Source: Clostridiaceae bacterium (GTDB lineage: Bacteria > Bacillota > Clostridia > DSM-8532). From it: 49,590 nucleotides of DNA. Positions 1 to 49,590 of this stretch are shown piece by piece. The stretch spans positions 1 to 49,590 of the forward strand of contig JAAYGP010000274.1 in the NCBI GenBank assembly GCA_012727625.1, written 5' to 3'. Position 1 is the first letter of the stretch, and each line of letters opens with the position of its first letter. The notes under the pieces are model-generated. The model made no database searches and was not told the origin of the DNA. It worked only from the letters and a program-made list of their open reading frames with translations. The position numbers were made by a program, and so were the translations under genes.

Positions 1-137
1 TAGCAACCGATAATGAAAAGCTACAGTTATAGAGCGATTTAAAGATACTCAAAGGCACATACGGCGACTATCGTTTAAATGATAAACTAACCAGAAGTGA
101 GGCTTCTGCACTCGCTGTCAGAATTTTAGGAAAGGAA

Positions 138-2198
138 TTGCATGTCCTTGTTGATTCGGCAAATTACAGAAAAACAAAATACCCCGATGTGGATGAAACA
201 CAGTGGTATGCGCCTTATGTAGGATATTGCACTGAACAGGGCATTTTGTCAGGAGATACTTCCGGTAATTATCTGCCCGATGAATTCATAACAGAAAAGA
301 GCTTTTTAAAAATTATCCTTGGTGTTCTTGGATATGAGAATAATATTGATTATACCTGGGCGAACATATACAAAAAAGCTTTTGAAGAAGGGTTGGTAAC
401 GGATTTATCATACATAGCAAAAGTGGAAGATAATACTGAATTTACGCGTAGAGACGCAGTAAATATCATGTACAATGCTTTATTATTAAAAATTAAGAAC
501 ACAGAGAAAGAACTTTTTCATAGATTGATAGATGAAAACATTATAACAACTGAAGAAGCGGTGGAACTGGGACTTATAGAAATAATAGAAGACGAAATAA
601 TTACAGAGATAGAAGAATTGCTTGTTTTTGATCATAACAATGTTACTATTATGTTTAATGAAGAAATAAAATCATTCGGACAGATAAAGATTTACCAGAC
701 AAACAATGAAAATAAATTACTTGCTTTTGGAATAGAAGAAGCAAGTGATGACTATATAATACTTAAAACGGAAAAACAAACACCTGGACTGGAATATACT
801 ATAGAAATTCGGGAAGTTGAGGATTTACACGGAAACATAGCAGATGAAATATATGGTGCTTTTATCGGATTTATGAAAGAAACCGTAGAATCAGACTTCT
901 TCCGCATTCAGAAAATTGAACCGTTAAATGAAAGGTCAATAAAAATATACTATACTCATCCTGTTAATTTAAATGTTGAGAATGCTTTATATTACAATAT
1001 ATTTAACAACAACTATATTTTTGCCTCAGGAGAAAGAGATCAGATTTTGGTACGTACTGTCACGTCCGAAGATAACTGCGTTCAATTAACATTAAAGAAT
1101 GGTACCTTTAATGAGGGAGAACAGTACAGGGTTGAGATTGATGGCAGTATGACCAGCGCATATGGTGTAAAGCTTAATGATGGATATGGAGACGAAATGG
1201 CTTTTTCAGCTGTTTCCGGACAATCAGATAGTTTCATGCTACTTGAGGTTGTGCCGTATAAATATAATGTAATACTGCTTAGCTTTAACAAGGAAGTGAA
1301 TCCATTCCTCGCGCAGCAGATTTATAATTATTATGTTGCAGATAAAGATTTTAAACCTATTGCCATTGAAAGTGTCACTGTGGAAAGCCAAGGCTTAAGA
1401 ATCGGTGAAGTTGTATATCTTCAATTGAAGGAAAGTATGAACAGATACGCAAAATATTACGTTACAATAAATAATCTTAATGATGTTACAAGACAGGAAT
1501 TTATAACGGAAAGAACATATTCTTTCGAGGCAGATTTCGGTTATGATGAGAGTCTTGAGATTGTTGATATTACACCAAGAGACAAGCAAACTGTGGAAGT
1601 GTATTTTTCCAATATGCTTGATCCGAGTACTGCTGAAATTATAGATTATTACACTATTACATTAAGAAATGGTACAACCACTGTTTATCCTAAGGGTGTT
1701 CGTTACGACAGAAATATACATCCTTACAGGGTTACAATGTTTTTTGATGAAAATGATTTGGAGGAAAAGAGAGAATATGAATTGAAAGTAAGCTTTGATA
1801 TTAAGGACTATCTTGGGAATAAGGCTGGTGCTACGTTAAGAAGAAGATTTCATGCCTCGGATGTGGAGAAAGCTGCACCATCTCTTGAAGAGGTAAAGCC
1901 AATATCAACAAATGCAATAAAGCTTGTTACTAATAAGGAATTGGCATTTACACTGACAAACCTCCAGCCGGCAAACTATACACTGGAGTATAATTATCAA
2001 GGTATGAGCGTAAAGAAACTTCCATTAAGCGTTCTATACATTAATGCGAAAACTTTGGTATTGATGTTCGATAAATTGGATTATGGTGTCCAATACACAC
2101 TGCGAATAAATGCAATGGAAGATTTTTCGGGCACAGTATATAAAGTGACCGGAGATGGCACAAACTACGTTGACTTTATTCTTGAAAAACAGGAGTAA
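138..2198 (+). CDS. SLH-domain cell-surface protein with about five tandem Ig-like beta-sandwich modules (S-layer associated); probably the 3' part of an interrupted longer gene
   Basis: The N-terminus YPDVDETQWYAPYVGYCTEQGILSGDTSGNYLPDEFITEKSFLKIILGVLG fits the SLH consensus. The rest is ~95-100 aa repeats opening with similar strands (FRIQKIEPLNERSIKIYY, LEIVDITPRDKQTVEVYF, LEEVKPISTNAIKLVT). There is no signal peptide after the TTG at 138. SLH-like sequence continues upstream in frame to a TAG at 30-32. Confidence 0.6.
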   Translation: MHVLVDSANYRKTKYPDVDETQWYAPYVGYCTEQGILSGDTSGNYLPDEFITEKSFLKIILGVLGYENNIDYTWANIYKKAFEEGLVTDLSYIAKVEDNTEFTRRDAVNIMYNALLLKIKNTEKELFHRLIDENIITTEEAVELGLIEIIEDEIITEIEELLVFDHNNVTIMFNEEIKSFGQIKIYQTNNENKLLAFGIEEASDDYIILKTEKQTPGLEYTIEIREVEDLHGNIADEIYGAFIGFMKETVESDFFRIQKIEPLNERSIKIYYTHPVNLNVENALYYNIFNNNYIFASGERDQILVRTVTSEDNCVQLTLKNGTFNEGEQYRVEIDGSMTSAYGVKLNDGYGDEMAFSAVSGQSDSFMLLEVVPYKYNVILLSFNKEVNPFLAQQIYNYYVADKDFKPIAIESVTVESQGLRIGEVVYLQLKESMNRYAKYYVTINNLNDVTRQEFITERTYSFEADFGYDESLEIVDITPRDKQTVEVYFSNMLDPSTAEIIDYYTITLRNGTTTVYPKGVRYDRNIHPYRVTMFFDENDLEEKREYELKVSFDIKDYLGNKAGATLRRRFHASDVEKAAPSLEEVKPISTNAIKLVTNKELAFTLTNLQPANYTLEYNYQGMSVKKLPLSVLYINAKTLVLMFDKLDYGVQYTLRINAMEDFSGTVYKVTGDGTNYVDFILEKQE

Positions 2199-2269
2199 GT
2201 GATATATTTGAACAAAGTGTAAATTATAATATGTAACAAAAACGTAAAAACCCCTTTACAACAATTTTA

Positions 2270-2298
2270 TTGACAATGGATAAAAACTTTGATACGAT
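2270..2298 (+). promoter_or_regulatory. Candidate sigma-A promoter (TTGACA-17 nt-TACGAT)
   Basis: TTGACA at 2270-2275, a 17-nt spacer, then TACGAT at 2293-2298. It overlaps the left arm of the 12-bp hairpin. Confidence 0.3.
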
Positions 2299-2333
2299 TT
2301 TGTTCAGAAGTTGAACAAAATCGTTTCTTTTTA
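2295..2333 (+). terminator. Perfect 12-bp hairpin plus T-rich tail; terminator of the SLH gene or an operator
   Basis: CGATTTTGTTCA (2295-2306), loop GAAGT, TGAACAAAATCG (2312-2323), followed by TTTCTTTTTA. Confidence 0.4.
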
Positions 2334-2553
2334 TCCCGGTGTTTCGGCCCGGTGTAAAATAAACGAGGTCAAATGATACAACAAAGGCATTAATTCCGGG
2401 AGATTTGCTAATCAAAACCATAAAGTTCTTTAAGCGGTTTTAAGCGAAATCAAACCGGTGTTTTAATGTCTGATGGCGAAGCTGTGTCATTTTTTGTATT
2501 TTTTATGAACTTGTTCAGCTAAGGACAAAGAGCAAAAATCTTTACGTGAGGAT

Positions 2554-3060
2554 ATGACAAACGAACTTGAAATCCTAAAAAGCGTAGACGAAAAAAACAA
2601 TATAACACAAAGAGAACTTGCCAGACGGACAGGCCTGTCACTTGGGTCTGTCAATGTTTTGCTGAAAAAGCTCATACATAAAGGCCTTTTAAAGATCGAA
2701 CACGTCAATTCAAGGACGATTAGATATATGCTCACTCCCAAGGGTTTAATGGAAAAGGTGAGGCTTACATATCAGTATATTGTTATATCATACAATCGCA
2801 TTTTATCAATTGAGAGAAAAATTGAACAGGTGACGGAGGATTTCAAAGGTTGTCAAATCGTCCTTCTGGGCGAGAAAGATGAGCTTTTTGAAATAATATC
2901 AGGAAAATTGAAATCCATGAATATACATTTCATATTTACAAATGACAACAAGAACTTATTGCAGTATAATGATGAAGAATACATAATTCTTACCTGGAGT
3001 CCGGACCATCTTGATAAGGAATTCAGTAATTACAACAATATTATTAATGTTTTAAGTTAA
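2554..3060 (+). CDS. Winged-helix (MarR/Rrf2-like) transcriptional regulator heading the glycan locus
   Basis: ITQRELARRTGLSLGSVNVLLKKLIHKGLLK is a typical HTH plus recognition helix. The protein is small (168 aa). GTGAGGA lies upstream of the ATG. Confidence 0.7.
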   Translation: MTNELEILKSVDEKNNITQRELARRTGLSLGSVNVLLKKLIHKGLLKIEHVNSRTIRYMLTPKGLMEKVRLTYQYIVISYNRILSIERKIEQVTEDFKGCQIVLLGEKDELFEIISGKLKSMNIHFIFTNDNKNLLQYNDEEYIILTWSPDHLDKEFSNYNNIINVLS

Positions 3061-3080
3061 CAGCCGAAAGGGGTATTGGA

Positions 3081-4448
3081 ATGGAAGAGATTTCTTTAAG
3101 GGAAATAATTGAAGCACTATGGAAAGGTAAATGGATAATAGCGCTGGTAACAATTATTGCGCTGGTATTGGGAGGGGTTGGTACGTACCTGATGATTCCC
3201 GGTTCTCAAAGTGTTGTTACCATAATAGAGATTAACTACCCCGGTATTGAGAACGGCAAAAATCCCGATGGCACAGAATTTGATATAAGACAGCTGACAT
3301 CCCCTTATGTTATTGACAGAGCTTTGAAAGCAACCGGCTTAAACAGCACAGGTATTAAGCCTGAGGAAGTAAGAAGAAATATAGACATAAATCCTATTGT
3401 GCCGAATGAAATTGTACAGCTGGCTGAAACAATGATAAAGCAGGGCAAGGAATATGTTTATTACCCCAGTGAATTTAAGATTTCCTATAAGGTTAACAAA
3501 GCTTTTTCATATAACCAGGGAATAGCATTAATAGATGCTGTTATAGATGAATACAAGAAATACTTCTATGCCCTTTATTCCGATGTAAAAACAATTGAAA
3601 ACGCTATTGTCTCTCTTGACTATACAGCATATGATTACCCTGATGTTGTGGAAGTCATTTCCACGCAAATAGATGGCATTATGGAGTTTTTAGTGGAAAA
3701 GACCGAGGAAGATGCCAATTTCAGATCGTCAGGAACAAGTTACACTTTTGCTGACCTTAACCGCAGCTTTGGAATACTGAAAACCGTTGACACAAGCAAG
3801 CTTGAATCTATTGTGAACGCGAACACGCTTACAAAGGATCGTGATAAGCTAATTAAAGATTATGAATACAGAGTTAAGCGTATGGAACTGGAGAGAGCAA
3901 AGAAGAACAGCGAAGCTGAGGAAGCCCGCAAACTGATGGAAGAATTTAAGAAAGAGGATCTTGTTCTCATTCCGAACAGCGGAGGAAATGAGCTTAGGAC
4001 AGAAAACCCCGTATCATACTACAATACCCTGGCTGAGACCGCTATAACAGCAAGTGTTGAAGCAACGGGGCTTCAGCATGAGATTGAATATTATAAAAAA
4101 GAAATTGAACGTTTGAATGCGGCTACGGGTTCGAATAGTACTTCGCTAACTCAGGAGGCTGATCAAATGATCGAAGTTATAAAAACAAAGCTTTTAAGTT
4201 TGATCAACCTTACAAACAAAACCCTTGATGATTATTATTCTTATAAATACGGTGAAAGCATAAAACAGGTAATTCCTTCTGAGATGGTATCAGGAGTAAG
4301 CATATTAAAAAACATGGCTATTGCACTTGCAGCTGGGATTATACTTGGTGTATTCATAGTGTTTGCGCGATATTACTGGAAAATTACCGAGGTAAAGACA
4401 GAAGATAGTTCTAACAAGACTGAAGACGTTCAGAAGATAAGGGATTAA
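3081..4448 (+). CDS. Wzz-like polysaccharide co-polymerase / chain-length determinant (no kinase partner seen)
   Basis: N-terminal LREIIEALWKGKWIIALVTIIALVLGG (Wzz motif plus TM1), a long coiled-coil periplasmic-type middle, and a C-terminal TM (MAIALAAGIILGVFIVF). Confidence 0.8.
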   Translation: MEEISLREIIEALWKGKWIIALVTIIALVLGGVGTYLMIPGSQSVVTIIEINYPGIENGKNPDGTEFDIRQLTSPYVIDRALKATGLNSTGIKPEEVRRNIDINPIVPNEIVQLAETMIKQGKEYVYYPSEFKISYKVNKAFSYNQGIALIDAVIDEYKKYFYALYSDVKTIENAIVSLDYTAYDYPDVVEVISTQIDGIMEFLVEKTEEDANFRSSGTSYTFADLNRSFGILKTVDTSKLESIVNANTLTKDRDKLIKDYEYRVKRMELERAKKNSEAEEARKLMEEFKKEDLVLIPNSGGNELRTENPVSYYNTLAETAITASVEATGLQHEIEYYKKEIERLNAATGSNSTSLTQEADQMIEVIKTKLLSLINLTNKTLDDYYSYKYGESIKQVIPSEMVSGVSILKNMAIALAAGIILGVFIVFARYYWKITEVKTEDSSNKTEDVQKIRD

Positions 4449-4449
4449 A

Positions 4450-7400
4450 ATGGGAAAACAAAAAAATAAGAAGATTAAGACAGCTAATAATGATAATATT
4501 TTAAACAAAATAAAAACATTCCTTATTGCAGCATTGGCATTTATAATTTTCTATCCGCCATATCTGCAGGGACTGTTTTTTGAAAAGCATGTACTACCTA
4601 CAGGAATTTTTGTATTTGCAGTATTCATAATTTTTTTAGTATATAAATGGCTTAAAAGGGATTTTTCTTTCTTAAAAACACCAATTGAATATATTGCCCT
4701 GGCATTTGTTGCTGTATATTTCATATCAATATTCAACGCAGTACACACCCGCTCTGCAATAATTGAATGGCTGAAGTACTGCATGTATTTTGCGGTATTT
4801 TATATGATTACTGAGCTTGCAGATGATTTGAAGACAAGGCTTTTGTTTTTATGGATGATAATAGCCTCCGCTGTGGGTGTGTCCATAATTGGCCTTGATT
4901 CAGCCAATGGTAGCAGGCTTGTCGGTGTTCTTAACAGAATTTTCAACATATTCGGGTACAAAGGGGATATGTTCTTTGGCCTTTTTGTAGGAAACAGAAT
5001 AAATTCCACTCTTCAATATCCAAATGCCCTTGCTTCCTATGTAATGGCAGTGTTTTTTATTACCATTGGCATGTTGATTGTTCAGAAAAAATGGTGGCAA
5101 AAGGCTATAACAGGGATTTGCAGCTTTATTCTCTTTACAACCTTTATACTGACACACAGCCGCGGAGCTCAACTATTATTCCCGGTTGCATTATTAATCT
5201 TCTTTTTAGCTGCTCCTAAAGGCAACAGAATTAAAGCCGTTACACATGTTATAATGTTATCAGTACCGACTGTGGTATTTGTTCTAATGATTAATCCACA
5301 TCTTTCTGGTGACAACTTTAATATAAAGGTGTTCGGACTGTTATTGGCAGGCATTGTTTTGTCAGGTTTAATTGGGATTGTTTCAGGATTTATTGCGACA
5401 GCACTGCAAAAAATTAATTGGAAAATATATGCTGGATTGATTACTGTTTCAGCGGCATTGGTTATAGCCGGAGGAATATATTTAATTAACCAATCAGTCC
5501 CTGTTGAGCTGAAGCATGAGATAACTGCGGAAGATACGATTCAATCAGTCTCAAAGGATGTAGCCTTAAAGCCTGGCAAAGAATATATTTTATCCTATGA
5601 AGCTGAGGCATGGATGGAAGAGGTAAAACCATATGCATACTTCATAAGGTTATTTAGTAAAAGCAATAGTAATATTTTATTTGGTGGAAGCCCACAACTT
5701 TTAAGAGAAGAATTACCTGCAACAAATGGTGTTGAAGAGAGAAGCATAAAATTCATTACTCCTGAAGACAGTAAGCTAATTTCAATTTATTTCTCAAATT
5801 ATTATGCCGGAACAGGTGTTAAAGTTAATAATATTAAGATTATTAATCCGGAAACCAATAAAATTTTAAAAGAAATTGCTTTAAAAAATAAATACAATCT
5901 GGATAGTATTATTAACAGGTTTCAAAACATATGGTTTCAAAATAGTCTTTTAACGAGGGCTATTTTTTATAAAGATGGATTTGAGATATTCAAAGATCGC
6001 TGGTTTTTAGGTGGTGGCGGCGGCGCTTGGAACTATTTATATCGCCAATACCAGTCATATAACTATGCGAGCAGCCAGGCACATAATTTCCCACTCCAAT
6101 TAGGGATAGAAACAGGCATCATGGGGCTATTAGTGCTATTATGTCTTATCATTGTAATTGCTCATACGTATATCAAATATTATAAAAAAGAAAAGCAACA
6201 GAATAATCAAGAGGATAGAATTAAAGATGATGATACAAAAATAGCAGAAAGATTCTTAAATTCATCAGTAATTGTAGCTATAGCAGCTTTATTATTACAT
6301 TCAGTTATTGACTTTGATTTTTCTGAAGCATCTATGCTCTTTTTGTTTTGGCAGCTTATTGCTTTATTTGGAAGTAGTATGAGAGAAACGTTAATGACAT
6401 CTGAAATGCCCCCCTTTATATTTAATAATGTTCGAAAAAGCAAGAAAAATGTTATAACAAAGACAGGGGTTGTTGCTGGAATACTGTGTACAGCTATAAC
6501 TCTTGGTTTTTCTTTTAGTTTTTTTATTGCAACATCTTTCGCACAGAATGCTTACGGACATTTAAAGAATAATAATATTCAAAAGGCGATAGACAGTATT
6601 TATAAAGCTATTAGTTTTGATGGATTCAATGAGAAATATATTACAGGCTATAACCCGGTACCTGCAAGACCGGATATAAAGACAGGCTTGGCAGAACTGT
6701 TGTTTATTAAAAATGATTCACTAAAAAGCTTAGAGCAAAATGGTGAAAAGACGCCTGAAAGTGAAGTGCTTATACTCCAGCAGCAGTTTACTGATGTGAA
6801 TAAACGTATAAATGAGCTTGAAAAAAACGCAGCGAACAATTTAAACTTGGCAAGTAACATAGCAAGCTTTTACTTTAAAACAGGGCAAACAGAAAAGGGG
6901 TTAGAATATCTCAATACTGCTATAGATCAATTTCCTTTTGAACCATCTCTATGGCATTCAAAGGTTGATGTATACTTTCAACTGATGAGTACTAATTTTA
7001 ATAAAGGTGACTATGATCGTGCAAAAGAATATATCGATTCCGGATTGAATATAATTAGTGAAGTTATAGAAGTAAACAAAAGAAATATGAATCCCTTTGT
7101 TTTCAAGGAAGAAACGATCACCTTATTACAGAAACTACAATTTATGCATGATTATTGGGATAAAGATGAACTTAAAGATATTAATAAAATTGTACATTAT
7201 AGCATTCTTAACTTAGATGTAAATATGGACGGTATGCCAGATCAATGGGGAATTAATGAAACAGCATTTATTAATGTTTCAATAATTGATAATAGTATGG
7301 GAATAAAAGCGTCAGGAAGAAACTTCATCTATAGCCAACCTGATGTTAAATTTGAAAAAGGTAAGACATATCAAATTGATGTAAAGTTTAAAAGTCCTGT

Positions 7401-7581
7401 AGAGAATATAGCATATTATGTAGTTGGAATAACACCAAATACACTACCTTTAATTCAGGTTGATGGAAAGTATTCAGCAGACCTGATGATTGAGAATGAG
7501 CCAAATGAAAATGGTAATCAGTTCAGATTATATCTCGAATCAGACTGTGTTATTGAAAGAATAAATATAAAGGAGAAATAA
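4450..7581 (+). CDS. Large polytopic Wzy_C (O-antigen ligase / O-oligosaccharyltransferase-like) protein with inserted and C-terminal beta-sandwich domains and a TPR-like region
   Basis: More than 10 predicted TM helices. Wzy_C-type loop SQAHNFPLQLGIETGIMGLLVLL. CBM-like segments at ~aa 350-480 and ~aa 920-1043. Helical repeat region at ~aa 700-900. Confidence 0.75.
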   Translation: MGKQKNKKIKTANNDNILNKIKTFLIAALAFIIFYPPYLQGLFFEKHVLPTGIFVFAVFIIFLVYKWLKRDFSFLKTPIEYIALAFVAVYFISIFNAVHTRSAIIEWLKYCMYFAVFYMITELADDLKTRLLFLWMIIASAVGVSIIGLDSANGSRLVGVLNRIFNIFGYKGDMFFGLFVGNRINSTLQYPNALASYVMAVFFITIGMLIVQKKWWQKAITGICSFILFTTFILTHSRGAQLLFPVALLIFFLAAPKGNRIKAVTHVIMLSVPTVVFVLMINPHLSGDNFNIKVFGLLLAGIVLSGLIGIVSGFIATALQKINWKIYAGLITVSAALVIAGGIYLINQSVPVELKHEITAEDTIQSVSKDVALKPGKEYILSYEAEAWMEEVKPYAYFIRLFSKSNSNILFGGSPQLLREELPATNGVEERSIKFITPEDSKLISIYFSNYYAGTGVKVNNIKIINPETNKILKEIALKNKYNLDSIINRFQNIWFQNSLLTRAIFYKDGFEIFKDRWFLGGGGGAWNYLYRQYQSYNYASSQAHNFPLQLGIETGIMGLLVLLCLIIVIAHTYIKYYKKEKQQNNQEDRIKDDDTKIAERFLNSSVIVAIAALLLHSVIDFDFSEASMLFLFWQLIALFGSSMRETLMTSEMPPFIFNNVRKSKKNVITKTGVVAGILCTAITLGFSFSFFIATSFAQNAYGHLKNNNIQKAIDSIYKAISFDGFNEKYITGYNPVPARPDIKTGLAELLFIKNDSLKSLEQNGEKTPESEVLILQQQFTDVNKRINELEKNAANNLNLASNIASFYFKTGQTEKGLEYLNTAIDQFPFEPSLWHSKVDVYFQLMSTNFNKGDYDRAKEYIDSGLNIISEVIEVNKRNMNPFVFKEETITLLQKLQFMHDYWDKDELKDINKIVHYSILNLDVNMDGMPDQWGINETAFINVSIIDNSMGIKASGRNFIYSQPDVKFEKGKTYQIDVKFKSPVENIAYYVVGITPNTLPLIQVDGKYSADLMIENEPNENGNQFRLYLESDCVIERINIKEK

Positions 7582-7858
7582 CAGGTAAAATACTACTATA
7601 TACATTAGAAATAACTAATTAAGTGAAGGCCATTAGAATAAAAACAAGAAAGAGACGCTTAGATACGAAATTGTTGCAATGTCTTTTACCATGATATCGA
7701 GGAATTCTTCAATTACACTGTTAATGCTTACTGTTTTTTTGATTTAAAGCCAACTGTAACTGCATTGTATTACTAAGAATTTGGATTTAACGCTCATTGT
7801 TTTATTGAGGATATTGGAAACTTCTGAGAGTATATATATGATTTAAGGAGAATTGATA

Positions 7859-8692
7859 ATGCCTTTGAAATTAATGTATATCACAAACTCTCCGATGGTC
7901 GCTACCATTGCTGAGCAAAGTGGTGTTGATAGAATTTGGATAGATCTTGAACATATGGGAAAAGAAGAACGTCAACGTGGAATGAATAGCGTAAAGTCAA
8001 ACCACAAACTCGCAGACGTAGCTATGCTGCGTCCTTATGTGAAAAACTCAGAGTTGATGGTTAGAGTCAATCCGCTACATGAAAATTCAAGAGTTGAAAT
8101 AGATGAAGTAATTACCAGCGGAGCAGATTTGGTTATGTTACCAATGTTTAGAACCGTTGATGATGCTTTTCGTTTTGTAGATATTGTTGGTGGTAGAGCT
8201 AAGGTTATGCTCTTGGTGGAAACTGCAGAAGCCATTGAGAATTTGGATGAGATTGTGAAGGTTTCCGGAATTGATGAAATCCATATCGGCTTGAATGATT
8301 TACATTTGGCGTATGGTTTGAATTTTATGTTTGAACTTGTAGCTGATGGAACAATAGATAAAGCCTGCGAAATTATACGTTCAGCCGATATTCCTTTTGG
8401 CTTCGGTGGTGTTGCTAAATTGGGTGAGGGGCTTCTTCCTGCTGAATATGTTCTTGCAGAGCATTATCGTCTTGGTTCTTCTATGGTTATTCTTTCACGT
8501 ACGTTCTGTAATACTTGGTTGAGCAAAGAAGAAGTGGAACTGAAAAATGTATTCTCAACTGGAGTAAAGAAATTAAGAGATTATGAGACTATGCTAGTAC
8601 AACAAGATGATTTATATTTCATTAAAATGCATAAAAAAGTTCAGGAAATAGTTTATTCCATAAGCAAAGAAATAAAAAATAAGAGAGGATAA
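7859..8692 (+). CDS. HpcH/HpaI-family (class II, pyruvate-dependent) aldolase-like enzyme
   Basis: SGVDRIWIDLEH, LVMLPMF and VMLLVETAEAIENLDEI..IHIGLNDL match the HpcH/citrate-lyase-beta TIM-barrel pattern. AAGGAG lies 8 nt upstream of the ATG at 7859; the track start at 7853 is a TTG. Confidence 0.7.
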   Translation: MPLKLMYITNSPMVATIAEQSGVDRIWIDLEHMGKEERQRGMNSVKSNHKLADVAMLRPYVKNSELMVRVNPLHENSRVEIDEVITSGADLVMLPMFRTVDDAFRFVDIVGGRAKVMLLVETAEAIENLDEIVKVSGIDEIHIGLNDLHLAYGLNFMFELVADGTIDKACEIIRSADIPFGFGGVAKLGEGLLPAEYVLAEHYRLGSSMVILSRTFCNTWLSKEEVELKNVFSTGVKKLRDYETMLVQQDDLYFIKMHKKVQEIVYSISKEIKNKRG

Positions 8693-8696
8693 AGAA

Positions 8697-9920
8697 ATGA
8701 AACTTAGTTCAGATATTATTGCCGAATTGAGTAAGCAATATGGTGATGCATTCTATTTATTACATTCTAAGCGATTTGAACAAAATTTTATTGAACTAAA
8801 AAAAGCATTTACAGATATTTACCCGAAGTTTAATATAGCGTATTCTTATAAAACAAATTACATACCTGAACTTTGTAAAATCATAAATCGCCTTGGAGGA
8901 TATGCAGAGGTTGTTTCCGGCATGGAGTATGAAATTGCCTTGCGTATTGGTGTTTTACCAGAAAAAATTATCTGGAACGGCCCATATAAAAATGCCGAAA
9001 AGGTTCAGGAACTGCTTCTGGCTGGTGGTATTGTCAATATCGACTCTGCTTATGAGATTGAGATGATTAAGGGGATTGCTGAACAAAACCCTGAAAAGAC
9101 TCTAAAAGTCGGGATTCGATGTAATTTTGATATTAATGATGGAGTCACATCACGATTTGGTTTTGATATTGAATCAAAGGATTTTCAACGAGTGTATGAG
9201 TTTTTAAGTACTACCTCTAATATTCATTTTACTGGTATGCAGTGTCACTTCGCAACTCGTGTACTCGAGACCTGGTACTCTCGTGTCAGAGGAATGTTAA
9301 AACTATTGGATAAACTAGGTATAGTACCTGAACACATTGACCTTGGCGGAGGTATGTATGGAAAGATGGCAGATTCTCTGAAGGAGCAGTTCGGTTGTTA
9401 TATTCCGACTTATACTGATTATGCTAAAGCTGCAGCATCGTTATTTGCAGACCGCTACGGAGAGTTATCATATAACCAGCAACCTCTTCTGTTAATAGAA
9501 CCTGGCAGTGCGCTCGTAGGAGATTGTATGTCATTTATTTCAAAAGTTGTTAATATAAAGGAAGTGCGTGGAAAGGCCATTGCAACATTGCTTGGTAGCA
9601 TTTATAATATCAATCCCACACTGAATACGAAGAATCCTCCAATATCTGTATTTCATATGGGTGGTGAGATAAAAGAATATACAAATCTTGATTTTGGAGG
9701 TTTCACCTGTATTGAGTCAGATTATCTTTACCGCCACTATACCGGTTCTCTTGCACAGAACGATATGGTAATGTTTGATAACGTTGGATCTTATTCAATA
9801 GTGCTTAAACCACCATTTATTTTACCTAATTTCCCCGTATTAGATATTGATGGTGATGAAGTAAAAGTGATAAAGAGGACAGAAACTTTCGATGATTTGT
9901 TCAATACATATAAGTTTTAG
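8697..9920 (+). CDS. Fold-type III PLP-dependent decarboxylase (Orn/DAP/Arg decarboxylase family)
   Basis: AYSYKTN (PLP lysine), HIDLGGG, EPGSALVG and GFTCIESD motifs appear in the canonical order. Confidence 0.8.
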   Translation: MKLSSDIIAELSKQYGDAFYLLHSKRFEQNFIELKKAFTDIYPKFNIAYSYKTNYIPELCKIINRLGGYAEVVSGMEYEIALRIGVLPEKIIWNGPYKNAEKVQELLLAGGIVNIDSAYEIEMIKGIAEQNPEKTLKVGIRCNFDINDGVTSRFGFDIESKDFQRVYEFLSTTSNIHFTGMQCHFATRVLETWYSRVRGMLKLLDKLGIVPEHIDLGGGMYGKMADSLKEQFGCYIPTYTDYAKAAASLFADRYGELSYNQQPLLLIEPGSALVGDCMSFISKVVNIKEVRGKAIATLLGSIYNINPTLNTKNPPISVFHMGGEIKEYTNLDFGGFTCIESDYLYRHYTGSLAQNDMVMFDNVGSYSIVLKPPFILPNFPVLDIDGDEVKVIKRTETFDDLFNTYKF

Positions 9921-10001
9921 TAATTTATGAGGTGCAGGAAACATATCAATCTATGAAGATTATGCGGAGATGACATTGTAAGATTAATGGAGGTTTGTGA
10001 A

Positions 10002-10847
10002 ATGAGAATTGCAGAAAATGATATGCAATTAAAATTAAACACAATGCAAATACCATTAGATTCAAGGACAGATTCTGCACTGGATCCTATTTATATTGAA
10101 TACAAAAAAAACCGTACCATATTTATGATGTTCACGTTAACTTTAAAGCGTATTATTGATTTATTAGGTTCAGCGGTAGGTTTAATTATACTATCCCCGC
10201 TGTTCTTAGTAGTATCTATTGCCATAAAACTCGACTCGCCTGGCTCTGTTTTCTTCAAGCAGAGAAGGCTCGGCTTGTATGGTAAGGAATATAATATGTT
10301 TAAGTTTCGTACGATGTGCCAGAATGCGGAGAAAATGGAAACAGGACTTTATAGCTTTGCTGGTGATCCAAGAATCACTAGAGTGGGTAACCTATTGAGA
10401 AAATCAAGTATTGACGAACTGGCACAGTTAATCAATGTATTTATTGGAAATATGTCGCTGGTAGGGCCACGACCTCCGGTAATAAATGAACTTGGTGATT
10501 TTACTTCAATGAATAGGCGGTATAAAAAGCGCTTTAGGGTTAAGCCAGGTATGACCGGTTTGGCACAAGTGGTGGGACGTAATAAGATTACTTGGGATAA
10601 TAAGGTTAATTACGACAATCAATATATAGAAAAGTTACAAAAGCAGAGTATATGGATTGATATAGTAATCCTATTTAAAACAGTAGGTTGTTTGTTTAAG
10701 CATAAGGATATAATAGAAAACAAAATCGACGAAACACTGGATGATGTAAAGGCTGCAGAAGAGGCGGAAAAAGAGATTATAAGAATTGCCCATATGATGG
10801 AAGAAGAAGACCTTGCTTATGTTAAACAGACTAAAAAAAATGAGTAA
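10002..10847 (+). CDS. Polyprenyl-phosphate sugar-phosphate transferase (PglC/WbaP C-terminal type priming enzyme)
   Basis: KRIIDLLGSAVGLIILSPLFLVVSIAIKLDSPGSVFFKQRRLG..FKFRTM..DELAQLINVFIGNMSLVGPRPP. GGAGG lies 7 nt upstream of the ATG at 10002. Confidence 0.85.
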   Translation: MRIAENDMQLKLNTMQIPLDSRTDSALDPIYIEYKKNRTIFMMFTLTLKRIIDLLGSAVGLIILSPLFLVVSIAIKLDSPGSVFFKQRRLGLYGKEYNMFKFRTMCQNAEKMETGLYSFAGDPRITRVGNLLRKSSIDELAQLINVFIGNMSLVGPRPPVINELGDFTSMNRRYKKRFRVKPGMTGLAQVVGRNKITWDNKVNYDNQYIEKLQKQSIWIDIVILFKTVGCLFKHKDIIENKIDETLDDVKAAEEAEKEIIRIAHMMEEEDLAYVKQTKKNE

Positions 10848-10895
10848 TTGATAAGCAAGTAAATTATTATTATAAAAAAGGGAAGGTATTAAGTT

Positions 10896-11831
10896 ATGGC
10901 AAAATACAGTGTTGAAGATAGATTAATTTGGCTGAACGGTGAAATTGTTCATGTTAAAGATGCAAAGATTAACGTACTTTCTCCAACATCACAGTTTGGC
11001 TTGAATGTATTCGAAGGGATCCCATGTTATTGGAATGAGGAACAGCAGAAACTCTATGCATTTCGTCTTGATGCTCACTATAAGCGTTTACAACAGTCAG
11101 CAAAACTATTAGAGATAGAATGTCCATACAGTCCTGAAGAAATGAAGCGTGCATTGATAGAAGTTGTAAACGCAAATGAATATCATGAAGACATATCGGT
11201 ACGTCAGACGTTATTTGTAGACGGCTTTGGCTCCTGGAGTTCGAAGAATCCTGTTGGCATGTTTATAGCACCTATTCCCAGAAAGAGAACTTCTGCAGAA
11301 TACAATAAGGAAGGCTTGAATTGTTGTATAAGCTCCTGGCAAAGGATTGATGATATCAGCCTTTCACCTCGTATCAAGTGCGGTGCGAACTACATTAACA
11401 GTCGCATGGCTCAGTTGGAGGCATTGAGAAATGGATATGACACAACAATAATATTAAACAGCCGTGGTAAGGTTTCTGAAGGGCCTGGTTCTTGCCTGTT
11501 CATAGTTAGAGATGGGAAACTGGCCACACCACTAATCACAGATAGTGTGCTTGAGAGCATTACCAGAGATACAGTGATAAAAATAGCACATAAAATGGGG
11601 ATTGTTGTTAAAGAGAGAACAATAGACAGAACCGAGCTTTATATGTGCGACGAGATATTTCTTTGCGGTTCTGCAATGGAGATTAAGCCTGTCTTAAGCG
11701 TGGACAAGCATATTGTGGGTTCTGGTGAATGCGGAGAGATTACCAATAGATTTCGCAATGTGTATCTCAAAATTGTCAGAGGTCAGAGCAGCTTCAATAA
11801 TAGTTGGCTTGATATTATAGTTGAGGGTTAA
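10896..11831 (+). CDS. Class IV (branched-chain / D-amino-acid type) aminotransferase
   Basis: The VFEGIPCY...FRLDAHYKRLQQSAKLLEI and SEGPGSCLFIV patterns are typical of IlvE/Dat fold-type IV enzymes. Confidence 0.85.
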   Translation: MAKYSVEDRLIWLNGEIVHVKDAKINVLSPTSQFGLNVFEGIPCYWNEEQQKLYAFRLDAHYKRLQQSAKLLEIECPYSPEEMKRALIEVVNANEYHEDISVRQTLFVDGFGSWSSKNPVGMFIAPIPRKRTSAEYNKEGLNCCISSWQRIDDISLSPRIKCGANYINSRMAQLEALRNGYDTTIILNSRGKVSEGPGSCLFIVRDGKLATPLITDSVLESITRDTVIKIAHKMGIVVKERTIDRTELYMCDEIFLCGSAMEIKPVLSVDKHIVGSGECGEITNRFRNVYLKIVRGQSSFNNSWLDIIVEG

Positions 11832-11833
11832 AA

Positions 11834-12595
11834 ATGAAAACTCGTGAGTCTGATCTTGTATCTGTAATAATTCCTGTCTATAATGCTGAAAAATACCTGG
11901 CTGAAACGTTAGATTCAGCATTAGGTCAAACGTATAAAGATATTGAAATTGTAATAGTTGATGATTGCTCAACGGATTCATCAACAGAAATTATTAACAG
12001 ATATATGTCAAATAATAATAACATTAAGTATATACGTAATGAAACAAATCAAGGGGCCGCTGTTTCCAGAAATACCGGTATCCGGTATTCACGAGGGCAA
12101 TATATAGCGTTTCTTGATAGCGATGATGTATGGGATAAAACAAAAATTGAAAAACAAATAAGTCATTTGAGAGAAAAGAAAGCATGTTTTGGTTTTACTG
12201 CTTATGACATGATTGACGCTTATGGGCAACAGATAAAAGATAAAATTAAAATTAAAGAGCATATCGTTTACAAAGACCAACTGACAAAGACAGTGATATC
12301 AACGCCTACTGTTATTCTGGATGCAACCATAATTGGAAATATTGAAATTCCATTAAGAAGGACAGGCCAGGACTACGCATTGTGGCTGAAACTGTTGCGA
12401 GAATATGATGCGTTTGGAATAGATGAGGCTTTAGTTCATGTTAGGAGACGACCGAGTTCTTTATCGAAGAATAAATTTCAAAATATTCGAGATGTGTGGG
12501 AAATACAGACGAGAAATGAGAGGATACCTAAAATCAAAGCTTCGTTGAACGTTTTCAAGTACTGTATTTACGCTTTAAAAAAGAGATTTTTATAG
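11834..12595 (+). CDS. Family 2 glycosyltransferase
   Basis: VSVIIPVYNAEKYLAETLDSALGQTYKDIEIVIVDDCSTDSS and FLDSDD (DxD). Confidence 0.9.
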   Translation: MKTRESDLVSVIIPVYNAEKYLAETLDSALGQTYKDIEIVIVDDCSTDSSTEIINRYMSNNNNIKYIRNETNQGAAVSRNTGIRYSRGQYIAFLDSDDVWDKTKIEKQISHLREKKACFGFTAYDMIDAYGQQIKDKIKIKEHIVYKDQLTKTVISTPTVILDATIIGNIEIPLRRTGQDYALWLKLLREYDAFGIDEALVHVRRRPSSLSKNKFQNIRDVWEIQTRNERIPKIKASLNVFKYCIYALKKRFL

Positions 12596-12609
12596 GTGGT
12601 ATATTTTTT

Positions 12610-13797
12610 ATGAACATAAATGAACTTGTTATTTACTACGGCACGGTGACAACAAAAATAAATAATAAATACTATTTAAATGGAGCTTTCGGCAGATACG
12701 TAGATGAACTGTCAAATTATTATGATCGTATATATCTGGTTCTTCCTACAAGGTTAAAGGATGAATGTGAGGAAACAGACTATTGTTTAACTAGCAACAA
12801 TATCATCATGCAAGAACTGCCATATTATGATGGGGTAGTAGATGCATTGAGGAAGAAAAGAGATATTACAGATGCCTTAAGAAAATATTCAAAGTATTGG
12901 AATTCAACAATATATATAAGATGGCCAACACCTTTTTTTAAGCTGTTAACAAAAATAGCAAACCGCAAGTGTTTACCGGTTTGTTATCACTTGGTTGGTG
13001 ATTCTGAAATAGTTGTAAAAAAAGGAACAAAGTATAAAGGCATTTTACGAATGATTGCAATTGCGTATGCAAAATACAATGCTTGGCAAGTGAAGCGAAT
13101 AATTAAGGAAACGCCAACTTTAGTTAATGGTAATGGATTACGAAGACTATATTCAGAATATAATCCGTATATAAAAGAGATTAGAACAAGCACTTTTTAC
13201 AAAAATGAAATAATTCAAAGAGAGCCAAGGGATATTAAAGAATGCATAAATTTATTATATGTAGGATACTTAAGACACGAAAAAGGTTTAGAGTATTTAA
13301 TAAAAGCTGTTGATTTGATTAAACGCAACAATATTATATGCAAACTGTCAATAGTCGGTGATGGCGATAAGAGAAAAGAACTTGAGGATTTAGTACACGC
13401 CATGCATCTTGATGAATGTGTTAAGTTCTGCGGGTATATACCAGTAGGAGATACCCTGTTTTCAGAATATAAAAACGCAGATATTTTTGTATTACCATCT
13501 ATTTCAGAGGGAACACCAAGAGTATTGCTGGAAGCAATGAGCTGTGGAGCAGCAGTTGTTGCAACAGAAACAGGCGGGATTCCTTTTACAGTAACTAATT
13601 TGGAAAATGGTTTGCTGGTTCCCATTAAGAGCGCTGAAAAAATAGCGGAAGCCATAATTCGACTTAGAGATGACAGAGATCTTTACTTAAAAATTATTAA
13701 AAATGGTTATAAAACTGCAAATATGAACACAATTGAACACCATGTGGAAGAGATTTATCATTTTATTCAAGACTTTTGTTTAGGCAAGAAAAGTTAG
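12610..13797 (+). CDS. GT-B glycosyltransferase (GT4 / Glycos_transf_1)
   Basis: C-terminal VLPSISEGTPRVLLEAMSCGAAVVATETGGIP motif. Confidence 0.9.
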   Translation: MNINELVIYYGTVTTKINNKYYLNGAFGRYVDELSNYYDRIYLVLPTRLKDECEETDYCLTSNNIIMQELPYYDGVVDALRKKRDITDALRKYSKYWNSTIYIRWPTPFFKLLTKIANRKCLPVCYHLVGDSEIVVKKGTKYKGILRMIAIAYAKYNAWQVKRIIKETPTLVNGNGLRRLYSEYNPYIKEIRTSTFYKNEIIQREPRDIKECINLLYVGYLRHEKGLEYLIKAVDLIKRNNIICKLSIVGDGDKRKELEDLVHAMHLDECVKFCGYIPVGDTLFSEYKNADIFVLPSISEGTPRVLLEAMSCGAAVVATETGGIPFTVTNLENGLLVPIKSAEKIAEAIIRLRDDRDLYLKIIKNGYKTANMNTIEHHVEEIYHFIQDFCLGKKS

Positions 13798-14345
13798 AGT
13801 ATACAGTTGATGGAGGAAGATGGAAAAGATTTTTTTTATATAGTATACCGATAAGGCTAATACAAATATTAGTTGGTCTTTTACCAAACTCGGATCCTGC
13901 AAATAGAATACGTGGTTTCTTAATGCGCCCTTTCTTTAAAAGTGCGGGGAAAAATCTTCAGATTGCGTCAGGTGTAATTGCTAATAGAATTGATCAGATT
14001 TGTCTTGGAGATAATGTATACCTTGCGCATAATTCGTGGATTAACGGTACAGGAAAAGTATATATTGAGGATAATGTAATTATTGGACCTTTTTGTGTTG
14101 TAGCTTCGACAGAGCATCCTTTCGTGGATGGGGTTGTTTCGAATAATGGAACGATAGTCGCCCCTGTTCGAATTGGAAAAGGTTCTTGGTTGGCTAGTCA
14201 TTCGGTTATAACTTTAGGAACAAATGTTGGGTTAGGAAATCTGATATGTGCAAATTCTGTTGTAAATAGGGACACGGAGGATTATTCAATGTATGGTGGG
14301 ATACCAGCAAAAAAAATAAAAGACTTGGAAACTCCCCAAAAATAA
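13776..14345 (+). CDS. Hexapeptide-repeat (LbH) O-acetyltransferase
   Basis: Left-handed beta-helix repeats (IGDNVYLAHNSWINGTGKVYIEDNVIIGPFCVV...IGKGSWLASHSVI..GTNVGLGNLICANSVV). TTG start overlaps the preceding gene by 22 nt. Confidence 0.8.
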   Translation: MFRQEKLEYTVDGGRWKRFFLYSIPIRLIQILVGLLPNSDPANRIRGFLMRPFFKSAGKNLQIASGVIANRIDQICLGDNVYLAHNSWINGTGKVYIEDNVIIGPFCVVASTEHPFVDGVVSNNGTIVAPVRIGKGSWLASHSVITLGTNVGLGNLICANSVVNRDTEDYSMYGGIPAKKIKDLETPQK

Positions 14346-14484
14346 CCATCGTTAAAATGCATATTATCTAAGTGTTAAAAATACAGAAGTGTTTAAAGAA
14401 ATTGAACAAATTATATTGATTGATGATTAAAAAATTAAGTCTTTAATATTATTCATTAGTACTGGATAAGGAAGAATATTTGAA

Positions 14485-15816
14485 ATGAACATATTTTTGC
14501 TAACTCTGTTGTTGTTTCTTGCTGGATTGACTTATTTATCTTATTCCAAGCGAATTTTTTCTCCTCCAATTATGATTATAGGCGGCTTTGCTATTTGTAC
14601 GATAATACTAATATCAAATGAAAGCAACTGGGGGTATTACCTTTCAGGAAAAACTGTGCTTATTATAGCGACAAGTATTCTTACTTTTTTAATTGGAGAC
14701 ATCATGGGAAGAACAATTATATTGTTCAATAATTACAGGTCAGAGTTAGAATGCAATTCATTTAAAGAAAAGCGAAATACTTACAAAATAGTTTGTTTCA
14801 ATATTAAAAAAAACAAAGCACTGGTTTTAATATCAATACTTTATTCACTTATAGCATTTATGCTCCAAATAAAGTACTTTTATAACATAAGTTTATTGGT
14901 TGGTAATAAAGATGGAATTAGTGGTATGTTTAATTATGGAGCGGCCATAAGAAGTTATGTAACACATATTTCGGTTGACAGAAGTAATCTTGAAGATTTG
15001 ATTGTAAAGTTAATCCTTCCACTATCATATGTTTCATTTTATTTATTCATATCTAATATTGTGAGTGGAAAGAAAATACGAGCCAATTTTATTTTGCTAA
15101 TCACACCGATTATCCACTTACTATGCGAATTGTTATCGACGAACAGGATTGGAATAATTTATATTCTTATCTATATGACCGTATGCACGATAGTAGTTTA
15201 TTCAATAAAACAAAAGTGGAGTATACGCAATAATAAAAAGCTGATAAAAATATTAATGCTTTCATGCATCGTTGTATTTATTTTTTTTAGAATATCAGGT
15301 TATATAACTCATAGAGGAATAGGTGTTACGTTAATGTCACAGATTTCCGAATATACTGCAGGTTCACTCGTTGCCCTTGACTATGGATTAAATGGTAAAG
15401 CCGGAATTATAACCACAGCTTCCAACTTGTTTGGAGGAATATTACGGGTTACTAATAAGTTAGGATTTACAAATGCATCTTTTATGAGTTCAAATGCTGA
15501 ATTTGTTTTTTGGCGAAATGGATCAACGAATATTTACACAGCAATTTATGCATATGTGTGTTCTTTTGGATACATTGGAAACTATCTGGTATTTTTGCTA
15601 ATGGGAATGGTATTTGGCCGATTATTTAAGAAAATAATGTATTATAATCATGATCCCTTTGTAGTAATAACTTTTTCCTGGTTTATTTTCGCACCGACTT
15701 TGAGCTGCATTGCTGATAGATTTTTAACACAAATTCTTGTAATAAACGTTGTAATACAGTTAATTTTCCTGAAATTATTGTTAAAGTTTTTGAAAAAGAA
15801 ATTTGACTGGATTTAA
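14485..15816 (+). CDS. Wzy-type oligosaccharide repeat-unit polymerase (polytopic membrane protein)
   Basis: About 10-12 hydrophobic helices, very AT-rich and poorly conserved, sitting next to the flippase as in Wzx/Wzy loci. Confidence 0.6.
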   Translation: MNIFLLTLLLFLAGLTYLSYSKRIFSPPIMIIGGFAICTIILISNESNWGYYLSGKTVLIIATSILTFLIGDIMGRTIILFNNYRSELECNSFKEKRNTYKIVCFNIKKNKALVLISILYSLIAFMLQIKYFYNISLLVGNKDGISGMFNYGAAIRSYVTHISVDRSNLEDLIVKLILPLSYVSFYLFISNIVSGKKIRANFILLITPIIHLLCELLSTNRIGIIYILIYMTVCTIVVYSIKQKWSIRNNKKLIKILMLSCIVVFIFFRISGYITHRGIGVTLMSQISEYTAGSLVALDYGLNGKAGIITTASNLFGGILRVTNKLGFTNASFMSSNAEFVFWRNGSTNIYTAIYAYVCSFGYIGNYLVFLLMGMVFGRLFKKIMYYNHDPFVVITFSWFIFAPTLSCIADRFLTQILVINVVIQLIFLKLLLKFLKKKFDWI

Positions 15817-15850
15817 TAAAAAATGCAGTACTTACGGAGTTAAATTAATA

Positions 15851-17353
15851 ATGAGAATAAAAAATGTTTTAAGAAATACATCATGGGAATTAGCATATGA
15901 GTTTACAGTTATCCTTTTAGGCTTTTTAGCACCAAGGTATATAATACTTACATATGGATCCGAAGTTAACGGGCTACAATCTACAATAATGCAAATTGTA
16001 TCAATTATGGCTTTATTGCAGGCCGGTGCTGTAACAACATCAGTATACTCATTATATAAGCCAATAGCAGAAAAAAATTATGAAGAAATATCGCTAAAAC
16101 TGTCTTCATCCGTCAAGTTCTTTAAGAGAATTACTGTAATTTTTTTATTATTAGTACTTATAGGTGCCTTAATCACAGCATTGGTACTGGAAAGTAAAAT
16201 AGATAAAGGATTAATTTTTATTGCATTTTTAATTGTCGGATTAAAAAACGCTTTGGATTTGCTTTTTACTTCTAAATTTAGAATCATTTTCAGTGCTGAC
16301 CAACAAAAACATATTGTCTCAATAGGGCTGATAATAGAACAGACCATTTATTATGTTTTGTTATTTGTAACGGTATTGTTGGATTTGCACTTCATTTATA
16401 TGTTTGTATGGTTACTATTTGGTTGTTTTATAAAAATTATATTTATGCAATTTAACTATAAAAAACGATATACCAATTTGATAGATACTTCCAAGAAAGA
16501 AGCAGATTCTAAAATAAAGGGAAGAAATTATTCTCTTGCAAATGAAATCTCCCATAGTGTAGTTGCATCCTCTATAACTATATTATTCTCTTTCCTATAT
16601 GGCCTTGAGGCAGCAAGTATTCTGGGTGTTTATTGGATGGTGATTCGTTTGTTGACCATGCTGGCACAGGCGATTTATGGTTCTTTCGCTCCGAGTTACG
16701 GTAATTTGGTGGCTGAAGGTGATTATAACAAAATAAATCATGTGTTTGACATATTTCAATATGTATTTTTCATGCTCAATACATTTTTATATATGTGCGC
16801 AGCTTATTTAATATTGCCATTTGTAAGAATTTACACAAGCGGCATAATTGATGCACAGTATGTGAATCAATTATTATCAGTTATAATCATTGGATATGGT
16901 ATTATTAATACTTATAGAATTCCATATAACATTGTTGTCTCAACAAATGGACTTTTTAAGGAAACATGGCTGCAGCCCCTTTTATCTGCAATATTTTCCT
17001 TGTTAATTTCAATAGTTCTCGGTAGGATAAACATGTCTTTTATTCTGGTAGGACCTATAACCTTTTACTTTACTAATGCAATTTATCAGCATTTTGTTAT
17101 TAAGAGGGAGTTGCCACTATTTAAAGTTGATAATACAAAACGTCATGTGTTCGTTTCTTTAATGGCAATGTGCATAGCTGTAATGGCAAGCATTATTGCT
17201 CCCAGCTCGGCTAATGACATTGGTACATGGTTTTTTGATGCGGTGTGTTCCGCACTAATAAATATTTTGTTAATCTTTATAATTTCTTTAATATTCGACA
17301 GAAAATCCCTTTTAAATACTTTCAGATATATAGAGTCTTTGATAAGGAGATAG
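15851..17353 (+). CDS. Wzx-type polysaccharide flippase (MOP superfamily)
   Basis: MRIKNVLRNTSWELAYEFTVILLGFLAPRYIILTYGSEVNGL is a typical Wzx N-terminus, with about 12-14 TM helices. The ATG at 15851 is preferred over the track start at 15803. Confidence 0.8.
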   Translation: MRIKNVLRNTSWELAYEFTVILLGFLAPRYIILTYGSEVNGLQSTIMQIVSIMALLQAGAVTTSVYSLYKPIAEKNYEEISLKLSSSVKFFKRITVIFLLLVLIGALITALVLESKIDKGLIFIAFLIVGLKNALDLLFTSKFRIIFSADQQKHIVSIGLIIEQTIYYVLLFVTVLLDLHFIYMFVWLLFGCFIKIIFMQFNYKKRYTNLIDTSKKEADSKIKGRNYSLANEISHSVVASSITILFSFLYGLEAASILGVYWMVIRLLTMLAQAIYGSFAPSYGNLVAEGDYNKINHVFDIFQYVFFMLNTFLYMCAAYLILPFVRIYTSGIIDAQYVNQLLSVIIIGYGIINTYRIPYNIVVSTNGLFKETWLQPLLSAIFSLLISIVLGRINMSFILVGPITFYFTNAIYQHFVIKRELPLFKVDNTKRHVFVSLMAMCIAVMASIIAPSSANDIGTWFFDAVCSALINILLIFIISLIFDRKSLLNTFRYIESLIRR

Positions 17354-17357
17354 ATTA

Positions 17358-18338
17358 ATGGATCCGTTATTTGTAGTATTCACAAAGCATTCAGATTATG
17401 CATGGGTTCATACAGAGGAACTGCAGAATTATACAAATGTTATTTTTGATAAAAAGATTAATAATAAATTATTAGCTATGGCAAACAGACTTCACACAGC
17501 AATACGAACCAATAAATATTTCAGAATTCCGCTACAAAAAATATGGTTTAAATGCTATCTCGACAATGAAAAAATTAAAAATTATAAAGAGATTTATTTT
17601 TTGTTTATTGAGGGGAATAGATTGGGTTACAGTCCGGAGTATTTAAAATATATAAAAAAGGAATATCCAAATGCTAAGTTAGTTTTTGATTTTACTAATC
17701 CTACCAAAAAAATCGATAGTAAATACATTGAGCTAATTAAGAAATATTATGACTTGATACTGTCATTTGATTTATCAGATTGTAAAGAATTCGGCTGGAC
17801 TTATTATAGTGGTGTTTACAGCAAAAGAAATGATCTGGATTTGTCAGATGTGCCTGATTCAGATGTTTTTTTTGTTGGCAGTGATAAAGGTAGAATTGAT
17901 ATTATTCATGAGATATATGATTTGCTGACAGACCATGGTTTAAAATGTGATTTTCATGTGGTTGATGTTCATAAATCCAAAATCAGAAAGAATTCATGTA
18001 TTCAATATAACAAACGGTTATCATATGAAGAGGTCATAAAAAGAGTCTGTAAAACAAAATGTATATTGGAAGTAACTCAATCAAACCAAACTGGCAGTTC
18101 ATTACGTGTCATGGAAGCAATCGCATATGGTAAAAAATTACTTACAAGTAATAAGGCACTTGAACAAGAGAGATTTTATAATAAAAATCAAATGTATATT
18201 TTTGATAAGCCTTCCGATATAAATATAGAGTTTTTAATCAATAATGAAGAACAATTTGAATATGATGGCTGTTTATCACCATACAAAAGACTTGAATTCA
18301 TACAGAATTATTTTAGAAAACGTGAGGGTGAGAGTTAA
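17358..18338 (+). CDS. Uncharacterised glycan-locus protein, possibly a GT-B-like transferase
   Basis: Clear ORF with AAGGAG RBS. Only weak cues to function: FFVGSDKGR and SSLRVMEAIAYGKKLLTSN resemble the C-terminal half of GT-B enzymes. Confidence 0.4.
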   Translation: MDPLFVVFTKHSDYAWVHTEELQNYTNVIFDKKINNKLLAMANRLHTAIRTNKYFRIPLQKIWFKCYLDNEKIKNYKEIYFLFIEGNRLGYSPEYLKYIKKEYPNAKLVFDFTNPTKKIDSKYIELIKKYYDLILSFDLSDCKEFGWTYYSGVYSKRNDLDLSDVPDSDVFFVGSDKGRIDIIHEIYDLLTDHGLKCDFHVVDVHKSKIRKNSCIQYNKRLSYEEVIKRVCKTKCILEVTQSNQTGSSLRVMEAIAYGKKLLTSNKALEQERFYNKNQMYIFDKPSDINIEFLINNEEQFEYDGCLSPYKRLEFIQNYFRKREGES

Positions 18339-18356
18339 TTTAATAGGAGGAAGATC

Positions 18357-19241
18357 ATGAAAGGAATTATTCTAGCTGGAGGAGCCGGAACCCGGCTATA
18401 TCCATTAACTATGGTTACCTGTAAACAGTTATTGCCAATTTATGACAAACCAATGATTTATTATCCATTGTCTACTCTCATGCTCGCTGGAATCAAGGAT
18501 ATTCTTATTATATCTACTCCAACAGACTTACCGAATTTTGAGAGGCTTCTTAGAGACGGTTCGGACTTTGGTATAAACTTATCATATAAGATCCAGCCAA
18601 ATCCTGACGGATTGGCACAGGCATTTATTCTTGGTGAGGAATTCATCGATGATGATACCGTTGCCATGTGTTTGGGGGATAACATTTTCTATGGTGGCAG
18701 TTTAACTGAAAGATTAATAATTGCTGTTAATAATGCAGAAAAAGGTTATGCCACAGTCTTCGGTTACTACGTCAAAGATCCTGAACGATTTGGCATTATG
18801 GAAATTGATGATTCAGGCAATGTTATAAGCGTTGAAGAAAAGCCAAAGCAGCCGAAATCAAACTATTGCATTACCGGCCTCTACTTCTATCCAAAGGGCG
18901 TGAGTAAAAGAGCAAAAATTGTAAAACCCAGTGCAAGGGGGGAGCTAGAGATTACATCACTCAATGAAATGTACCTTAAGGATGGGATACTTAAAGCACA
19001 GATCCTGGGACGCGGCTTTACATGGATCGATGCAGGAACAATGGACAGTTTAACAGATGCCTCCGTATTTGTTCAGATGATTCAAAACCGGCAGGGAGTA
19101 GTCATCTCAGCACCGGAAGAGATTGCATACATACGTGGCTGGATATCGAAAGATAAATTGCTTGAATCCGTTGATCGTTATGGAAAATCGCCATATGGAC
19201 AACACTTAAGGAATGTTGCTACAGGAAAATTCATATACTGA
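18357..19241 (+). CDS. rfbA: Glucose-1-phosphate thymidylyltransferase
   Basis: [18 protein letters not shown]...[17 protein letters not shown]; 294 aa. Confidence 0.95.
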
Positions 19242-19252
19242 GGAGGTGTAAG

Positions 19253-20272
19253 ATGACTGTTATAGTTACCGGTGGTGCCGGATTCATTGGTTCCAACTTT
19301 ATATTCTATATGCTTAAGAGATATCCTGATTATAGGATAATATGTCTTGATAAACTTACTTATGCGGGAAATTTTTCTACTCTGGCTTCGGTAATGGACA
19401 ACCCACGGTTCAGATTCGTAAGGGCAGATATTTGTGACCGTAAGGCTGTATATAATCTTTTTGAGGAAGAACATCCAGACATCGTAGTAAATTTTGCAGC
19501 TGAGAGCCATGTGGATAGAAGTATCGAGAATCCATGCCTGTTTCTCAAAACAAATATTATAGGTACTGCCACAATAATGGATGCTTGCAGGGAATATGGT
19601 ATAATCAGATATCATCAGGTATCAACTGACGAGGTTTATGGTGATCTTCCCCTTGACCGTCCTGATTTGTTATTTACTGAAGAGACGCCAATTCGTACAA
19701 GCTCTCCATACTCAAGTTCCAAGGCAGCAGCCGACCTTTTGGTTCTTGCCTATCACAGAACTTATGGTTTGCCTGTAACCATCAGCCGCTGTTCAAACAA
19801 CTATGGGCCGTATCACTTTCCGGAGAAGTTAATCCCGTTGATGATTATAAATGCTCTGAGTGACAAACCATTACCTGTTTATGGAGAAGGTATAAATGTC
19901 CGTGATTGGCTTTATGTAGAAGATCACTGTAAGGCTATAGATTTAATCATACACAAGGGCAGAGCCGGTGAAGTCTATAACATTGGAGGCCGCAATGAGA
20001 TGCGGAACATAGATGTTGTAAAGATGATTTGTGATGCTCTTGGAAAACCATATACTCTGATTAGATTTGTAACCGATCGTAAAGGTCATGATTTGAGATA
20101 CGCAATTGATGCTACAAAGATTCATAATGAGTTGGGCTGGTTTCCTGAGACAAAATTCGCTGACGGAATTAAAAAGACAGTTCAATGGTATTTGGATAAC
20201 CGTGAGTGGTGGGAAACTATTATCAGCGGAGAGTACCAAAATTACTATGAAAAAATGTACGGGAACATATAA
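19253..20272 (+). CDS. rfbB: dTDP-glucose 4,6-dehydratase
   Basis: VTGGAGFIGSNF, HQVSTDEVYG, YSSSKAA (YxxxK); 339 aa. Confidence 0.95.
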   Translation: MTVIVTGGAGFIGSNFIFYMLKRYPDYRIICLDKLTYAGNFSTLASVMDNPRFRFVRADICDRKAVYNLFEEEHPDIVVNFAAESHVDRSIENPCLFLKTNIIGTATIMDACREYGIIRYHQVSTDEVYGDLPLDRPDLLFTEETPIRTSSPYSSSKAAADLLVLAYHRTYGLPVTISRCSNNYGPYHFPEKLIPLMIINALSDKPLPVYGEGINVRDWLYVEDHCKAIDLIIHKGRAGEVYNIGGRNEMRNIDVVKMICDALGKPYTLIRFVTDRKGHDLRYAIDATKIHNELGWFPETKFADGIKKTVQWYLDNREWWETIISGEYQNYYEKMYGNI

Positions 20273-20329
20273 TATAACGATTTGTTATGTAAAAAATAAA
20301 AATTTAAAGACAGGAAGGAGATCAAAATA

Positions 20330-21460
20330 ATGGCCATACAAGTTTTAAAGCCAAAGTTCCATATAGATGAGTGTCTTGATGCAGTGAAAGTGTGTCTGGA
20401 AATGGGTTGGACAGGAATGGGATTCAAGACAGTAGAGTTTGAAGAAGAATGGAAGAAATATACAGGCCATCCTAACGCCCATTTCATTAATTCCAATACC
20501 GCAGGTCTGCACCTTGCAGTAAAAATTTTAAAAATGGCGAATGGCTGGAGTGATGGCGATGAAATCATTTCGTCCCCTATAACCTTTGTTTCAACAAACC
20601 ATGCCATCTTTTATGAAAATATGCATGTTACATTTGCCGATGTTGACGAATACCTCTGTATTGACCCTGATGATGTTGAAAAAAAAATCAACGGTAAAAC
20701 TCGTGCGGTAATTTTTGTCGGATACGGTGGACGTGTCGGCAGGCTTGACAAAATAATTGAAATCTGCAGAAAGAATAATCTTAAACTTATTCTTGATGCA
20801 GCCCACATGTCCGGCACCCGTGTAAATGGAGTTTGTCCAGGTACATGGGATGGAGTTGATGTTGCCGTATATTCATTTCAGGCAGTAAAGAACCTTCCTA
20901 CCGGCGATAGTGGCATGATCTGCTTCAAAGAAGAGCGTTTTGATAAATTGGCACGTCAAATTGCCTGGCTTGGTATTAACAAAGATACATACGCCCGCTC
21001 AAACAAAGGCACATATTCTTGGAAATATGATGTTGATTATATTGGATATAAGTATAATGGTAACGCCATTATGGCAGCGATTGCCCTAGTTCAGTTAAAG
21101 TATCTGGATGAAGAGAATGCAAGAAGACGTCAGATTGTTGAAAGGTACAATAGGGGTTTTAAAGATAATAAAAATATACAAATAATTCCTGCGAATTATG
21201 CTGATGAATGTTCTTTTCATCTGTATGAACTGGTTGTTCCTGACAGGGAAGCATTGTTGGATTACCTGTCACAGAGAGGAATCAACTGCGGTGTGCACTA
21301 TCGTGATAATACGGAGTATAGTATGTATCACTATGCCAAGGGTACTTGCCCGCATGCTCATGTAATAAGTCAGCACCTCATTAGTATGCCACTTCATATG
21401 TGGCTGACCGATGATGAAGTGTATAGTATTATTGATGCTGTAAATGGGTTTTTAAAATGA
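20330..21460 (+). CDS. DegT/DnrJ/EryC1-family PLP sugar aminotransferase (NDP-4-keto-6-deoxyhexose transaminase)
   Basis: SSPITFVSTNHA, LDAAHM and YSFQAVKNL (PLP lysine); 376 aa, located between rfbB and rfbC. Confidence 0.9.
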   Translation: MAIQVLKPKFHIDECLDAVKVCLEMGWTGMGFKTVEFEEEWKKYTGHPNAHFINSNTAGLHLAVKILKMANGWSDGDEIISSPITFVSTNHAIFYENMHVTFADVDEYLCIDPDDVEKKINGKTRAVIFVGYGGRVGRLDKIIEICRKNNLKLILDAAHMSGTRVNGVCPGTWDGVDVAVYSFQAVKNLPTGDSGMICFKEERFDKLARQIAWLGINKDTYARSNKGTYSWKYDVDYIGYKYNGNAIMAAIALVQLKYLDEENARRRQIVERYNRGFKDNKNIQIIPANYADECSFHLYELVVPDREALLDYLSQRGINCGVHYRDNTEYSMYHYAKGTCPHAHVISQHLISMPLHMWLTDDEVYSIIDAVNGFLK

Positions 21461-21981
21461 GTAAAGTAGTTTTAAGAAAAATCAATGAGTTAGATACAGC
21501 AAACATTGTACGGTGGAGAAATTCAGAATCAGTAAAGATGAATCTTTTTACTCAATCTGAACTAAGTGCAGAGCAACATTTGGATTGGCTGAAGAATAAG
21601 GTTGAATCCGGACTCTGTGATCAATATATTATTGTTATTTCGGAAGATAACACATGCACTGATGTTGGCACCGTGATCATCAAGAATATTGATAGGAAAA
21701 ATAAAAAAGGCGAATTTGGCATTTTTATCGGTGAAGAGTCTTATAGGGGAAAAGGCTATGCCCAAGAAGCAACTAAACAGATTCTTGAAATAGGATTTTC
21801 AGAGTTAAATTTAAACCGTATATATCTCTATGTAATGTCTGATAACATAGCTGGAATAAAGGCATACAAAAAAGCCGGGTTTGAAATAGAAGGAATTCTT
21901 AAGGAAGATTATCTTCGGGGAGATAAGTTTATAGATATAGTAGTAATGGGTATAACAAAGGGAAAATGGAAACTGAGATAA
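21457..21981 (+). CDS. GNAT N-acetyltransferase (PseH/WecD/RimL-like), probable amino-sugar N-acetylase
   Basis: IVRWRN...EQHLDWL and RGKGYAQEATKQILEIGF..LNLNRIYLYV...N..A...Y.K.GF; ATGA overlap with the aminotransferase. Confidence 0.85.
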   Translation: MSKVVLRKINELDTANIVRWRNSESVKMNLFTQSELSAEQHLDWLKNKVESGLCDQYIIVISEDNTCTDVGTVIIKNIDRKNKKGEFGIFIGEESYRGKGYAQEATKQILEIGFSELNLNRIYLYVMSDNIAGIKAYKKAGFEIEGILKEDYLRGDKFIDIVVMGITKGKWKLR

Positions 21982-22017
21982 TAGCCAATACTATTATTAT
22001 ATGAGGAGTTGACGATA

Positions 22018-22596
22018 ATGTCTCAAATAGAAGTAATAAAGAATCCTAATGGCATAGAAGGTTTAGCAGTTATAAAACCGACAGTGCATAGAGATTCACG
22101 TGGTTATTTTGTAGAAACATATAATCAAAAAGAAATGGAAGAGGCTGGCCTTTTCCTGACATTTGTTCAGGATAACCAGAGTAAATCTTATAAGGGTGTT
22201 CTTCGAGGTTTGCATTTTCAGAAAAATTATCCGCAAGGCAAGCTGGTGCGTGTAATTCAGGGAGCTGTTTATGATGTAGCAGTTGATTTACGCAAAAACA
22301 GTCCCACCTATGGCTCTTATTATGGTATTATTCTTACAGATACCAATTTTCTTCAGTTTTTCATACCAAAGGGCTTTGCACATGGATTTTTAGTTCTCTC
22401 CGATGAGGCTGTGTTTGCATATAAATGCACAGATTATTACCACCCAAACGATGAAGGTGGACTTGCATGGGATGATCCTGATATTGGAATTAAATGGCCG
22501 TTGGATGGAATAGAAAAAGTAAAGCTGAGTGAGAAAGATAAGGCTAATCCGATCCTTAAAAAGATCGAAACGAGTGGCTTTAAGTTTATGTTTTGA
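22018..22596 (+). CDS. rfbC: dTDP-4-dehydrorhamnose 3,5-epimerase (RmlC cupin)
   Basis: HRDSRGYFVETY..FVQDNQS.S.KGVLRGLHFQ...QGKLVRV..G.V.DV.VD.R; GAGGAG RBS upstream of the ATG at 22018. Confidence 0.9.
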   Translation: MSQIEVIKNPNGIEGLAVIKPTVHRDSRGYFVETYNQKEMEEAGLFLTFVQDNQSKSYKGVLRGLHFQKNYPQGKLVRVIQGAVYDVAVDLRKNSPTYGSYYGIILTDTNFLQFFIPKGFAHGFLVLSDEAVFAYKCTDYYHPNDEGGLAWDDPDIGIKWPLDGIEKVKLSEKDKANPILKKIETSGFKFMF

Positions 22597-22775
22597 TTTA
22601 TCCCATAAATCACCAGTCACTTTGGAGATTTATAATACATTGTAATCTTAATCAATTGCATATAAGTTTATAACTTTCATATTGGTGGTTAGTCTAGAGA
22701 AGTTTTTAGTTTTATGATGGCAAATGTAATTAATTATAATCAATAAAATGATTTATATGGAGGAGAGTAATTAAA

Positions 22776-24149
22776 ATGAGTTTTGACGATCTTTATAATG
22801 GAATCGTAAACAGAAAAGAAAAAATCAGTTTGATAGGACTTGGCTACGTGGGATTACCTATAGCTGTATCATTTTCAAAAAGAGCAGATGTTATAGGTTT
22901 TGACATAAGCAAAGAAAAGATTAATTTATATAAAAATGGTATAGACCCTACGAAAGAAGTAGGAAATGAGGCCATAGCTGCTTGTATGGTGGATTTTACT
23001 TCTGACGAAACAAGACTAAGAGAAGCAAAGTTTCACATAGTAGCTGTTCCAACTCCAGTAAATGCGGATCATACACCTGACTTATCTCCAGTTACCGGAG
23101 CAAGCACCATTTTAGGGCGCAATCTTTGCAGAGGTTCAATTGTTGTTTATGAATCAACAGTATACCCCGGAGTAACAGAGGATATATGTGTTCCCATATT
23201 GGAGAAAGAATCTGGATTGAAGTGTGGAGTGGATTTTAAAGTAGGTTACTCTCCGGAAAGAATTAATCCTGGTGATAAAATACATAGACTTGAGACTATC
23301 GTAAAAGTCGTCTCTGGTATGGATGAAGAATCTTTAGATGTTATTGCCAAAGTCTATGAACTTGTGGTAAAAGCCGGTGTGTATAGAGCAGAATCAATAA
23401 TGGTTGCCGAAGCAGCTAAGGTTATCGAGAACTCCCAAAGAGATATTAACATAGCTTTTATGAATGAGCTGTCCATTATTTTCAATAAAATTGGAATTGA
23501 CACTAAGGCTGTATTGAAAGCAGCTAAAACTAAATGGAATTTCCTAGATTTCTCCCCTGGATTGGTTGGCGGTCATTGTATAGGGGTTGACCCATATTAT
23601 CTAACTTACAAAGCTGAGCAGATTGGTTACCATTCTCAGATAATTTTGTCCGGTAGGCGTATAAATGATGATATGGGTAAATATGTAGCAGAAAATACTG
23701 TAAAAAAGATGATTCAGGCAAATAAACCTATTAAAGGAGCACATATAGCTATCCTTGGTATTACTTTTAAAGAAAATTGTCCGGATTGCAGAAATTCCAG
23801 GGTTATTGATATTATAAAAGAGTTAAATGAATATGGAGTAAATATTCAGGTAATAGATCCAGTAGCTGATGTAAGAGAAGTTGAAAGAGAATATGGAATT
23901 AAATTAGGGAAGATTGAGGATATAAAAGGAGTAGACGCAGTAATTTTTGCCGTAGCACACAAAGAATTTGCTGATCTGAAACTTCGTATAATTAAGAATT
24001 GGTATCGGACAGACACCAATCAAACCCATAATGGAGAAGTATCTGTAGCCTCTAAATGTGACAGCTCTAAAACTGTTCTTATCGATGTAAAAGGTATTTT
24101 TGACATAAAAGAAGCAGAAGAATTAAATTATTTATACTGGAGGCTTTAG
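22776..24149 (+). CDS. UDP-N-acetyl-hexosamine 6-dehydrogenase (WbpO/TviB/Cap5O-type nucleotide-sugar dehydrogenase)
   Basis: [47 protein letters not shown]. Confidence 0.9.
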
Positions 24150-24150
24150 A

Positions 24151-25125
24151 ATGGGTTATAAACATTTAAAATTTGCTCGGGATAGTATTTTCCTGGTAAC
24201 TGGAGGTGCTGGTTTTATTGGATCTAACCTTTGTGAAGCTATATTGAATATGGGTTTTAAAGTAGTATGTTTAGATAATTTCTCCACCGGAAAAAGAGAA
24301 AACATTGAGGAATTTCTTGATAATAAAAATTTTAGATTAATTGAAGGTGACATACGCAATTTGGAAACCTGTATGATGGCTTGTGACAGGGTAGATTATG
24401 TTCTACATCAAGCGGCTTGGGGATCAGTACCTCGAAGTATAGAGATGCCTTTATTATATGAAGAGATAAATATTAAGGGTACCCTTAATATGATGGAGGC
24501 AGCTAGGCGGCAAAAGGTTAAGAAATTTGTTTATGCCTCTAGTTCATCAGTATACGGAGATCACCCGATATTGCCCAAAAAAGAGGGACAAGAGGGAAAA
24601 CTACTTTCCCCTTATGCACTGACAAAAAGGGTTAATGAAGAGTACGGAAGACTTTATAAAGAGTTATATGGTTTGAATACCTATGGTTTGAGGTATTTTA
24701 ATGTATTTGGCAGGAGACAGAATCCGGATGGAATTTATGCTGCAGTTATTCCCAAGTTTATCAAACAACTTATGAATAACGAAAGACCTACCATTCATGG
24801 AGATGGAAATCAGTCAAGAGATTTTACATATATAGAAAACGTAATAGAAGCTAACATTAAAGCTTGTTTAGCAAAACCAGAGGTAGCAGGACAATCTTTT
24901 AACATAGCTTATGGAGGTGAAGTATTCCTAATTGATATTTATTATTTACTGTGCAAAGTATTAGAAAAAAATATAGAACCAATTTTCGGTGAAGAAAGGC
25001 GTGGAGATATCAAACATAGCCATGCTGATATAAGTAAAGCAAGAGATCTTTTGGGATATGAACCCGAGTGGAGCTTTGAGCAAGGAATTAAGGTTGCGAT
25101 TAGGTGGTATTTGGAAAATATATAA
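24151..25125 (+). CDS. UDP-GlcNAc/UDP-GlcNAcA 4-epimerase (WbpP/TviC-type SDR)
   Basis: VTGGAGFIGSNL, GDIRNLE, VLHQAAWGSVPRS, ASSSSVYGD, SPYALTK, LRYFNVFGRRQNPDG.YAAVIPKF: near motif-for-motif with WbpP as I recall it. Confidence 0.85.
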   Translation: MGYKHLKFARDSIFLVTGGAGFIGSNLCEAILNMGFKVVCLDNFSTGKRENIEEFLDNKNFRLIEGDIRNLETCMMACDRVDYVLHQAAWGSVPRSIEMPLLYEEINIKGTLNMMEAARRQKVKKFVYASSSSVYGDHPILPKKEGQEGKLLSPYALTKRVNEEYGRLYKELYGLNTYGLRYFNVFGRRQNPDGIYAAVIPKFIKQLMNNERPTIHGDGNQSRDFTYIENVIEANIKACLAKPEVAGQSFNIAYGGEVFLIDIYYLLCKVLEKNIEPIFGEERRGDIKHSHADISKARDLLGYEPEWSFEQGIKVAIRWYLENI

Positions 25126-25248
25126 ATGTGAAACAATCCAAGAACTTATTTACATCCAAAGCGAATAGATATGCATAAAAAACTAAACAATACATATAAG
25201 ATAAGTTTAAATTATAGTTTATACCGAAGGAAAGTTGGGGGAATCAAA

Positions 25249-27900
25249 ATGATAATAAAAAACGGCATCAAACCTGTTACATGTATAATCCTCTGCGCAG
25301 GCAGAGGAACGAGGATGCAATCCAAAGACACCCACAAAGTGTGTTTCCCTATTGGCGGAAAACCGGCTATATTGCATTCCATGGAAAGATATAAGGCTGC
25401 TGGGTTAACCAGGTTTACCGTGGTTGTCGGGACCATGGCAGAACAGGTGATGTCCGTAATCTCCTCAACGTATGACGGTATAAACTACGCTTTCCAGAAA
25501 GAAGCTCTTGGCACAGGCAATGCGGCAAGGATCGGTTTTGAATCCATCGAAGCCTATGATCCTCAGGGAGCAATAATGGTTACCATGGGGGATAAAATAA
25601 TTGAACACCGGGTGATTGAACGCCTTATGTCGGAATTCTATGAAAATGATTTGGATTTGGCTTTTGTCGCAGGGCCCAGGGAGTTTAACCCGGCAGGCGG
25701 ACATGTGGTTATTGATGATGGGAAAGTATGCGGTATTGTGGAAAGCCTGGATATTGAAAAGGCCAAATTATATAATCGCATTTTAAACCAGCTTCAAACC
25801 GGTGCTTATCGTGACATTGATCCGCGGGAAAACATAAAGGAAATTTCAAAAAACATTATATCCTCCGAAAGAAAACGGGAAAAAATAATTAAGCAGCTAG
25901 AAAATATAATGGAGCAAATATGTAACGGCGAAACAGAAAAAGCCATTTTATTGCTTAAGGAAAACGCAGCCATTAAGCTTGGTGGTAGGACTTATGAACC
26001 TGGGTTTCTGGAAAAGGCTCAATATGTAAACTCTGCCATATATATTTTTAAAACCGATGCATTCAAATTTGGTCTTTCAAAAATGACAACCCAAAATGCA
26101 GACAGAGAAGAATATTTAACAGAAGCTATCAACAGCATCTGCAGTTCAAGGGAATATAAAACGTCTGTCATTGTTGTTAAGGAACAAGAAAGCATATTAA
26201 CATATAACAATGTGGTTGAATTACTGCAGGTTGAAGAAATCCTGACAGGCTCAAAAGATCAGTTGAGCTTAAAAAAGAGTGAATATAAGCCGGTTGATGA
26301 ATGGATTGCCCTGTTTAAGGAAATGCCCGATTCTTTGCATAATATCTTAACTGATATATATGGCGACAATCCCGAAAGAATTGAAGAGAGAAGAGCTGAG
26401 TATATAAAGGTTCTGGAGCACTTTCGCAAAAGGTACGGAGCAAATAAAAAAGTGGTAATAACCAGAGCTCCGGGGCGGATTAATTTAATGGGTCGCCATG
26501 TGGAACACAGGGGAGGGAATGTCAATGTTATCTCAATTGACAAAGAGGTAATATGTGTTGCATCGCCTAACCCGGCGCAAGTAAACGTAACAAATGTAAG
26601 CTCCGATTATGAAGAAGGAAAGTTTTCAATTGAAGAATACTTTAAAAATGTCAATTGGGATAACTGGCTTGGTTATTTGGAATCAAGTGAAATATCCAAA
26701 AAGATCCTGGAAAAGCAGGGCGACTGGCTGAACTATGTAAAAGCTCCGATCATAAGGCTTCAGTATCTTTACAAGGACAGAAAGCTTACAGGAATGGATA
26801 TGGCGTTTAACGGCAATATTCCTGTTGCAGCCGGGCTTTCAAGCTCATCAGCCATTGTTGTTGCAACTGCCGAAGCTGCCGTGGCGTTAAATAACCTGGA
26901 TGTTAAACCGCAAAAGTTTGTGGATTTATGCGGGGAAGGCGAATGGTTCGTTGGTTCGAGAGGAGGAGCAGGGGATCATGCCGCAATAAAATTCGGTCAA
27001 AGAGGCTATATAGCAACATTGGGTTTCTTCCCTTTCAGATATAAAGGATCCTTTGAGTTTCCAAAGGGTTACAAACTGTTAATAGCAAATTCATTTGTCA
27101 AAGCCAACAAGACAACAAACGCCAGGGATTTGTTTAATCAGCGTGTTGCGTCTTATGAATTTGGGTTTATGATGTTTAAAGACAAATTTCCGGAATATAA
27201 AGATAAGGTTCGTCATATCAGAGACATTAACCCTGAAAACCTGGGCGTCACCCCCAGCAAAATATATTCAATGCTTCTTGAAATTCCGGAAAAGATTCCA
27301 TCCGATAAAATATCAAGCATTATTTCCCCGGAATATGCCAATGATATAAAAAGGATTATGAAAACCCACAAAGTGCCGAAAGAGTATGAGATTCGTTCCG
27401 TATTAATGTATGGAATAGCAGAATGCAGGAGATCCTTTATATTCGGAAAGCTTATGGAAAAGGGAGACTTAGAGGGTGTTGGCCGCATGATGAAAATTAG
27501 TCATGACGGGGACAGAGTGGCCAGACTGGATGAAAATAATAAAATGCAAAAATATGAATACGATTTGTCAGACGATGTTTTAAAAAGCCTGATTGATGAC
27601 TTAAAAAGCGAAGACGTAAGTCGGGTATATTCCGCACAAATTGAAAACCAGCCCGGAGGATATGCCTGCTCCACACCTGAGATTGACTTCATTGTTGACA
27701 CAGTAAACAGGATTGATGGTGTTTTAGGCGCGCAATTGTCAGGCGCTGGCCTTGGTGGATGTGTCATGATATTAGCCAAAGACGAAGCTGTTGAAAAAAT
27801 AGTATCAACACTTAAGAAATGCTACTATGAACCGGGAGATTTTGATGATGGAATAACAATATCAATCCCGGTAAAAGGCTCAGGACTTATCGGGATATAA
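25249..27900 (+). CDS. Bifunctional sugar-1-phosphate nucleotidyltransferase (N-terminal) / GHMP sugar kinase (C-terminal) fusion
   Basis: N-terminal ILCAGRGTRM...ALGTGNAA (NTP_transferase). C-terminal RAPGRINLMGRHVEHRGG (GalK-like motif I), PVAAGLSSSSAIVVA (GHMP motif II) and SGAGLGGCVM (motif III). GGGGGA RBS upstream of the ATG at 25249. Confidence 0.8.
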   Translation: MIIKNGIKPVTCIILCAGRGTRMQSKDTHKVCFPIGGKPAILHSMERYKAAGLTRFTVVVGTMAEQVMSVISSTYDGINYAFQKEALGTGNAARIGFESIEAYDPQGAIMVTMGDKIIEHRVIERLMSEFYENDLDLAFVAGPREFNPAGGHVVIDDGKVCGIVESLDIEKAKLYNRILNQLQTGAYRDIDPRENIKEISKNIISSERKREKIIKQLENIMEQICNGETEKAILLLKENAAIKLGGRTYEPGFLEKAQYVNSAIYIFKTDAFKFGLSKMTTQNADREEYLTEAINSICSSREYKTSVIVVKEQESILTYNNVVELLQVEEILTGSKDQLSLKKSEYKPVDEWIALFKEMPDSLHNILTDIYGDNPERIEERRAEYIKVLEHFRKRYGANKKVVITRAPGRINLMGRHVEHRGGNVNVISIDKEVICVASPNPAQVNVTNVSSDYEEGKFSIEEYFKNVNWDNWLGYLESSEISKKILEKQGDWLNYVKAPIIRLQYLYKDRKLTGMDMAFNGNIPVAAGLSSSSAIVVATAEAAVALNNLDVKPQKFVDLCGEGEWFVGSRGGAGDHAAIKFGQRGYIATLGFFPFRYKGSFEFPKGYKLLIANSFVKANKTTNARDLFNQRVASYEFGFMMFKDKFPEYKDKVRHIRDINPENLGVTPSKIYSMLLEIPEKIPSDKISSIISPEYANDIKRIMKTHKVPKEYEIRSVLMYGIAECRRSFIFGKLMEKGDLEGVGRMMKISHDGDRVARLDENNKMQKYEYDLSDDVLKSLIDDLKSEDVSRVYSAQIENQPGGYACSTPEIDFIVDTVNRIDGVLGAQLSGAGLGGCVMILAKDEAVEKIVSTLKKCYYEPGDFDDGITISIPVKGSGLIGI

Positions 27901-27993
27901 GACAAAAGACAAGTGATGGCTCCGTCTTGTAGCTTATGATGGTGATTTTAACGTCGCTTTATAATAGTATTGAAAAATAGTCGCAAACCGATG

Positions 27994-28061
27994 TGCAACG
28001 AAAACAAAAAAATCGCTTCAGGATGCAACGATAAATAATGCGGTAAAGCAGGCGTTGCATC
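27994..28061. repeat. Cluster 1 of the ATGCAACGATAA motif (one exact copy, one 10/12 copy, one inverted partial forming a 9-bp hairpin)
   Basis: gTGCAACGAaAA at 27993-28004; exact ATGCAACGATAA at 28023-28034; GATGCAACG (28022-28030) pairs with CGTTGCATC (28053-28061). Confidence 0.6.
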
Positions 28062-28128
28062 AGGGAAGTGCTTATGGTAATGCCCTACCGGGTAAAAAAG
28101 TTGTATGTTCAAAAAGGAGAATTAAAAA

Positions 28129-30030
28129 ATGCTTGTTTCCGACAAAGACATTTTTACCTTTATAAAGCCATCCCTTGATGCCCATACCATGGGTGTTAAT
28201 ACTGCCGCGGAGCTTTTGCGGGACTGCGGTTACAGGGTGGTCAGGGCTGACAGCGATATAGCACAGGCCATGAATAATTTCAGGTATGAGATATGCAGAA
28301 AAACCGTTTTGGATTGGCTGCGCTCCGAAGGCATAAACAGGATCGGCTTAAGTTACAGGCTGGACCGGGATGAAGCTGTCAACATGGTCGGGTATTTTAT
28401 TAACGAGCTTAAGAATAACGGGATGATGCATTACCAGGGCGGTCCGATTAAGGCGGTGTATTTCGGAGGGCTTCCCGAAACCTGTAAGCTTATTGAAAAA
28501 GAACACAAGGGGCTGGTTATAACTTTCAAAGGCGGGGAAACTGCCCGTGAAACACTTCAGAAAATGGGTGTTCCCAAAGAGAGAATATCAAAGGATATTA
28601 CTGAGGGAAGCCTGTATGATGATATGCGCATGGAGTTTGGTAAAAGCATAATTGACTCACAGGATTATGAAAGCTTTATGCCCATTGACAGGTCAGGATA
28701 TAAGGAATTTGGAACAAAGAATGACACTATTGAAAAAAGAATCGAAAACAATCTACAAAGCCCCTTTGCTCCTTTAATCAGAGCCCATGTAGGGCCATAT
28801 TCGTCAACTGTCGACAGGCTTGATTCAGTAAAGGAATTTATATCATGGGCAAAGCACCTGGCCAAGACCGGATATCTTGATATATTATCAATAGGAAGCT
28901 CCCAGCTGACACAGTCAAACTTCGGCGAGGATTGGGAGGATATGCCCAATGGCGGCGGCGTTCCCATAAACTCATCGGAGGAATACAGAAGTGTCTGGTC
29001 ATCTTGCAGGCCACTTCTTGTCAGAACCTATGCCGGAACCAAGAACATACCGATGCTTGCCGAAATTCATGAAAGAACTTTGAATATATGCTGGCACGCG
29101 TTGTCCCTGTGGTGGTTCAACAGGCTTGACGGCAGGGGCCCTTATGATTTGTACACAAATTTAAAACAGCATGTTGAAACACTGAAATATATTGCCACCA
29201 CCGGAAAACCCTTTGAGCCCAATGTTTCACATCATTTTGCGTTCAGGGGAGCGGATGATGTAACATATATTGTTTCTGCATATCTGGCCGCAAAACTGGC
29301 TAAAAAAATGGGAATCAAAACCCTCATACTTCAAAACATGCTTAACACGCCCAGGTCCACATGGGGAATCAATGATCTTGCAAAATCAAGGGCAATGATG
29401 TCTTTAATAAAAGAGCTTGAAGATGCGGGATTTAAGGTTTATCTCCAGCCAAGAGCAGGTCTTGACTACTTTAAGCCCGATCTTAATGAAGCTAAAATAC
29501 AACTGGCGGCTGTAACGGCTTTAATGGATGACATTGACCCCCACAATGAGATGAGCCCGCCGATTATTCATGTGGTAAGCTATTCTGAGGCTGTGCATCT
29601 TGCCACCCCGGATATTATAAACGAAAGTATTAAAATCACCCAATACTCACTTCAAAAATACAGAGAGCTCAGAAAAATCGGAAAAACAGAGGACATGAGC
29701 AAAAACGCGGATGTAAAAAGCCGCATGCATGAGCTTATAGATTCCGCAAGAACAATCATTTCAGGCATTGAAAGACACATCAGCAATCCCTATTCAGCCG
29801 AGGGATTATATAAAATCTTTGTCTCGGGTTTTCTGCCGGTACCATATCTATGGTCGCAGGAGGAAGAATTTAAGTATGCCAAAGCCTTGAAAACCAGAAC
29901 ATACAAAGGCGGCGTAATAATCGCCGGCGAAGACGGAAAGCCTTTAAAACCCCATCAAGTCATAGACTTTGCAGCAAGAAATATAAAGGAAGCGGAGTAT
30001 TACCTTAAGCAGAAGCAAGCAGGCAAATAG
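28129..30030 (+). CDS. Cobalamin-binding-domain protein: N-terminal B12 Rossmann domain (DxHxxG) fused to a ~490-aa uncharacterised, possibly mutase-E-like domain
   Basis: SLDAHTMGVNTAAELLRDCGYRVV (DxHxxG), later IGLSYRL and VYFGGLP (B12-binding fold landmarks). There is no CxxxCxxC, so it is not a B12-radical SAM enzyme. Strong AAGGAG RBS. Confidence 0.7.
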   Translation: MLVSDKDIFTFIKPSLDAHTMGVNTAAELLRDCGYRVVRADSDIAQAMNNFRYEICRKTVLDWLRSEGINRIGLSYRLDRDEAVNMVGYFINELKNNGMMHYQGGPIKAVYFGGLPETCKLIEKEHKGLVITFKGGETARETLQKMGVPKERISKDITEGSLYDDMRMEFGKSIIDSQDYESFMPIDRSGYKEFGTKNDTIEKRIENNLQSPFAPLIRAHVGPYSSTVDRLDSVKEFISWAKHLAKTGYLDILSIGSSQLTQSNFGEDWEDMPNGGGVPINSSEEYRSVWSSCRPLLVRTYAGTKNIPMLAEIHERTLNICWHALSLWWFNRLDGRGPYDLYTNLKQHVETLKYIATTGKPFEPNVSHHFAFRGADDVTYIVSAYLAAKLAKKMGIKTLILQNMLNTPRSTWGINDLAKSRAMMSLIKELEDAGFKVYLQPRAGLDYFKPDLNEAKIQLAAVTALMDDIDPHNEMSPPIIHVVSYSEAVHLATPDIINESIKITQYSLQKYRELRKIGKTEDMSKNADVKSRMHELIDSARTIISGIERHISNPYSAEGLYKIFVSGFLPVPYLWSQEEEFKYAKALKTRTYKGGVIIAGEDGKPLKPHQVIDFAARNIKEAEYYLKQKQAGK

Positions 30031-30161
30031 AATCTTCCGGCTATAAGAAAGGGCATATCCATTTTCTGTAGACATAACACATCCATTTTCCTTTAAATAC
30101 AATCAAAACCGCTTTAAAATACATCGGTATAACAGGTGCTGCATATAGAAAACCAGTGTAT

Positions 30162-31496
30162 TCACCTGTGCAATGTGTATTTTTTATTTTTACCCCGACC
30201 TTTTACATCAACCATTCCCATTTCAATCAGTTTTCGGATGATGAGATAAGAGCGTGTCCTTTTAAGTCCTAAAAGCTCCATAAGTCCATCCTCCGTGAGT
30301 GAATCATGTTTTTCAAGGTAATTAACAACAGCTTCCATTTGCTTTGTCAGCTTGGCAGGGAGATGGGGCTTATCAGCCTTTAATGGCGCAAAATATTCTG
30401 AAGATTCTTCTTTTGCAAACCTGTTCATATTGGGCAAAACAATTTTGAAAGTGTTATCTGTGACAATAATATCCGGCTTTTTTGGACTATCACGGTAAAG
30501 CTCAAAGATTCTACGTATGCCTGTGCCATATGCTTCGATGTGTTTAAGTCGAAAGAATATTGAGGCTAGTTTTTCATTTCTGGGCAATGAAATTCCTGAC
30601 ATAATATCAGTTTTTGTCAATCCTGAGGGGAGACCGCCAAGTGAGATAAACTCCATCATTTCTGAGTTAATATTTATTATTATGCTGCCGCTATAACCAT
30701 AATCCCTGTGTATTATGGCATTCAGCAAAGCTTCGCGAATTGCTTCCGGAGGATAGTCAATGCTGTCAGTTCTGTCGAGGCCATGTATAACTGAGACCGT
30801 ATGATTATTTAGCATTAAATAATCATATACATCCCGAAGCTGTTTAAAAAGCGAACCGGTAAATTCTTTACGATCTGTAAAAACTGTATTTGCAGAATCG
30901 GCAAATACGGCTGCTTTAATAGAATGTAAACATTGATCGGACAGAAGTAATGCGAGATTTTTATATAATTTTTTATATGAGTCATAGAACCCTAAGGAAA
31001 CAAAATTGTCCTCTGAAAAAGAAACCCCTCTATTGAAAAATTCAATTTTTGCAGACTCAAAAGTGAGATTTTGTATAAGACTTCTGGAGCTTTCAAATGA
31101 ACTGTCATCTGAAAGCTTTATGAATTGCCTTATTTGTTCCCATGTAGCAGGAACTGAAGATGCCCCCTGGCGTACAAAAACACCCGATGGTTTCATACCA
31201 TTACTTTTCAGGAAGTAAGGTTTTGAGGTTCCTTCATAAACAATAACATCAATAGTATTATTATCATTAAGTTTATATTGTACAAACATTGTGATATCGG
31301 GCAGGATTGAGTCTCTGATTATATTGGTAATACGTGTATAGGAGTCGTCTATATCAGAAAGCCCTACAACATTGCCGTTATCATCAACTCCAATTCTAAT
31401 CATGCCGCCATTTGTGTTGGCGAATGCAACAACTTCTTTGTTGATGTTGCTGGTTACATTTTCTTTGAATTCTACATGCTCATTTTCATAATTCAT
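30162..31496 (-). CDS. AlbA_2 (Schlafen-like) / HATPase_c_4 / C-terminal wHTH putative transcriptional regulator (COG2865-type)
   Basis: NEHVEFKENV....KEVVAFANTNGGMIRIGVDDNGNVVG is the AlbA_2 signature. The C-terminus SLTEDGLMELLGLKRTRSYLIIRKLIEMGMV is a wHTH. GGAGG lies 8 nt upstream of the ATG at 31496; the track start at 31538 lacks an RBS. Confidence 0.8.
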   Translation of the reverse strand: MNYENEHVEFKENVTSNINKEVVAFANTNGGMIRIGVDDNGNVVGLSDIDDSYTRITNIIRDSILPDITMFVQYKLNDNNTIDVIVYEGTSKPYFLKSNGMKPSGVFVRQGASSVPATWEQIRQFIKLSDDSSFESSRSLIQNLTFESAKIEFFNRGVSFSEDNFVSLGFYDSYKKLYKNLALLLSDQCLHSIKAAVFADSANTVFTDRKEFTGSLFKQLRDVYDYLMLNNHTVSVIHGLDRTDSIDYPPEAIREALLNAIIHRDYGYSGSIIININSEMMEFISLGGLPSGLTKTDIMSGISLPRNEKLASIFFRLKHIEAYGTGIRRIFELYRDSPKKPDIIVTDNTFKIVLPNMNRFAKEESSEYFAPLKADKPHLPAKLTKQMEAVVNYLEKHDSLTEDGLMELLGLKRTRSYLIIRKLIEMGMVDVKGRGKNKKYTLHR

Positions 31497-31558
31497 ACAA
31501 TGAACCTCCGTAATAACAAATAATGCGAATTCAAACATAAATCATTCATTCTTTGTCA

Positions 31559-31587
31559 ATTATATAGTGAATATTCACTCATGTCAA
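31559..31587 (-). promoter_or_regulatory. Consensus sigma-A promoter of the AlbA_2 regulator gene (TTGACA-17-TATAAT on the minus strand)
   Basis: The minus strand reads TTGACA tgagtgaatattcacta TATAAT. On the plus strand, tgtcaa is at 31582-31587 and attata at 31559-31564. Confidence 0.65.
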
Positions 31588-31627
31588 CCGAATATTCACT
31601 AAATTAGAGAACAATGTGAATATTCAC
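31567..31627. promoter_or_regulatory. Three copies of the palindrome GTGAATATTCAC (candidate operator array)
   Basis: Exact copy at 31567-31578 (inside the promoter spacer), cCGAATATTCAC at 31588-31599 (abutting -35), and an exact copy at 31616-31627. Confidence 0.55.
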
Positions 31628-31707
31628 TTTTAGCTAAATTTTGCTAAAGATAATCAGATGCGTAGGATTGTTGGATTTATTTCTTTTCAGGCAGTGTAAA
31701 ATTAATT

Positions 31708-31780
31708 CTTATCGTTGCAAATCGGTATGCAACGATAAGGAGAAAATCGTTTTAAAATGCAACGATAAATGCAACGATAA
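31708..31780. repeat. Cluster 2 of the ATGCAACGATAA motif (three exact copies, including a tandem pair and a 12-bp perfect inverted repeat)
   Basis: CTTATCGTTGCA (31708-31719), 8-nt spacer, TGCAACGATAAG (31728-31739). Exact 12-mers at 31727-31738, 31757-31768 and 31769-31780. Confidence 0.65.
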
Positions 31781-31945
31781 AACGAGCGTTGCTAAAGAGA
31801 ATAATTGAAAACTGTAAATAAGACCAAATTTTAATACATGGATCACGAAAAGACAAGTATAAAATTTTAGATTATGCACGAAAAGACACTAATGAAATGC
31901 ATGGAACGGATTGAACACCCGAACATTTCCGGGAAAGACGGGAAA

Positions 31946-31980
31946 AGCTGAATAAAAGCCATAGTGGCCATTATTCAGCT
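31946..31980 (-). terminator. Orphan hairpin terminator (10-bp perfect stem) downstream of the kinase remnant
   Basis: AGCTGAATAA (31946-31955) pairs with TTATTCAGCT (31971-31980). On the minus strand it is followed by TTTTCC. Confidence 0.4.
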
Positions 31981-32055
31981 TAAAACAATAGAAGAAATTT
32001 TCTTAATCATAGCAAACATCTACCGGAACACCGGTATCTGCAGATTCGAGTATTG

Positions 32056-32511
32056 CTAAAATTGCAATAGCGGTATTTCTTGCGTCTTCCAGTGATACGC
32101 GATGGGTTTCTCCCCAGGTGCCGGCACCACAGGGGAGAAAGCATACGTACCCGGCAATTCTTTGATTTTATGTGACAGGATTATTCCCTGCGAATTTGTA
32201 AGGAATACAGATTCATCATAACCAATACCTATTTCCAGAATATCACATATATCAGCTTCCAGTATATCTGTATATAGTATTCCTGAGAACCTGTCATAGC
32301 TGTCTATGTTTCTAAGCAAAGAAATACATGATATAGTCAGGGCCTTTTCGTGTGTTATATCGTTTTCCCGTAATTAGGTTTCCAGCCAAACAACATTTCT
32401 GCCATCGTTAAAGTTTTTGTAAAACTTTTCAATATCCTGCGTGTCTGCTTCCATAGAACGGTTAAGATAAGGATATAATGTACAAAATTTTCCATTTGAC
32501 ATCTAATGTAA
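32056..32511 (-). pseudogene. Remnant of a YesM-like sensor histidine kinase (extracellular sensor part only, with an in-frame stop)
   Basis: The minus-strand frame reads MSNGKFCTLYPYLNRSMEADTQDIEKFYKNFNDGRNVVWLET*LRENDITHEKALTISCISLLRNIDSYDRFSGILYTDILEADICDILEIG..VFLTNSQGIILSH. This resembles the periplasmic/Cache portion of YesM-type kinases. No TM, HAMP or kinase core follows. Confidence 0.45.
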
Positions 32512-32673
32512 TTCAACTGAAAAACAATGTTTCTTTATTTTTCTACTTTAATATGTTACAATAACAATGCATTGGAAAACAAACGCACTTTTCTTGCGGA
32601 GAAAAATTTTGGGGAATGTATTAAGGCATTTTCCAAAATTTTAGTGCGTTTATGCGGAAAGAGGGAACAGCTT

Positions 32674-34515
32674 GTGAAGCAGAAACTTAAAGCCGGTTTA
32701 TTCATTTTATCTGATATTATATTGCTTACTGTATCATTTTATTCTTCATACTTTATACGGTTTGAATTCAGCAACGAAAACATCCCGTCAAACTTTGCCG
32801 AACATATTTTGTTGCTTCTTTTGGTGTCTGTTGCAATTAAAATAGCCGTGTTTATTCCGTTTAAGCTTTACAGGAGCCTTTGGAAATATGCAGGGGTGTA
32901 TGAGCTGGTCAGCATTTTTCTTGCGTCGGCCATTACAAACGGAGTTTTGTTTTTATACATTTCATTCGTTGAAAGGCTTGCGCCCCGGAGCATTTTTGTT
33001 ATTACCGGGATGATTGACGTGTTTTTAATCGGCGGGTCCCGCTTTGTATACCGCCTATACCGCAGGCTTGTTATGGGCCGCGTCATCAGATTGGATAATT
33101 TAAAAAGAGTTCTTATATTCGGGGCCGGTGATGCCGGGGCAATGATAGCAAAGGAAATGGAGCTCCACCCCGAATTGAACTACAAGCTTGTGGCTTTCCT
33201 GGATGACAGCCCTGAAAAAAAGGGAAGGAAAGTGAACGGAATACCCATATTGGGAGGCCTTGAGGATGTCGGCGATATTGTTGACAAGAAAAGCATTGAC
33301 GAGATTATTATTGCCATACCCTCCGCTAAGCCTGCCGTTATTAACAATATTTACGAACAATGCTTAAAAACCTCATGCAGGGTGAAAATTCTTCCTTCCA
33401 TGTCCCAGCTTATCAATGGATCAATAATGCTGAAAAAGATCAAGGATGTGGAAATCGAGGATTTGCTGGGACGCGAGCCGATCGTGGAGGATCTTGAGAG
33501 TGTGGCCGGATATCTTGGCGGAAAGGTTGTACTGGTAACGGGAGGCGGAGGTTCCATTGGCTCCGAGCTATGCCGCCAGATTGCATCCTACAGCCCGGCC
33601 AGGCTTTTAATGCTTGATAACTATGAAAACAACCTGTATGACATTTTAAACGAGCTTACATCGAGGTATCCAAACCTTGAGCTTGTGCCGATTATAGCCA
33701 ATGTCAGGGAAAAGGAAAGGATATCCGAAATATTCAGCGAGTACAAGCCCAATATAGTATTCCACGCCGCTGCCCACAAGCATGTGCCCCTCATGGAGAG
33801 CCATCCGGAGGAAGCCGTTAAGAACAATGTATTCGGCACATGGAATGTGGCGCATTGTGCGGATAAATACAATGCCGAGCGTTTTGTTTTGATCTCAACT
33901 GACAAGGCTGTAAATCCGACAAATGTCATGGGTGCAACAAAGTGCATTGCGGAAATGATAATCCAGGCACTGGATGCAAAAAGCAAGACGGAATTTGTTG
34001 CGGTCCGCTTTGGAAATGTACTTGGCAGCAACGGCAGTGTAATTCCTCTTTTTAAAAAGCAGATCGAGCAGGGCGGCCCTGTTACTGTCACCCATCCCGA
34101 CATTACAAGGTTTTTCATGACCATACCGGAGGCAGTTCAGCTTGTCATTCAGGCCGGTGCCATGGCTGAAGGCGGCGAGGTATTTGTTCTTGATATGGGC
34201 CAGCCGGTCAGGATTCTGGATTTGGCGGAGAAATTAATACGCCTTTCGGGCTTTGAGCCATATGAAGACATTGACATAGAAATAACAGGGCTAAGGCCCG
34301 GAGAAAAGCTTTATGAAGAGCTTTTAACCATTGAAGAGGGGCTTAAGGCCACAAGGCATAATAAAATATTTGTGGCAAAACCTTTGCACATCGATTATGA
34401 GCTTTTAAAAAGGGAGCTTGAGATATTGCACCAGATGGTATACAAGACATGTGACAGCAAGGAAATAAAGGAATATGTGAAGGTCCTGGTGCCAACGTAT
34501 AAGATGGCGCAATAG
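32674..34515 (+). CDS. Membrane-anchored CapD/PglF/WbpM-type UDP-GlcNAc 4,6-dehydratase (polysaccharide biosynthesis protein)
   Basis: Four N-terminal TM helices, IFGAGDAG, VLVTGGGGSIGSEL, HAAAHKHVP, STDKAVNP.NVMGATK. GAGGGA RBS 7 nt upstream of the GTG at 32674; the track start at 32527 adds an implausible 49 aa. Confidence 0.9.
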   Translation: MKQKLKAGLFILSDIILLTVSFYSSYFIRFEFSNENIPSNFAEHILLLLLVSVAIKIAVFIPFKLYRSLWKYAGVYELVSIFLASAITNGVLFLYISFVERLAPRSIFVITGMIDVFLIGGSRFVYRLYRRLVMGRVIRLDNLKRVLIFGAGDAGAMIAKEMELHPELNYKLVAFLDDSPEKKGRKVNGIPILGGLEDVGDIVDKKSIDEIIIAIPSAKPAVINNIYEQCLKTSCRVKILPSMSQLINGSIMLKKIKDVEIEDLLGREPIVEDLESVAGYLGGKVVLVTGGGGSIGSELCRQIASYSPARLLMLDNYENNLYDILNELTSRYPNLELVPIIANVREKERISEIFSEYKPNIVFHAAAHKHVPLMESHPEEAVKNNVFGTWNVAHCADKYNAERFVLISTDKAVNPTNVMGATKCIAEMIIQALDAKSKTEFVAVRFGNVLGSNGSVIPLFKKQIEQGGPVTVTHPDITRFFMTIPEAVQLVIQAGAMAEGGEVFVLDMGQPVRILDLAEKLIRLSGFEPYEDIDIEITGLRPGEKLYEELLTIEEGLKATRHNKIFVAKPLHIDYELLKRELEILHQMVYKTCDSKEIKEYVKVLVPTYKMAQ

Positions 34516-34550
34516 CTTGTACAATTCAAGCCGGACAATCAAAATTAAAA

Positions 34551-34580
34551 CTTTCCCTGTTTTCGGTGGAAGGTTTTTTT
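34551..34580 (+). terminator. Rho-independent terminator after capD
   Basis: CTTTCC (34551-34556) pairs with GGAAGG (34568-34573, one G.U pair), followed by TTTTTTT (34574-34580). Confidence 0.5.
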
Positions 34581-34765
34581 GAATTGCTTTCAGCCATCGC
34601 ACATTGTCTTTGGCATTAATTTTGCCTTGAAATCAGATATTGCTTTTAATATTTTATGAAATATTGTATAATCATTACAAGAAACAAAGCGAAGAATACA
34701 TAAGCGATCTTTTAGAATACGGCTTTGTTTTATTTTAATCCAGTCAGGGAAAGAGAGGTAAAATT

Positions 34766-35164
34766 ATGCTAAAAGAATTTAAAAAGTTCGCGCTCAGAGG
34801 AAATGTACTGGATTTGGCCGTTGGTGTGATTATTGGAGGCGCTTTCGGGAAGATTGTAACCTCGCTTGTCAATGACATTATTATGCCGGTTTTGGGTATC
34901 TTATTAGGCAGGATAAATCTGCAGCACTTAAAACTGGTAATACGCCCTGCGGAGGGTGATACCGCGGAATTGTCCGTTTTATACGGCGCTTTTATTCAAA
35001 ATGTGATCGATTTTCTGATAATTGCTTTTTCTATCTTCTTGGTGATTAGGCTTATTAATTCGTTTAAGAAAAAAGAAGAGGAAAAACCTCCGGAACCGCC
35101 AAAGCCTACAAGAGAAGAGGAGCTGCTTACGGAGATACGTGATTTATTAAAAAATAACCAATAG
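34766..35164 (+). CDS. mscL: Large-conductance mechanosensitive channel
   Basis: [44 protein letters not shown]; 132 aa. Confidence 0.95.
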
Positions 35165-35176
35165 GATTTAAGAATT

Positions 35177-35704
35177 ATGATTTATAAGGGATCTGCATGG
35201 TACGCATTATTTGTTAAGACCGGAGAGGAAAACCTGGTAAAGGAACGGCTGGATTACCGCTTCGGCGGTGATCCGGTCATTATGATTCCTAAAAAAATAA
35301 TAAAGGAAAGAAAAAACGGCAAGTGGTACCAAAGAGTTAGAAATCTTTTTCCCGGTTACATCTTTTTGCATGGAACTTTAACCAATGAAAACTACAGAAA
35401 TTTGTGGCAGGTTCCAGGGCTTTACAAGCTTCTTTGTACGGACAGAGAGCCTGTGCGCATTCCTGACTCTGAGATCGAAGTGTTCAGCCATCTTTTCGAC
35501 AGAGAGGATATTATTCAGGAGTCGGATATTTTAATGGAAGGCGAAGAGGTGACCATCGTAAGCGGCCCATTGACTGCATTACAGGGAAAGATTCTGAAAG
35601 TGGACAAAAGAAAAGGCCGTGCCCGGGTGATGATCAATTTCCTTGGTGAGGAAAGGATAATTGACCTTGGGGTTAACATTATACAGGCCGCAAATAATCA
35701 GTAG
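35177..35704 (+). CDS. NusG paralogue (LoaP/RfaH-like specialised transcription antiterminator): NGN plus KOW domains
   Basis: WYALFVKTGEENLVKERL (NGN), FPGYIFL, and the KOW segment GEEVTIVSGPLTALQGKILKVDKRKGRARV. At 175 aa it sits apart from the housekeeping secE-nusG context. Confidence 0.8.
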   Translation: MIYKGSAWYALFVKTGEENLVKERLDYRFGGDPVIMIPKKIIKERKNGKWYQRVRNLFPGYIFLHGTLTNENYRNLWQVPGLYKLLCTDREPVRIPDSEIEVFSHLFDREDIIQESDILMEGEEVTIVSGPLTALQGKILKVDKRKGRARVMINFLGEERIIDLGVNIIQAANNQ

Positions 35705-35880
35705 TGTTAAGACCATCATAAGTATTGTGCAAAAAAGGGAAACTTTTGTGGAATGCAGTCTTGACATGTGCATCAGGAGCGGGAATAAACAAGCCGGCTG
35801 TTTGAATAAAATTGCAGCAAGCAATATTATTTAATATGTATTTTGCAAGCTTAGGCTTTAAAACAGGAAAGGCGGAGGCT

Positions 35881-36858
35881 ATGGATCTTATTGCGTTAAA
35901 AGCCCTTACAGACAAGCTGTTAGGCAATATTGAAAAGGTTATTGTGGGAAAAGAGGATGTTATAAGGCAGCTTCTTATCAGTCTTATTTGCGGAGGACAT
36001 GTGCTTCTGGAGGATGTTCCGGGAACAGGAAAAACACTTCTTGCAAAAACCCTCAGCAAATCATTAAGTCTTAAATTCTCCAGAATACAGTTCACTCCGG
36101 ATTTACTTCCTACTGATATAACCGGCATTCATTATTATAATCAAAAACAGGAGGAGTTTATTTTCAGAAAGGGCCCTGTTTTCACGAACATACTTCTGGC
36201 CGACGAAATAAACCGGGCAACGCCAAGAACCCAATCAAGCCTTCTGGAATGTATGGAGGAAAGACAGGTCTCCATTGACGGCGAGACTCAATTGCTGGAT
36301 GCTCCGTTTATGGTAATAGCCACCCAGAACCCAATTGAAACCCTTGGTACTTTTCCTCTGCCCGAAGCCCAGCTTGACCGCTTTCTCATGAAGATTTACA
36401 TGGGATACCCTGATACGGATGAAGGGGTTGAAATCCTGAAGCGTTTTCAGTATGAAAGTCCCCTGCCCTCTCTTGAGCCTGTGGCAGGCAAGGAGGACTT
36501 GCAGGGAGTTGAGGACATATTTAAAAATACCTTTGTCAGCGAGGATATGTATTCTTACATTGTTAAAATTGTTGAAGCCACACGTAACCATCCTGATGTT
36601 ATTCTTGGAGTAAGCCCCCGGGGAAGCCAGGCTCTTTTGCGCACAAGCCAGGCGCTGGCGGCCATTAACGGCAGAGATTATGTACTTCCGGACGATGTAA
36701 AGGCTATGGTTAAGCCGGTTATGGCACACCGCATGGTAACACGTCATGTGGGCAGCGACAGCGGAAAGCCGGCGGCATGGGGCATATTGGATCAGATTTT
36801 AAAAAGGGTTCCGGTTCCAACGGAGGAAAGACTCATAAGCCAGACTGGAGGACGTTAG
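35881..36858 (+). CDS. MoxR-family AAA+ ATPase
   Basis: VIVGKEDVIRQLLISLICGGHVLLEDVPGTGKT (Walker A), ILLADEINRA (Walker B), ATQNP.E..G...LPEAQLDRF. Confidence 0.9.
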   Translation: MDLIALKALTDKLLGNIEKVIVGKEDVIRQLLISLICGGHVLLEDVPGTGKTLLAKTLSKSLSLKFSRIQFTPDLLPTDITGIHYYNQKQEEFIFRKGPVFTNILLADEINRATPRTQSSLLECMEERQVSIDGETQLLDAPFMVIATQNPIETLGTFPLPEAQLDRFLMKIYMGYPDTDEGVEILKRFQYESPLPSLEPVAGKEDLQGVEDIFKNTFVSEDMYSYIVKIVEATRNHPDVILGVSPRGSQALLRTSQALAAINGRDYVLPDDVKAMVKPVMAHRMVTRHVGSDSGKPAAWGILDQILKRVPVPTEERLISQTGGR

Positions 36859-36861
36859 CTT

Positions 36862-37923
36862 ATGTGGGCTTATAAGCTGCTTCTGGCAGCAGGAATTTTG
36901 ATCTGCCTGGAATCGTTTTTAATACTCCGGTATGGCCTGTCAAAGGTAAGCATTGAAAGAAGCTTTGACACTTTGCATGCCAATTACGGGCAAAGTATAC
37001 AAATGATTGAGAAAATAAGCAACAACAAGCTTCTGCCTGTGCCCTGGCTCAAGGTTGAGTCCAGGATCGACAGTGGGCTTAAGTTTGGTCTCCAGGAGGA
37101 TTTGAATATTCTGCACGAGGAATTTCACATCTCTGCTTTCTGCATGTTGCCCTACACAAGGATTATCCGTACTCATAACGTTAAATGCATGAAAAGGGGC
37201 TACTATCATTTAAAATCCGCTGCTTTGACAGCCCGTTCAATTACAGGCGGGAATTCAACAGTAAAAGACGAGGAAACTGACGCCAAATTATATGTTTTTC
37301 CAAGAATTCTTAAAATGCCTGAACTGAATCTTCCATCCCACAGCTGGCAGGGAGACAGGGTTGTCCGCCGCTGGATTCTGGAGGATCCTTTTATAAGAGC
37401 CGGGGTCAGGGAATATACAACCACGGATCCAATGAAAAATATCAATTGGAAAGCCTCGGCACGTTTTGGTGACCTGTATGTTAACCAGTATGAGCCGACG
37501 GCCCGGCACAGACTGATGATTCTTCTTAATGTGGATACAAAAATAGATCAATGGACAATAACAGACGAGCCGGAAAGGGTTGAATACGGAATTTCCCTCG
37601 CAGCCACGGTTCTGGAGTATGCTTTTTTGAATTTAATTGAGGCAGGCTTTGGAACAAACGCGTTTTTAAAGAACATGGAGAAAGTGCCCATACGAATTGC
37701 CCCTGCATTGGGGAATTCCCACAGGGTAATTATTTTGGAAAACCTTGCAAGAATGGGTCTTCTAAGATGTGTAAGCTTTAATGCCCTGCTTGAGCAGGAA
37801 ATTGAAAGAAATTCGAGCCATATGGACTATCTGCTGATTACTGCGGTGGTTGACGGTGAAATGGAAGACAGAATTCGTCTTTTGCGCGGAAAAGATAATG
37901 CTGTGGAAATCTGCAGGATTTAA
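36862..37923 (+). CDS. DUF58-family protein (MoxR partner, vWA-like)
   Basis: GVREYTTTDPMKNINWKASARFGDLYVNQYE is the DUF58 signature. N-terminal TM. Start is 3 nt after the MoxR stop. Confidence 0.85.
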   Translation: MWAYKLLLAAGILICLESFLILRYGLSKVSIERSFDTLHANYGQSIQMIEKISNNKLLPVPWLKVESRIDSGLKFGLQEDLNILHEEFHISAFCMLPYTRIIRTHNVKCMKRGYYHLKSAALTARSITGGNSTVKDEETDAKLYVFPRILKMPELNLPSHSWQGDRVVRRWILEDPFIRAGVREYTTTDPMKNINWKASARFGDLYVNQYEPTARHRLMILLNVDTKIDQWTITDEPERVEYGISLAATVLEYAFLNLIEAGFGTNAFLKNMEKVPIRIAPALGNSHRVIILENLARMGLLRCVSFNALLEQEIERNSSHMDYLLITAVVDGEMEDRIRLLRGKDNAVEICRI

Positions 37924-38146
37924 TTGTATGGGAGAGGTTCAATTGTTACTGTTCAAATGTTATGTTAAAAGATATTATGCAATGGATGGAGACTTCAGAG
38001 GAACTATACAGCTCTTGCAAATGAAGCTCTTGTTTCCGCTATTGCACAATATCTGACCTGAACAGTAACTGAATCAGGGTGTGAACAGAAACGTTCAGCT
38101 TTATCCCATGATATGACTGTTTACCGATATTATTGAATTATTATGT

Positions 38147-39583
38147 ATGCGGAGCCAGGTGTATATGATTAAAAAAGTTCTGAAGAGATGGTTATGGTGC
38201 CTGAATGACTATCTCATGATTTTTCCGGTATTTATAATAGTATCCTTCTTTGCGATTCCAAAGAACACGGTCACAGCTTTTGTGCTGCTGCTTCCCGTAA
38301 GCCTTCTTTTCGGCATTGCAATAACCTGTGCGAAAAAGAAGACAAAAAATATATTTATATTCTTAATCGGCCTTGTATACGTTTTGGGTGTTACGTTTCT
38401 CTGGCAGTACGCGGTAATGGGCGGTACCCTGCTGGAGGTCGTATTTACTGCGGTATTAACAGCCGGTTTCTTTATCTGGGGAATAAAAAGCGGTACAGGC
38501 AGCTCCCGCATTGATTTTTACTATTTTTTAGGCATAGTAACCTATGGAATATACATCCTGGTAATAAGCAAACTGCCTGCCCTGAAAGAATTTACAAATA
38601 TTACAGTAGCAGCAGCGATTTTGCTTGTAATCGCAGGTCTGCCGCTGGCAAACAGGCGGTTCCTAATCCAGGAAACCCACCAGAGAGGCAGCCTTAAAAT
38701 TATGCCCGGCACGGTGGTCAGAGGAAATAGCATTGTAGTTACATGTACCATTGTTTTAATATTGCTTTTATCTTTATGGGATACTGTGCTTGATGCCATT
38801 GTTTCTGCCGCAAGGGCAACAGCCGCTTTTATAATCAAAGTTCTGGACTGGTTTATGTCTTTATTCATAACTGAGCCTGTACAGCCGGAGGGCGGCGGTA
38901 TACCGGACCTGAATTTGACGCCGGGAGAAGAGTCTTCCGGTTTAATTTCCGATATTATTTTTACAATTCTGGTATCCGGTATTATTTTGTTCCTTATGTA
39001 TTCACTGGTGAAATACATTATTAAGAATTACAAAAGGATCTATGCCGCGTTTCAGTCCTTTTTATTCGGTCTGTTCGGCAGGTTCAGGCAATGGAGTTCA
39101 ACTGAACAGGGCTATTTTGACAGGCAGGAATCCCTTTTAAAAACGGAGATCAAAAAAAGACGATCTTTTTTAAAAAGGATTTTTAAAAGGAAGCCCACAT
39201 GGAAAGACATGAAAGATAATGCAAGCCGAATCCGTTTTATTTATGCCAGGTTTGTTTCTGACAATATAAGAAAAGGATTTAATTTCAGGCCGTCTGAAAC
39301 ACCCAATGAAACCGTCAGTCGGATTAATGCCCTTAAAAATAATAATGCAAGCCGGATCAATGCTTTTGAAAAGAAAACCGATGGCCGCGCAAATATCCTT
39401 AAAAAGGACACAACAGGCCGGATTCATTCTTTTGAAAAAGATAAAGTGAGCCAAATTCATGCTTCTGAAAAGGAAACCCTGGACCATGAGTGTTTAAGAA
39501 CTGAGTATAACAAGGTAAGATACGGAGGGAAAGAACCCTCCGATGAAATAGTGTATGAACTAAAGCAGATTTATTTAAAATAA
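38147..39583 (+). CDS. Polytopic membrane protein with a cytoplasmic tail carrying 11-12 aa tandem repeats and a DUF4129-like end
   Basis: At least 7 TM helices. The C-terminus ...YNKVRYGGKEPSDEIVYELKQIY resembles DUF4129 ends. It occupies the third position of a MoxR-DUF58 operon. The ATG at 38165 is an alternative start. Confidence 0.55.
   Translation: MRSQVYMIKKVLKRWLWCLNDYLMIFPVFIIVSFFAIPKNTVTAFVLLLPVSLLFGIAITCAKKKTKNIFIFLIGLVYVLGVTFLWQYAVMGGTLLEVVFTAVLTAGFFIWGIKSGTGSSRIDFYYFLGIVTYGIYILVISKLPALKEFTNITVAAAILLVIAGLPLANRRFLIQETHQRGSLKIMPGTVVRGNSIVVTCTIVLILLLSLWDTVLDAIVSAARATAAFIIKVLDWFMSLFITEPVQPEGGGIPDLNLTPGEESSGLISDIIFTILVSGIILFLMYSLVKYIIKNYKRIYAAFQSFLFGLFGRFRQWSSTEQGYFDRQESLLKTEIKKRRSFLKRIFKRKPTWKDMKDNASRIRFIYARFVSDNIRKGFNFRPSETPNETVSRINALKNNNASRINAFEKKTDGRANILKKDTTGRIHSFEKDKVSQIHASEKETLDHECLRTEYNKVRYGGKEPSDEIVYELKQIYLK
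39317..39472 (+). repeat. In-frame tandem repeat (about five units of 33-36 nt) inside the membrane-protein gene
   Basis: SRINALKNNNA / SRINAFEKKTDG / RANILKKDTTG / RIHSFEKDKVS / QIHASEKE. Confidence 0.55.
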
Positions 39584-39709
39584 GGCATAAGCCATATTTC
39601 GTTTACCTTTAAGCAGTAAACCATATATTTTCCCATCCACGGATCACCTTGTGAAAACCATGTTATTTTTTCAAACCGGGAAAATAGTTTTTATATTTTA
39701 AAGCCATTT

Positions 39710-40294
39710 TTAAGGCTTAGGGAATTTGTTTATAAAAAGTATGTCTTCAAGCTTTCTTTTCGGTGTGTGCAAAACTCCGTTTTCATCCTTATAGTTTTTT
39801 ATTGTGTCTTTATAATCTTCAACAACCGGTTCTTCGGCGGGGTATCCCAAGGCAATCAAGGTATCCACCTCAAGATTTTCAGGCATATTAAAGAATTTTT
39901 TCATTGAATCGCGTTCAATTGAGCCAATCCAGCAGCTTCCAATCCTTTCCCCCATTGCGGCCAGCATAATGTTTTGCGCCGCAGCTCCCGCATCGTGCTG
40001 ATAACCGCTTTTCCGAATGTTTGTATCGGCAAGTATTACTATATATGCCACAGGCTCTTCGCCTTTTTTAGGATTGCCATGTGGGGCGATGTACCCTAAC
40101 CACTTAACAAGTTCAAAGACTTTATCAACACATTCTTTTTCATCCACTATTAAAAACTTTAAAGGCTGAAGATTAGCGGCTGACGGGGCAAGCCTTGCCG
40201 CCTGAACAAAACTTACAAGCGTTTCACGATCGATTTTTATTTGCTTGAATTTTCTGATGGACCTTCTGTTCATTATTGCATCATTGATATTCAA
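39710..40294 (-). CDS. NAD(P)H nitroreductase family protein
   Basis: AIMNRRSIRKFK......L....QAARLAPSAANLQPLKF; TTG start with AAGGGGGA RBS. Confidence 0.9.
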   Translation of the reverse strand: MNINDAIMNRRSIRKFKQIKIDRETLVSFVQAARLAPSAANLQPLKFLIVDEKECVDKVFELVKWLGYIAPHGNPKKGEEPVAYIVILADTNIRKSGYQHDAGAAAQNIMLAAMGERIGSCWIGSIERDSMKKFFNMPENLEVDTLIALGYPAEEPVVEDYKDTIKNYKDENGVLHTPKRKLEDILFINKFPKP

Positions 40295-40505
40295 CTTAAA
40301 TCCCCCTTAATCTGTAGTATTTAAACCTGATGCTTTTAAAGTTAAATATAACAATCCGCCTACTATTTTAACCTATCTTTTTCATGATATCAATGAATCA
40401 GGCAATTATGCAGCAACTGCTTTAAGTTGTACCAGGTGAAAAGCTGACACTTTTCAAAAGCCAGGATATATACTTAAATATACCAGAAATGCTGTAACAT
40501 AACAA

Positions 40506-40541
40506 ATAAAAAAAATCTGTATGCAGAGAGCCTGCATACAG
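40506..40541 (-). terminator. Rho-independent terminator of the Pro/Gly-rich gene
   Basis: CTGTATGCAG (40517-40526), loop AGAGC, CTGCATACAG (40532-40541). On the minus strand an 8-T run follows (plus-strand A-run 40508-40515). Confidence 0.75.
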
Positions 40542-40555
40542 AAAATCATTGGAGG

Positions 40556-40939
40556 TTAGAAACACACAAAATCACTGATATTTTCAAGATCAGTACCAAA
40601 GTAGACCCAATTGAATCCGGTCCAGCGCCAGCCTGCCACTGATCGGGGTCCGACAAAAACAAGCCACGCCCAGAACTGCCGGCCGTTTACAAGCCATATA
40701 TATACAAATCGGAATAAGCATGGTCGAATGGCACCGGGATCAACAGCAAATATTGTTGGCCCGCCGCGTTGCGCCGGAATAAATGATGGCGGCGGTTGAG
40801 TCGGTGGTCCGCCTTGCTGACCGGGAGGTCCAAAGGGCGGTCTTACGCCGGGAGGACCGAACTGTCCGGGAACCCCCGGTATTATGAATTGTCTGAAAAA
40901 CCTTTGTATAGGAAGTTGTGCCGATCTTTCATCAGGCAT
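40556..40939 (-). CDS. Small protein with a Pro/Gly-rich N-terminal half and a Trp/Phe-rich C-terminal domain (function unknown; sporulation neighbourhood)
   Basis: GAGGTGGTGA RBS, own terminator, and a locally GC-rich sequence driven by GPPG-type codons. Confidence 0.6.
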   Translation of the reverse strand: MPDERSAQLPIQRFFRQFIIPGVPGQFGPPGVRPPFGPPGQQGGPPTQPPPSFIPAQRGGPTIFAVDPGAIRPCLFRFVYIWLVNGRQFWAWLVFVGPRSVAGWRWTGFNWVYFGTDLENISDFVCF

Positions 40940-41113
40940 CTAATCACCACCTCAATAAAACTTGTACTATATCATATGGAAAAGCTGTGTGTTTGGTCAC
41001 AGTTGACATAAAAAATGCAGATAATAATGAAAAATTCTTAGGGTTAAGTCATAATTTCGGGACAACATCAATATTATATACAAAATGCAATTTGTGCCTT
41101 AAGGGGGATTATT

Positions 41114-42652
41114 ATGTCTGTTGAATTGATAAAAAGACCGGTTAATGTGTATAGGACCGTTGACGAGCAGCAGAAGGAAGAACTTCTGGAAACAGGTATA
41201 ATTGTGCCGGACAGCAAGCCTGATGTTCTTGAAGTTCTTGTTGTGGATACCGATGTTGTTGTAAAAACCCGGGAAAAGACAGGAAAAGTAATGGAGGTAG
41301 GCGGGGAAATATGTTACCAGGTACTTTACCGGGCTGACAATCAGGAAAAAAGCCTTGAGGCTATTAATGTAAAATCCCCATGGTCCATATCCTGCAACTA
41401 CCCGGCAGGGGACGAAGAAGTTTATACAATTGTAAAAAGCAGCATAGAACACACCAGTATTGATATTGTGAACGGAAGAAAGCTAAGCGCGAAATCAGTT
41501 TTAAAGCTTAATATAAAATACATAAAAGCAAAGAATGAGGATGCAGGAGAGGCTGTTCAGGGCGAAAAGATATATCAGAAAACAGATCCGCAGAAAATAA
41601 CCATGTTGGAGGATATCGGTGAAAAGGTCATAAACGTGGCTGAAAATGTCGATATCGGTGATAATAAGCCTGTAATAAATGAAATTATATACAGTAATGC
41701 GACTTTGAAAAACGTTAATATCCTGGAAAATATGGTTCTTAACTGCATGCTGGAAGTGGACTGTTTATACAGAGCTGAAGATGATAATTCAAGAATTGAA
41801 AATGTTCATGTTAATATTCCTGTGGAAAAAAATCTTGAGGTGGAAAATATAAATTATTCTGATGTTTCAGTTAATGCCTGTGTTAAATCTCTTTCTTTAA
41901 AACCGGATGAAGATATTGACGGCCTTTTGACAATAATAAGAATTGATGCTGAAATCGCCGTGGAATACAGTATGTTTTCAAAAGAAAATGCTTATTTGGT
42001 TAAAGATGCCTATTCAATGGATTATGATTTTGAACTGGAGAAAAAGACAGTTAAGTTGGGAGTTGAAGAAAGGGAAATCCGTGACAATATCCAGGTAAAC
42101 GGTAATATGACGCTGGATTCTGGTGGTGAGGCCGTTGAAGAGATTTTATTGCTTACAGCCAAGCCCAGAATTTTGTCTGCGGAAAAGGTTAATGACAGCA
42201 TTGAAGTTAACGGGTGTCTGGACATTTGTGTACTTTACTGCACCGGAATGGATATGAGAGTTATGAGAGGTTCAAACCAGGAACTGTCATTCACTCACAG
42301 AATTCCTTTACCTGAGCCGGAAGCAGATTATGAAGAGGATATAAACCTTTCGATAAATGAAAGCAGTTATGAAATTGTGTCCGACGCAAATGTGGATATA
42401 AAGGCGGAACTTGAGGTTAAAGCGCATCTTTCAAAAAAGCGGGATATGGATTTGGTTATAGGGATCAAAGATATAAAAATTTATGAGAAAAAAGAAAATC
42501 CGCCGCTGTTGTTCTATTACGCACAGAAAGGCGACACCCTGTGGGACATTGCAAAGAAATACAGGGTTCCCGTGCAGAAAATATTGAACGACAACGAGAT
42601 GACAGAAGAAATTGAGCCTGAGGAAGGACGGAAAATTCTGCTGATTGAATAA
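41114..42652 (+). CDS. SipL/SpoVID-like spore-coat morphogenetic protein (DUF3794/SPOCS repeats plus C-terminal LysM)
   Basis: The N-terminus V.V......E.L.E..I.VPD.KPD...V is typical of DUF3794. C-terminal LysM: YYAQKGDTLWDIAKKYRVPVQKILNDN. At 512 aa it is close to C. difficile SipL size as I recall it. Confidence 0.7.
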   Translation: MSVELIKRPVNVYRTVDEQQKEELLETGIIVPDSKPDVLEVLVVDTDVVVKTREKTGKVMEVGGEICYQVLYRADNQEKSLEAINVKSPWSISCNYPAGDEEVYTIVKSSIEHTSIDIVNGRKLSAKSVLKLNIKYIKAKNEDAGEAVQGEKIYQKTDPQKITMLEDIGEKVINVAENVDIGDNKPVINEIIYSNATLKNVNILENMVLNCMLEVDCLYRAEDDNSRIENVHVNIPVEKNLEVENINYSDVSVNACVKSLSLKPDEDIDGLLTIIRIDAEIAVEYSMFSKENAYLVKDAYSMDYDFELEKKTVKLGVEEREIRDNIQVNGNMTLDSGGEAVEEILLLTAKPRILSAEKVNDSIEVNGCLDICVLYCTGMDMRVMRGSNQELSFTHRIPLPEPEADYEEDINLSINESSYEIVSDANVDIKAELEVKAHLSKKRDMDLVIGIKDIKIYEKKENPPLLFYYAQKGDTLWDIAKKYRVPVQKILNDNEMTEEIEPEEGRKILLIE

Positions 42653-42790
42653 AACCAGGGCAAACCATGATAAAGCCAACCATATATCATGAGGTATATC
42701 ATCAACTTCAATCCCGGCAGAGCAAAATAAAGGAGCTGCCCCGGTTAAAACCCAAGGGGGAACAAAAATAAAATGAGCGCTCAATATTTT

Positions 42791-42819
42791 AAGACAGGTT
42801 AAACAATCTGTCTTTTTTG
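42791..42819 (+). terminator. Rho-independent terminator
   Basis: AAGACAG (42791-42797), 10-nt loop, CTGTCTT (42808-42814), then TTTTGTTT. Confidence 0.7.
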
Positions 42820-42879
42820 TTTGAAACAGGGGGCGAAAGAGCTTTCCTACGGTGTGGTTGCCATTCCGGCATTAATTTA

Positions 42880-42908
42880 TTGCGTTTTTTATGTATATTG
42901 TATATAAT
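42880..42908 (+). promoter_or_regulatory. Candidate sigma-A promoter for ispE (TTGCGT-17-TATAAT)
   Basis: TTGCGT at 42880-42885, a 17-nt spacer, TATAAT at 42903-42908. Confidence 0.4.
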
Positions 42909-43062
42909 ATTACAAGCAAATGGTGCATAACGCTATGAAGACAACTGTTTGCTGAATCGTTAACCATAGTTTACGACATCCGGGCAAAGTCACTGACGCA
43001 TATTATGCCCTTTGTTTTTATTATGATTTGGCAGTCACTTGCCGTTTTTAAGGGAAGTGGTT

Positions 43063-43929
43063 TTGATAACTATTTTAGCTCCGGCTAAGATTAACTTGTC
43101 ACTGGATGTGACGGGCAGGCTTGAAAACGGGTACCATACCCTGGAAATGATTATGCAGACAATATCTCTTTACGATGAGGTTTTGCTTCACAAGGCCGGG
43201 GACGGCATTGAAATTAAATGCGACAATCCTCTTGTGCCTGTTGATGAAAATAATATATGCCATAGAGCAGCAAAGATCTTTTTTGATAAAACCAGTATTT
43301 CCGGCGGTGTAATAATAGAGCTTAAAAAAAGAATTCCGCAGGGTGCCGGCCTTGCAGGTGGAAGCGCCGATGCGGCAGCGGTTTTAAAGGGTTTGAATAT
43401 TATGTATTCTGCCGGGTTTTCAACGAATGAATTGCTTGAGCTTGGTCTTGAGTGCGGAGCGGACGTACCCTTTTGTATTGCAGGGGGCACATGCTTTGCC
43501 GGAGGTATAGGCGAAAAGCTTACAAAACTCCCGTCATTTGCGGGTTTTTATGTTATTGTAATAGTACCGGAATTTGCTGTCTCCACAGCCTGGGTGTACC
43601 GGAATTTCCGGATGGATGCTTGTATTAAGCGCCCTGACAATAAAATGCTTGCTGAAGCAATAAAAAAAAGAGATCTCAGGTCACTGGCCCAGGGCATGGT
43701 TAATGTGCTTGAAAGTGTGACTGTGGCTAAATATCCTGAAATTGAGGGAATAAAAAAGGACATAAAAAGAAACGGAGCTTTGGGAAGCCTTATGAGCGGG
43801 AGCGGCCCTTCGGTTTTCGGACTGTTTGAAAGCGAAAGTTCGGCTCTTAAGGCATTCAGTGTTCTGAAAAACAGATACAGGTACATATATATGGTCTCAA
43901 CTGTGGACGGAGGAAGAGTTTATGGCTAA
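43063..43929 (+). CDS. ispE: 4-diphosphocytidyl-2-C-methyl-D-erythritol kinase
   Basis: APAKINLSLDVTGRLENGYHTLEMIMQTISLYD and KRIPQGAGLAGGSADAAA (GHMP motif). The TTG at 43063 sits 8 nt after AAGGGA; the track alternative is 43039. Confidence 0.9.
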   Translation: MITILAPAKINLSLDVTGRLENGYHTLEMIMQTISLYDEVLLHKAGDGIEIKCDNPLVPVDENNICHRAAKIFFDKTSISGGVIIELKKRIPQGAGLAGGSADAAAVLKGLNIMYSAGFSTNELLELGLECGADVPFCIAGGTCFAGGIGEKLTKLPSFAGFYVIVIVPEFAVSTAWVYRNFRMDACIKRPDNKMLAEAIKKRDLRSLAQGMVNVLESVTVAKYPEIEGIKKDIKRNGALGSLMSGSGPSVFGLFESESSALKAFSVLKNRYRYIYMVSTVDGGRVYG

Positions 43930-44593
43930 AATTTCAAAAATAAAAATAGATGATTACATGCCCTTAAGGGATGTTATTTTCAATACGCTGCGGGACGCAA
44001 TTGTCGCAGGGGATTTAAAACCCGGGGAAAGGCTTATGGAAGTTGAACTGGCTGAACAGATGGGAGTCAGCCGGACACCTGTCAGGGAAGCAATCAGAAG
44101 GCTTGAAACCGAGGGTTTTGTAACATTGGTGCCAAGAAAAGGAACGCATGTGGCAGAGATAACCATTAAGGACATCATAGACGTACTTGAGGTAAGAGCT
44201 GCCCTGGACGGTCTTGCCACCGAACTTGCAGCCAAAAACATACGTCCGGAGCATCTCCGCCAGCTTGAAAATATTCATAAACAATATGCCGCGGCTTTGC
44301 AGAAGGAAAACCTTGCCATAGCTATAAAAAGAGATGTCGAGTTCCATGACGCCATATATAACGCGGCGGGAAACAATAAACTGATGAATGTCGCGGGGAA
44401 TTTAAGGGAACAGATTTACAGGTTCCGTGTGCTTTACATGAAGGATTTTTCCAACGCAGCTGATGTTTTGGATGAACACCAGCTCATATTGAAGGCATTG
44501 TCTGAAAAAGACCATGAAAGGGCGGCAATGCTGGCAAAGGAACATATAATTCACCAGCAGCAGGTTATCATACAGCAGATGGGTAAAAAATAG
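43922..44593 (+). CDS. GntR-family (FadR/FCD subfamily) transcriptional regulator
   Basis: LRDAIVAGDLKPGERLMEVELAEQMGVSRTPVREAIRRLETEGFV plus a helical FCD-like C-terminus. Confidence 0.9.
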   Translation: MAKISKIKIDDYMPLRDVIFNTLRDAIVAGDLKPGERLMEVELAEQMGVSRTPVREAIRRLETEGFVTLVPRKGTHVAEITIKDIIDVLEVRAALDGLATELAAKNIRPEHLRQLENIHKQYAAALQKENLAIAIKRDVEFHDAIYNAAGNNKLMNVAGNLREQIYRFRVLYMKDFSNAADVLDEHQLILKALSEKDHERAAMLAKEHIIHQQQVIIQQMGKK

Positions 44594-44603
44594 GATTTCA
44601 TTC

Positions 44604-44632
44604 TTGTTTTCTGATATATTTTGTGATAAAAT
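44604..44632 (+). promoter_or_regulatory. Candidate rpsF promoter (TTGTTT-17-TGaTAAAAT extended -10)
   Basis: TTGTTT at 44604-44609; TGATAAAAT ends at 44632. Confidence 0.4.
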
Positions 44633-44698
44633 CAGCTTTGCTGTCAATAATCCTTGCTCCGTTTCAGGGGCCATAGTCCAGAAGGAGGTGAAACAGTC

Positions 44699-44998
44699 AT
44701 GAAAAAATACGAATCCATTTTTGTCATAAACCCATTGCTGGAAGATGATAAAATTCAGGAAATAGTCACCAGGGTTAAAAGCTTCATAGAGGAATCAGCC
44801 CAGCTTGAGAAAATCGACGAATGGGGAAAAAGACGTTTAGCTTATGAAGTAAATGATCAAAAAGAAGGGTATTTCACCCTTGTTCATTTTACGGCGGGCT
44901 CTGAATTCCCGGCTGAGCTGGAACGTATTTACAAAATAACTGAAGGCGTCATCAAATACATTATTGTAAGACGCGATGAAAAAGAAGAAAAAGAATAG
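44699..44998 (+). CDS. rpsF: 30S ribosomal protein S6
   Basis: MKKYESIFVINP....DEWGKRRLAYEVNDQKEGYF; AGGAGGTG RBS. Confidence 0.95.
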   Translation: MKKYESIFVINPLLEDDKIQEIVTRVKSFIEESAQLEKIDEWGKRRLAYEVNDQKEGYFTLVHFTAGSEFPAELERIYKITEGVIKYIIVRRDEKEEKE

Positions 44999-45007
44999 GT
45001 TATTTAT

Positions 45008-45206
45008 TCTATCGGATACGCCATAAGACTCTTTCCTTAAGGTGGGAGATTTGGGGCGGACTTAGCGGATATGACTTAATGCAGACATAAATGCCGCAAA
45101 AAATGTCCCGGCGGTCGGGCGGACCGTTTTTTTGCCTGTGGAGCTGCTGTGTTAACGGCACAATGAAGCAGGACTCTCTCGTCTTTCAGGATGGAGAGGA
45201 TGTCAA
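45008..45206 (+). repeat. Copy A of a ~200-nt structured element (rpsF-ssb intergenic leader) containing a short hairpin plus U7 attenuator-like site
   Basis: Aligns along its whole length with 45680-45877. CGGTC (45112-45116) pairs with GACCG (45122-45126), followed by TTTTTTT (45127-45133). Confidence 0.65.
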
Positions 45207-45219
45207 GGAGGTTGAATGC

Positions 45220-45675
45220 ATGAATAAAGTAATTTTAATGGGTCGTTTGACAGCGGATCCAGAGCTCAGGTACACTACGAACAACATCCCGGTATGCCGT
45301 TTCAGTATAGCAGTTGATCGCCAGTATGCAAAGCAGGGCGAGGAAAAACAGACTGATTTTTTTAATATTACAGCATGGAGGGCATCAGGAGAGTTTGCCA
45401 GCCGCTATTTTAAAAAAGGCATGCGCGTGCTGGTGGAGGGCTCAATCAGAAACAACAACTATGAGGACAGCCAGGGCATCAGACATTACACTGTTGAAAT
45501 CTGGGCTGACAGGTTGTATTTTGCGGACGGCAAGAGGGATGATTCGGCAAGTGGCGGATTTGCACAGCAACCTTCATATAAGACGCTGGAATCACAGGGT
45601 CAGCCGGTTATGCAGCCGGATTCAGGAGACGGATTTTTCCCGTTGATTGAAGACGATGATGACCTGCCATTCTGA
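45220..45675 (+). CDS. ssb: Single-stranded DNA-binding protein
   Basis: MNKVILMGRLTADPELRYT....V..FSIAV.R........TDFFNI.AW...AE; acidic tail DDDDLPF; AAGGAGG RBS. Confidence 0.95.
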   Translation: MNKVILMGRLTADPELRYTTNNIPVCRFSIAVDRQYAKQGEEKQTDFFNITAWRASGEFASRYFKKGMRVLVEGSIRNNNYEDSQGIRHYTVEIWADRLYFADGKRDDSASGGFAQQPSYKTLESQGQPVMQPDSGDGFFPLIEDDDDLPF

Positions 45676-45679
45676 ACAA

Positions 45680-45877
45680 TTTATCGGATACGCCGTAAGA
45701 CTCTTTCCTTAAGGTGGGAGATATAAGGCGGACTTAGCGGATATGAGCTTAATGCAGACATAAATGCTGCAAAGAATATCCCGGCGGTCGTGCTGACCGT
45801 TTCTGCCTGCGGAGCTGCTGTGTCAGAAGCGCAATGAAGCAGGAATCTCTTGTCTTTCAGGGCGGAGAGAATGTCAA
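45680..45877 (+). repeat. Copy B of the ~200-nt element, located where rpsR would be expected; no downstream CDS
   Basis: Roughly 85-90% identical to copy A by hand alignment. It is followed ~75 nt later by a strong terminator. Confidence 0.65.
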
Positions 45878-45954
45878 TATTTCCACACCGGTTTTAAAAA
45901 AACCAAAACGAAACGGGACTGGTTTCCCGCTTATTAAGCACTACAACAATATGC

Positions 45955-45989
45955 GCCCTTTTATTTTCAGAATAAAAGGGCTTTTTTTT
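45955..45989 (+). terminator. Strong rho-independent terminator
   Basis: GCCCTTTTAT (45955-45964), loop TTTCAGA, ATAAAAGGGC (45972-45981), T8 (45982-45989). Confidence 0.85.
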
Positions 45990-46180
45990 ATGATGGTTCA
46001 TGGTAAACTTATATTATAATTGTTTCCAGATGGTTGCCTCCCGAAAAGTCGTATAACGATTTTCAGTGTTTTTGAACTGAGGTTGCCTGTATTTTATATT
46101 ATAAAATATTAAGCTCAATCAAGTATTCTCAGGTAAGCCTTTACCTGTTTGTCCGGACAACTCGTTTAGGAGGGGAATCT

Positions 46181-47674
46181 GTGCGTCATATAGTTGGAGT
46201 TGTTTTTTCAGTTGCAGCGGTTTTACTTGTAATGATGTGTATGCCCCGGACGGGCGCAATATACACACATGATTCTCAGTCATATGAATATGCCGCATCA
46301 ACTTTGCTTGAGTCAGGAGAAATGAAATACTTCGGATATGATACGCCAATTATCCAATGGCCGCCTTTTTACATTTTTGTATCTGCCGCAATAAAACTCG
46401 CGGGGGTTCCTTTTGCTCAGGGCGCGGCATGGGTTAACGCTTTTGCCTTTGCATATCTTGTTTATACCGCAAGTGTCTTTTTATTTGACTGTCTGAATGT
46501 TAAATGGCTTGCTGTTCCGGCGCTTGCCATGATTATAATTTCAGTGCCTCTTATTTTCATCTCAGGTTATGCCTGGTCTGAAATGCTGTTTATTTTTCTG
46601 TCTGTGCTTTCAATTGCGCTGATTCTTGAATATATAAAAAGGGAGAAGCAGTCATGGCTTGTTGCTGCGACTGTTATCTCAAGCCTTTGCTGGCTTACAA
46701 GGTATATAGGCATTGTGGTTATTGGTGTTTCGGCAATAGTTCTGCTTATTTGGGTTGAGCCATTTTGGGAAAAAATTAAAAAGACCTTTGTTTACATGGT
46801 TTTTTCATGTTTTCCAATGGCATTATGGGTGATAAGAAATTATATTTTTTCAGAAACCTTTACCGGTGGAAGATTGCCAGGCATATACACATTTAAGGAT
46901 AATGCTGATTTTTCCATGGAGACTTTCAAAGGATGGATTTCCTTTTCCAACCCAATGTTTGCCTGGATTTCAGCGGCTTTGTTTGCTTTATTTGCCATGC
47001 TGGCAATTTCAATGAAAAAAAACTCCAGGAAGAAGAAAAAAAGCTCTCCTGAGCTGTTTGCGTTTTTTCTTTATATAGTATTGTATTGCGGGGTTTTGCT
47101 TATTTCGGCCTCAAAGTCGGGAATGGATCCCCTGGATGACCGGTTATGGTCCCCGGTATTCCCTTTCTGGATTTTCACCCTGGTTTTGGCTTTTGACAGG
47201 CTTTTTAGCAGTATAAAAATGACAAAGGCAGTGAAATGGATGGCCGCAGGATTTACATTGTCCGCCGTAATTGCTGTTGTAAATCCTGCAATATGGCTCC
47301 AAAGCGAGGGACTGCCCAGGAAGGATGCCCTGATTGGTTCCAAGGAATCACCCATTGCTAAGCAATCGCCGGTACTTAAGTTTGCAATGGAACATATAAA
47401 ACCTGACGCAGACACCCTTGTAATAAGCAATAAAGCATCTGATTTCGCATTGCACACAAATTTGAAATGCTATTACCCGCCCAAAAAAAATGGTATTCCT
47501 CTTTACTCATACAGTCAATACAGTGAACGTATAGAGAATTTCAAGACTATATATCTTGTTTGGGCAGGAGACCCAATATCCGAGAGTTTTATGGACATAC
47601 CCGAATTCAGGGAGAAGTATGAACTTGAAAAAACTGCTCAAAATGAGTATTGTATAATATATAGGCTGAAGTGA
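46181..47674 (+). CDS. GT-C fold, polyprenyl-phosphate-sugar-dependent glycosyltransferase (ArnT/PMT_2-like)
   Basis: About 11-12 TM helices. First loop AIYTHDSQSYEYAASTLLESG with acidic residues as in GT-C enzymes. Soluble C-terminal domain. AGGAGGGG RBS upstream of the GTG. Confidence 0.65.
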   Translation: MRHIVGVVFSVAAVLLVMMCMPRTGAIYTHDSQSYEYAASTLLESGEMKYFGYDTPIIQWPPFYIFVSAAIKLAGVPFAQGAAWVNAFAFAYLVYTASVFLFDCLNVKWLAVPALAMIIISVPLIFISGYAWSEMLFIFLSVLSIALILEYIKREKQSWLVAATVISSLCWLTRYIGIVVIGVSAIVLLIWVEPFWEKIKKTFVYMVFSCFPMALWVIRNYIFSETFTGGRLPGIYTFKDNADFSMETFKGWISFSNPMFAWISAALFALFAMLAISMKKNSRKKKKSSPELFAFFLYIVLYCGVLLISASKSGMDPLDDRLWSPVFPFWIFTLVLAFDRLFSSIKMTKAVKWMAAGFTLSAVIAVVNPAIWLQSEGLPRKDALIGSKESPIAKQSPVLKFAMEHIKPDADTLVISNKASDFALHTNLKCYYPPKKNGIPLYSYSQYSERIENFKTIYLVWAGDPISESFMDIPEFREKYELEKTAQNEYCIIYRLK

Positions 47675-47824
47675 CAGTCTTATGTAAGGCTTGTTTTTAT
47701 GAAACAGCTGCATTGAATATTATCGTACACATAAAGGCAGCCTTTTATAAGGCTTGCTTTAATCTGCTGCCAGTTAATATAGAGGCAGAAATTAACAGCC
47801 GGTTTTAAATACCAGGGAGAAAAA

Positions 47825-48688
47825 ATGCTGAAGCAATTAATTAAACTGATAAGACCAAAACAATGGGTTAAAAATGTTTTCGTATTGGCACCACTGGTGT
47901 TCTCAAGAAAATTCACAAACCCGGAAGCTGTTATAAGGGCATTCTTTGCCATGTTATGCTTTATCGCCGCATCATCTGCTGTTTATATTCTGAACGACAT
48001 TTTAGATCTTGAAAAAGACAGGCTTCATGAAACAAAACGCTTAAGACCCTTGGCATCCGGAAAGCTCAGCAGTACAAACGCTGTAATTTTTATGCTGATT
48101 CTTTTGTCATTAAGCCTTATACCAGCCTTTTTTATAAGCAGAGGGGTTCTTTTCTGCATTGTTGCCTATGTTTTGATGAACATTTTATACAGCACAATTC
48201 TGAAAAACTTTGTGATTGTGGATATCATGGCAATTGCTCTTGGCTTTGTGATCAGGGTAATTTGCGGTGCGGTGGCAATTCCGGTGTATATTTCTTCCTG
48301 GGTCCTTCTATGCACATTTTTCATTGCCCTTTGTATTGGTGCCGGCAAGCGAAAAGCGGAAAAAGCAGTGTTAAACGACGATTCAGCAATGCATAGGCGC
48401 GTGTTGTCCAGTTATACCGACAGTTTTTTGAAAAGCCTGATACAGATAAGCATAACAGGTTCTGCCATAACATATTCATTGTATACTGTTTTGGAATATG
48501 ACATACAGATACCCATGATAACCATACTATTTGTTTTTTACGGCCTTTTCAGGTATATGCAGCTTGTTCTTGCGGAAGATGAGGAAAGACTTCCCGAGGA
48601 AATAATACTTTCAGATGTCCCCTTGATGGCAAGTATTATTCTTTTTGGCATATCCTGGATTGCTATATTCCTTGCATATGGGTTATGA
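47825..48688 (+). CDS. UbiA-family polyprenyl-phosphate phosphoribosyltransferase (DPPR synthase / Rv3806c-like)
   Basis: LIRPKQWVKNVFVLAPLVFS and YILNDILDLEKD (NDxxDxxxD) ...RPLASG; 8-9 TM helices. Confidence 0.8.
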   Translation: MLKQLIKLIRPKQWVKNVFVLAPLVFSRKFTNPEAVIRAFFAMLCFIAASSAVYILNDILDLEKDRLHETKRLRPLASGKLSSTNAVIFMLILLSLSLIPAFFISRGVLFCIVAYVLMNILYSTILKNFVIVDIMAIALGFVIRVICGAVAIPVYISSWVLLCTFFIALCIGAGKRKAEKAVLNDDSAMHRRVLSSYTDSFLKSLIQISITGSAITYSLYTVLEYDIQIPMITILFVFYGLFRYMQLVLAEDEERLPEEIILSDVPLMASIILFGISWIAIFLAYGL

Positions 48689-48721
48689 TAAATTATACAG
48701 CAAGGTGAAAAGGATGAGGAT

Positions 48722-49590
48722 ATGATTCGGACAGTAATTAATGTTTTGTTTAAAAGGCCAATCCTGGCAATTTATGATGTTACAAAGCTTTGCAATCAGC
48801 GTTGCCTTATGTGTAATATATGGAAGACAAAAAGTGAAGACATGAACCTTGAGCAGCTTGAAAAAGAGGTAAAAAAGCTTCACCGGTTTGGTGTGGGGTA
48901 TGTTTTTATCCAGGGTGGGGAGCCGCTTATCAGAAAAGATATTATTGAGGTAATCGATCTGTTTTTAAAATACCATATTAAGCCGACAATTATAACAAAC
49001 GGGATTCTGCTGACTTACGAAATCGCGTCTGAAATCGCAAAACGCCGGTGCAACCTGGCTATAAGCATAGATTCAATGGATCCGGAGCTGTTTGCAAAAC
49101 TTCGCGGTGCGGATAAGCTTCCGGAGGTTATTGCGAATATAGAGAAAATTTCGGATCTTGAAAGAAAGGGTAACTGGTCAATTACAACAACCGTAACAGG
49201 ACTTACGAGATTTGACGATGTAAAAAAGATTGAGGAATTTGCTGAAAAGCATGGTTTTATGTATGCAATAAGGCCATATATATTTGTACGCGGGGTGGCA
49301 GGGAAAAGGAATGACGAACTTGTGTACCGGTGGAAGGATGTTGCGGATATTTTCCTTTATATGTCCGCAAAGGCAAGGCAGAATAATTATCTTGCCTATC
49401 TTGTCTACCAGGAGCACATAAAGTATATAAAGGGTGAGGGAATGCCCATATGCGATGCCGCCAGGTATTCATTCGTCATGACGGAAACCGGCGCAAAAAG
49501 TCCCTGTATTGAATTTACCGACCGTAACTTTAACCTGGAAACTTTCCGAAAAGACAAAAAATGTTTTTATGCCAGCATAAAGGAATGCAA
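48722..49590 (+). CDS. Radical SAM protein with a Cys-rich (SPASM/twitch-like) C-terminal part; 3'-partial, not in the supplied ORF track
   Basis: My own translation is open from the ATG at 48722 to the window end: MIRTVINVLFKRPILAIYDVTKLCNQRCLMCNIW (CxxxCxxC) ...FIQGGEPL...; later PICDAARY..SPCIEF..KKCFYASIKEC. Confidence 0.85.
   Translation, partial: MIRTVINVLFKRPILAIYDVTKLCNQRCLMCNIWKTKSEDMNLEQLEKEVKKLHRFGVGYVFIQGGEPLIRKDIIEVIDLFLKYHIKPTIITNGILLTYEIASEIAKRRCNLAISIDSMDPELFAKLRGADKLPEVIANIEKISDLERKGNWSITTTVTGLTRFDDVKKIEEFAEKHGFMYAIRPYIFVRGVAGKRNDELVYRWKDVADIFLYMSAKARQNNYLAYLVYQEHIKYIKGEGMPICDAARYSFVMTETGAKSPCIEFTDRNFNLETFRKDKKCFYASIKEC

Follow-up and report, generated by a model that had tools for sequence, protein, structure and literature searches.

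A recurrent glycan-initiation cassette combining an aldolase-like protein, a fold-III decarboxylase and a class-IV aminotransferase, with a predicted role in building an amine-bearing sugar

The Locus and Its Genes

The window (the whole 49,590-nucleotide stretch of Clostridiaceae DNA analysed) carries four intact, close-packed + strand open reading frames between positions 7859 and 11831, encoding in order an HpcH/HpaI-like TIM barrel, a fold-III PLP decarboxylase, a Bac_transf phosphoglycosyl transferase (PGT) and a class-IV aminotransferase. These reading frames and their Pfam matches bear out, at the same coordinates, the claim of an earlier note that three enzymes foreign to nucleotide-sugar chemistry are grouped with a PglC-type transferase. 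The intergenic gaps are 4, 66 and 48 nt, only 2 nt separate the aminotransferase from the next glycosyltransferase (GT2) gene, and no + strand terminator-like sites were found within the cassette. The genes considered here are:

7859..8692, + strand: divergent HpcH/HpaI-type (class II pyruvate aldolase-like) TIM-barrel protein, 277 aa (Pfam HpcH_HpaI, 63.4 bits, cutoff 25)
8697..9920, + strand: fold-III (Orn/DAP/Arg-type) PLP decarboxylase, 407 aa (Orn_Arg_deC_N 83.8 bits, Orn_DAP_Arg_deC 25.1 bits)
9987..10847, + strand: small monotopic PGT of PglC-like size, 286 aa (Bac_transf 211 bits)
10896..11831, + strand: class-IV (BCAT-like) aminotransferase, 311 aa (Aminotran_4 160 bits)
11834..12595, + strand: GT2 glycosyltransferase (TuaG-like), a frequent fifth cassette gene (Glycos_transf_2 145.6 bits; TuaG-like 239 bits)
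17358-18338: WaaS/CpsH-family glycosyltransferase, previously listed as unassigned and corrected here (NCBIfam NF053598, 146 bits, cutoff 60)
19253..20272, + strand: RmlB dTDP-glucose 4,6-dehydratase (TIGR01181, 497.7 bits, cutoff 365)
32527..34515, + strand: PglF/CapD-type membrane-anchored UDP-GlcNAc 4,6-dehydratase, PseB/FnlA-like, with four TM-like segments (Polysacc_synt_2 422.6 bits, plus CoA_binding_3)

The aldolase-like gene starts at an ATG, with an alternative TTG possible at 7853. Its product scored just 31-35 bits against the HpaI/RhmA equivalog models (cutoffs 369-441). The AF2 model (pLDDT 94) was closest to the PDB folds of HpaI/HpcH/YfaU (TM 0.60-0.68), followed by pyruvate kinase and SbnG. 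With the class II pyruvate aldolases HpaI/HpcH, YfaU (RhmA) and GarL the protein shares the TIM-barrel fold, the Pfam family and an Arg plus Glu/Asp metal site, as R69, E121 and D147, invariant in the aldolase-like family, align with YfaU R74/E153/D179 (HpaI R70/E149/D175). It differs from them in an identity of only ~16-22%, in the loss of HpaI His45, in a family-specific basic loop (GK35xxR38Q...VKS47xH49), in a long C-terminal helical extension and in its context, which is glycan assembly and not aromatic or sugar-acid catabolism. Because His45 is not conserved and the aldolase fold match is only moderate, with pyruvate kinase near behind, non-aldol chemistry is possible.

The catalytic motifs claimed earlier for the decarboxylase were found (the PLP lysine in YSYKTNY, CHFA, GGG, EPG, TCIESD and GSY), with Ser where the usual EPGR has Arg. 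Its top PDB match was the N-citrylornithine decarboxylase FslC (7kh2, 94 bits), with LysA (2p3e) about equal and BtrK also among the matches; the substrates of FslC and BtrK are amino acids tethered to larger scaffolds. Orthology with LysA was rejected, given a lysA model score of 137 bits (cutoff 298; FslC model, 126 bits) and the replacement of the LysA RPxxY by NPTLN. The aminotransferase, with its PLP lysine within RIKCGANY, exceeded the NCBI IlvE equivalog cutoffs (308 vs 279 and 282 vs 245.6), its closest PDB entries being 6h65 and 6gkr/7nea (256-238 bits), with E. coli IlvE behind (197 bits). The cassette aminotransferase clade retains R97 but not Tyr95, and varies at position 40, where the window protein has Pro. 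The PGT shows the motifs IDELAQL and GPRPP and belongs to a cassette-specific clade, whose members share a mean 65.7% identity across phyla and 39-42% with PGTs from other contexts. When looked up from the PGT side, 4/4 independently chosen homologues sat inside the cassette (metagenomic places).

Conservation and Partner Genes

In species-representative genomes of several phyla, ~24 of 80 loci have the order aldolase-decarboxylase-PGT-aminotransferase(-GT2), an arrangement far beyond chance; it is present in Clostridia, Selenomonadales, Bacteroidales, Fibrobacter and Erysipelotrichia. A GT2 orthologue (46-55% identity) lies directly 3' of the aminotransferase in ~12 loci, and also in L094 and L095. 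It is hardly credible that ordinary hpaI, lysA and ilvE paralogues came to lie in a polysaccharide locus by chance: the IlvE scores of the aminotransferase would agree with this, but it is contradicted by the cross-phylum synteny, and the in-frame fusions described below, the separate PGT clade, the lysA and HpaI/RhmA scores far under their cutoffs and the absence of ilv, leu and dap genes nearby also stand against it. The recurrent order and the PGT clade thus uphold the earlier view of the trio as dedicated glycan-locus genes.

The module centres on the aldolase-like gene, whose family covers at least 564 species. Partner genes were counted for the 56 genome loci that extend at least 4 kb to either side. 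A PGT lay within 5 kb in 48 of the 56, decarboxylase and aminotransferase were both present in 26, and a D-2-hydroxyacid dehydrogenase or Ldh_2 reductase in 21; the first pair and a reductase occurred together in 0/56 (Fisher P = 1.6e-8, phylogeny not corrected for). Since the partner sets are mutually exclusive, the aldolase-like enzyme makes a 2-oxo acid with alternative tailoring, and comparative genomics thereby shows a conserved module with a 2-oxo-acid hub. Identity among aldolase-like proteins is about the same whatever the context type (52-60%), suggesting a single common reaction for the family. Aminotransferase without decarboxylase was found in L053 and L096, and an AsnB-like plus reductase variant in L048, L049 and L067. 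The aldolase-like domain is fused in frame to the decarboxylase in L007, L010, L011, L016 and L032, and other fusions join it to Ldh_2 (P0124) or D-2-hydroxyacid dehydrogenase (P0152, P0191). The previously suggested order of aldol addition, transamination and decarboxylation fits the exclusivity, the two loci with aminotransferase alone and these fusions.

A reversed order, in which the decarboxylase would turn a common amino acid into an amine, a class-IV amine transaminase would yield the aldehyde and the aldolase would add pyruvate to give a 3-deoxy-2-ulosonic-type acid, is considered very improbable. The closest solved relatives of the aminotransferase, 6h65 and 6gkr, which we take to be BCAT-like enzymes with (R)-amine activity, speak for it, as does a CTP_transf_3 cytidylyltransferase near the trio in L036 and L058; however, this gene is rare in trio loci, aminotransferase occurs without decarboxylase, and strict exclusivity with reductases speaks for one intermediate with different fates, not different sources.

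The same partner data bear on an improbable alternative, that the TIM barrel is another enzyme of the PEP/pyruvate superfamily converting PEP to an X-CH2-CO-COO- acid, for example a non-canonical PEP mutase leading through phosphonopyruvate to 2-aminoethylphosphonate, or to phosphonolactate in reductase loci, with sulfopyruvate to taurine/sulfolactate as a parallel. The choice of a PGDH-like/ComC-like reductase or an aminotransferase mirrors the early branch points known after PEP mutase; the pyruvate kinase fold is about as close as the aldolases, one family member has a weak PEP_mutase match, and a GLNDL motif with many invariant basic residues would fit phosphate binding. LicD and cytidylyltransferase genes lie 3' of the cassette in several loci, but there LicD is accompanied by IspD and an SDR (ribitol-phosphate type), and the window holds no LicD or phosphonate cytidylyltransferase gene. 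Moreover, the metal site and arginine are arranged as in HpcH/HpaI and not as in ICL/PEPM, and the AsnB pairing of Proteobacterial homologues (below) would be left unexplained.

The Acceptor of the Aldol Step

The earlier note had proposed a free-metabolite route; in the form weighed here, pyruvate and formaldehyde, acetaldehyde, glycolaldehyde or glyoxylate would give a 4-hydroxy-2-oxo acid, a gamma-hydroxy amino acid and finally an amino alcohol or amino acid for attachment to the glycan, e.g. as a GalNAcA amide. The closest folds are those of small-substrate pyruvate aldolases, the reductase partners are similar to MDH and ComC and to PGDH and glyoxylate reductase, whose substrates are small C3-C4 oxo acids, and the window encodes TviB/TviC-like enzymes for UDP-GalNAcA. 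In ten loci the trio lacks a PGT or glycan gene within 10 kb (e.g. Limiplasma L003, L018), and in two of these it adjoins an alanine dehydrogenase, a possible pyruvate/amino-donor supply; such stand-alone trios fit a free-metabolite pathway. Nevertheless, this route is judged unlikely. Amide decoration of UDP-GalNAcA found no support, as a UDP-sugar 6-dehydrogenase (Ugd) homologue occurs in only 3/36 loci with decarboxylase and aminotransferase, and that cassette is not accompanied by a ligase, be it of the ATP-grasp, AsnB or another type. The free route also leaves unexplained the dedicated PGT clade embedded in the cassette and further fusions of the aldolase-like domain.

These comprise fusions to PGT (P0126, P0130, P0132, P0175), to GT4 (P0147), to PGT-GT4 (P0162) and to the PglE-type aminotransferase DegT (L076); in P0122, P0123 and P0131 the aldolase-like domain follows a PglF-type TM and CoA_binding_3 module, in the place of the dehydratase domain. 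In many cassette loci the aldolase-like gene is immediately preceded by that of a PglF-like dehydratase homologue. Together, fusions and position point to a sugar-linked acceptor instead of a free small aldehyde. Counted on the same side were the scaffold-tethered substrates of FslC and BtrK, the lack in cassette loci of a conserved ligase, or of another transferase, that would attach a free amine, the frequent PGT neighbour, and loci with two PGTs, where the aldolase-like gene has one as its partner and PglE/PglD the other. Counting against it are the IlvE-level scores of the aminotransferase, the stand-alone trios, and the presence of a PglF-like gene within 10 kb in only 8/26 decarboxylase-aminotransferase loci, that of the window lying 20 kb from the cassette.

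Proposed Pathway

As its homology and residue conservation suggest, the HpcH/HpaI-like enzyme would hold pyruvate on a divalent metal, and its C3 enolate would attack a carbonyl acceptor to give a 4-hydroxy-2-oxo acid. The context suggests that the BCAT-like aminotransferase would then transaminate the 2-oxo acid to the alpha-amino acid, a step for which it is suited because the R2C(OH)-CH2-CO-COO- product is an analogue of alpha-ketoisocaproate, a natural BCAT substrate. Finally, the fold-III decarboxylase would strip the carboxylate to leave a primary amine. The favoured acceptor would be a nucleotide-linked (or lipid-linked) 4-keto-6-deoxy sugar, e.g. the PglF product UDP-2-acetamido-2,6-dideoxy-hexos-4-ulose, for which the 32527..34515 enzyme is the candidate supplier in the window and RmlB a candidate in-locus alternative source of a 4-keto-6-deoxy sugar. 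The product would be a 4-C-(2-aminoethyl)-branched 6-deoxy-HexNAc, which would be put on undecaprenyl phosphate by the cassette PGT and then lengthened by the GT2. Such pyruvate addition to a sugar, giving a C-branched aminoethyl product, is put forward tentatively, as a realistic possibility; we know of no HpcH-family or BCAT-like enzyme acting on a nucleotide sugar.

Relation to Known Systems

As in PglF-PglE-PglD-PglC of Campylobacter and EpsC-EpsN-EpsM-EpsL of Bacillus, a 4,6-dehydratase gene precedes those of the tailoring enzymes and of a small monotopic PGT, in a cluster that opens a glycan locus, and in many loci the cassette fills the PglE/PglD position between dehydratase and PGT. 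Tailoring in Pgl/Eps, however, relies on a DegT aminotransferase and a hexapeptide acetyltransferase in place of the cassette trio, and the cassette PGT is only ~39% identical to PGTs found between PglE and PglD. Citrate siderophore pathways (SbnG/SbnH, AcsB/AcsE, FslC) also combine an HpcH-family protein, SbnG being a citrate synthase, with a fold-III decarboxylase acting on an amino acid joined to a larger acid, and FslC and SbnG are among the matches given above; the cassette differs in lacking an IucA/IucC synthetase, in its PGT/GT context and in its class IV aminotransferase. Synthetic cascades pairing YfaU/HpaI with BCAT yield gamma-hydroxy amino acids by the same logic as the free-metabolite route, but are engineered and use free small aldehydes; to our knowledge, no natural glycan pathway of this type has been described.

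The predicted sugar would be the decarboxylated amino analogue of the C-branched shewanellose, 2-acetamido-2,6-dideoxy-4-C-(3'-carboxamide-2',2'-dihydroxypropyl)-D-galactose, found in Shewanella putrefaciens A6 alongside an 8-epilegionaminic acid derivative (PMC4052302). The carbon skeleton of shewanellose is exactly that expected from pyruvate addition to a 4-keto-6-deoxy-HexNAc, and no biosynthetic genes for it were reported in the literature searched. Proteobacterial aldolase-like homologues (43% identity) occur as AsnB-aldolase pairs in loci that also hold NeuB, NeuC, CMP-NulO synthetase and acetamidino-forming genes; these loci encode a legionaminic-type acid as well, the gene content that a shewanellose glycan would need, although the link is one of gene content in organisms other than the producer strains. 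In the window, aminotransferase and decarboxylase replace AsnB, and the predicted branch is therefore 2-aminoethyl and not a hydrated 2-oxo-carboxamide.

In agreement with the earlier note, no characterised glycan pathway with the aldolase, decarboxylase and aminotransferase trio was found in the literature searched. The four genes and the following GT2 are best explained as a self-contained, horizontally mobile glycan-initiation cassette, conserved across many phyla, whose most likely task is to equip a surface-glycan sugar with an amine-bearing side chain, through a chemistry uncharacterised so far.

The cassette and its glycan locus

The cassette at 7859–11831 of the window is a widespread, uncharacterised glycan-initiation module for which new sugar chemistry is predicted. 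The four genes singled out in the earlier note, encoding an aldolase-like protein, a decarboxylase, a priming phosphoglycosyl transferase (PGT) and an aminotransferase, were confirmed as intact, close-packed open reading frames, all on the + strand, with intergenic gaps of 4, 66 and 48 nt, followed by a GT2 gene after a further 2 nt. No terminator-like site was found on the + strand between the cassette genes, in a scan that itself performed at chance level for promoters and terminators. The features concerned are as follows:

7859–8692, + strand, HpcH/HpaI-like protein, 277 aa (Pfam PF03328, 63.4 bits)
8697–9920, + strand, fold-III PLP decarboxylase, 407 aa (both Pfam domains)
9987–10847, + strand, Bac_transf PGT, 286 aa (211 bits)
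10896–11831, + strand, class-IV aminotransferase, 311 aa (160 bits)
11834–12595, GT2, directly after the aminotransferase
32527–34515, PglF/CapD-type membrane 4,6-dehydratase, beyond the main locus and 20 kb from the cassette

The cassette is embedded in one long glycan locus (approximately 3.1 to 27.9 kb of the window), the order of which is Wzz, a 1043-aa Wzy_C-TPR protein, the cassette, GT2, GT4, an acetyltransferase, Wzy, a 10-TM flippase-like protein, a WaaS/CpsH glycosyltransferase, RmlA, RmlB, DegT, GNAT, RmlC, TviB-like and TviC-like enzymes and an Fkp-like kinase/pyrophosphorylase. The WaaS/CpsH glycosyltransferase is the protein at 17358–18338 that had previously been left unassigned. 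SLH and SipL genes mark the organism as a spore-forming Firmicute. The protein directly upstream of the cassette (4450–7581), with about 12 TM segments, Wzy_C (O-antigen ligase-like), TPR and a weak CBM_4_9 match, presents an unusual combination of ligase/polymerase, TPR and carbohydrate-binding module. The genes at 18357–22596 encode RmlA, RmlB, a PseC-like DegT enzyme, a GNAT protein (92.1 bits on the PseH model, cutoff 93.1) and RmlC; RmlD was not found anywhere in the window, and the dTDP-sugar produced is probably not rhamnose but a 4-acetamido-4,6-dideoxyhexose. The 909-aa protein at 25171–27900 joins a nucleotidyltransferase to a GHMP/galactokinase-type kinase, an architecture like that of the Bacteroides sugar-salvage enzyme Fkp. 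A low-GC stretch (0.35), with a minus-strand Schlafen/AlbA_2 and HATPase_c_4 gene (30162–31538) and a soluble 633-aa ORF (28129–30030), separates the PglF-like gene from the main locus and may be an insertion that split it.

The aldolase-like protein and its family

The HpcH/HpaI-like protein exceeded the gathering cutoff of PF03328 (25 bits) with coverage of residues 11–155 only. On the HpaI, RhmA, GarL and CitE equivalog models it scored 19–35 bits, with cutoffs of 369–443, and by these models it is not an orthologue of the characterised aldolases. The nearest solved sequence was YfaU (E = 3.6e-5). The AF2 model (pLDDT 94) presented a (beta/alpha)8 fold, for which the best Foldseek matches were 4b5w, 2v5j and 2vws (HpaI/HpcH/YfaU, TM 0.60–0.68), followed closely by pyruvate kinase, SbnG and CitE-like lyases. 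R69, E121 and D147, invariant in 24 family members, align with YfaU R74, E153 and D179 and are the counterparts of the pyruvate-binding R70 and the metal ligands E149 and D175 of HpaI. The HpaI His45 of the DxEH motif is not conserved (DLEH in the window protein; H, W, R, N, Y or T in the family). An invariant basic loop, GKxxRQ...VKSxH, is particular to the family, in which many other polar residues at the C-terminal strand ends are invariant as well. Another reaction of the PEP/pyruvate superfamily, such as phosphonopyruvate formation, would suit the partner reductases, which resemble ComC/MDH and PGDH, and the LicD genes of some loci, but Pfam searches to E 5 returned only weak PK and PEP_mutase matches and the motifs follow the HpcH pattern rather than that of a PEP mutase, PEP utiliser or phosphotransferase; such a reaction is considered quite improbable.

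Among the candidates scored, 7740 proteins matched the family, forming 2038 clusters at 50% identity (E ≤ 0.001), and the family is present in at least 564 species-representative genomes. It occurs, among others, in Clostridia, Selenomonadales, Bacteroidales, Alistipes, Fibrobacter, Spirochaetia, Erysipelotrichia, Bacillus cereus and Paenibacillus. No description of the family in glycan loci was found in the literature, one preprint check included. An analogy with CDP-2-glycerol Gtp3 was set aside, as the pneumococcal paper makes no mention of such a family. One library representative (P0136, 427 aa) has a response-regulator receiver domain fused to the aldolase-like domain.

The decarboxylase and the aminotransferase

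The decarboxylase had been credited with all catalytic motifs. The PLP Lys, His, GGG, EPG, CxxxD and G-x-Y motifs and both Orn/DAP/Arg Pfam domains are present, whereas the Arg of EPGR is replaced by Ser throughout the cassette clade. The score on the lysA model TIGR01048 was 137.4 bits against a cutoff of 297.9, and by this model the enzyme is not LysA. The RPxxY motif of LysA binds the distal carboxylate; at the position of RPSIY in A. aeolicus LysA, the window protein has NPTLN. The best solved relative was FslC, an N-citrylornithine decarboxylase, with LysA scoring about the same; BtrK was among the matches as well.

The aminotransferase scored above the IlvE equivalog cutoffs (NF005146, 308.1 vs 279; TIGR01122, 282.3 vs 245.55), and its closest solved relatives were 6h65 and 6gkr, not E. 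coli IlvE. In the carboxylate site of the cassette clade, compared with an approximate E. coli reference sequence, R97 is kept, position 40 is variable (Pro in the window) and Tyr95 is lost. All 36 homologues in the fetched loci (54–72% identity) adjoin an aldolase-like gene, and the context is not a housekeeping one (ilv/leu).

The priming transferase

The PGT (Bac_transf, 211 bits) contains IDELAQL, GPRPP and an N-terminal hydrophobic segment; its Asp-Glu dyad, PRP motif and short single domain assign it, as judged from sequence, to the small monotopic PglC type. Cassette PGTs cluster tightly in one clade, their mean identity being 65.7% across phyla, compared with 39–42% to the PGTs that lie between PglE and PglD (the DegT aminotransferase and acetyltransferase partners of PglF) or merely beside an aldolase-like gene. 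Searches from the PGT side gave the same picture, with four of four homologues (51–57% identity) inside a cassette, one of them with inverted gene order, and three of the four loci adjoining a Polysacc_synt_2-type dehydratase. A PGT confined to the cassette is hard to explain if its substrate is a common sugar. The comparison with PGTs of proteobacterial AsnB-aldolase loci gave no signal (equidistant, ~34%). Two PGTs of different clades, one beside the aldolase-like gene and the other between PglE and PglD, were observed in the fetched loci L017, L021, L029, L033, L076 and others, which suggests two different priming sugars per locus.

Gene contexts and fusions

Contexts were compared in the best 80 of at least 564 genome loci, together with loci from exact protein look-up. 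Three arrangements recurred: aldolase-decarboxylase-PGT-aminotransferase, with or without GT2; the trio of aldolase-like protein, decarboxylase and aminotransferase without a PGT; and aldolase, PGT and GT4 with a D-2-hydroxyacid dehydrogenase or Ldh_2 dehydrogenase, often near PglE/PglD. Rarer were aldolase-PGT-aminotransferase without decarboxylase (L053, L096) and aldolase-AsnB-like-reductase (L048, L049, L067), and the loci of B. cereus and Paenibacillus were minimal, with tailoring enzymes absent. L036 and L058 presented the order aminotransferase-aldolase-decarboxylase-GT2, followed by a 459-aa protein and a CTP_transf_3 (KdsB/NeuA-type) cytidylyltransferase. In the 56 loci flanked by 4 kb or more on either side, a PGT lay within 5 kb in 48, decarboxylase and aminotransferase were present in 26 and a reductase in 21, and the decarboxylase-aminotransferase pair never occurred together with a reductase (0/56; Fisher P = 1.6e-8, for loci that are not phylogenetically independent). 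The aldolase-like proteins were about equally related across all context types (52–60% identity). The simplest reading is one common reaction yielding a 2-oxo acid, which would then be kept, reduced, amidated, transaminated, or transaminated and decarboxylated.

Gene fusions fell into two groups. The aldolase-like domain was fused in frame to the decarboxylase in five loci, to Ldh_2 (P0124) and to D-2-hydroxyacid dehydrogenase (P0152, P0191), which supports sequential chemistry on one intermediate. It was also fused in frame to a DegT aminotransferase (L076, 665 aa), PGT (P0126, P0130, P0132, P0175), GT4 (P0147), PGT-GT4 (P0162) and a four-TM and CoA_binding_3 module (P0122, P0123, P0131), the usual cargo of which is a PglF dehydratase or WbaP transferase domain; this second group ties the aldolase-like enzyme physically to the membrane-bound machinery of initiation. 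The aldol addition, transamination and decarboxylation sequence put forward earlier is plausible and now backed by comparative genomics, and the case that the earlier note named against it, ordinary lysA/ilvE/hpaI paralogues, is ruled out by synteny, fusions and model scores.

Proposed acceptor and product

The conserved partners of the cassette are limited to the PGT, GT2 and a PglF-type dehydratase (UDP-GlcNAc 4,6-dehydratase), the last often immediately upstream; therefore, a sugar-linked carbonyl acceptor is favoured. The acceptor would be the 4-keto-6-deoxy-HexNAc produced by PglF, and addition of pyruvate at C4 would give a 4-C-(2-oxo-2-carboxyethyl) sugar. As an analogue of alpha-ketoisocaproate, this sugar would explain the recruitment of a BCAT-like enzyme. 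After transamination and then decarboxylation, a 4-C-(2-aminoethyl) branch would remain, a reversed reaction order being very improbable. The HpcH-like family is tentatively proposed, as a possibility somewhat short of probable, to attach pyruvate through a C-C branch to nucleotide-activated 4-keto-6-deoxy sugars, with swappable tailoring of the 2-oxo side chain by an aminotransferase with or without decarboxylase, by either of two kinds of reductase, or by AsnB.

No glycan gene lies within 10 kb of the trio in ten loci, two of which encode an alanine dehydrogenase; a PglF homologue lies within 10 kb in only eight of the 26 decarboxylase-aminotransferase loci, although in many related loci it is adjacent; and to our knowledge no member of the three enzyme families acts on nucleotide sugars. 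A free-metabolite pathway from pyruvate and a small aldehyde is therefore retained as an unlikely alternative to the sugar-linked acceptor. In the stand-alone trios of L007 (13097–14212) and L008, where aldolase and decarboxylase are fused, the gene immediately after the aminotransferase encodes the alanine dehydrogenase, with a GH127 arabinofuranosidase upstream, which hints at alanine as amino donor and pyruvate as nucleophile.

An amide on GalNAcA, suggested in the earlier note, is not supported and is probably the wrong attachment point; with a Ugd-type dehydrogenase in three of 36 cassettes and no co-occurring ligase, a uronic-acid amide was rejected as the general mechanism. Replacement of a nonulosonic-acid synthase was dismissed because the Firmicute loci have neither NeuC nor a CMP-transferase and Proteobacteria keep NeuB alongside.

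Comparison with shewanellose

The carbon skeleton predicted from C4 branching has a natural precedent in shewanellose, 2-acetamido-2,6-dideoxy-4-C-(3'-carboxamide-2',2'-dihydroxypropyl)-D-galactose, which occurs in Shewanella putrefaciens A6 together with an 8-epilegionaminic acid derivative (PMC4052302). Proteobacterial family members, 43% identical to the window protein, occur in loci arranged as DegT-AsnB-aldolase-NeuB, in which NeuC, a CMP-NulO synthetase, PGTs and genes for acetamidino formation are also encoded. This gene content would match the needs of a shewanellose and legionaminic-type glycan, with AsnB for the carboxamide, although the link is circumstantial. The window differs from a hypothetical shewanellose-type pathway in that an AsnB-type amidotransferase is absent, an aminotransferase and a decarboxylase being found instead; a candidate for the 4,6-dehydratase of such a pathway is the PglF-like gene, 20 kb away. 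DegT-AsnB-aldolase-NeuB loci of this kind are found in marine Rhodobacterales (L089, NZ_CP049039.1; L090, NZ_CP106737.1; L091–L093), plasmid-borne in two cases, with NeuC, a CMP-NulO synthetase and an amidotransferase/HisH/HisF set, a content compatible with a glycan of shewanellose and acetamidino-legionaminic acid. The same sugar pair as in S. putrefaciens is reportedly present in Morganella morganii.

Significance

If the mechanism is right, it would provide the biosynthetic logic so far lacking for shewanellose-type branched sugars, aldolase-type C-branching would be a new reaction class in nucleotide-sugar chemistry, and a family of undescribed sugars would be predicted in very common gut and rumen bacteria. 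Even with a small aldehyde as acceptor, the cassette would still be a five-gene module, uncharacterised and easy to test, that has its own priming transferase. Under C-branching, a single adduct would be the source of an entire series of C-branched sugars not seen before, the window version being a 4-C-(2-aminoethyl) amino sugar as the first residue of the glycan, and gut Firmicutes and Bacteroidota would possess a new positively charged, potentially zwitterionic, surface polysaccharide. The PSA-type polysaccharides of Bacteroides are zwitterionic and immunomodulatory through free amines on the first sugar; therefore, another widespread route to amine-bearing glycans, unrelated to that one, would be important for host-microbe work.

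Follow-up and report, generated by a model that had tools for sequence, protein, structure and literature searches.

Gene-less sequences flanking ssb in a Clostridiaceae bacterium are very probably internally deleted IS200/IS605 elements

In a 49,590-nt contig of a Clostridiaceae bacterium (the whole of this stretch of DNA is called the window below), the single-strand binding protein gene ssb is bracketed by two similar sequences of about 200 nt that appear to be structured. What are these sequences, and how did a housekeeping operon come to carry two of them? A preliminary description of the locus suggested that they are copies of an RNA element, that the second copy replaces the rpsR gene expected after ssb, and that this copy could be either a small RNA of its own or a leader whose gene has been deleted. 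The comparisons described here lead us to a different answer: the element is not a new regulatory RNA, and both copies are very probably gene-less, internally deleted IS200/IS605 derivatives of the PATE/MITE type, a known kind of mobile-DNA relic.

The two copies and their insertion sites

The duplicated structured element is present around ssb as originally described. The two copies, A and B, have a mean column identity of 88% in a MAFFT alignment and are 87.9% identical over 198 nt by blastn (E 7e-67), which finds no third copy within the 49.6-kb window; a repeat scan resolves them into three collinear blocks of 85–94% identity. They lie in direct orientation, one on each side of ssb, with a spacing of 672 nt. 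Of the extents first given for them, 45008–45206 and 45680–45877, the right ends are correct and the starts are not, because the TAT that the copies share there is target site. The true boundaries were set by comparing the copies with full-length relatives and empty sites, and the locus is laid out as follows:

45008–45012, + strand: TCTAT, target/TAM-like pentanucleotide with one mismatch to TTTAT, directly 5' of copy A
45013–45206, + strand: copy A, 194 nt, read as a miniature IS200/IS605 element from repeat alignments and homology to IS element ends
45220–45675, + strand: ssb, 151 aa, in its ancestral position between the copies; its RBS and start, GGAGGTTGAATGYATG, are conserved in relatives
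45680–45684, + strand: TTTAT, target/TAM pentanucleotide, directly 5' of copy B
45685–45877, + strand: copy B, 193 nt, read as a miniature IS200/IS605 element on the same grounds
45878–45990, + strand: host-native conserved tail outside the element, containing a pair of small hairpins, the unpaired stretch CACUACAACAA and, at 45955–45989, a terminator of 12 bp followed by T8

The empty sites are found in related genomes. In the closest relative (L087, whose SSB is 85% identical) both sites are empty and are colinear with the window flanks to the base: at the positions of the copies it reads TAG-ATTATTTTATTTAT/GGAGG and ACAATCGAT/TATTTCC (a slash marks the boundary or junction here and below), and its empty site for copy A is ...TTTAT/GGAGGTTGAATG. 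Four further genomes that share the ispE-gntR-rpsF-ssb-membrane-protein synteny (L081, L084, L086 and L001) also have no element in either spacer. The rpsF-ssb spacer of these five relatives is hypervariable, being 27–159 nt long and unrelated in sequence, with only the RBS conserved. Within the species, three independent assemblies (the window, L091 and L092) all keep the element. Neither copy is accompanied by a target-site duplication or has terminal inverted repeats, and the left boundary of copy B, like that of all the full-length elements discussed below, is TTTAT/C. The same TTTAT is the TAM of the ISGst2 protein TnpB2 (PMC10055086). The + strand has a positive GC skew across the window, and it is this G-rich strand that carries the top strand of the element.

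The same relatives settle the matter of rpsR. The preliminary description was right that rpsR is absent after ssb (tblastn finds no S18 gene anywhere in the window) and that a strong terminator lies beyond copy B (the terminator scan finds its 12-bp stem and T8 at 45955–45989). The tail and terminator are conserved in all five element-free genomes, and these genomes also have no rpsR after ssb; copy B therefore did not replace rpsR, and the comparison shows that the loss of rpsR from this locus is an older, clade-wide rearrangement. An S18-based scan for the rpsR gene of the clade elsewhere returned 80 loci, which come from other lineages. The comparison also corrects two gene calls in the window: P0001, a 170-aa SSB, starts inside copy A and has a miscalled start, and a spurious ORF of 61 aa has its start in copy B.

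Homology to full-length IS200/IS605 elements

Each copy consists of a left end (LE) joined to a 3' part that includes a tnpB remnant and the right end (RE), with the following parts:

45013–45064, + strand: copy A LE, a 16-nt spacer, a hairpin and then ATTTGGGGCGGACTTA (LE alignment with elements bearing tnpA/tnpB)
45029–45048, + strand: copy A LE hairpin, the imperfect palindrome CTCTTTCC TTAA GGTGGGAG (LE alignment)
45065–45206, + strand: copy A 3' tnpB remnant and RE, ending ...GGATGTCAA, with the predicted omega-RNA scaffold match at 45075–45206
45175–45197, + strand: copy A RE subterminal hairpin (compensatory changes in the RE alignment)
45685–45736, + strand: copy B LE, with its hairpin at 45701–45720 (alignment with full elements)
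45739–45837, + strand: copy B in-frame tnpB remnant, the last 32 codons, GYELNADINAAKNIPAVVLTVSACGAAVSEAQ, and a TGA stop (tblastn)
45748–45877, + strand: copy B predicted omega-RNA scaffold and RE, with a stem at 45783–45801, a kink-turn hairpin at 45806–45843, the RE hairpin at 45846–45868 and the terminus ATGTCAA

The 5' 50 nt are 80–82% identical by blastn to sequence that adjoins tnpA in IS200/IS605 elements of Providencia, Arsenophonus and other plasmids, and the LE also aligns with that of three elements from Clostridia (L214, L217 and L213), which have the arrangement TTTAT/C...GCCGTAAGAC-hairpin-GATATAAGGCG. The sequence of the hairpin in the full elements differs from that in copies A and B, and the changes across the aligned elements (these three and those of Providencia and Arsenophonus) are compensatory. 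The helix CTCTTTCC/GGTGGGAG drawn in the preliminary description thus stands, as the LE hairpin. Copy A is more decayed than copy B; its ATTTGGGGCGGACTTA is degenerate relative to the ATATAAGGCG of the family, and the LE motif ATATAAGG of the family has become ATTTGGGG. With this altered motif and a flank of TCTAT rather than TTTAT, copy A may be dead.

The 3' ~142 nt contain about 33 C-terminal TnpB codons, the predicted omega-RNA scaffold, the RE hairpin and the ...ATGTCAA terminus. Their closest match is a full-length IS200/IS605 element, L209, in Clostridiaceae MAG AS05jafATM_70 (DUNL01000136), whose last ~141 nt are 89–92% identical in nucleotide sequence to the copies (copy B 92%, copy A 89%) and which encodes a Y1_Tnp TnpA (PF01797) and a 389-aa TnpB (OrfB_IS605, Cas12f1-like TNB and HTH_OrfB_IS605). 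By tblastn, copy B matches residues 358–389 of this TnpB at 87.5% identity (E 8e-11), and a TnpB C-terminus query matches positions 45075–45128 in copy A. The TnpB relatives of L209 (79–80%) are L214/L215, L217 and L213, and L214, L217 and L213 have their LE architecture and TTTAT flank in common with copies A and B. The full elements carry a divergent tnpA (Y1) and a tnpB of 389 aa, except that L213 has tnpB alone. All of them, and both copies, terminate in ATGTCAA, and the flanks beyond this point are unrelated.

Compared with the full elements, about 1.6 kb is gone from both copies, from the tnpA stop region up to tnpB codon ~357. The deletion junction, GGCGGACTTA/GCGGATATGA, joins the left end to the last ~142 nt and is identical in both copies. 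No protein gene is left inside the element, the sole coding trace being the 32-codon TnpB C-terminal remnant, and the window contains neither tnpA nor tnpB. The possibility that the element itself is coding was rejected, since indels of 1 nt and 2 nt separate the copies, there is no codon periodicity, and ORFs are not conserved between the copies.

How do the copies compare with better known systems? IS608 of Helicobacter pylori is the model for IS200/IS605 single-strand transposition; it has subterminal imperfect palindromes at both ends, its right end terminates in TCAA, and it inserts strand-specifically, 3' of the fixed short motif TTAC. Copies A and B are, by description, like IS608 in their ends, the TCAA, the insertion at a fixed motif and the strand specificity, but the target here is TTTAT rather than TTAC. 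A closer parallel is provided by the PATEs, minimal non-autonomous IS200/IS605 elements that were first described in haloarchaea and are represented by the ISGst families of Geobacillus stearothermophilus (Meers et al. 2023, PMC10055086). Like copies A and B, PATEs have no protein-coding genes, retain both ends, LE and RE, each with its subterminal hairpin, and leave no target duplication when they insert 3' of their short motif; for ISGst2 the TAM/target is TTTAT too. PATEs encoding omega RNAs have been described (PMC10055086), and PATEs often still encode an omega RNA that needs TnpB in trans. The ISGst elements are likened to copies A and B by description and not by nucleotide similarity, and, unlike PATEs, the present element is seen in just two copies, which bracket ssb within a single housekeeping operon.

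The predicted omega-RNA scaffold

A covariance model (CM R1) was built from tnpB-bearing elements only (L209, L214, L217 and L213), with the window copies left out. It matches the window at exactly two sites, end to end and on the + strand only, with scores of 129.7 bits for copy A (E 3e-30) and 139.7 bits for copy B (E 1e-32). By this sequence homology the 3' part of each copy is predicted to encode an omega-RNA (reRNA) scaffold, which lies partly within the 3' end of the tnpB ORF, extends as far as the RE terminus and has homologous counterparts in the same four elements. A scaffold segment of ~41 nt that is present in the distant elements of Providencia and Acetobacter is missing here, as it is in the close Clostridia elements. 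Three features of copy A and its flank are needed for what follows:

45110–45133, + strand: conserved stem of the predicted omega RNA, GGCGGTC GGGCG GACCGTT, and T-run; terminator-like upstream of ssb in copy A only
45135–45172, + strand: copy A kink-turn-like hairpin, CCUGUGGAG...CAAUGAAGCAGG, which includes the TGA that once ended tnpB as well as the ATG misused as an ssb start
45207–45226, + strand: would-be guide of the copy A omega RNA, GGAGGTTGAATGCATGAATA, corresponding to the RBS and start codon of ssb (by position only)

The consensus fold of eight sequences (a small sample) has 35 pairs, with 95% of cells paired as against 35–57% in slid controls. Six of the pairs have double changes in these eight sequences, compared with 2.3 in shuffles, and none of 500 shuffles reaches six. 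Within the 3' 130 nt the two copies differ by nine substitutions at paired positions, seven of which keep the pair in both. The G-U-keeping differences between the copies that had been pointed out are real in the alignments, and the suggestion that the structure is meaningful in the + orientation is borne out. Most of the differences between the copies fall in loops or leave a pair intact. Among the individual helices first proposed, CGGTC/GACCG is invariant in all eight related sequences and CTCTC/GAGAG is the RE hairpin, while in place of CTGCT/AGCAG the alignment favours CCUG/CAGG and UGCUGY/RCGGCA. Minimum free energy folds of the single copies are no better than those of shuffles (z of -0.5 and -1.7), so single-sequence folding is uninformative.

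The preliminary description could match the element to no known RNA family, and in agreement with this Rfam gives no family at the gathering threshold in the window; the full-length relatives also have no Rfam match. A permissive search yields a lone sub-threshold match to RAGATH-18 at 45806–45845 in copy B, with 24.6 bits against a gathering threshold of 44.9. RAGATH-18 RNA (Rfam RF03064) makes up the reRNA core in IS607-family TnpB systems (Ren et al. 2024, PMC11061315). It has in common with the copies a hairpin closed by CCUG/CAGG with an internal loop GGAG/AUGAAG of the kink-turn/E-loop type, located in a TnpB guide-RNA scaffold; it differs in the distal part of this hairpin, which is 15 nt long in the copies and ~46 nt in RAGATH-18, and in that the full elements related to the copies have a Y1 (IS200/IS605) transposase and not an IS607 serine recombinase. 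The low score, the shorter distal hairpin and the Y1 transposase of the relatives indicate that the element is not a member of RAGATH-18.

By the rule of the family, in which the guide comes from the 3' flank (PMC10055086, PMC11061315), the DNA directly 3' of each copy would be the guide of its predicted omega RNA. For copy B this would be, by position, the first 20 nt of the host-native tail. No guide-like matches adjoining TTTAT were found elsewhere within the window.

Rival readings and the probable history of the copies

Could the copies nevertheless belong to the host? That a cis-regulatory RNA (a leader, an attenuator or a riboswitch-like RNA) was duplicated around ssb, with copy B as the leader of a lost rpsR or as a stand-alone sRNA, seems to us extremely improbable. 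Its sense orientation within the operon, the pair-preserving differences, the terminator-like hairpin and U7 of copy A and the absence of an Rfam family at threshold all fit such an RNA, but both spacers are element-free in five related genomes of identical synteny, the rpsF-ssb spacer is conserved among them in its RBS alone, and these element-free relatives miss rpsR as well. Moreover, the two halves of the element are homologous to transposon ends (the IS200/IS605 LE and the tnpB-3'/RE), and its middle still reads as TnpB C-terminal codons; the proposal of a stand-alone sRNA or leader of a deleted gene is given up on this evidence. The preliminary description had also considered a high-copy dispersed repeat free of strand bias and covariation. 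The element does prove to be of that kind in being transposon-derived, but it shows both strand bias and covariation, and high copy number was not seen: the exact LE-hairpin pattern has no match in GTDB representative genomes or in JGI metagenomes, the LE/tnpB junction pattern gives chance matches only in these two collections and reveals no further copy of the deletion lineage, 80 ssb loci of other Clostridia have no similarity to the element, and a phage collection gave short chance matches only.

If the copies are transposon relics, two insertions are still not the only way to obtain them. One relic might have been copied along with host DNA by segmental (tandem) duplication of the ssb region followed by deletion, and the direct orientation, the 672-nt spacing and the lack of a known third copy are compatible with this. 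The homology is, however, confined exactly to the LE and RE termini and does not reach into host DNA (ssb or its RBS), a TTTAT-type pentanucleotide precedes each copy, and both empty sites of L087 are colinear with the window flanks to the base; a route by duplication and deletion would need two events whose four breakpoints coincide by chance with IS ends. We consider such a duplication very unlikely, and dropped it on the boundary and empty-site evidence.

Another question is whether the host has put a relic to use. The hairpin and U7 noticed before ssb in copy A are picked up by the terminator scan, which accepts 45110–45133 with seven pairs (four of them G-C) and T7 at 45127–45133 (two T counted in the stem and five in the tail). 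The T-run is TTTCT in the relatives and in copy B, and its lengthening to TTTTTTT in copy A makes the site acceptable to the scan. The stem and long U-run of copy A might then uncouple ssb from rpsF by acting as an intrinsic terminator or attenuator, or the omega RNAs might serve a domesticated, nuclease-dead TnpB (TldR-like) regulator; that the would-be guide of copy A spans the ssb RBS and start codon, and that the element is kept in all three assemblies, would agree with exaptation. But neutral slippage can explain the change in the U-run, ssb expression must pass the site and no internal promoter is predicted, and no TnpB/TldR gene is nearby. In addition, GTCAA and not a TAM stands before the genomic "target" of guide A, so self-binding by this guide is not expected. 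We therefore think exaptation of this sort unlikely. Equally doubtful is the wider idea of a relic in use, whether through copy A as a partial terminator setting the rpsF:ssb ratio, through ssb as cargo that could be excised within a composite LE(A)...RE(B) element, or through highly expressed guide RNAs for a TnpB/TldR encoded elsewhere.

The reading we prefer, that of two inserted IS200/IS605 deletion derivatives, suggests the following history. An internal deletion took out tnpA and left just the ~33 terminal codons of tnpB. This brought the LE, which has the hairpin bound by TnpA, up against the 3' ~142 nt with the predicted omega-RNA scaffold and the RE (hairpin and TCAA cleavage site). 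To judge from the behaviour of the family, this derivative would then have inserted twice, with Y1 TnpA supplied in trans, by single-strand "peel-and-paste" transposition into the lagging-strand template. Since both copies are sense-oriented inside the rpsF-ssb transcription unit, read-through from rpsF would give transcripts that contain the omega-RNA scaffolds, with the 3' flanks as guides, and the hairpin and U7 of copy A may partly terminate transcription before ssb. If a cognate TnpB is present elsewhere in the genome, these RNAs would direct cleavage of the emptied site, TTTAT plus flank (for copy B, TTTAT+TATTTCCACACCGGTTTTAA), and would in this way help to keep the element in place. 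To the host, both copies are probably passengers of near-neutral effect.

The duplicated "structured RNA" at ssb is thus explained as mobile-DNA relics, which will not surprise specialists. The empty sites make the locus a clean natural example of a protein-less IS200/IS605 derivative, and the deletion spared almost exactly the LE, the predicted omega-RNA scaffold and the RE, which fits the view that the RNAs and ends are selected units. The copies lie inside a housekeeping operon that is probably highly expressed, so they may be used to ask whether host read-through feeds guide RNAs to TnpB in trans.

The duplicated element flanking ssb

Two direct copies of a ~195-nt sequence are present in the window, one in the rpsF-ssb spacer (copy A) and one directly past ssb (copy B), as follows (copy boundaries are from comparison with the ends of full elements):

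44699-44998, rpsF
45013-45206, copy A
45220-45675, ssb
45685-45877, copy B

The copies are 88% identical when aligned with MAFFT and 87.9% identical over 198 nt by blastn (E 7e-67), and a repeat search gives three collinear blocks of 85-94%. This duplication is far beyond chance and confirms the preliminary description, whose coordinates and most (not all) of whose helices are correct; blastn finds no third copy in the 49.6-kb window. An unrelated GCAACGA-rich direct repeat of 91 nt (73% identity) lies at 27977-28067 and 31711-31801, 3.7 kb apart.

Transposon ends and tnpB-bearing relatives

The Rfam comparison proposed in the preliminary description gave no match in the window at gathering thresholds, and the sole notable match in a permissive search was sub-threshold: RAGATH-18 at 45806-45845 (24.6 bits versus a gathering score of 44.9), spanning CCUGCGGAG...CAAUGAAGCAGGAA. 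RAGATH-18 forms the core of the guide RNA (reRNA, or omega RNA) used by IS607-type TnpB nucleases (PMC11061315), and so the match was a lead toward transposon guide RNAs. In a sensitive blastn search against plasmids, two parts of the element matched different sequences. Over its first ~50 nt it is 80-82% identical to sequence on many enterobacterial plasmids, and since in Providencia this sequence immediately adjoins an IS200/IS605 tnpA, followed by tnpB, the 5' part of the element is a transposon left end (LE); a second match, over nucleotides 72-166, is to the 3' end of tnpB on an Acetobacter plasmid.

A scan with the degenerate hairpin pattern GCCTGYGGAG...AATGAAGCAGGA found it to be widespread in bacteria and archaea. 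The last ~141 nt of one relative, L209 (a Clostridiaceae MAG), match copy B at 92% and copy A at 89%. L209 codes for a Y1_Tnp transposase and a 389-aa TnpB (domains OrfB_IS605, Cas12f1-like TNB and HTH_OrfB_IS605) whose gene stops at the TGA within AATGAAG. Copy B retains the last 32 TnpB codons in readable form (GYELNADINAAKNI...; tblastn 87.5%, E 8e-11), the remnant in copy A is frameshifted, and the window has no tnpA or tnpB gene. Through TnpB homologues that share 79-80% identity, full-length elements having both termini were identified (L214/L215, L217 and L213); their LEs, TTTAT/C...GCCGTAAGAC-hairpin-GATATAAGGCG, match copies A and B with compensated hairpin sequences, and their right ends (REs) terminate in (A)TGTCAA, as do both copies. 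Each copy is a 52-nt LE joined at GGCGGACTTA/GCGGATATGA to the parent's last ~142 nt, and because this junction is common to both they derive from one deletion derivative. Two more assemblies of the species (L091 and L092) also carry the copies; scans of public collections for the LE hairpin and the deletion junction found no others, so only two are known.

At the level of sequence, these comparisons show a protein-less IS200/IS605 derivative inserted twice at TTTAT-type sites; it is of the known PATE type that keeps the omega-RNA scaffold.

The LE core (GCCGTAARAC-hairpin-GATATAAGGCG) is ~80% identical between the Clostridia elements and IS200/IS605 elements on plasmids (L089, L090 and others) of Providencia, Arsenophonus, E. 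coli, Klebsiella and Xylella, whose TnpBs are ~52% identical to the Clostridia TnpB; this is therefore one IS lineage spread over phyla. Truncated derivatives of the element's lineage adjoin unrelated genes at L155 3129-3420 (tnpB 3' end and RE only) and at L124 5139-5270, Clostridiales MAG CTOTU40535 (~95 nt of the omega-RNA/RE part only), and the RE/omega-RNA end is what survives in each.

Insertion sites and the region past ssb

Five relatives (L001, L081, L084, L086 and L087) with SSBs 70-85% identical and the window's gene order, ispE-gntR-rpsF-ssb-membrane-protein, have no element. Their rpsF-ssb spacers (27-159 nt) are unrelated apart from the conserved RBS GGAGGTTGAATG. The regulatory RNA of the preliminary description is thus not confirmed, and a host regulatory RNA is rejected: these spacers lack the element, and its halves are homologous to an IS200/IS605 LE and tnpB-3'/RE. 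L087, the closest relative compared at both sites, gives the empty sites:

rpsF-ssb spacer: L087, ...TTTAT/GGAGGTTGAATG; window, ...TTCTAT(copy A)GGAGGTTGAATG
After ssb: L087, ACAATCGAT/TATTTCC; window, ACAATTTAT(copy B)TATTTCC

Both copies therefore lie 3' of a TTTAT-type pentanucleotide and the target is not duplicated, as in the IS200/IS605 family; ISGst2 TnpB2 has TTTAT as its TAM and target (PMC10055086). Throughout the window GC skew is positive and every gene is on the plus strand, which places the element's top strand on the presumed lagging-strand template. The IS200/IS605 family prefers this template. Tandem duplication instead of transposition could also yield two direct copies, and is unlikely because the homology begins and stops at transposon termini on all four sides.

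In relatives (L087 601-680, L086 ~1662-1745, L081 ~2957-3045) the ssb stop and the conserved tail are separated by an extra ~80-nt unit; like the tail it starts with TATTTCC, and it has two hairpins, with a U-run after the second. Since the window (45676-45684/45878) lacks it precisely at copy B, it was probably lost by deletion between the TATTTCC repeats, either together with that insertion or afterwards.

An S18 gene lies within ~0.2 kb past ssb in 76 of the 87 clostridial ssb loci examined. It is absent there from the window (45676-46180) and from L001, L002, L017, L081, L084, L086 and L087, the whole clade, whose rpsR was found neither in the window nor by an S18-based scan. Copy B does not replace rpsR, as had been proposed: element-free relatives also lack it and have the same tail and terminator as window 45878-45990, so its loss from this position is older than the insertions and unrelated to them. 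This host-native ~110-nt tail (also L087 681-790, L086 1748-1862, L081 3046-3160, L084 3095-3205), kept in relatives free of the relic, occupies the rpsR position of other Clostridia. It comprises hairpins GGUUUU/AAAACC and GAAACGGGA/UCCCGCUU, an unpaired block CACUACAACAA and a strong terminator, with compensatory changes at eight pairs and no Rfam match, and may represent a 3'UTR element or small RNA.

The public SSB call (P0001) starts inside copy A, at the ATG of its AATGAAGCAGGA motif (45163-45219), giving 170 aa versus 151, and a 61-aa ORF is called from the equivalent ATG of copy B (45834-46019). Both calls arise from the transposon relic and are spurious; the conserved ssb start is ATG 45220, 8 nt past GGAGG.

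RNA structure and proposed activity

A covariance model built from five tnpB-associated sequences (full L209, L214, L217 and L213, and truncated L155), window copies excluded, has exactly two end-to-end matches in the window:

45075-45206, plus strand, copy A, 129.7 bits, E ~3e-30
45748-45877, plus strand, copy B, 139.7 bits, E ~1e-32

The same model picks up related right ends in many phyla. The consensus structure of eight related sequences has 95% of cells paired (35-57% in slid controls) in five helices:

weak stem within the coding remnant
CGGUC/GACCG stem, invariant
kink-turn-type hairpin, basal stem
kink-turn-type hairpin, distal stem
RE hairpin

Among these eight sequences both-side changes occur at 6 pairs versus 2.3 on shuffling, and none of the 500 shuffles reach 6. 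Between the copies, 7 of 9 substitutions at paired positions preserve pairing, several via G-U, which explains the earlier strand argument; such changes fit an omega RNA and TnpA-recognised top-strand DNA hairpins equally well.

Copy A looks more decayed than copy B, with flank TCTAT, LE motif ATTTGGGG in place of ATATAAGG, and frameshifts. Its T-run is T7 versus TTTCT in all relatives, predicting a terminator-like site ahead of ssb.

By analogy with the family (PMC10055086, PMC11061315), the copies would be mobilised by a Y1 TnpA acting in trans. As the element has no predicted internal promoter, omega RNAs would come from transcripts reading through rpsF-ssb, and their guides would be the 3' flanks, GGAGGTTGAATGCATGAATA (ssb RBS and start) for copy A and TATTTCCACACCGGTTTTAA for copy B. 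The genomic guide sequences follow GTCAA rather than a TAM, so no self-cleavage is expected; a TnpB encoded elsewhere would target the emptied site.
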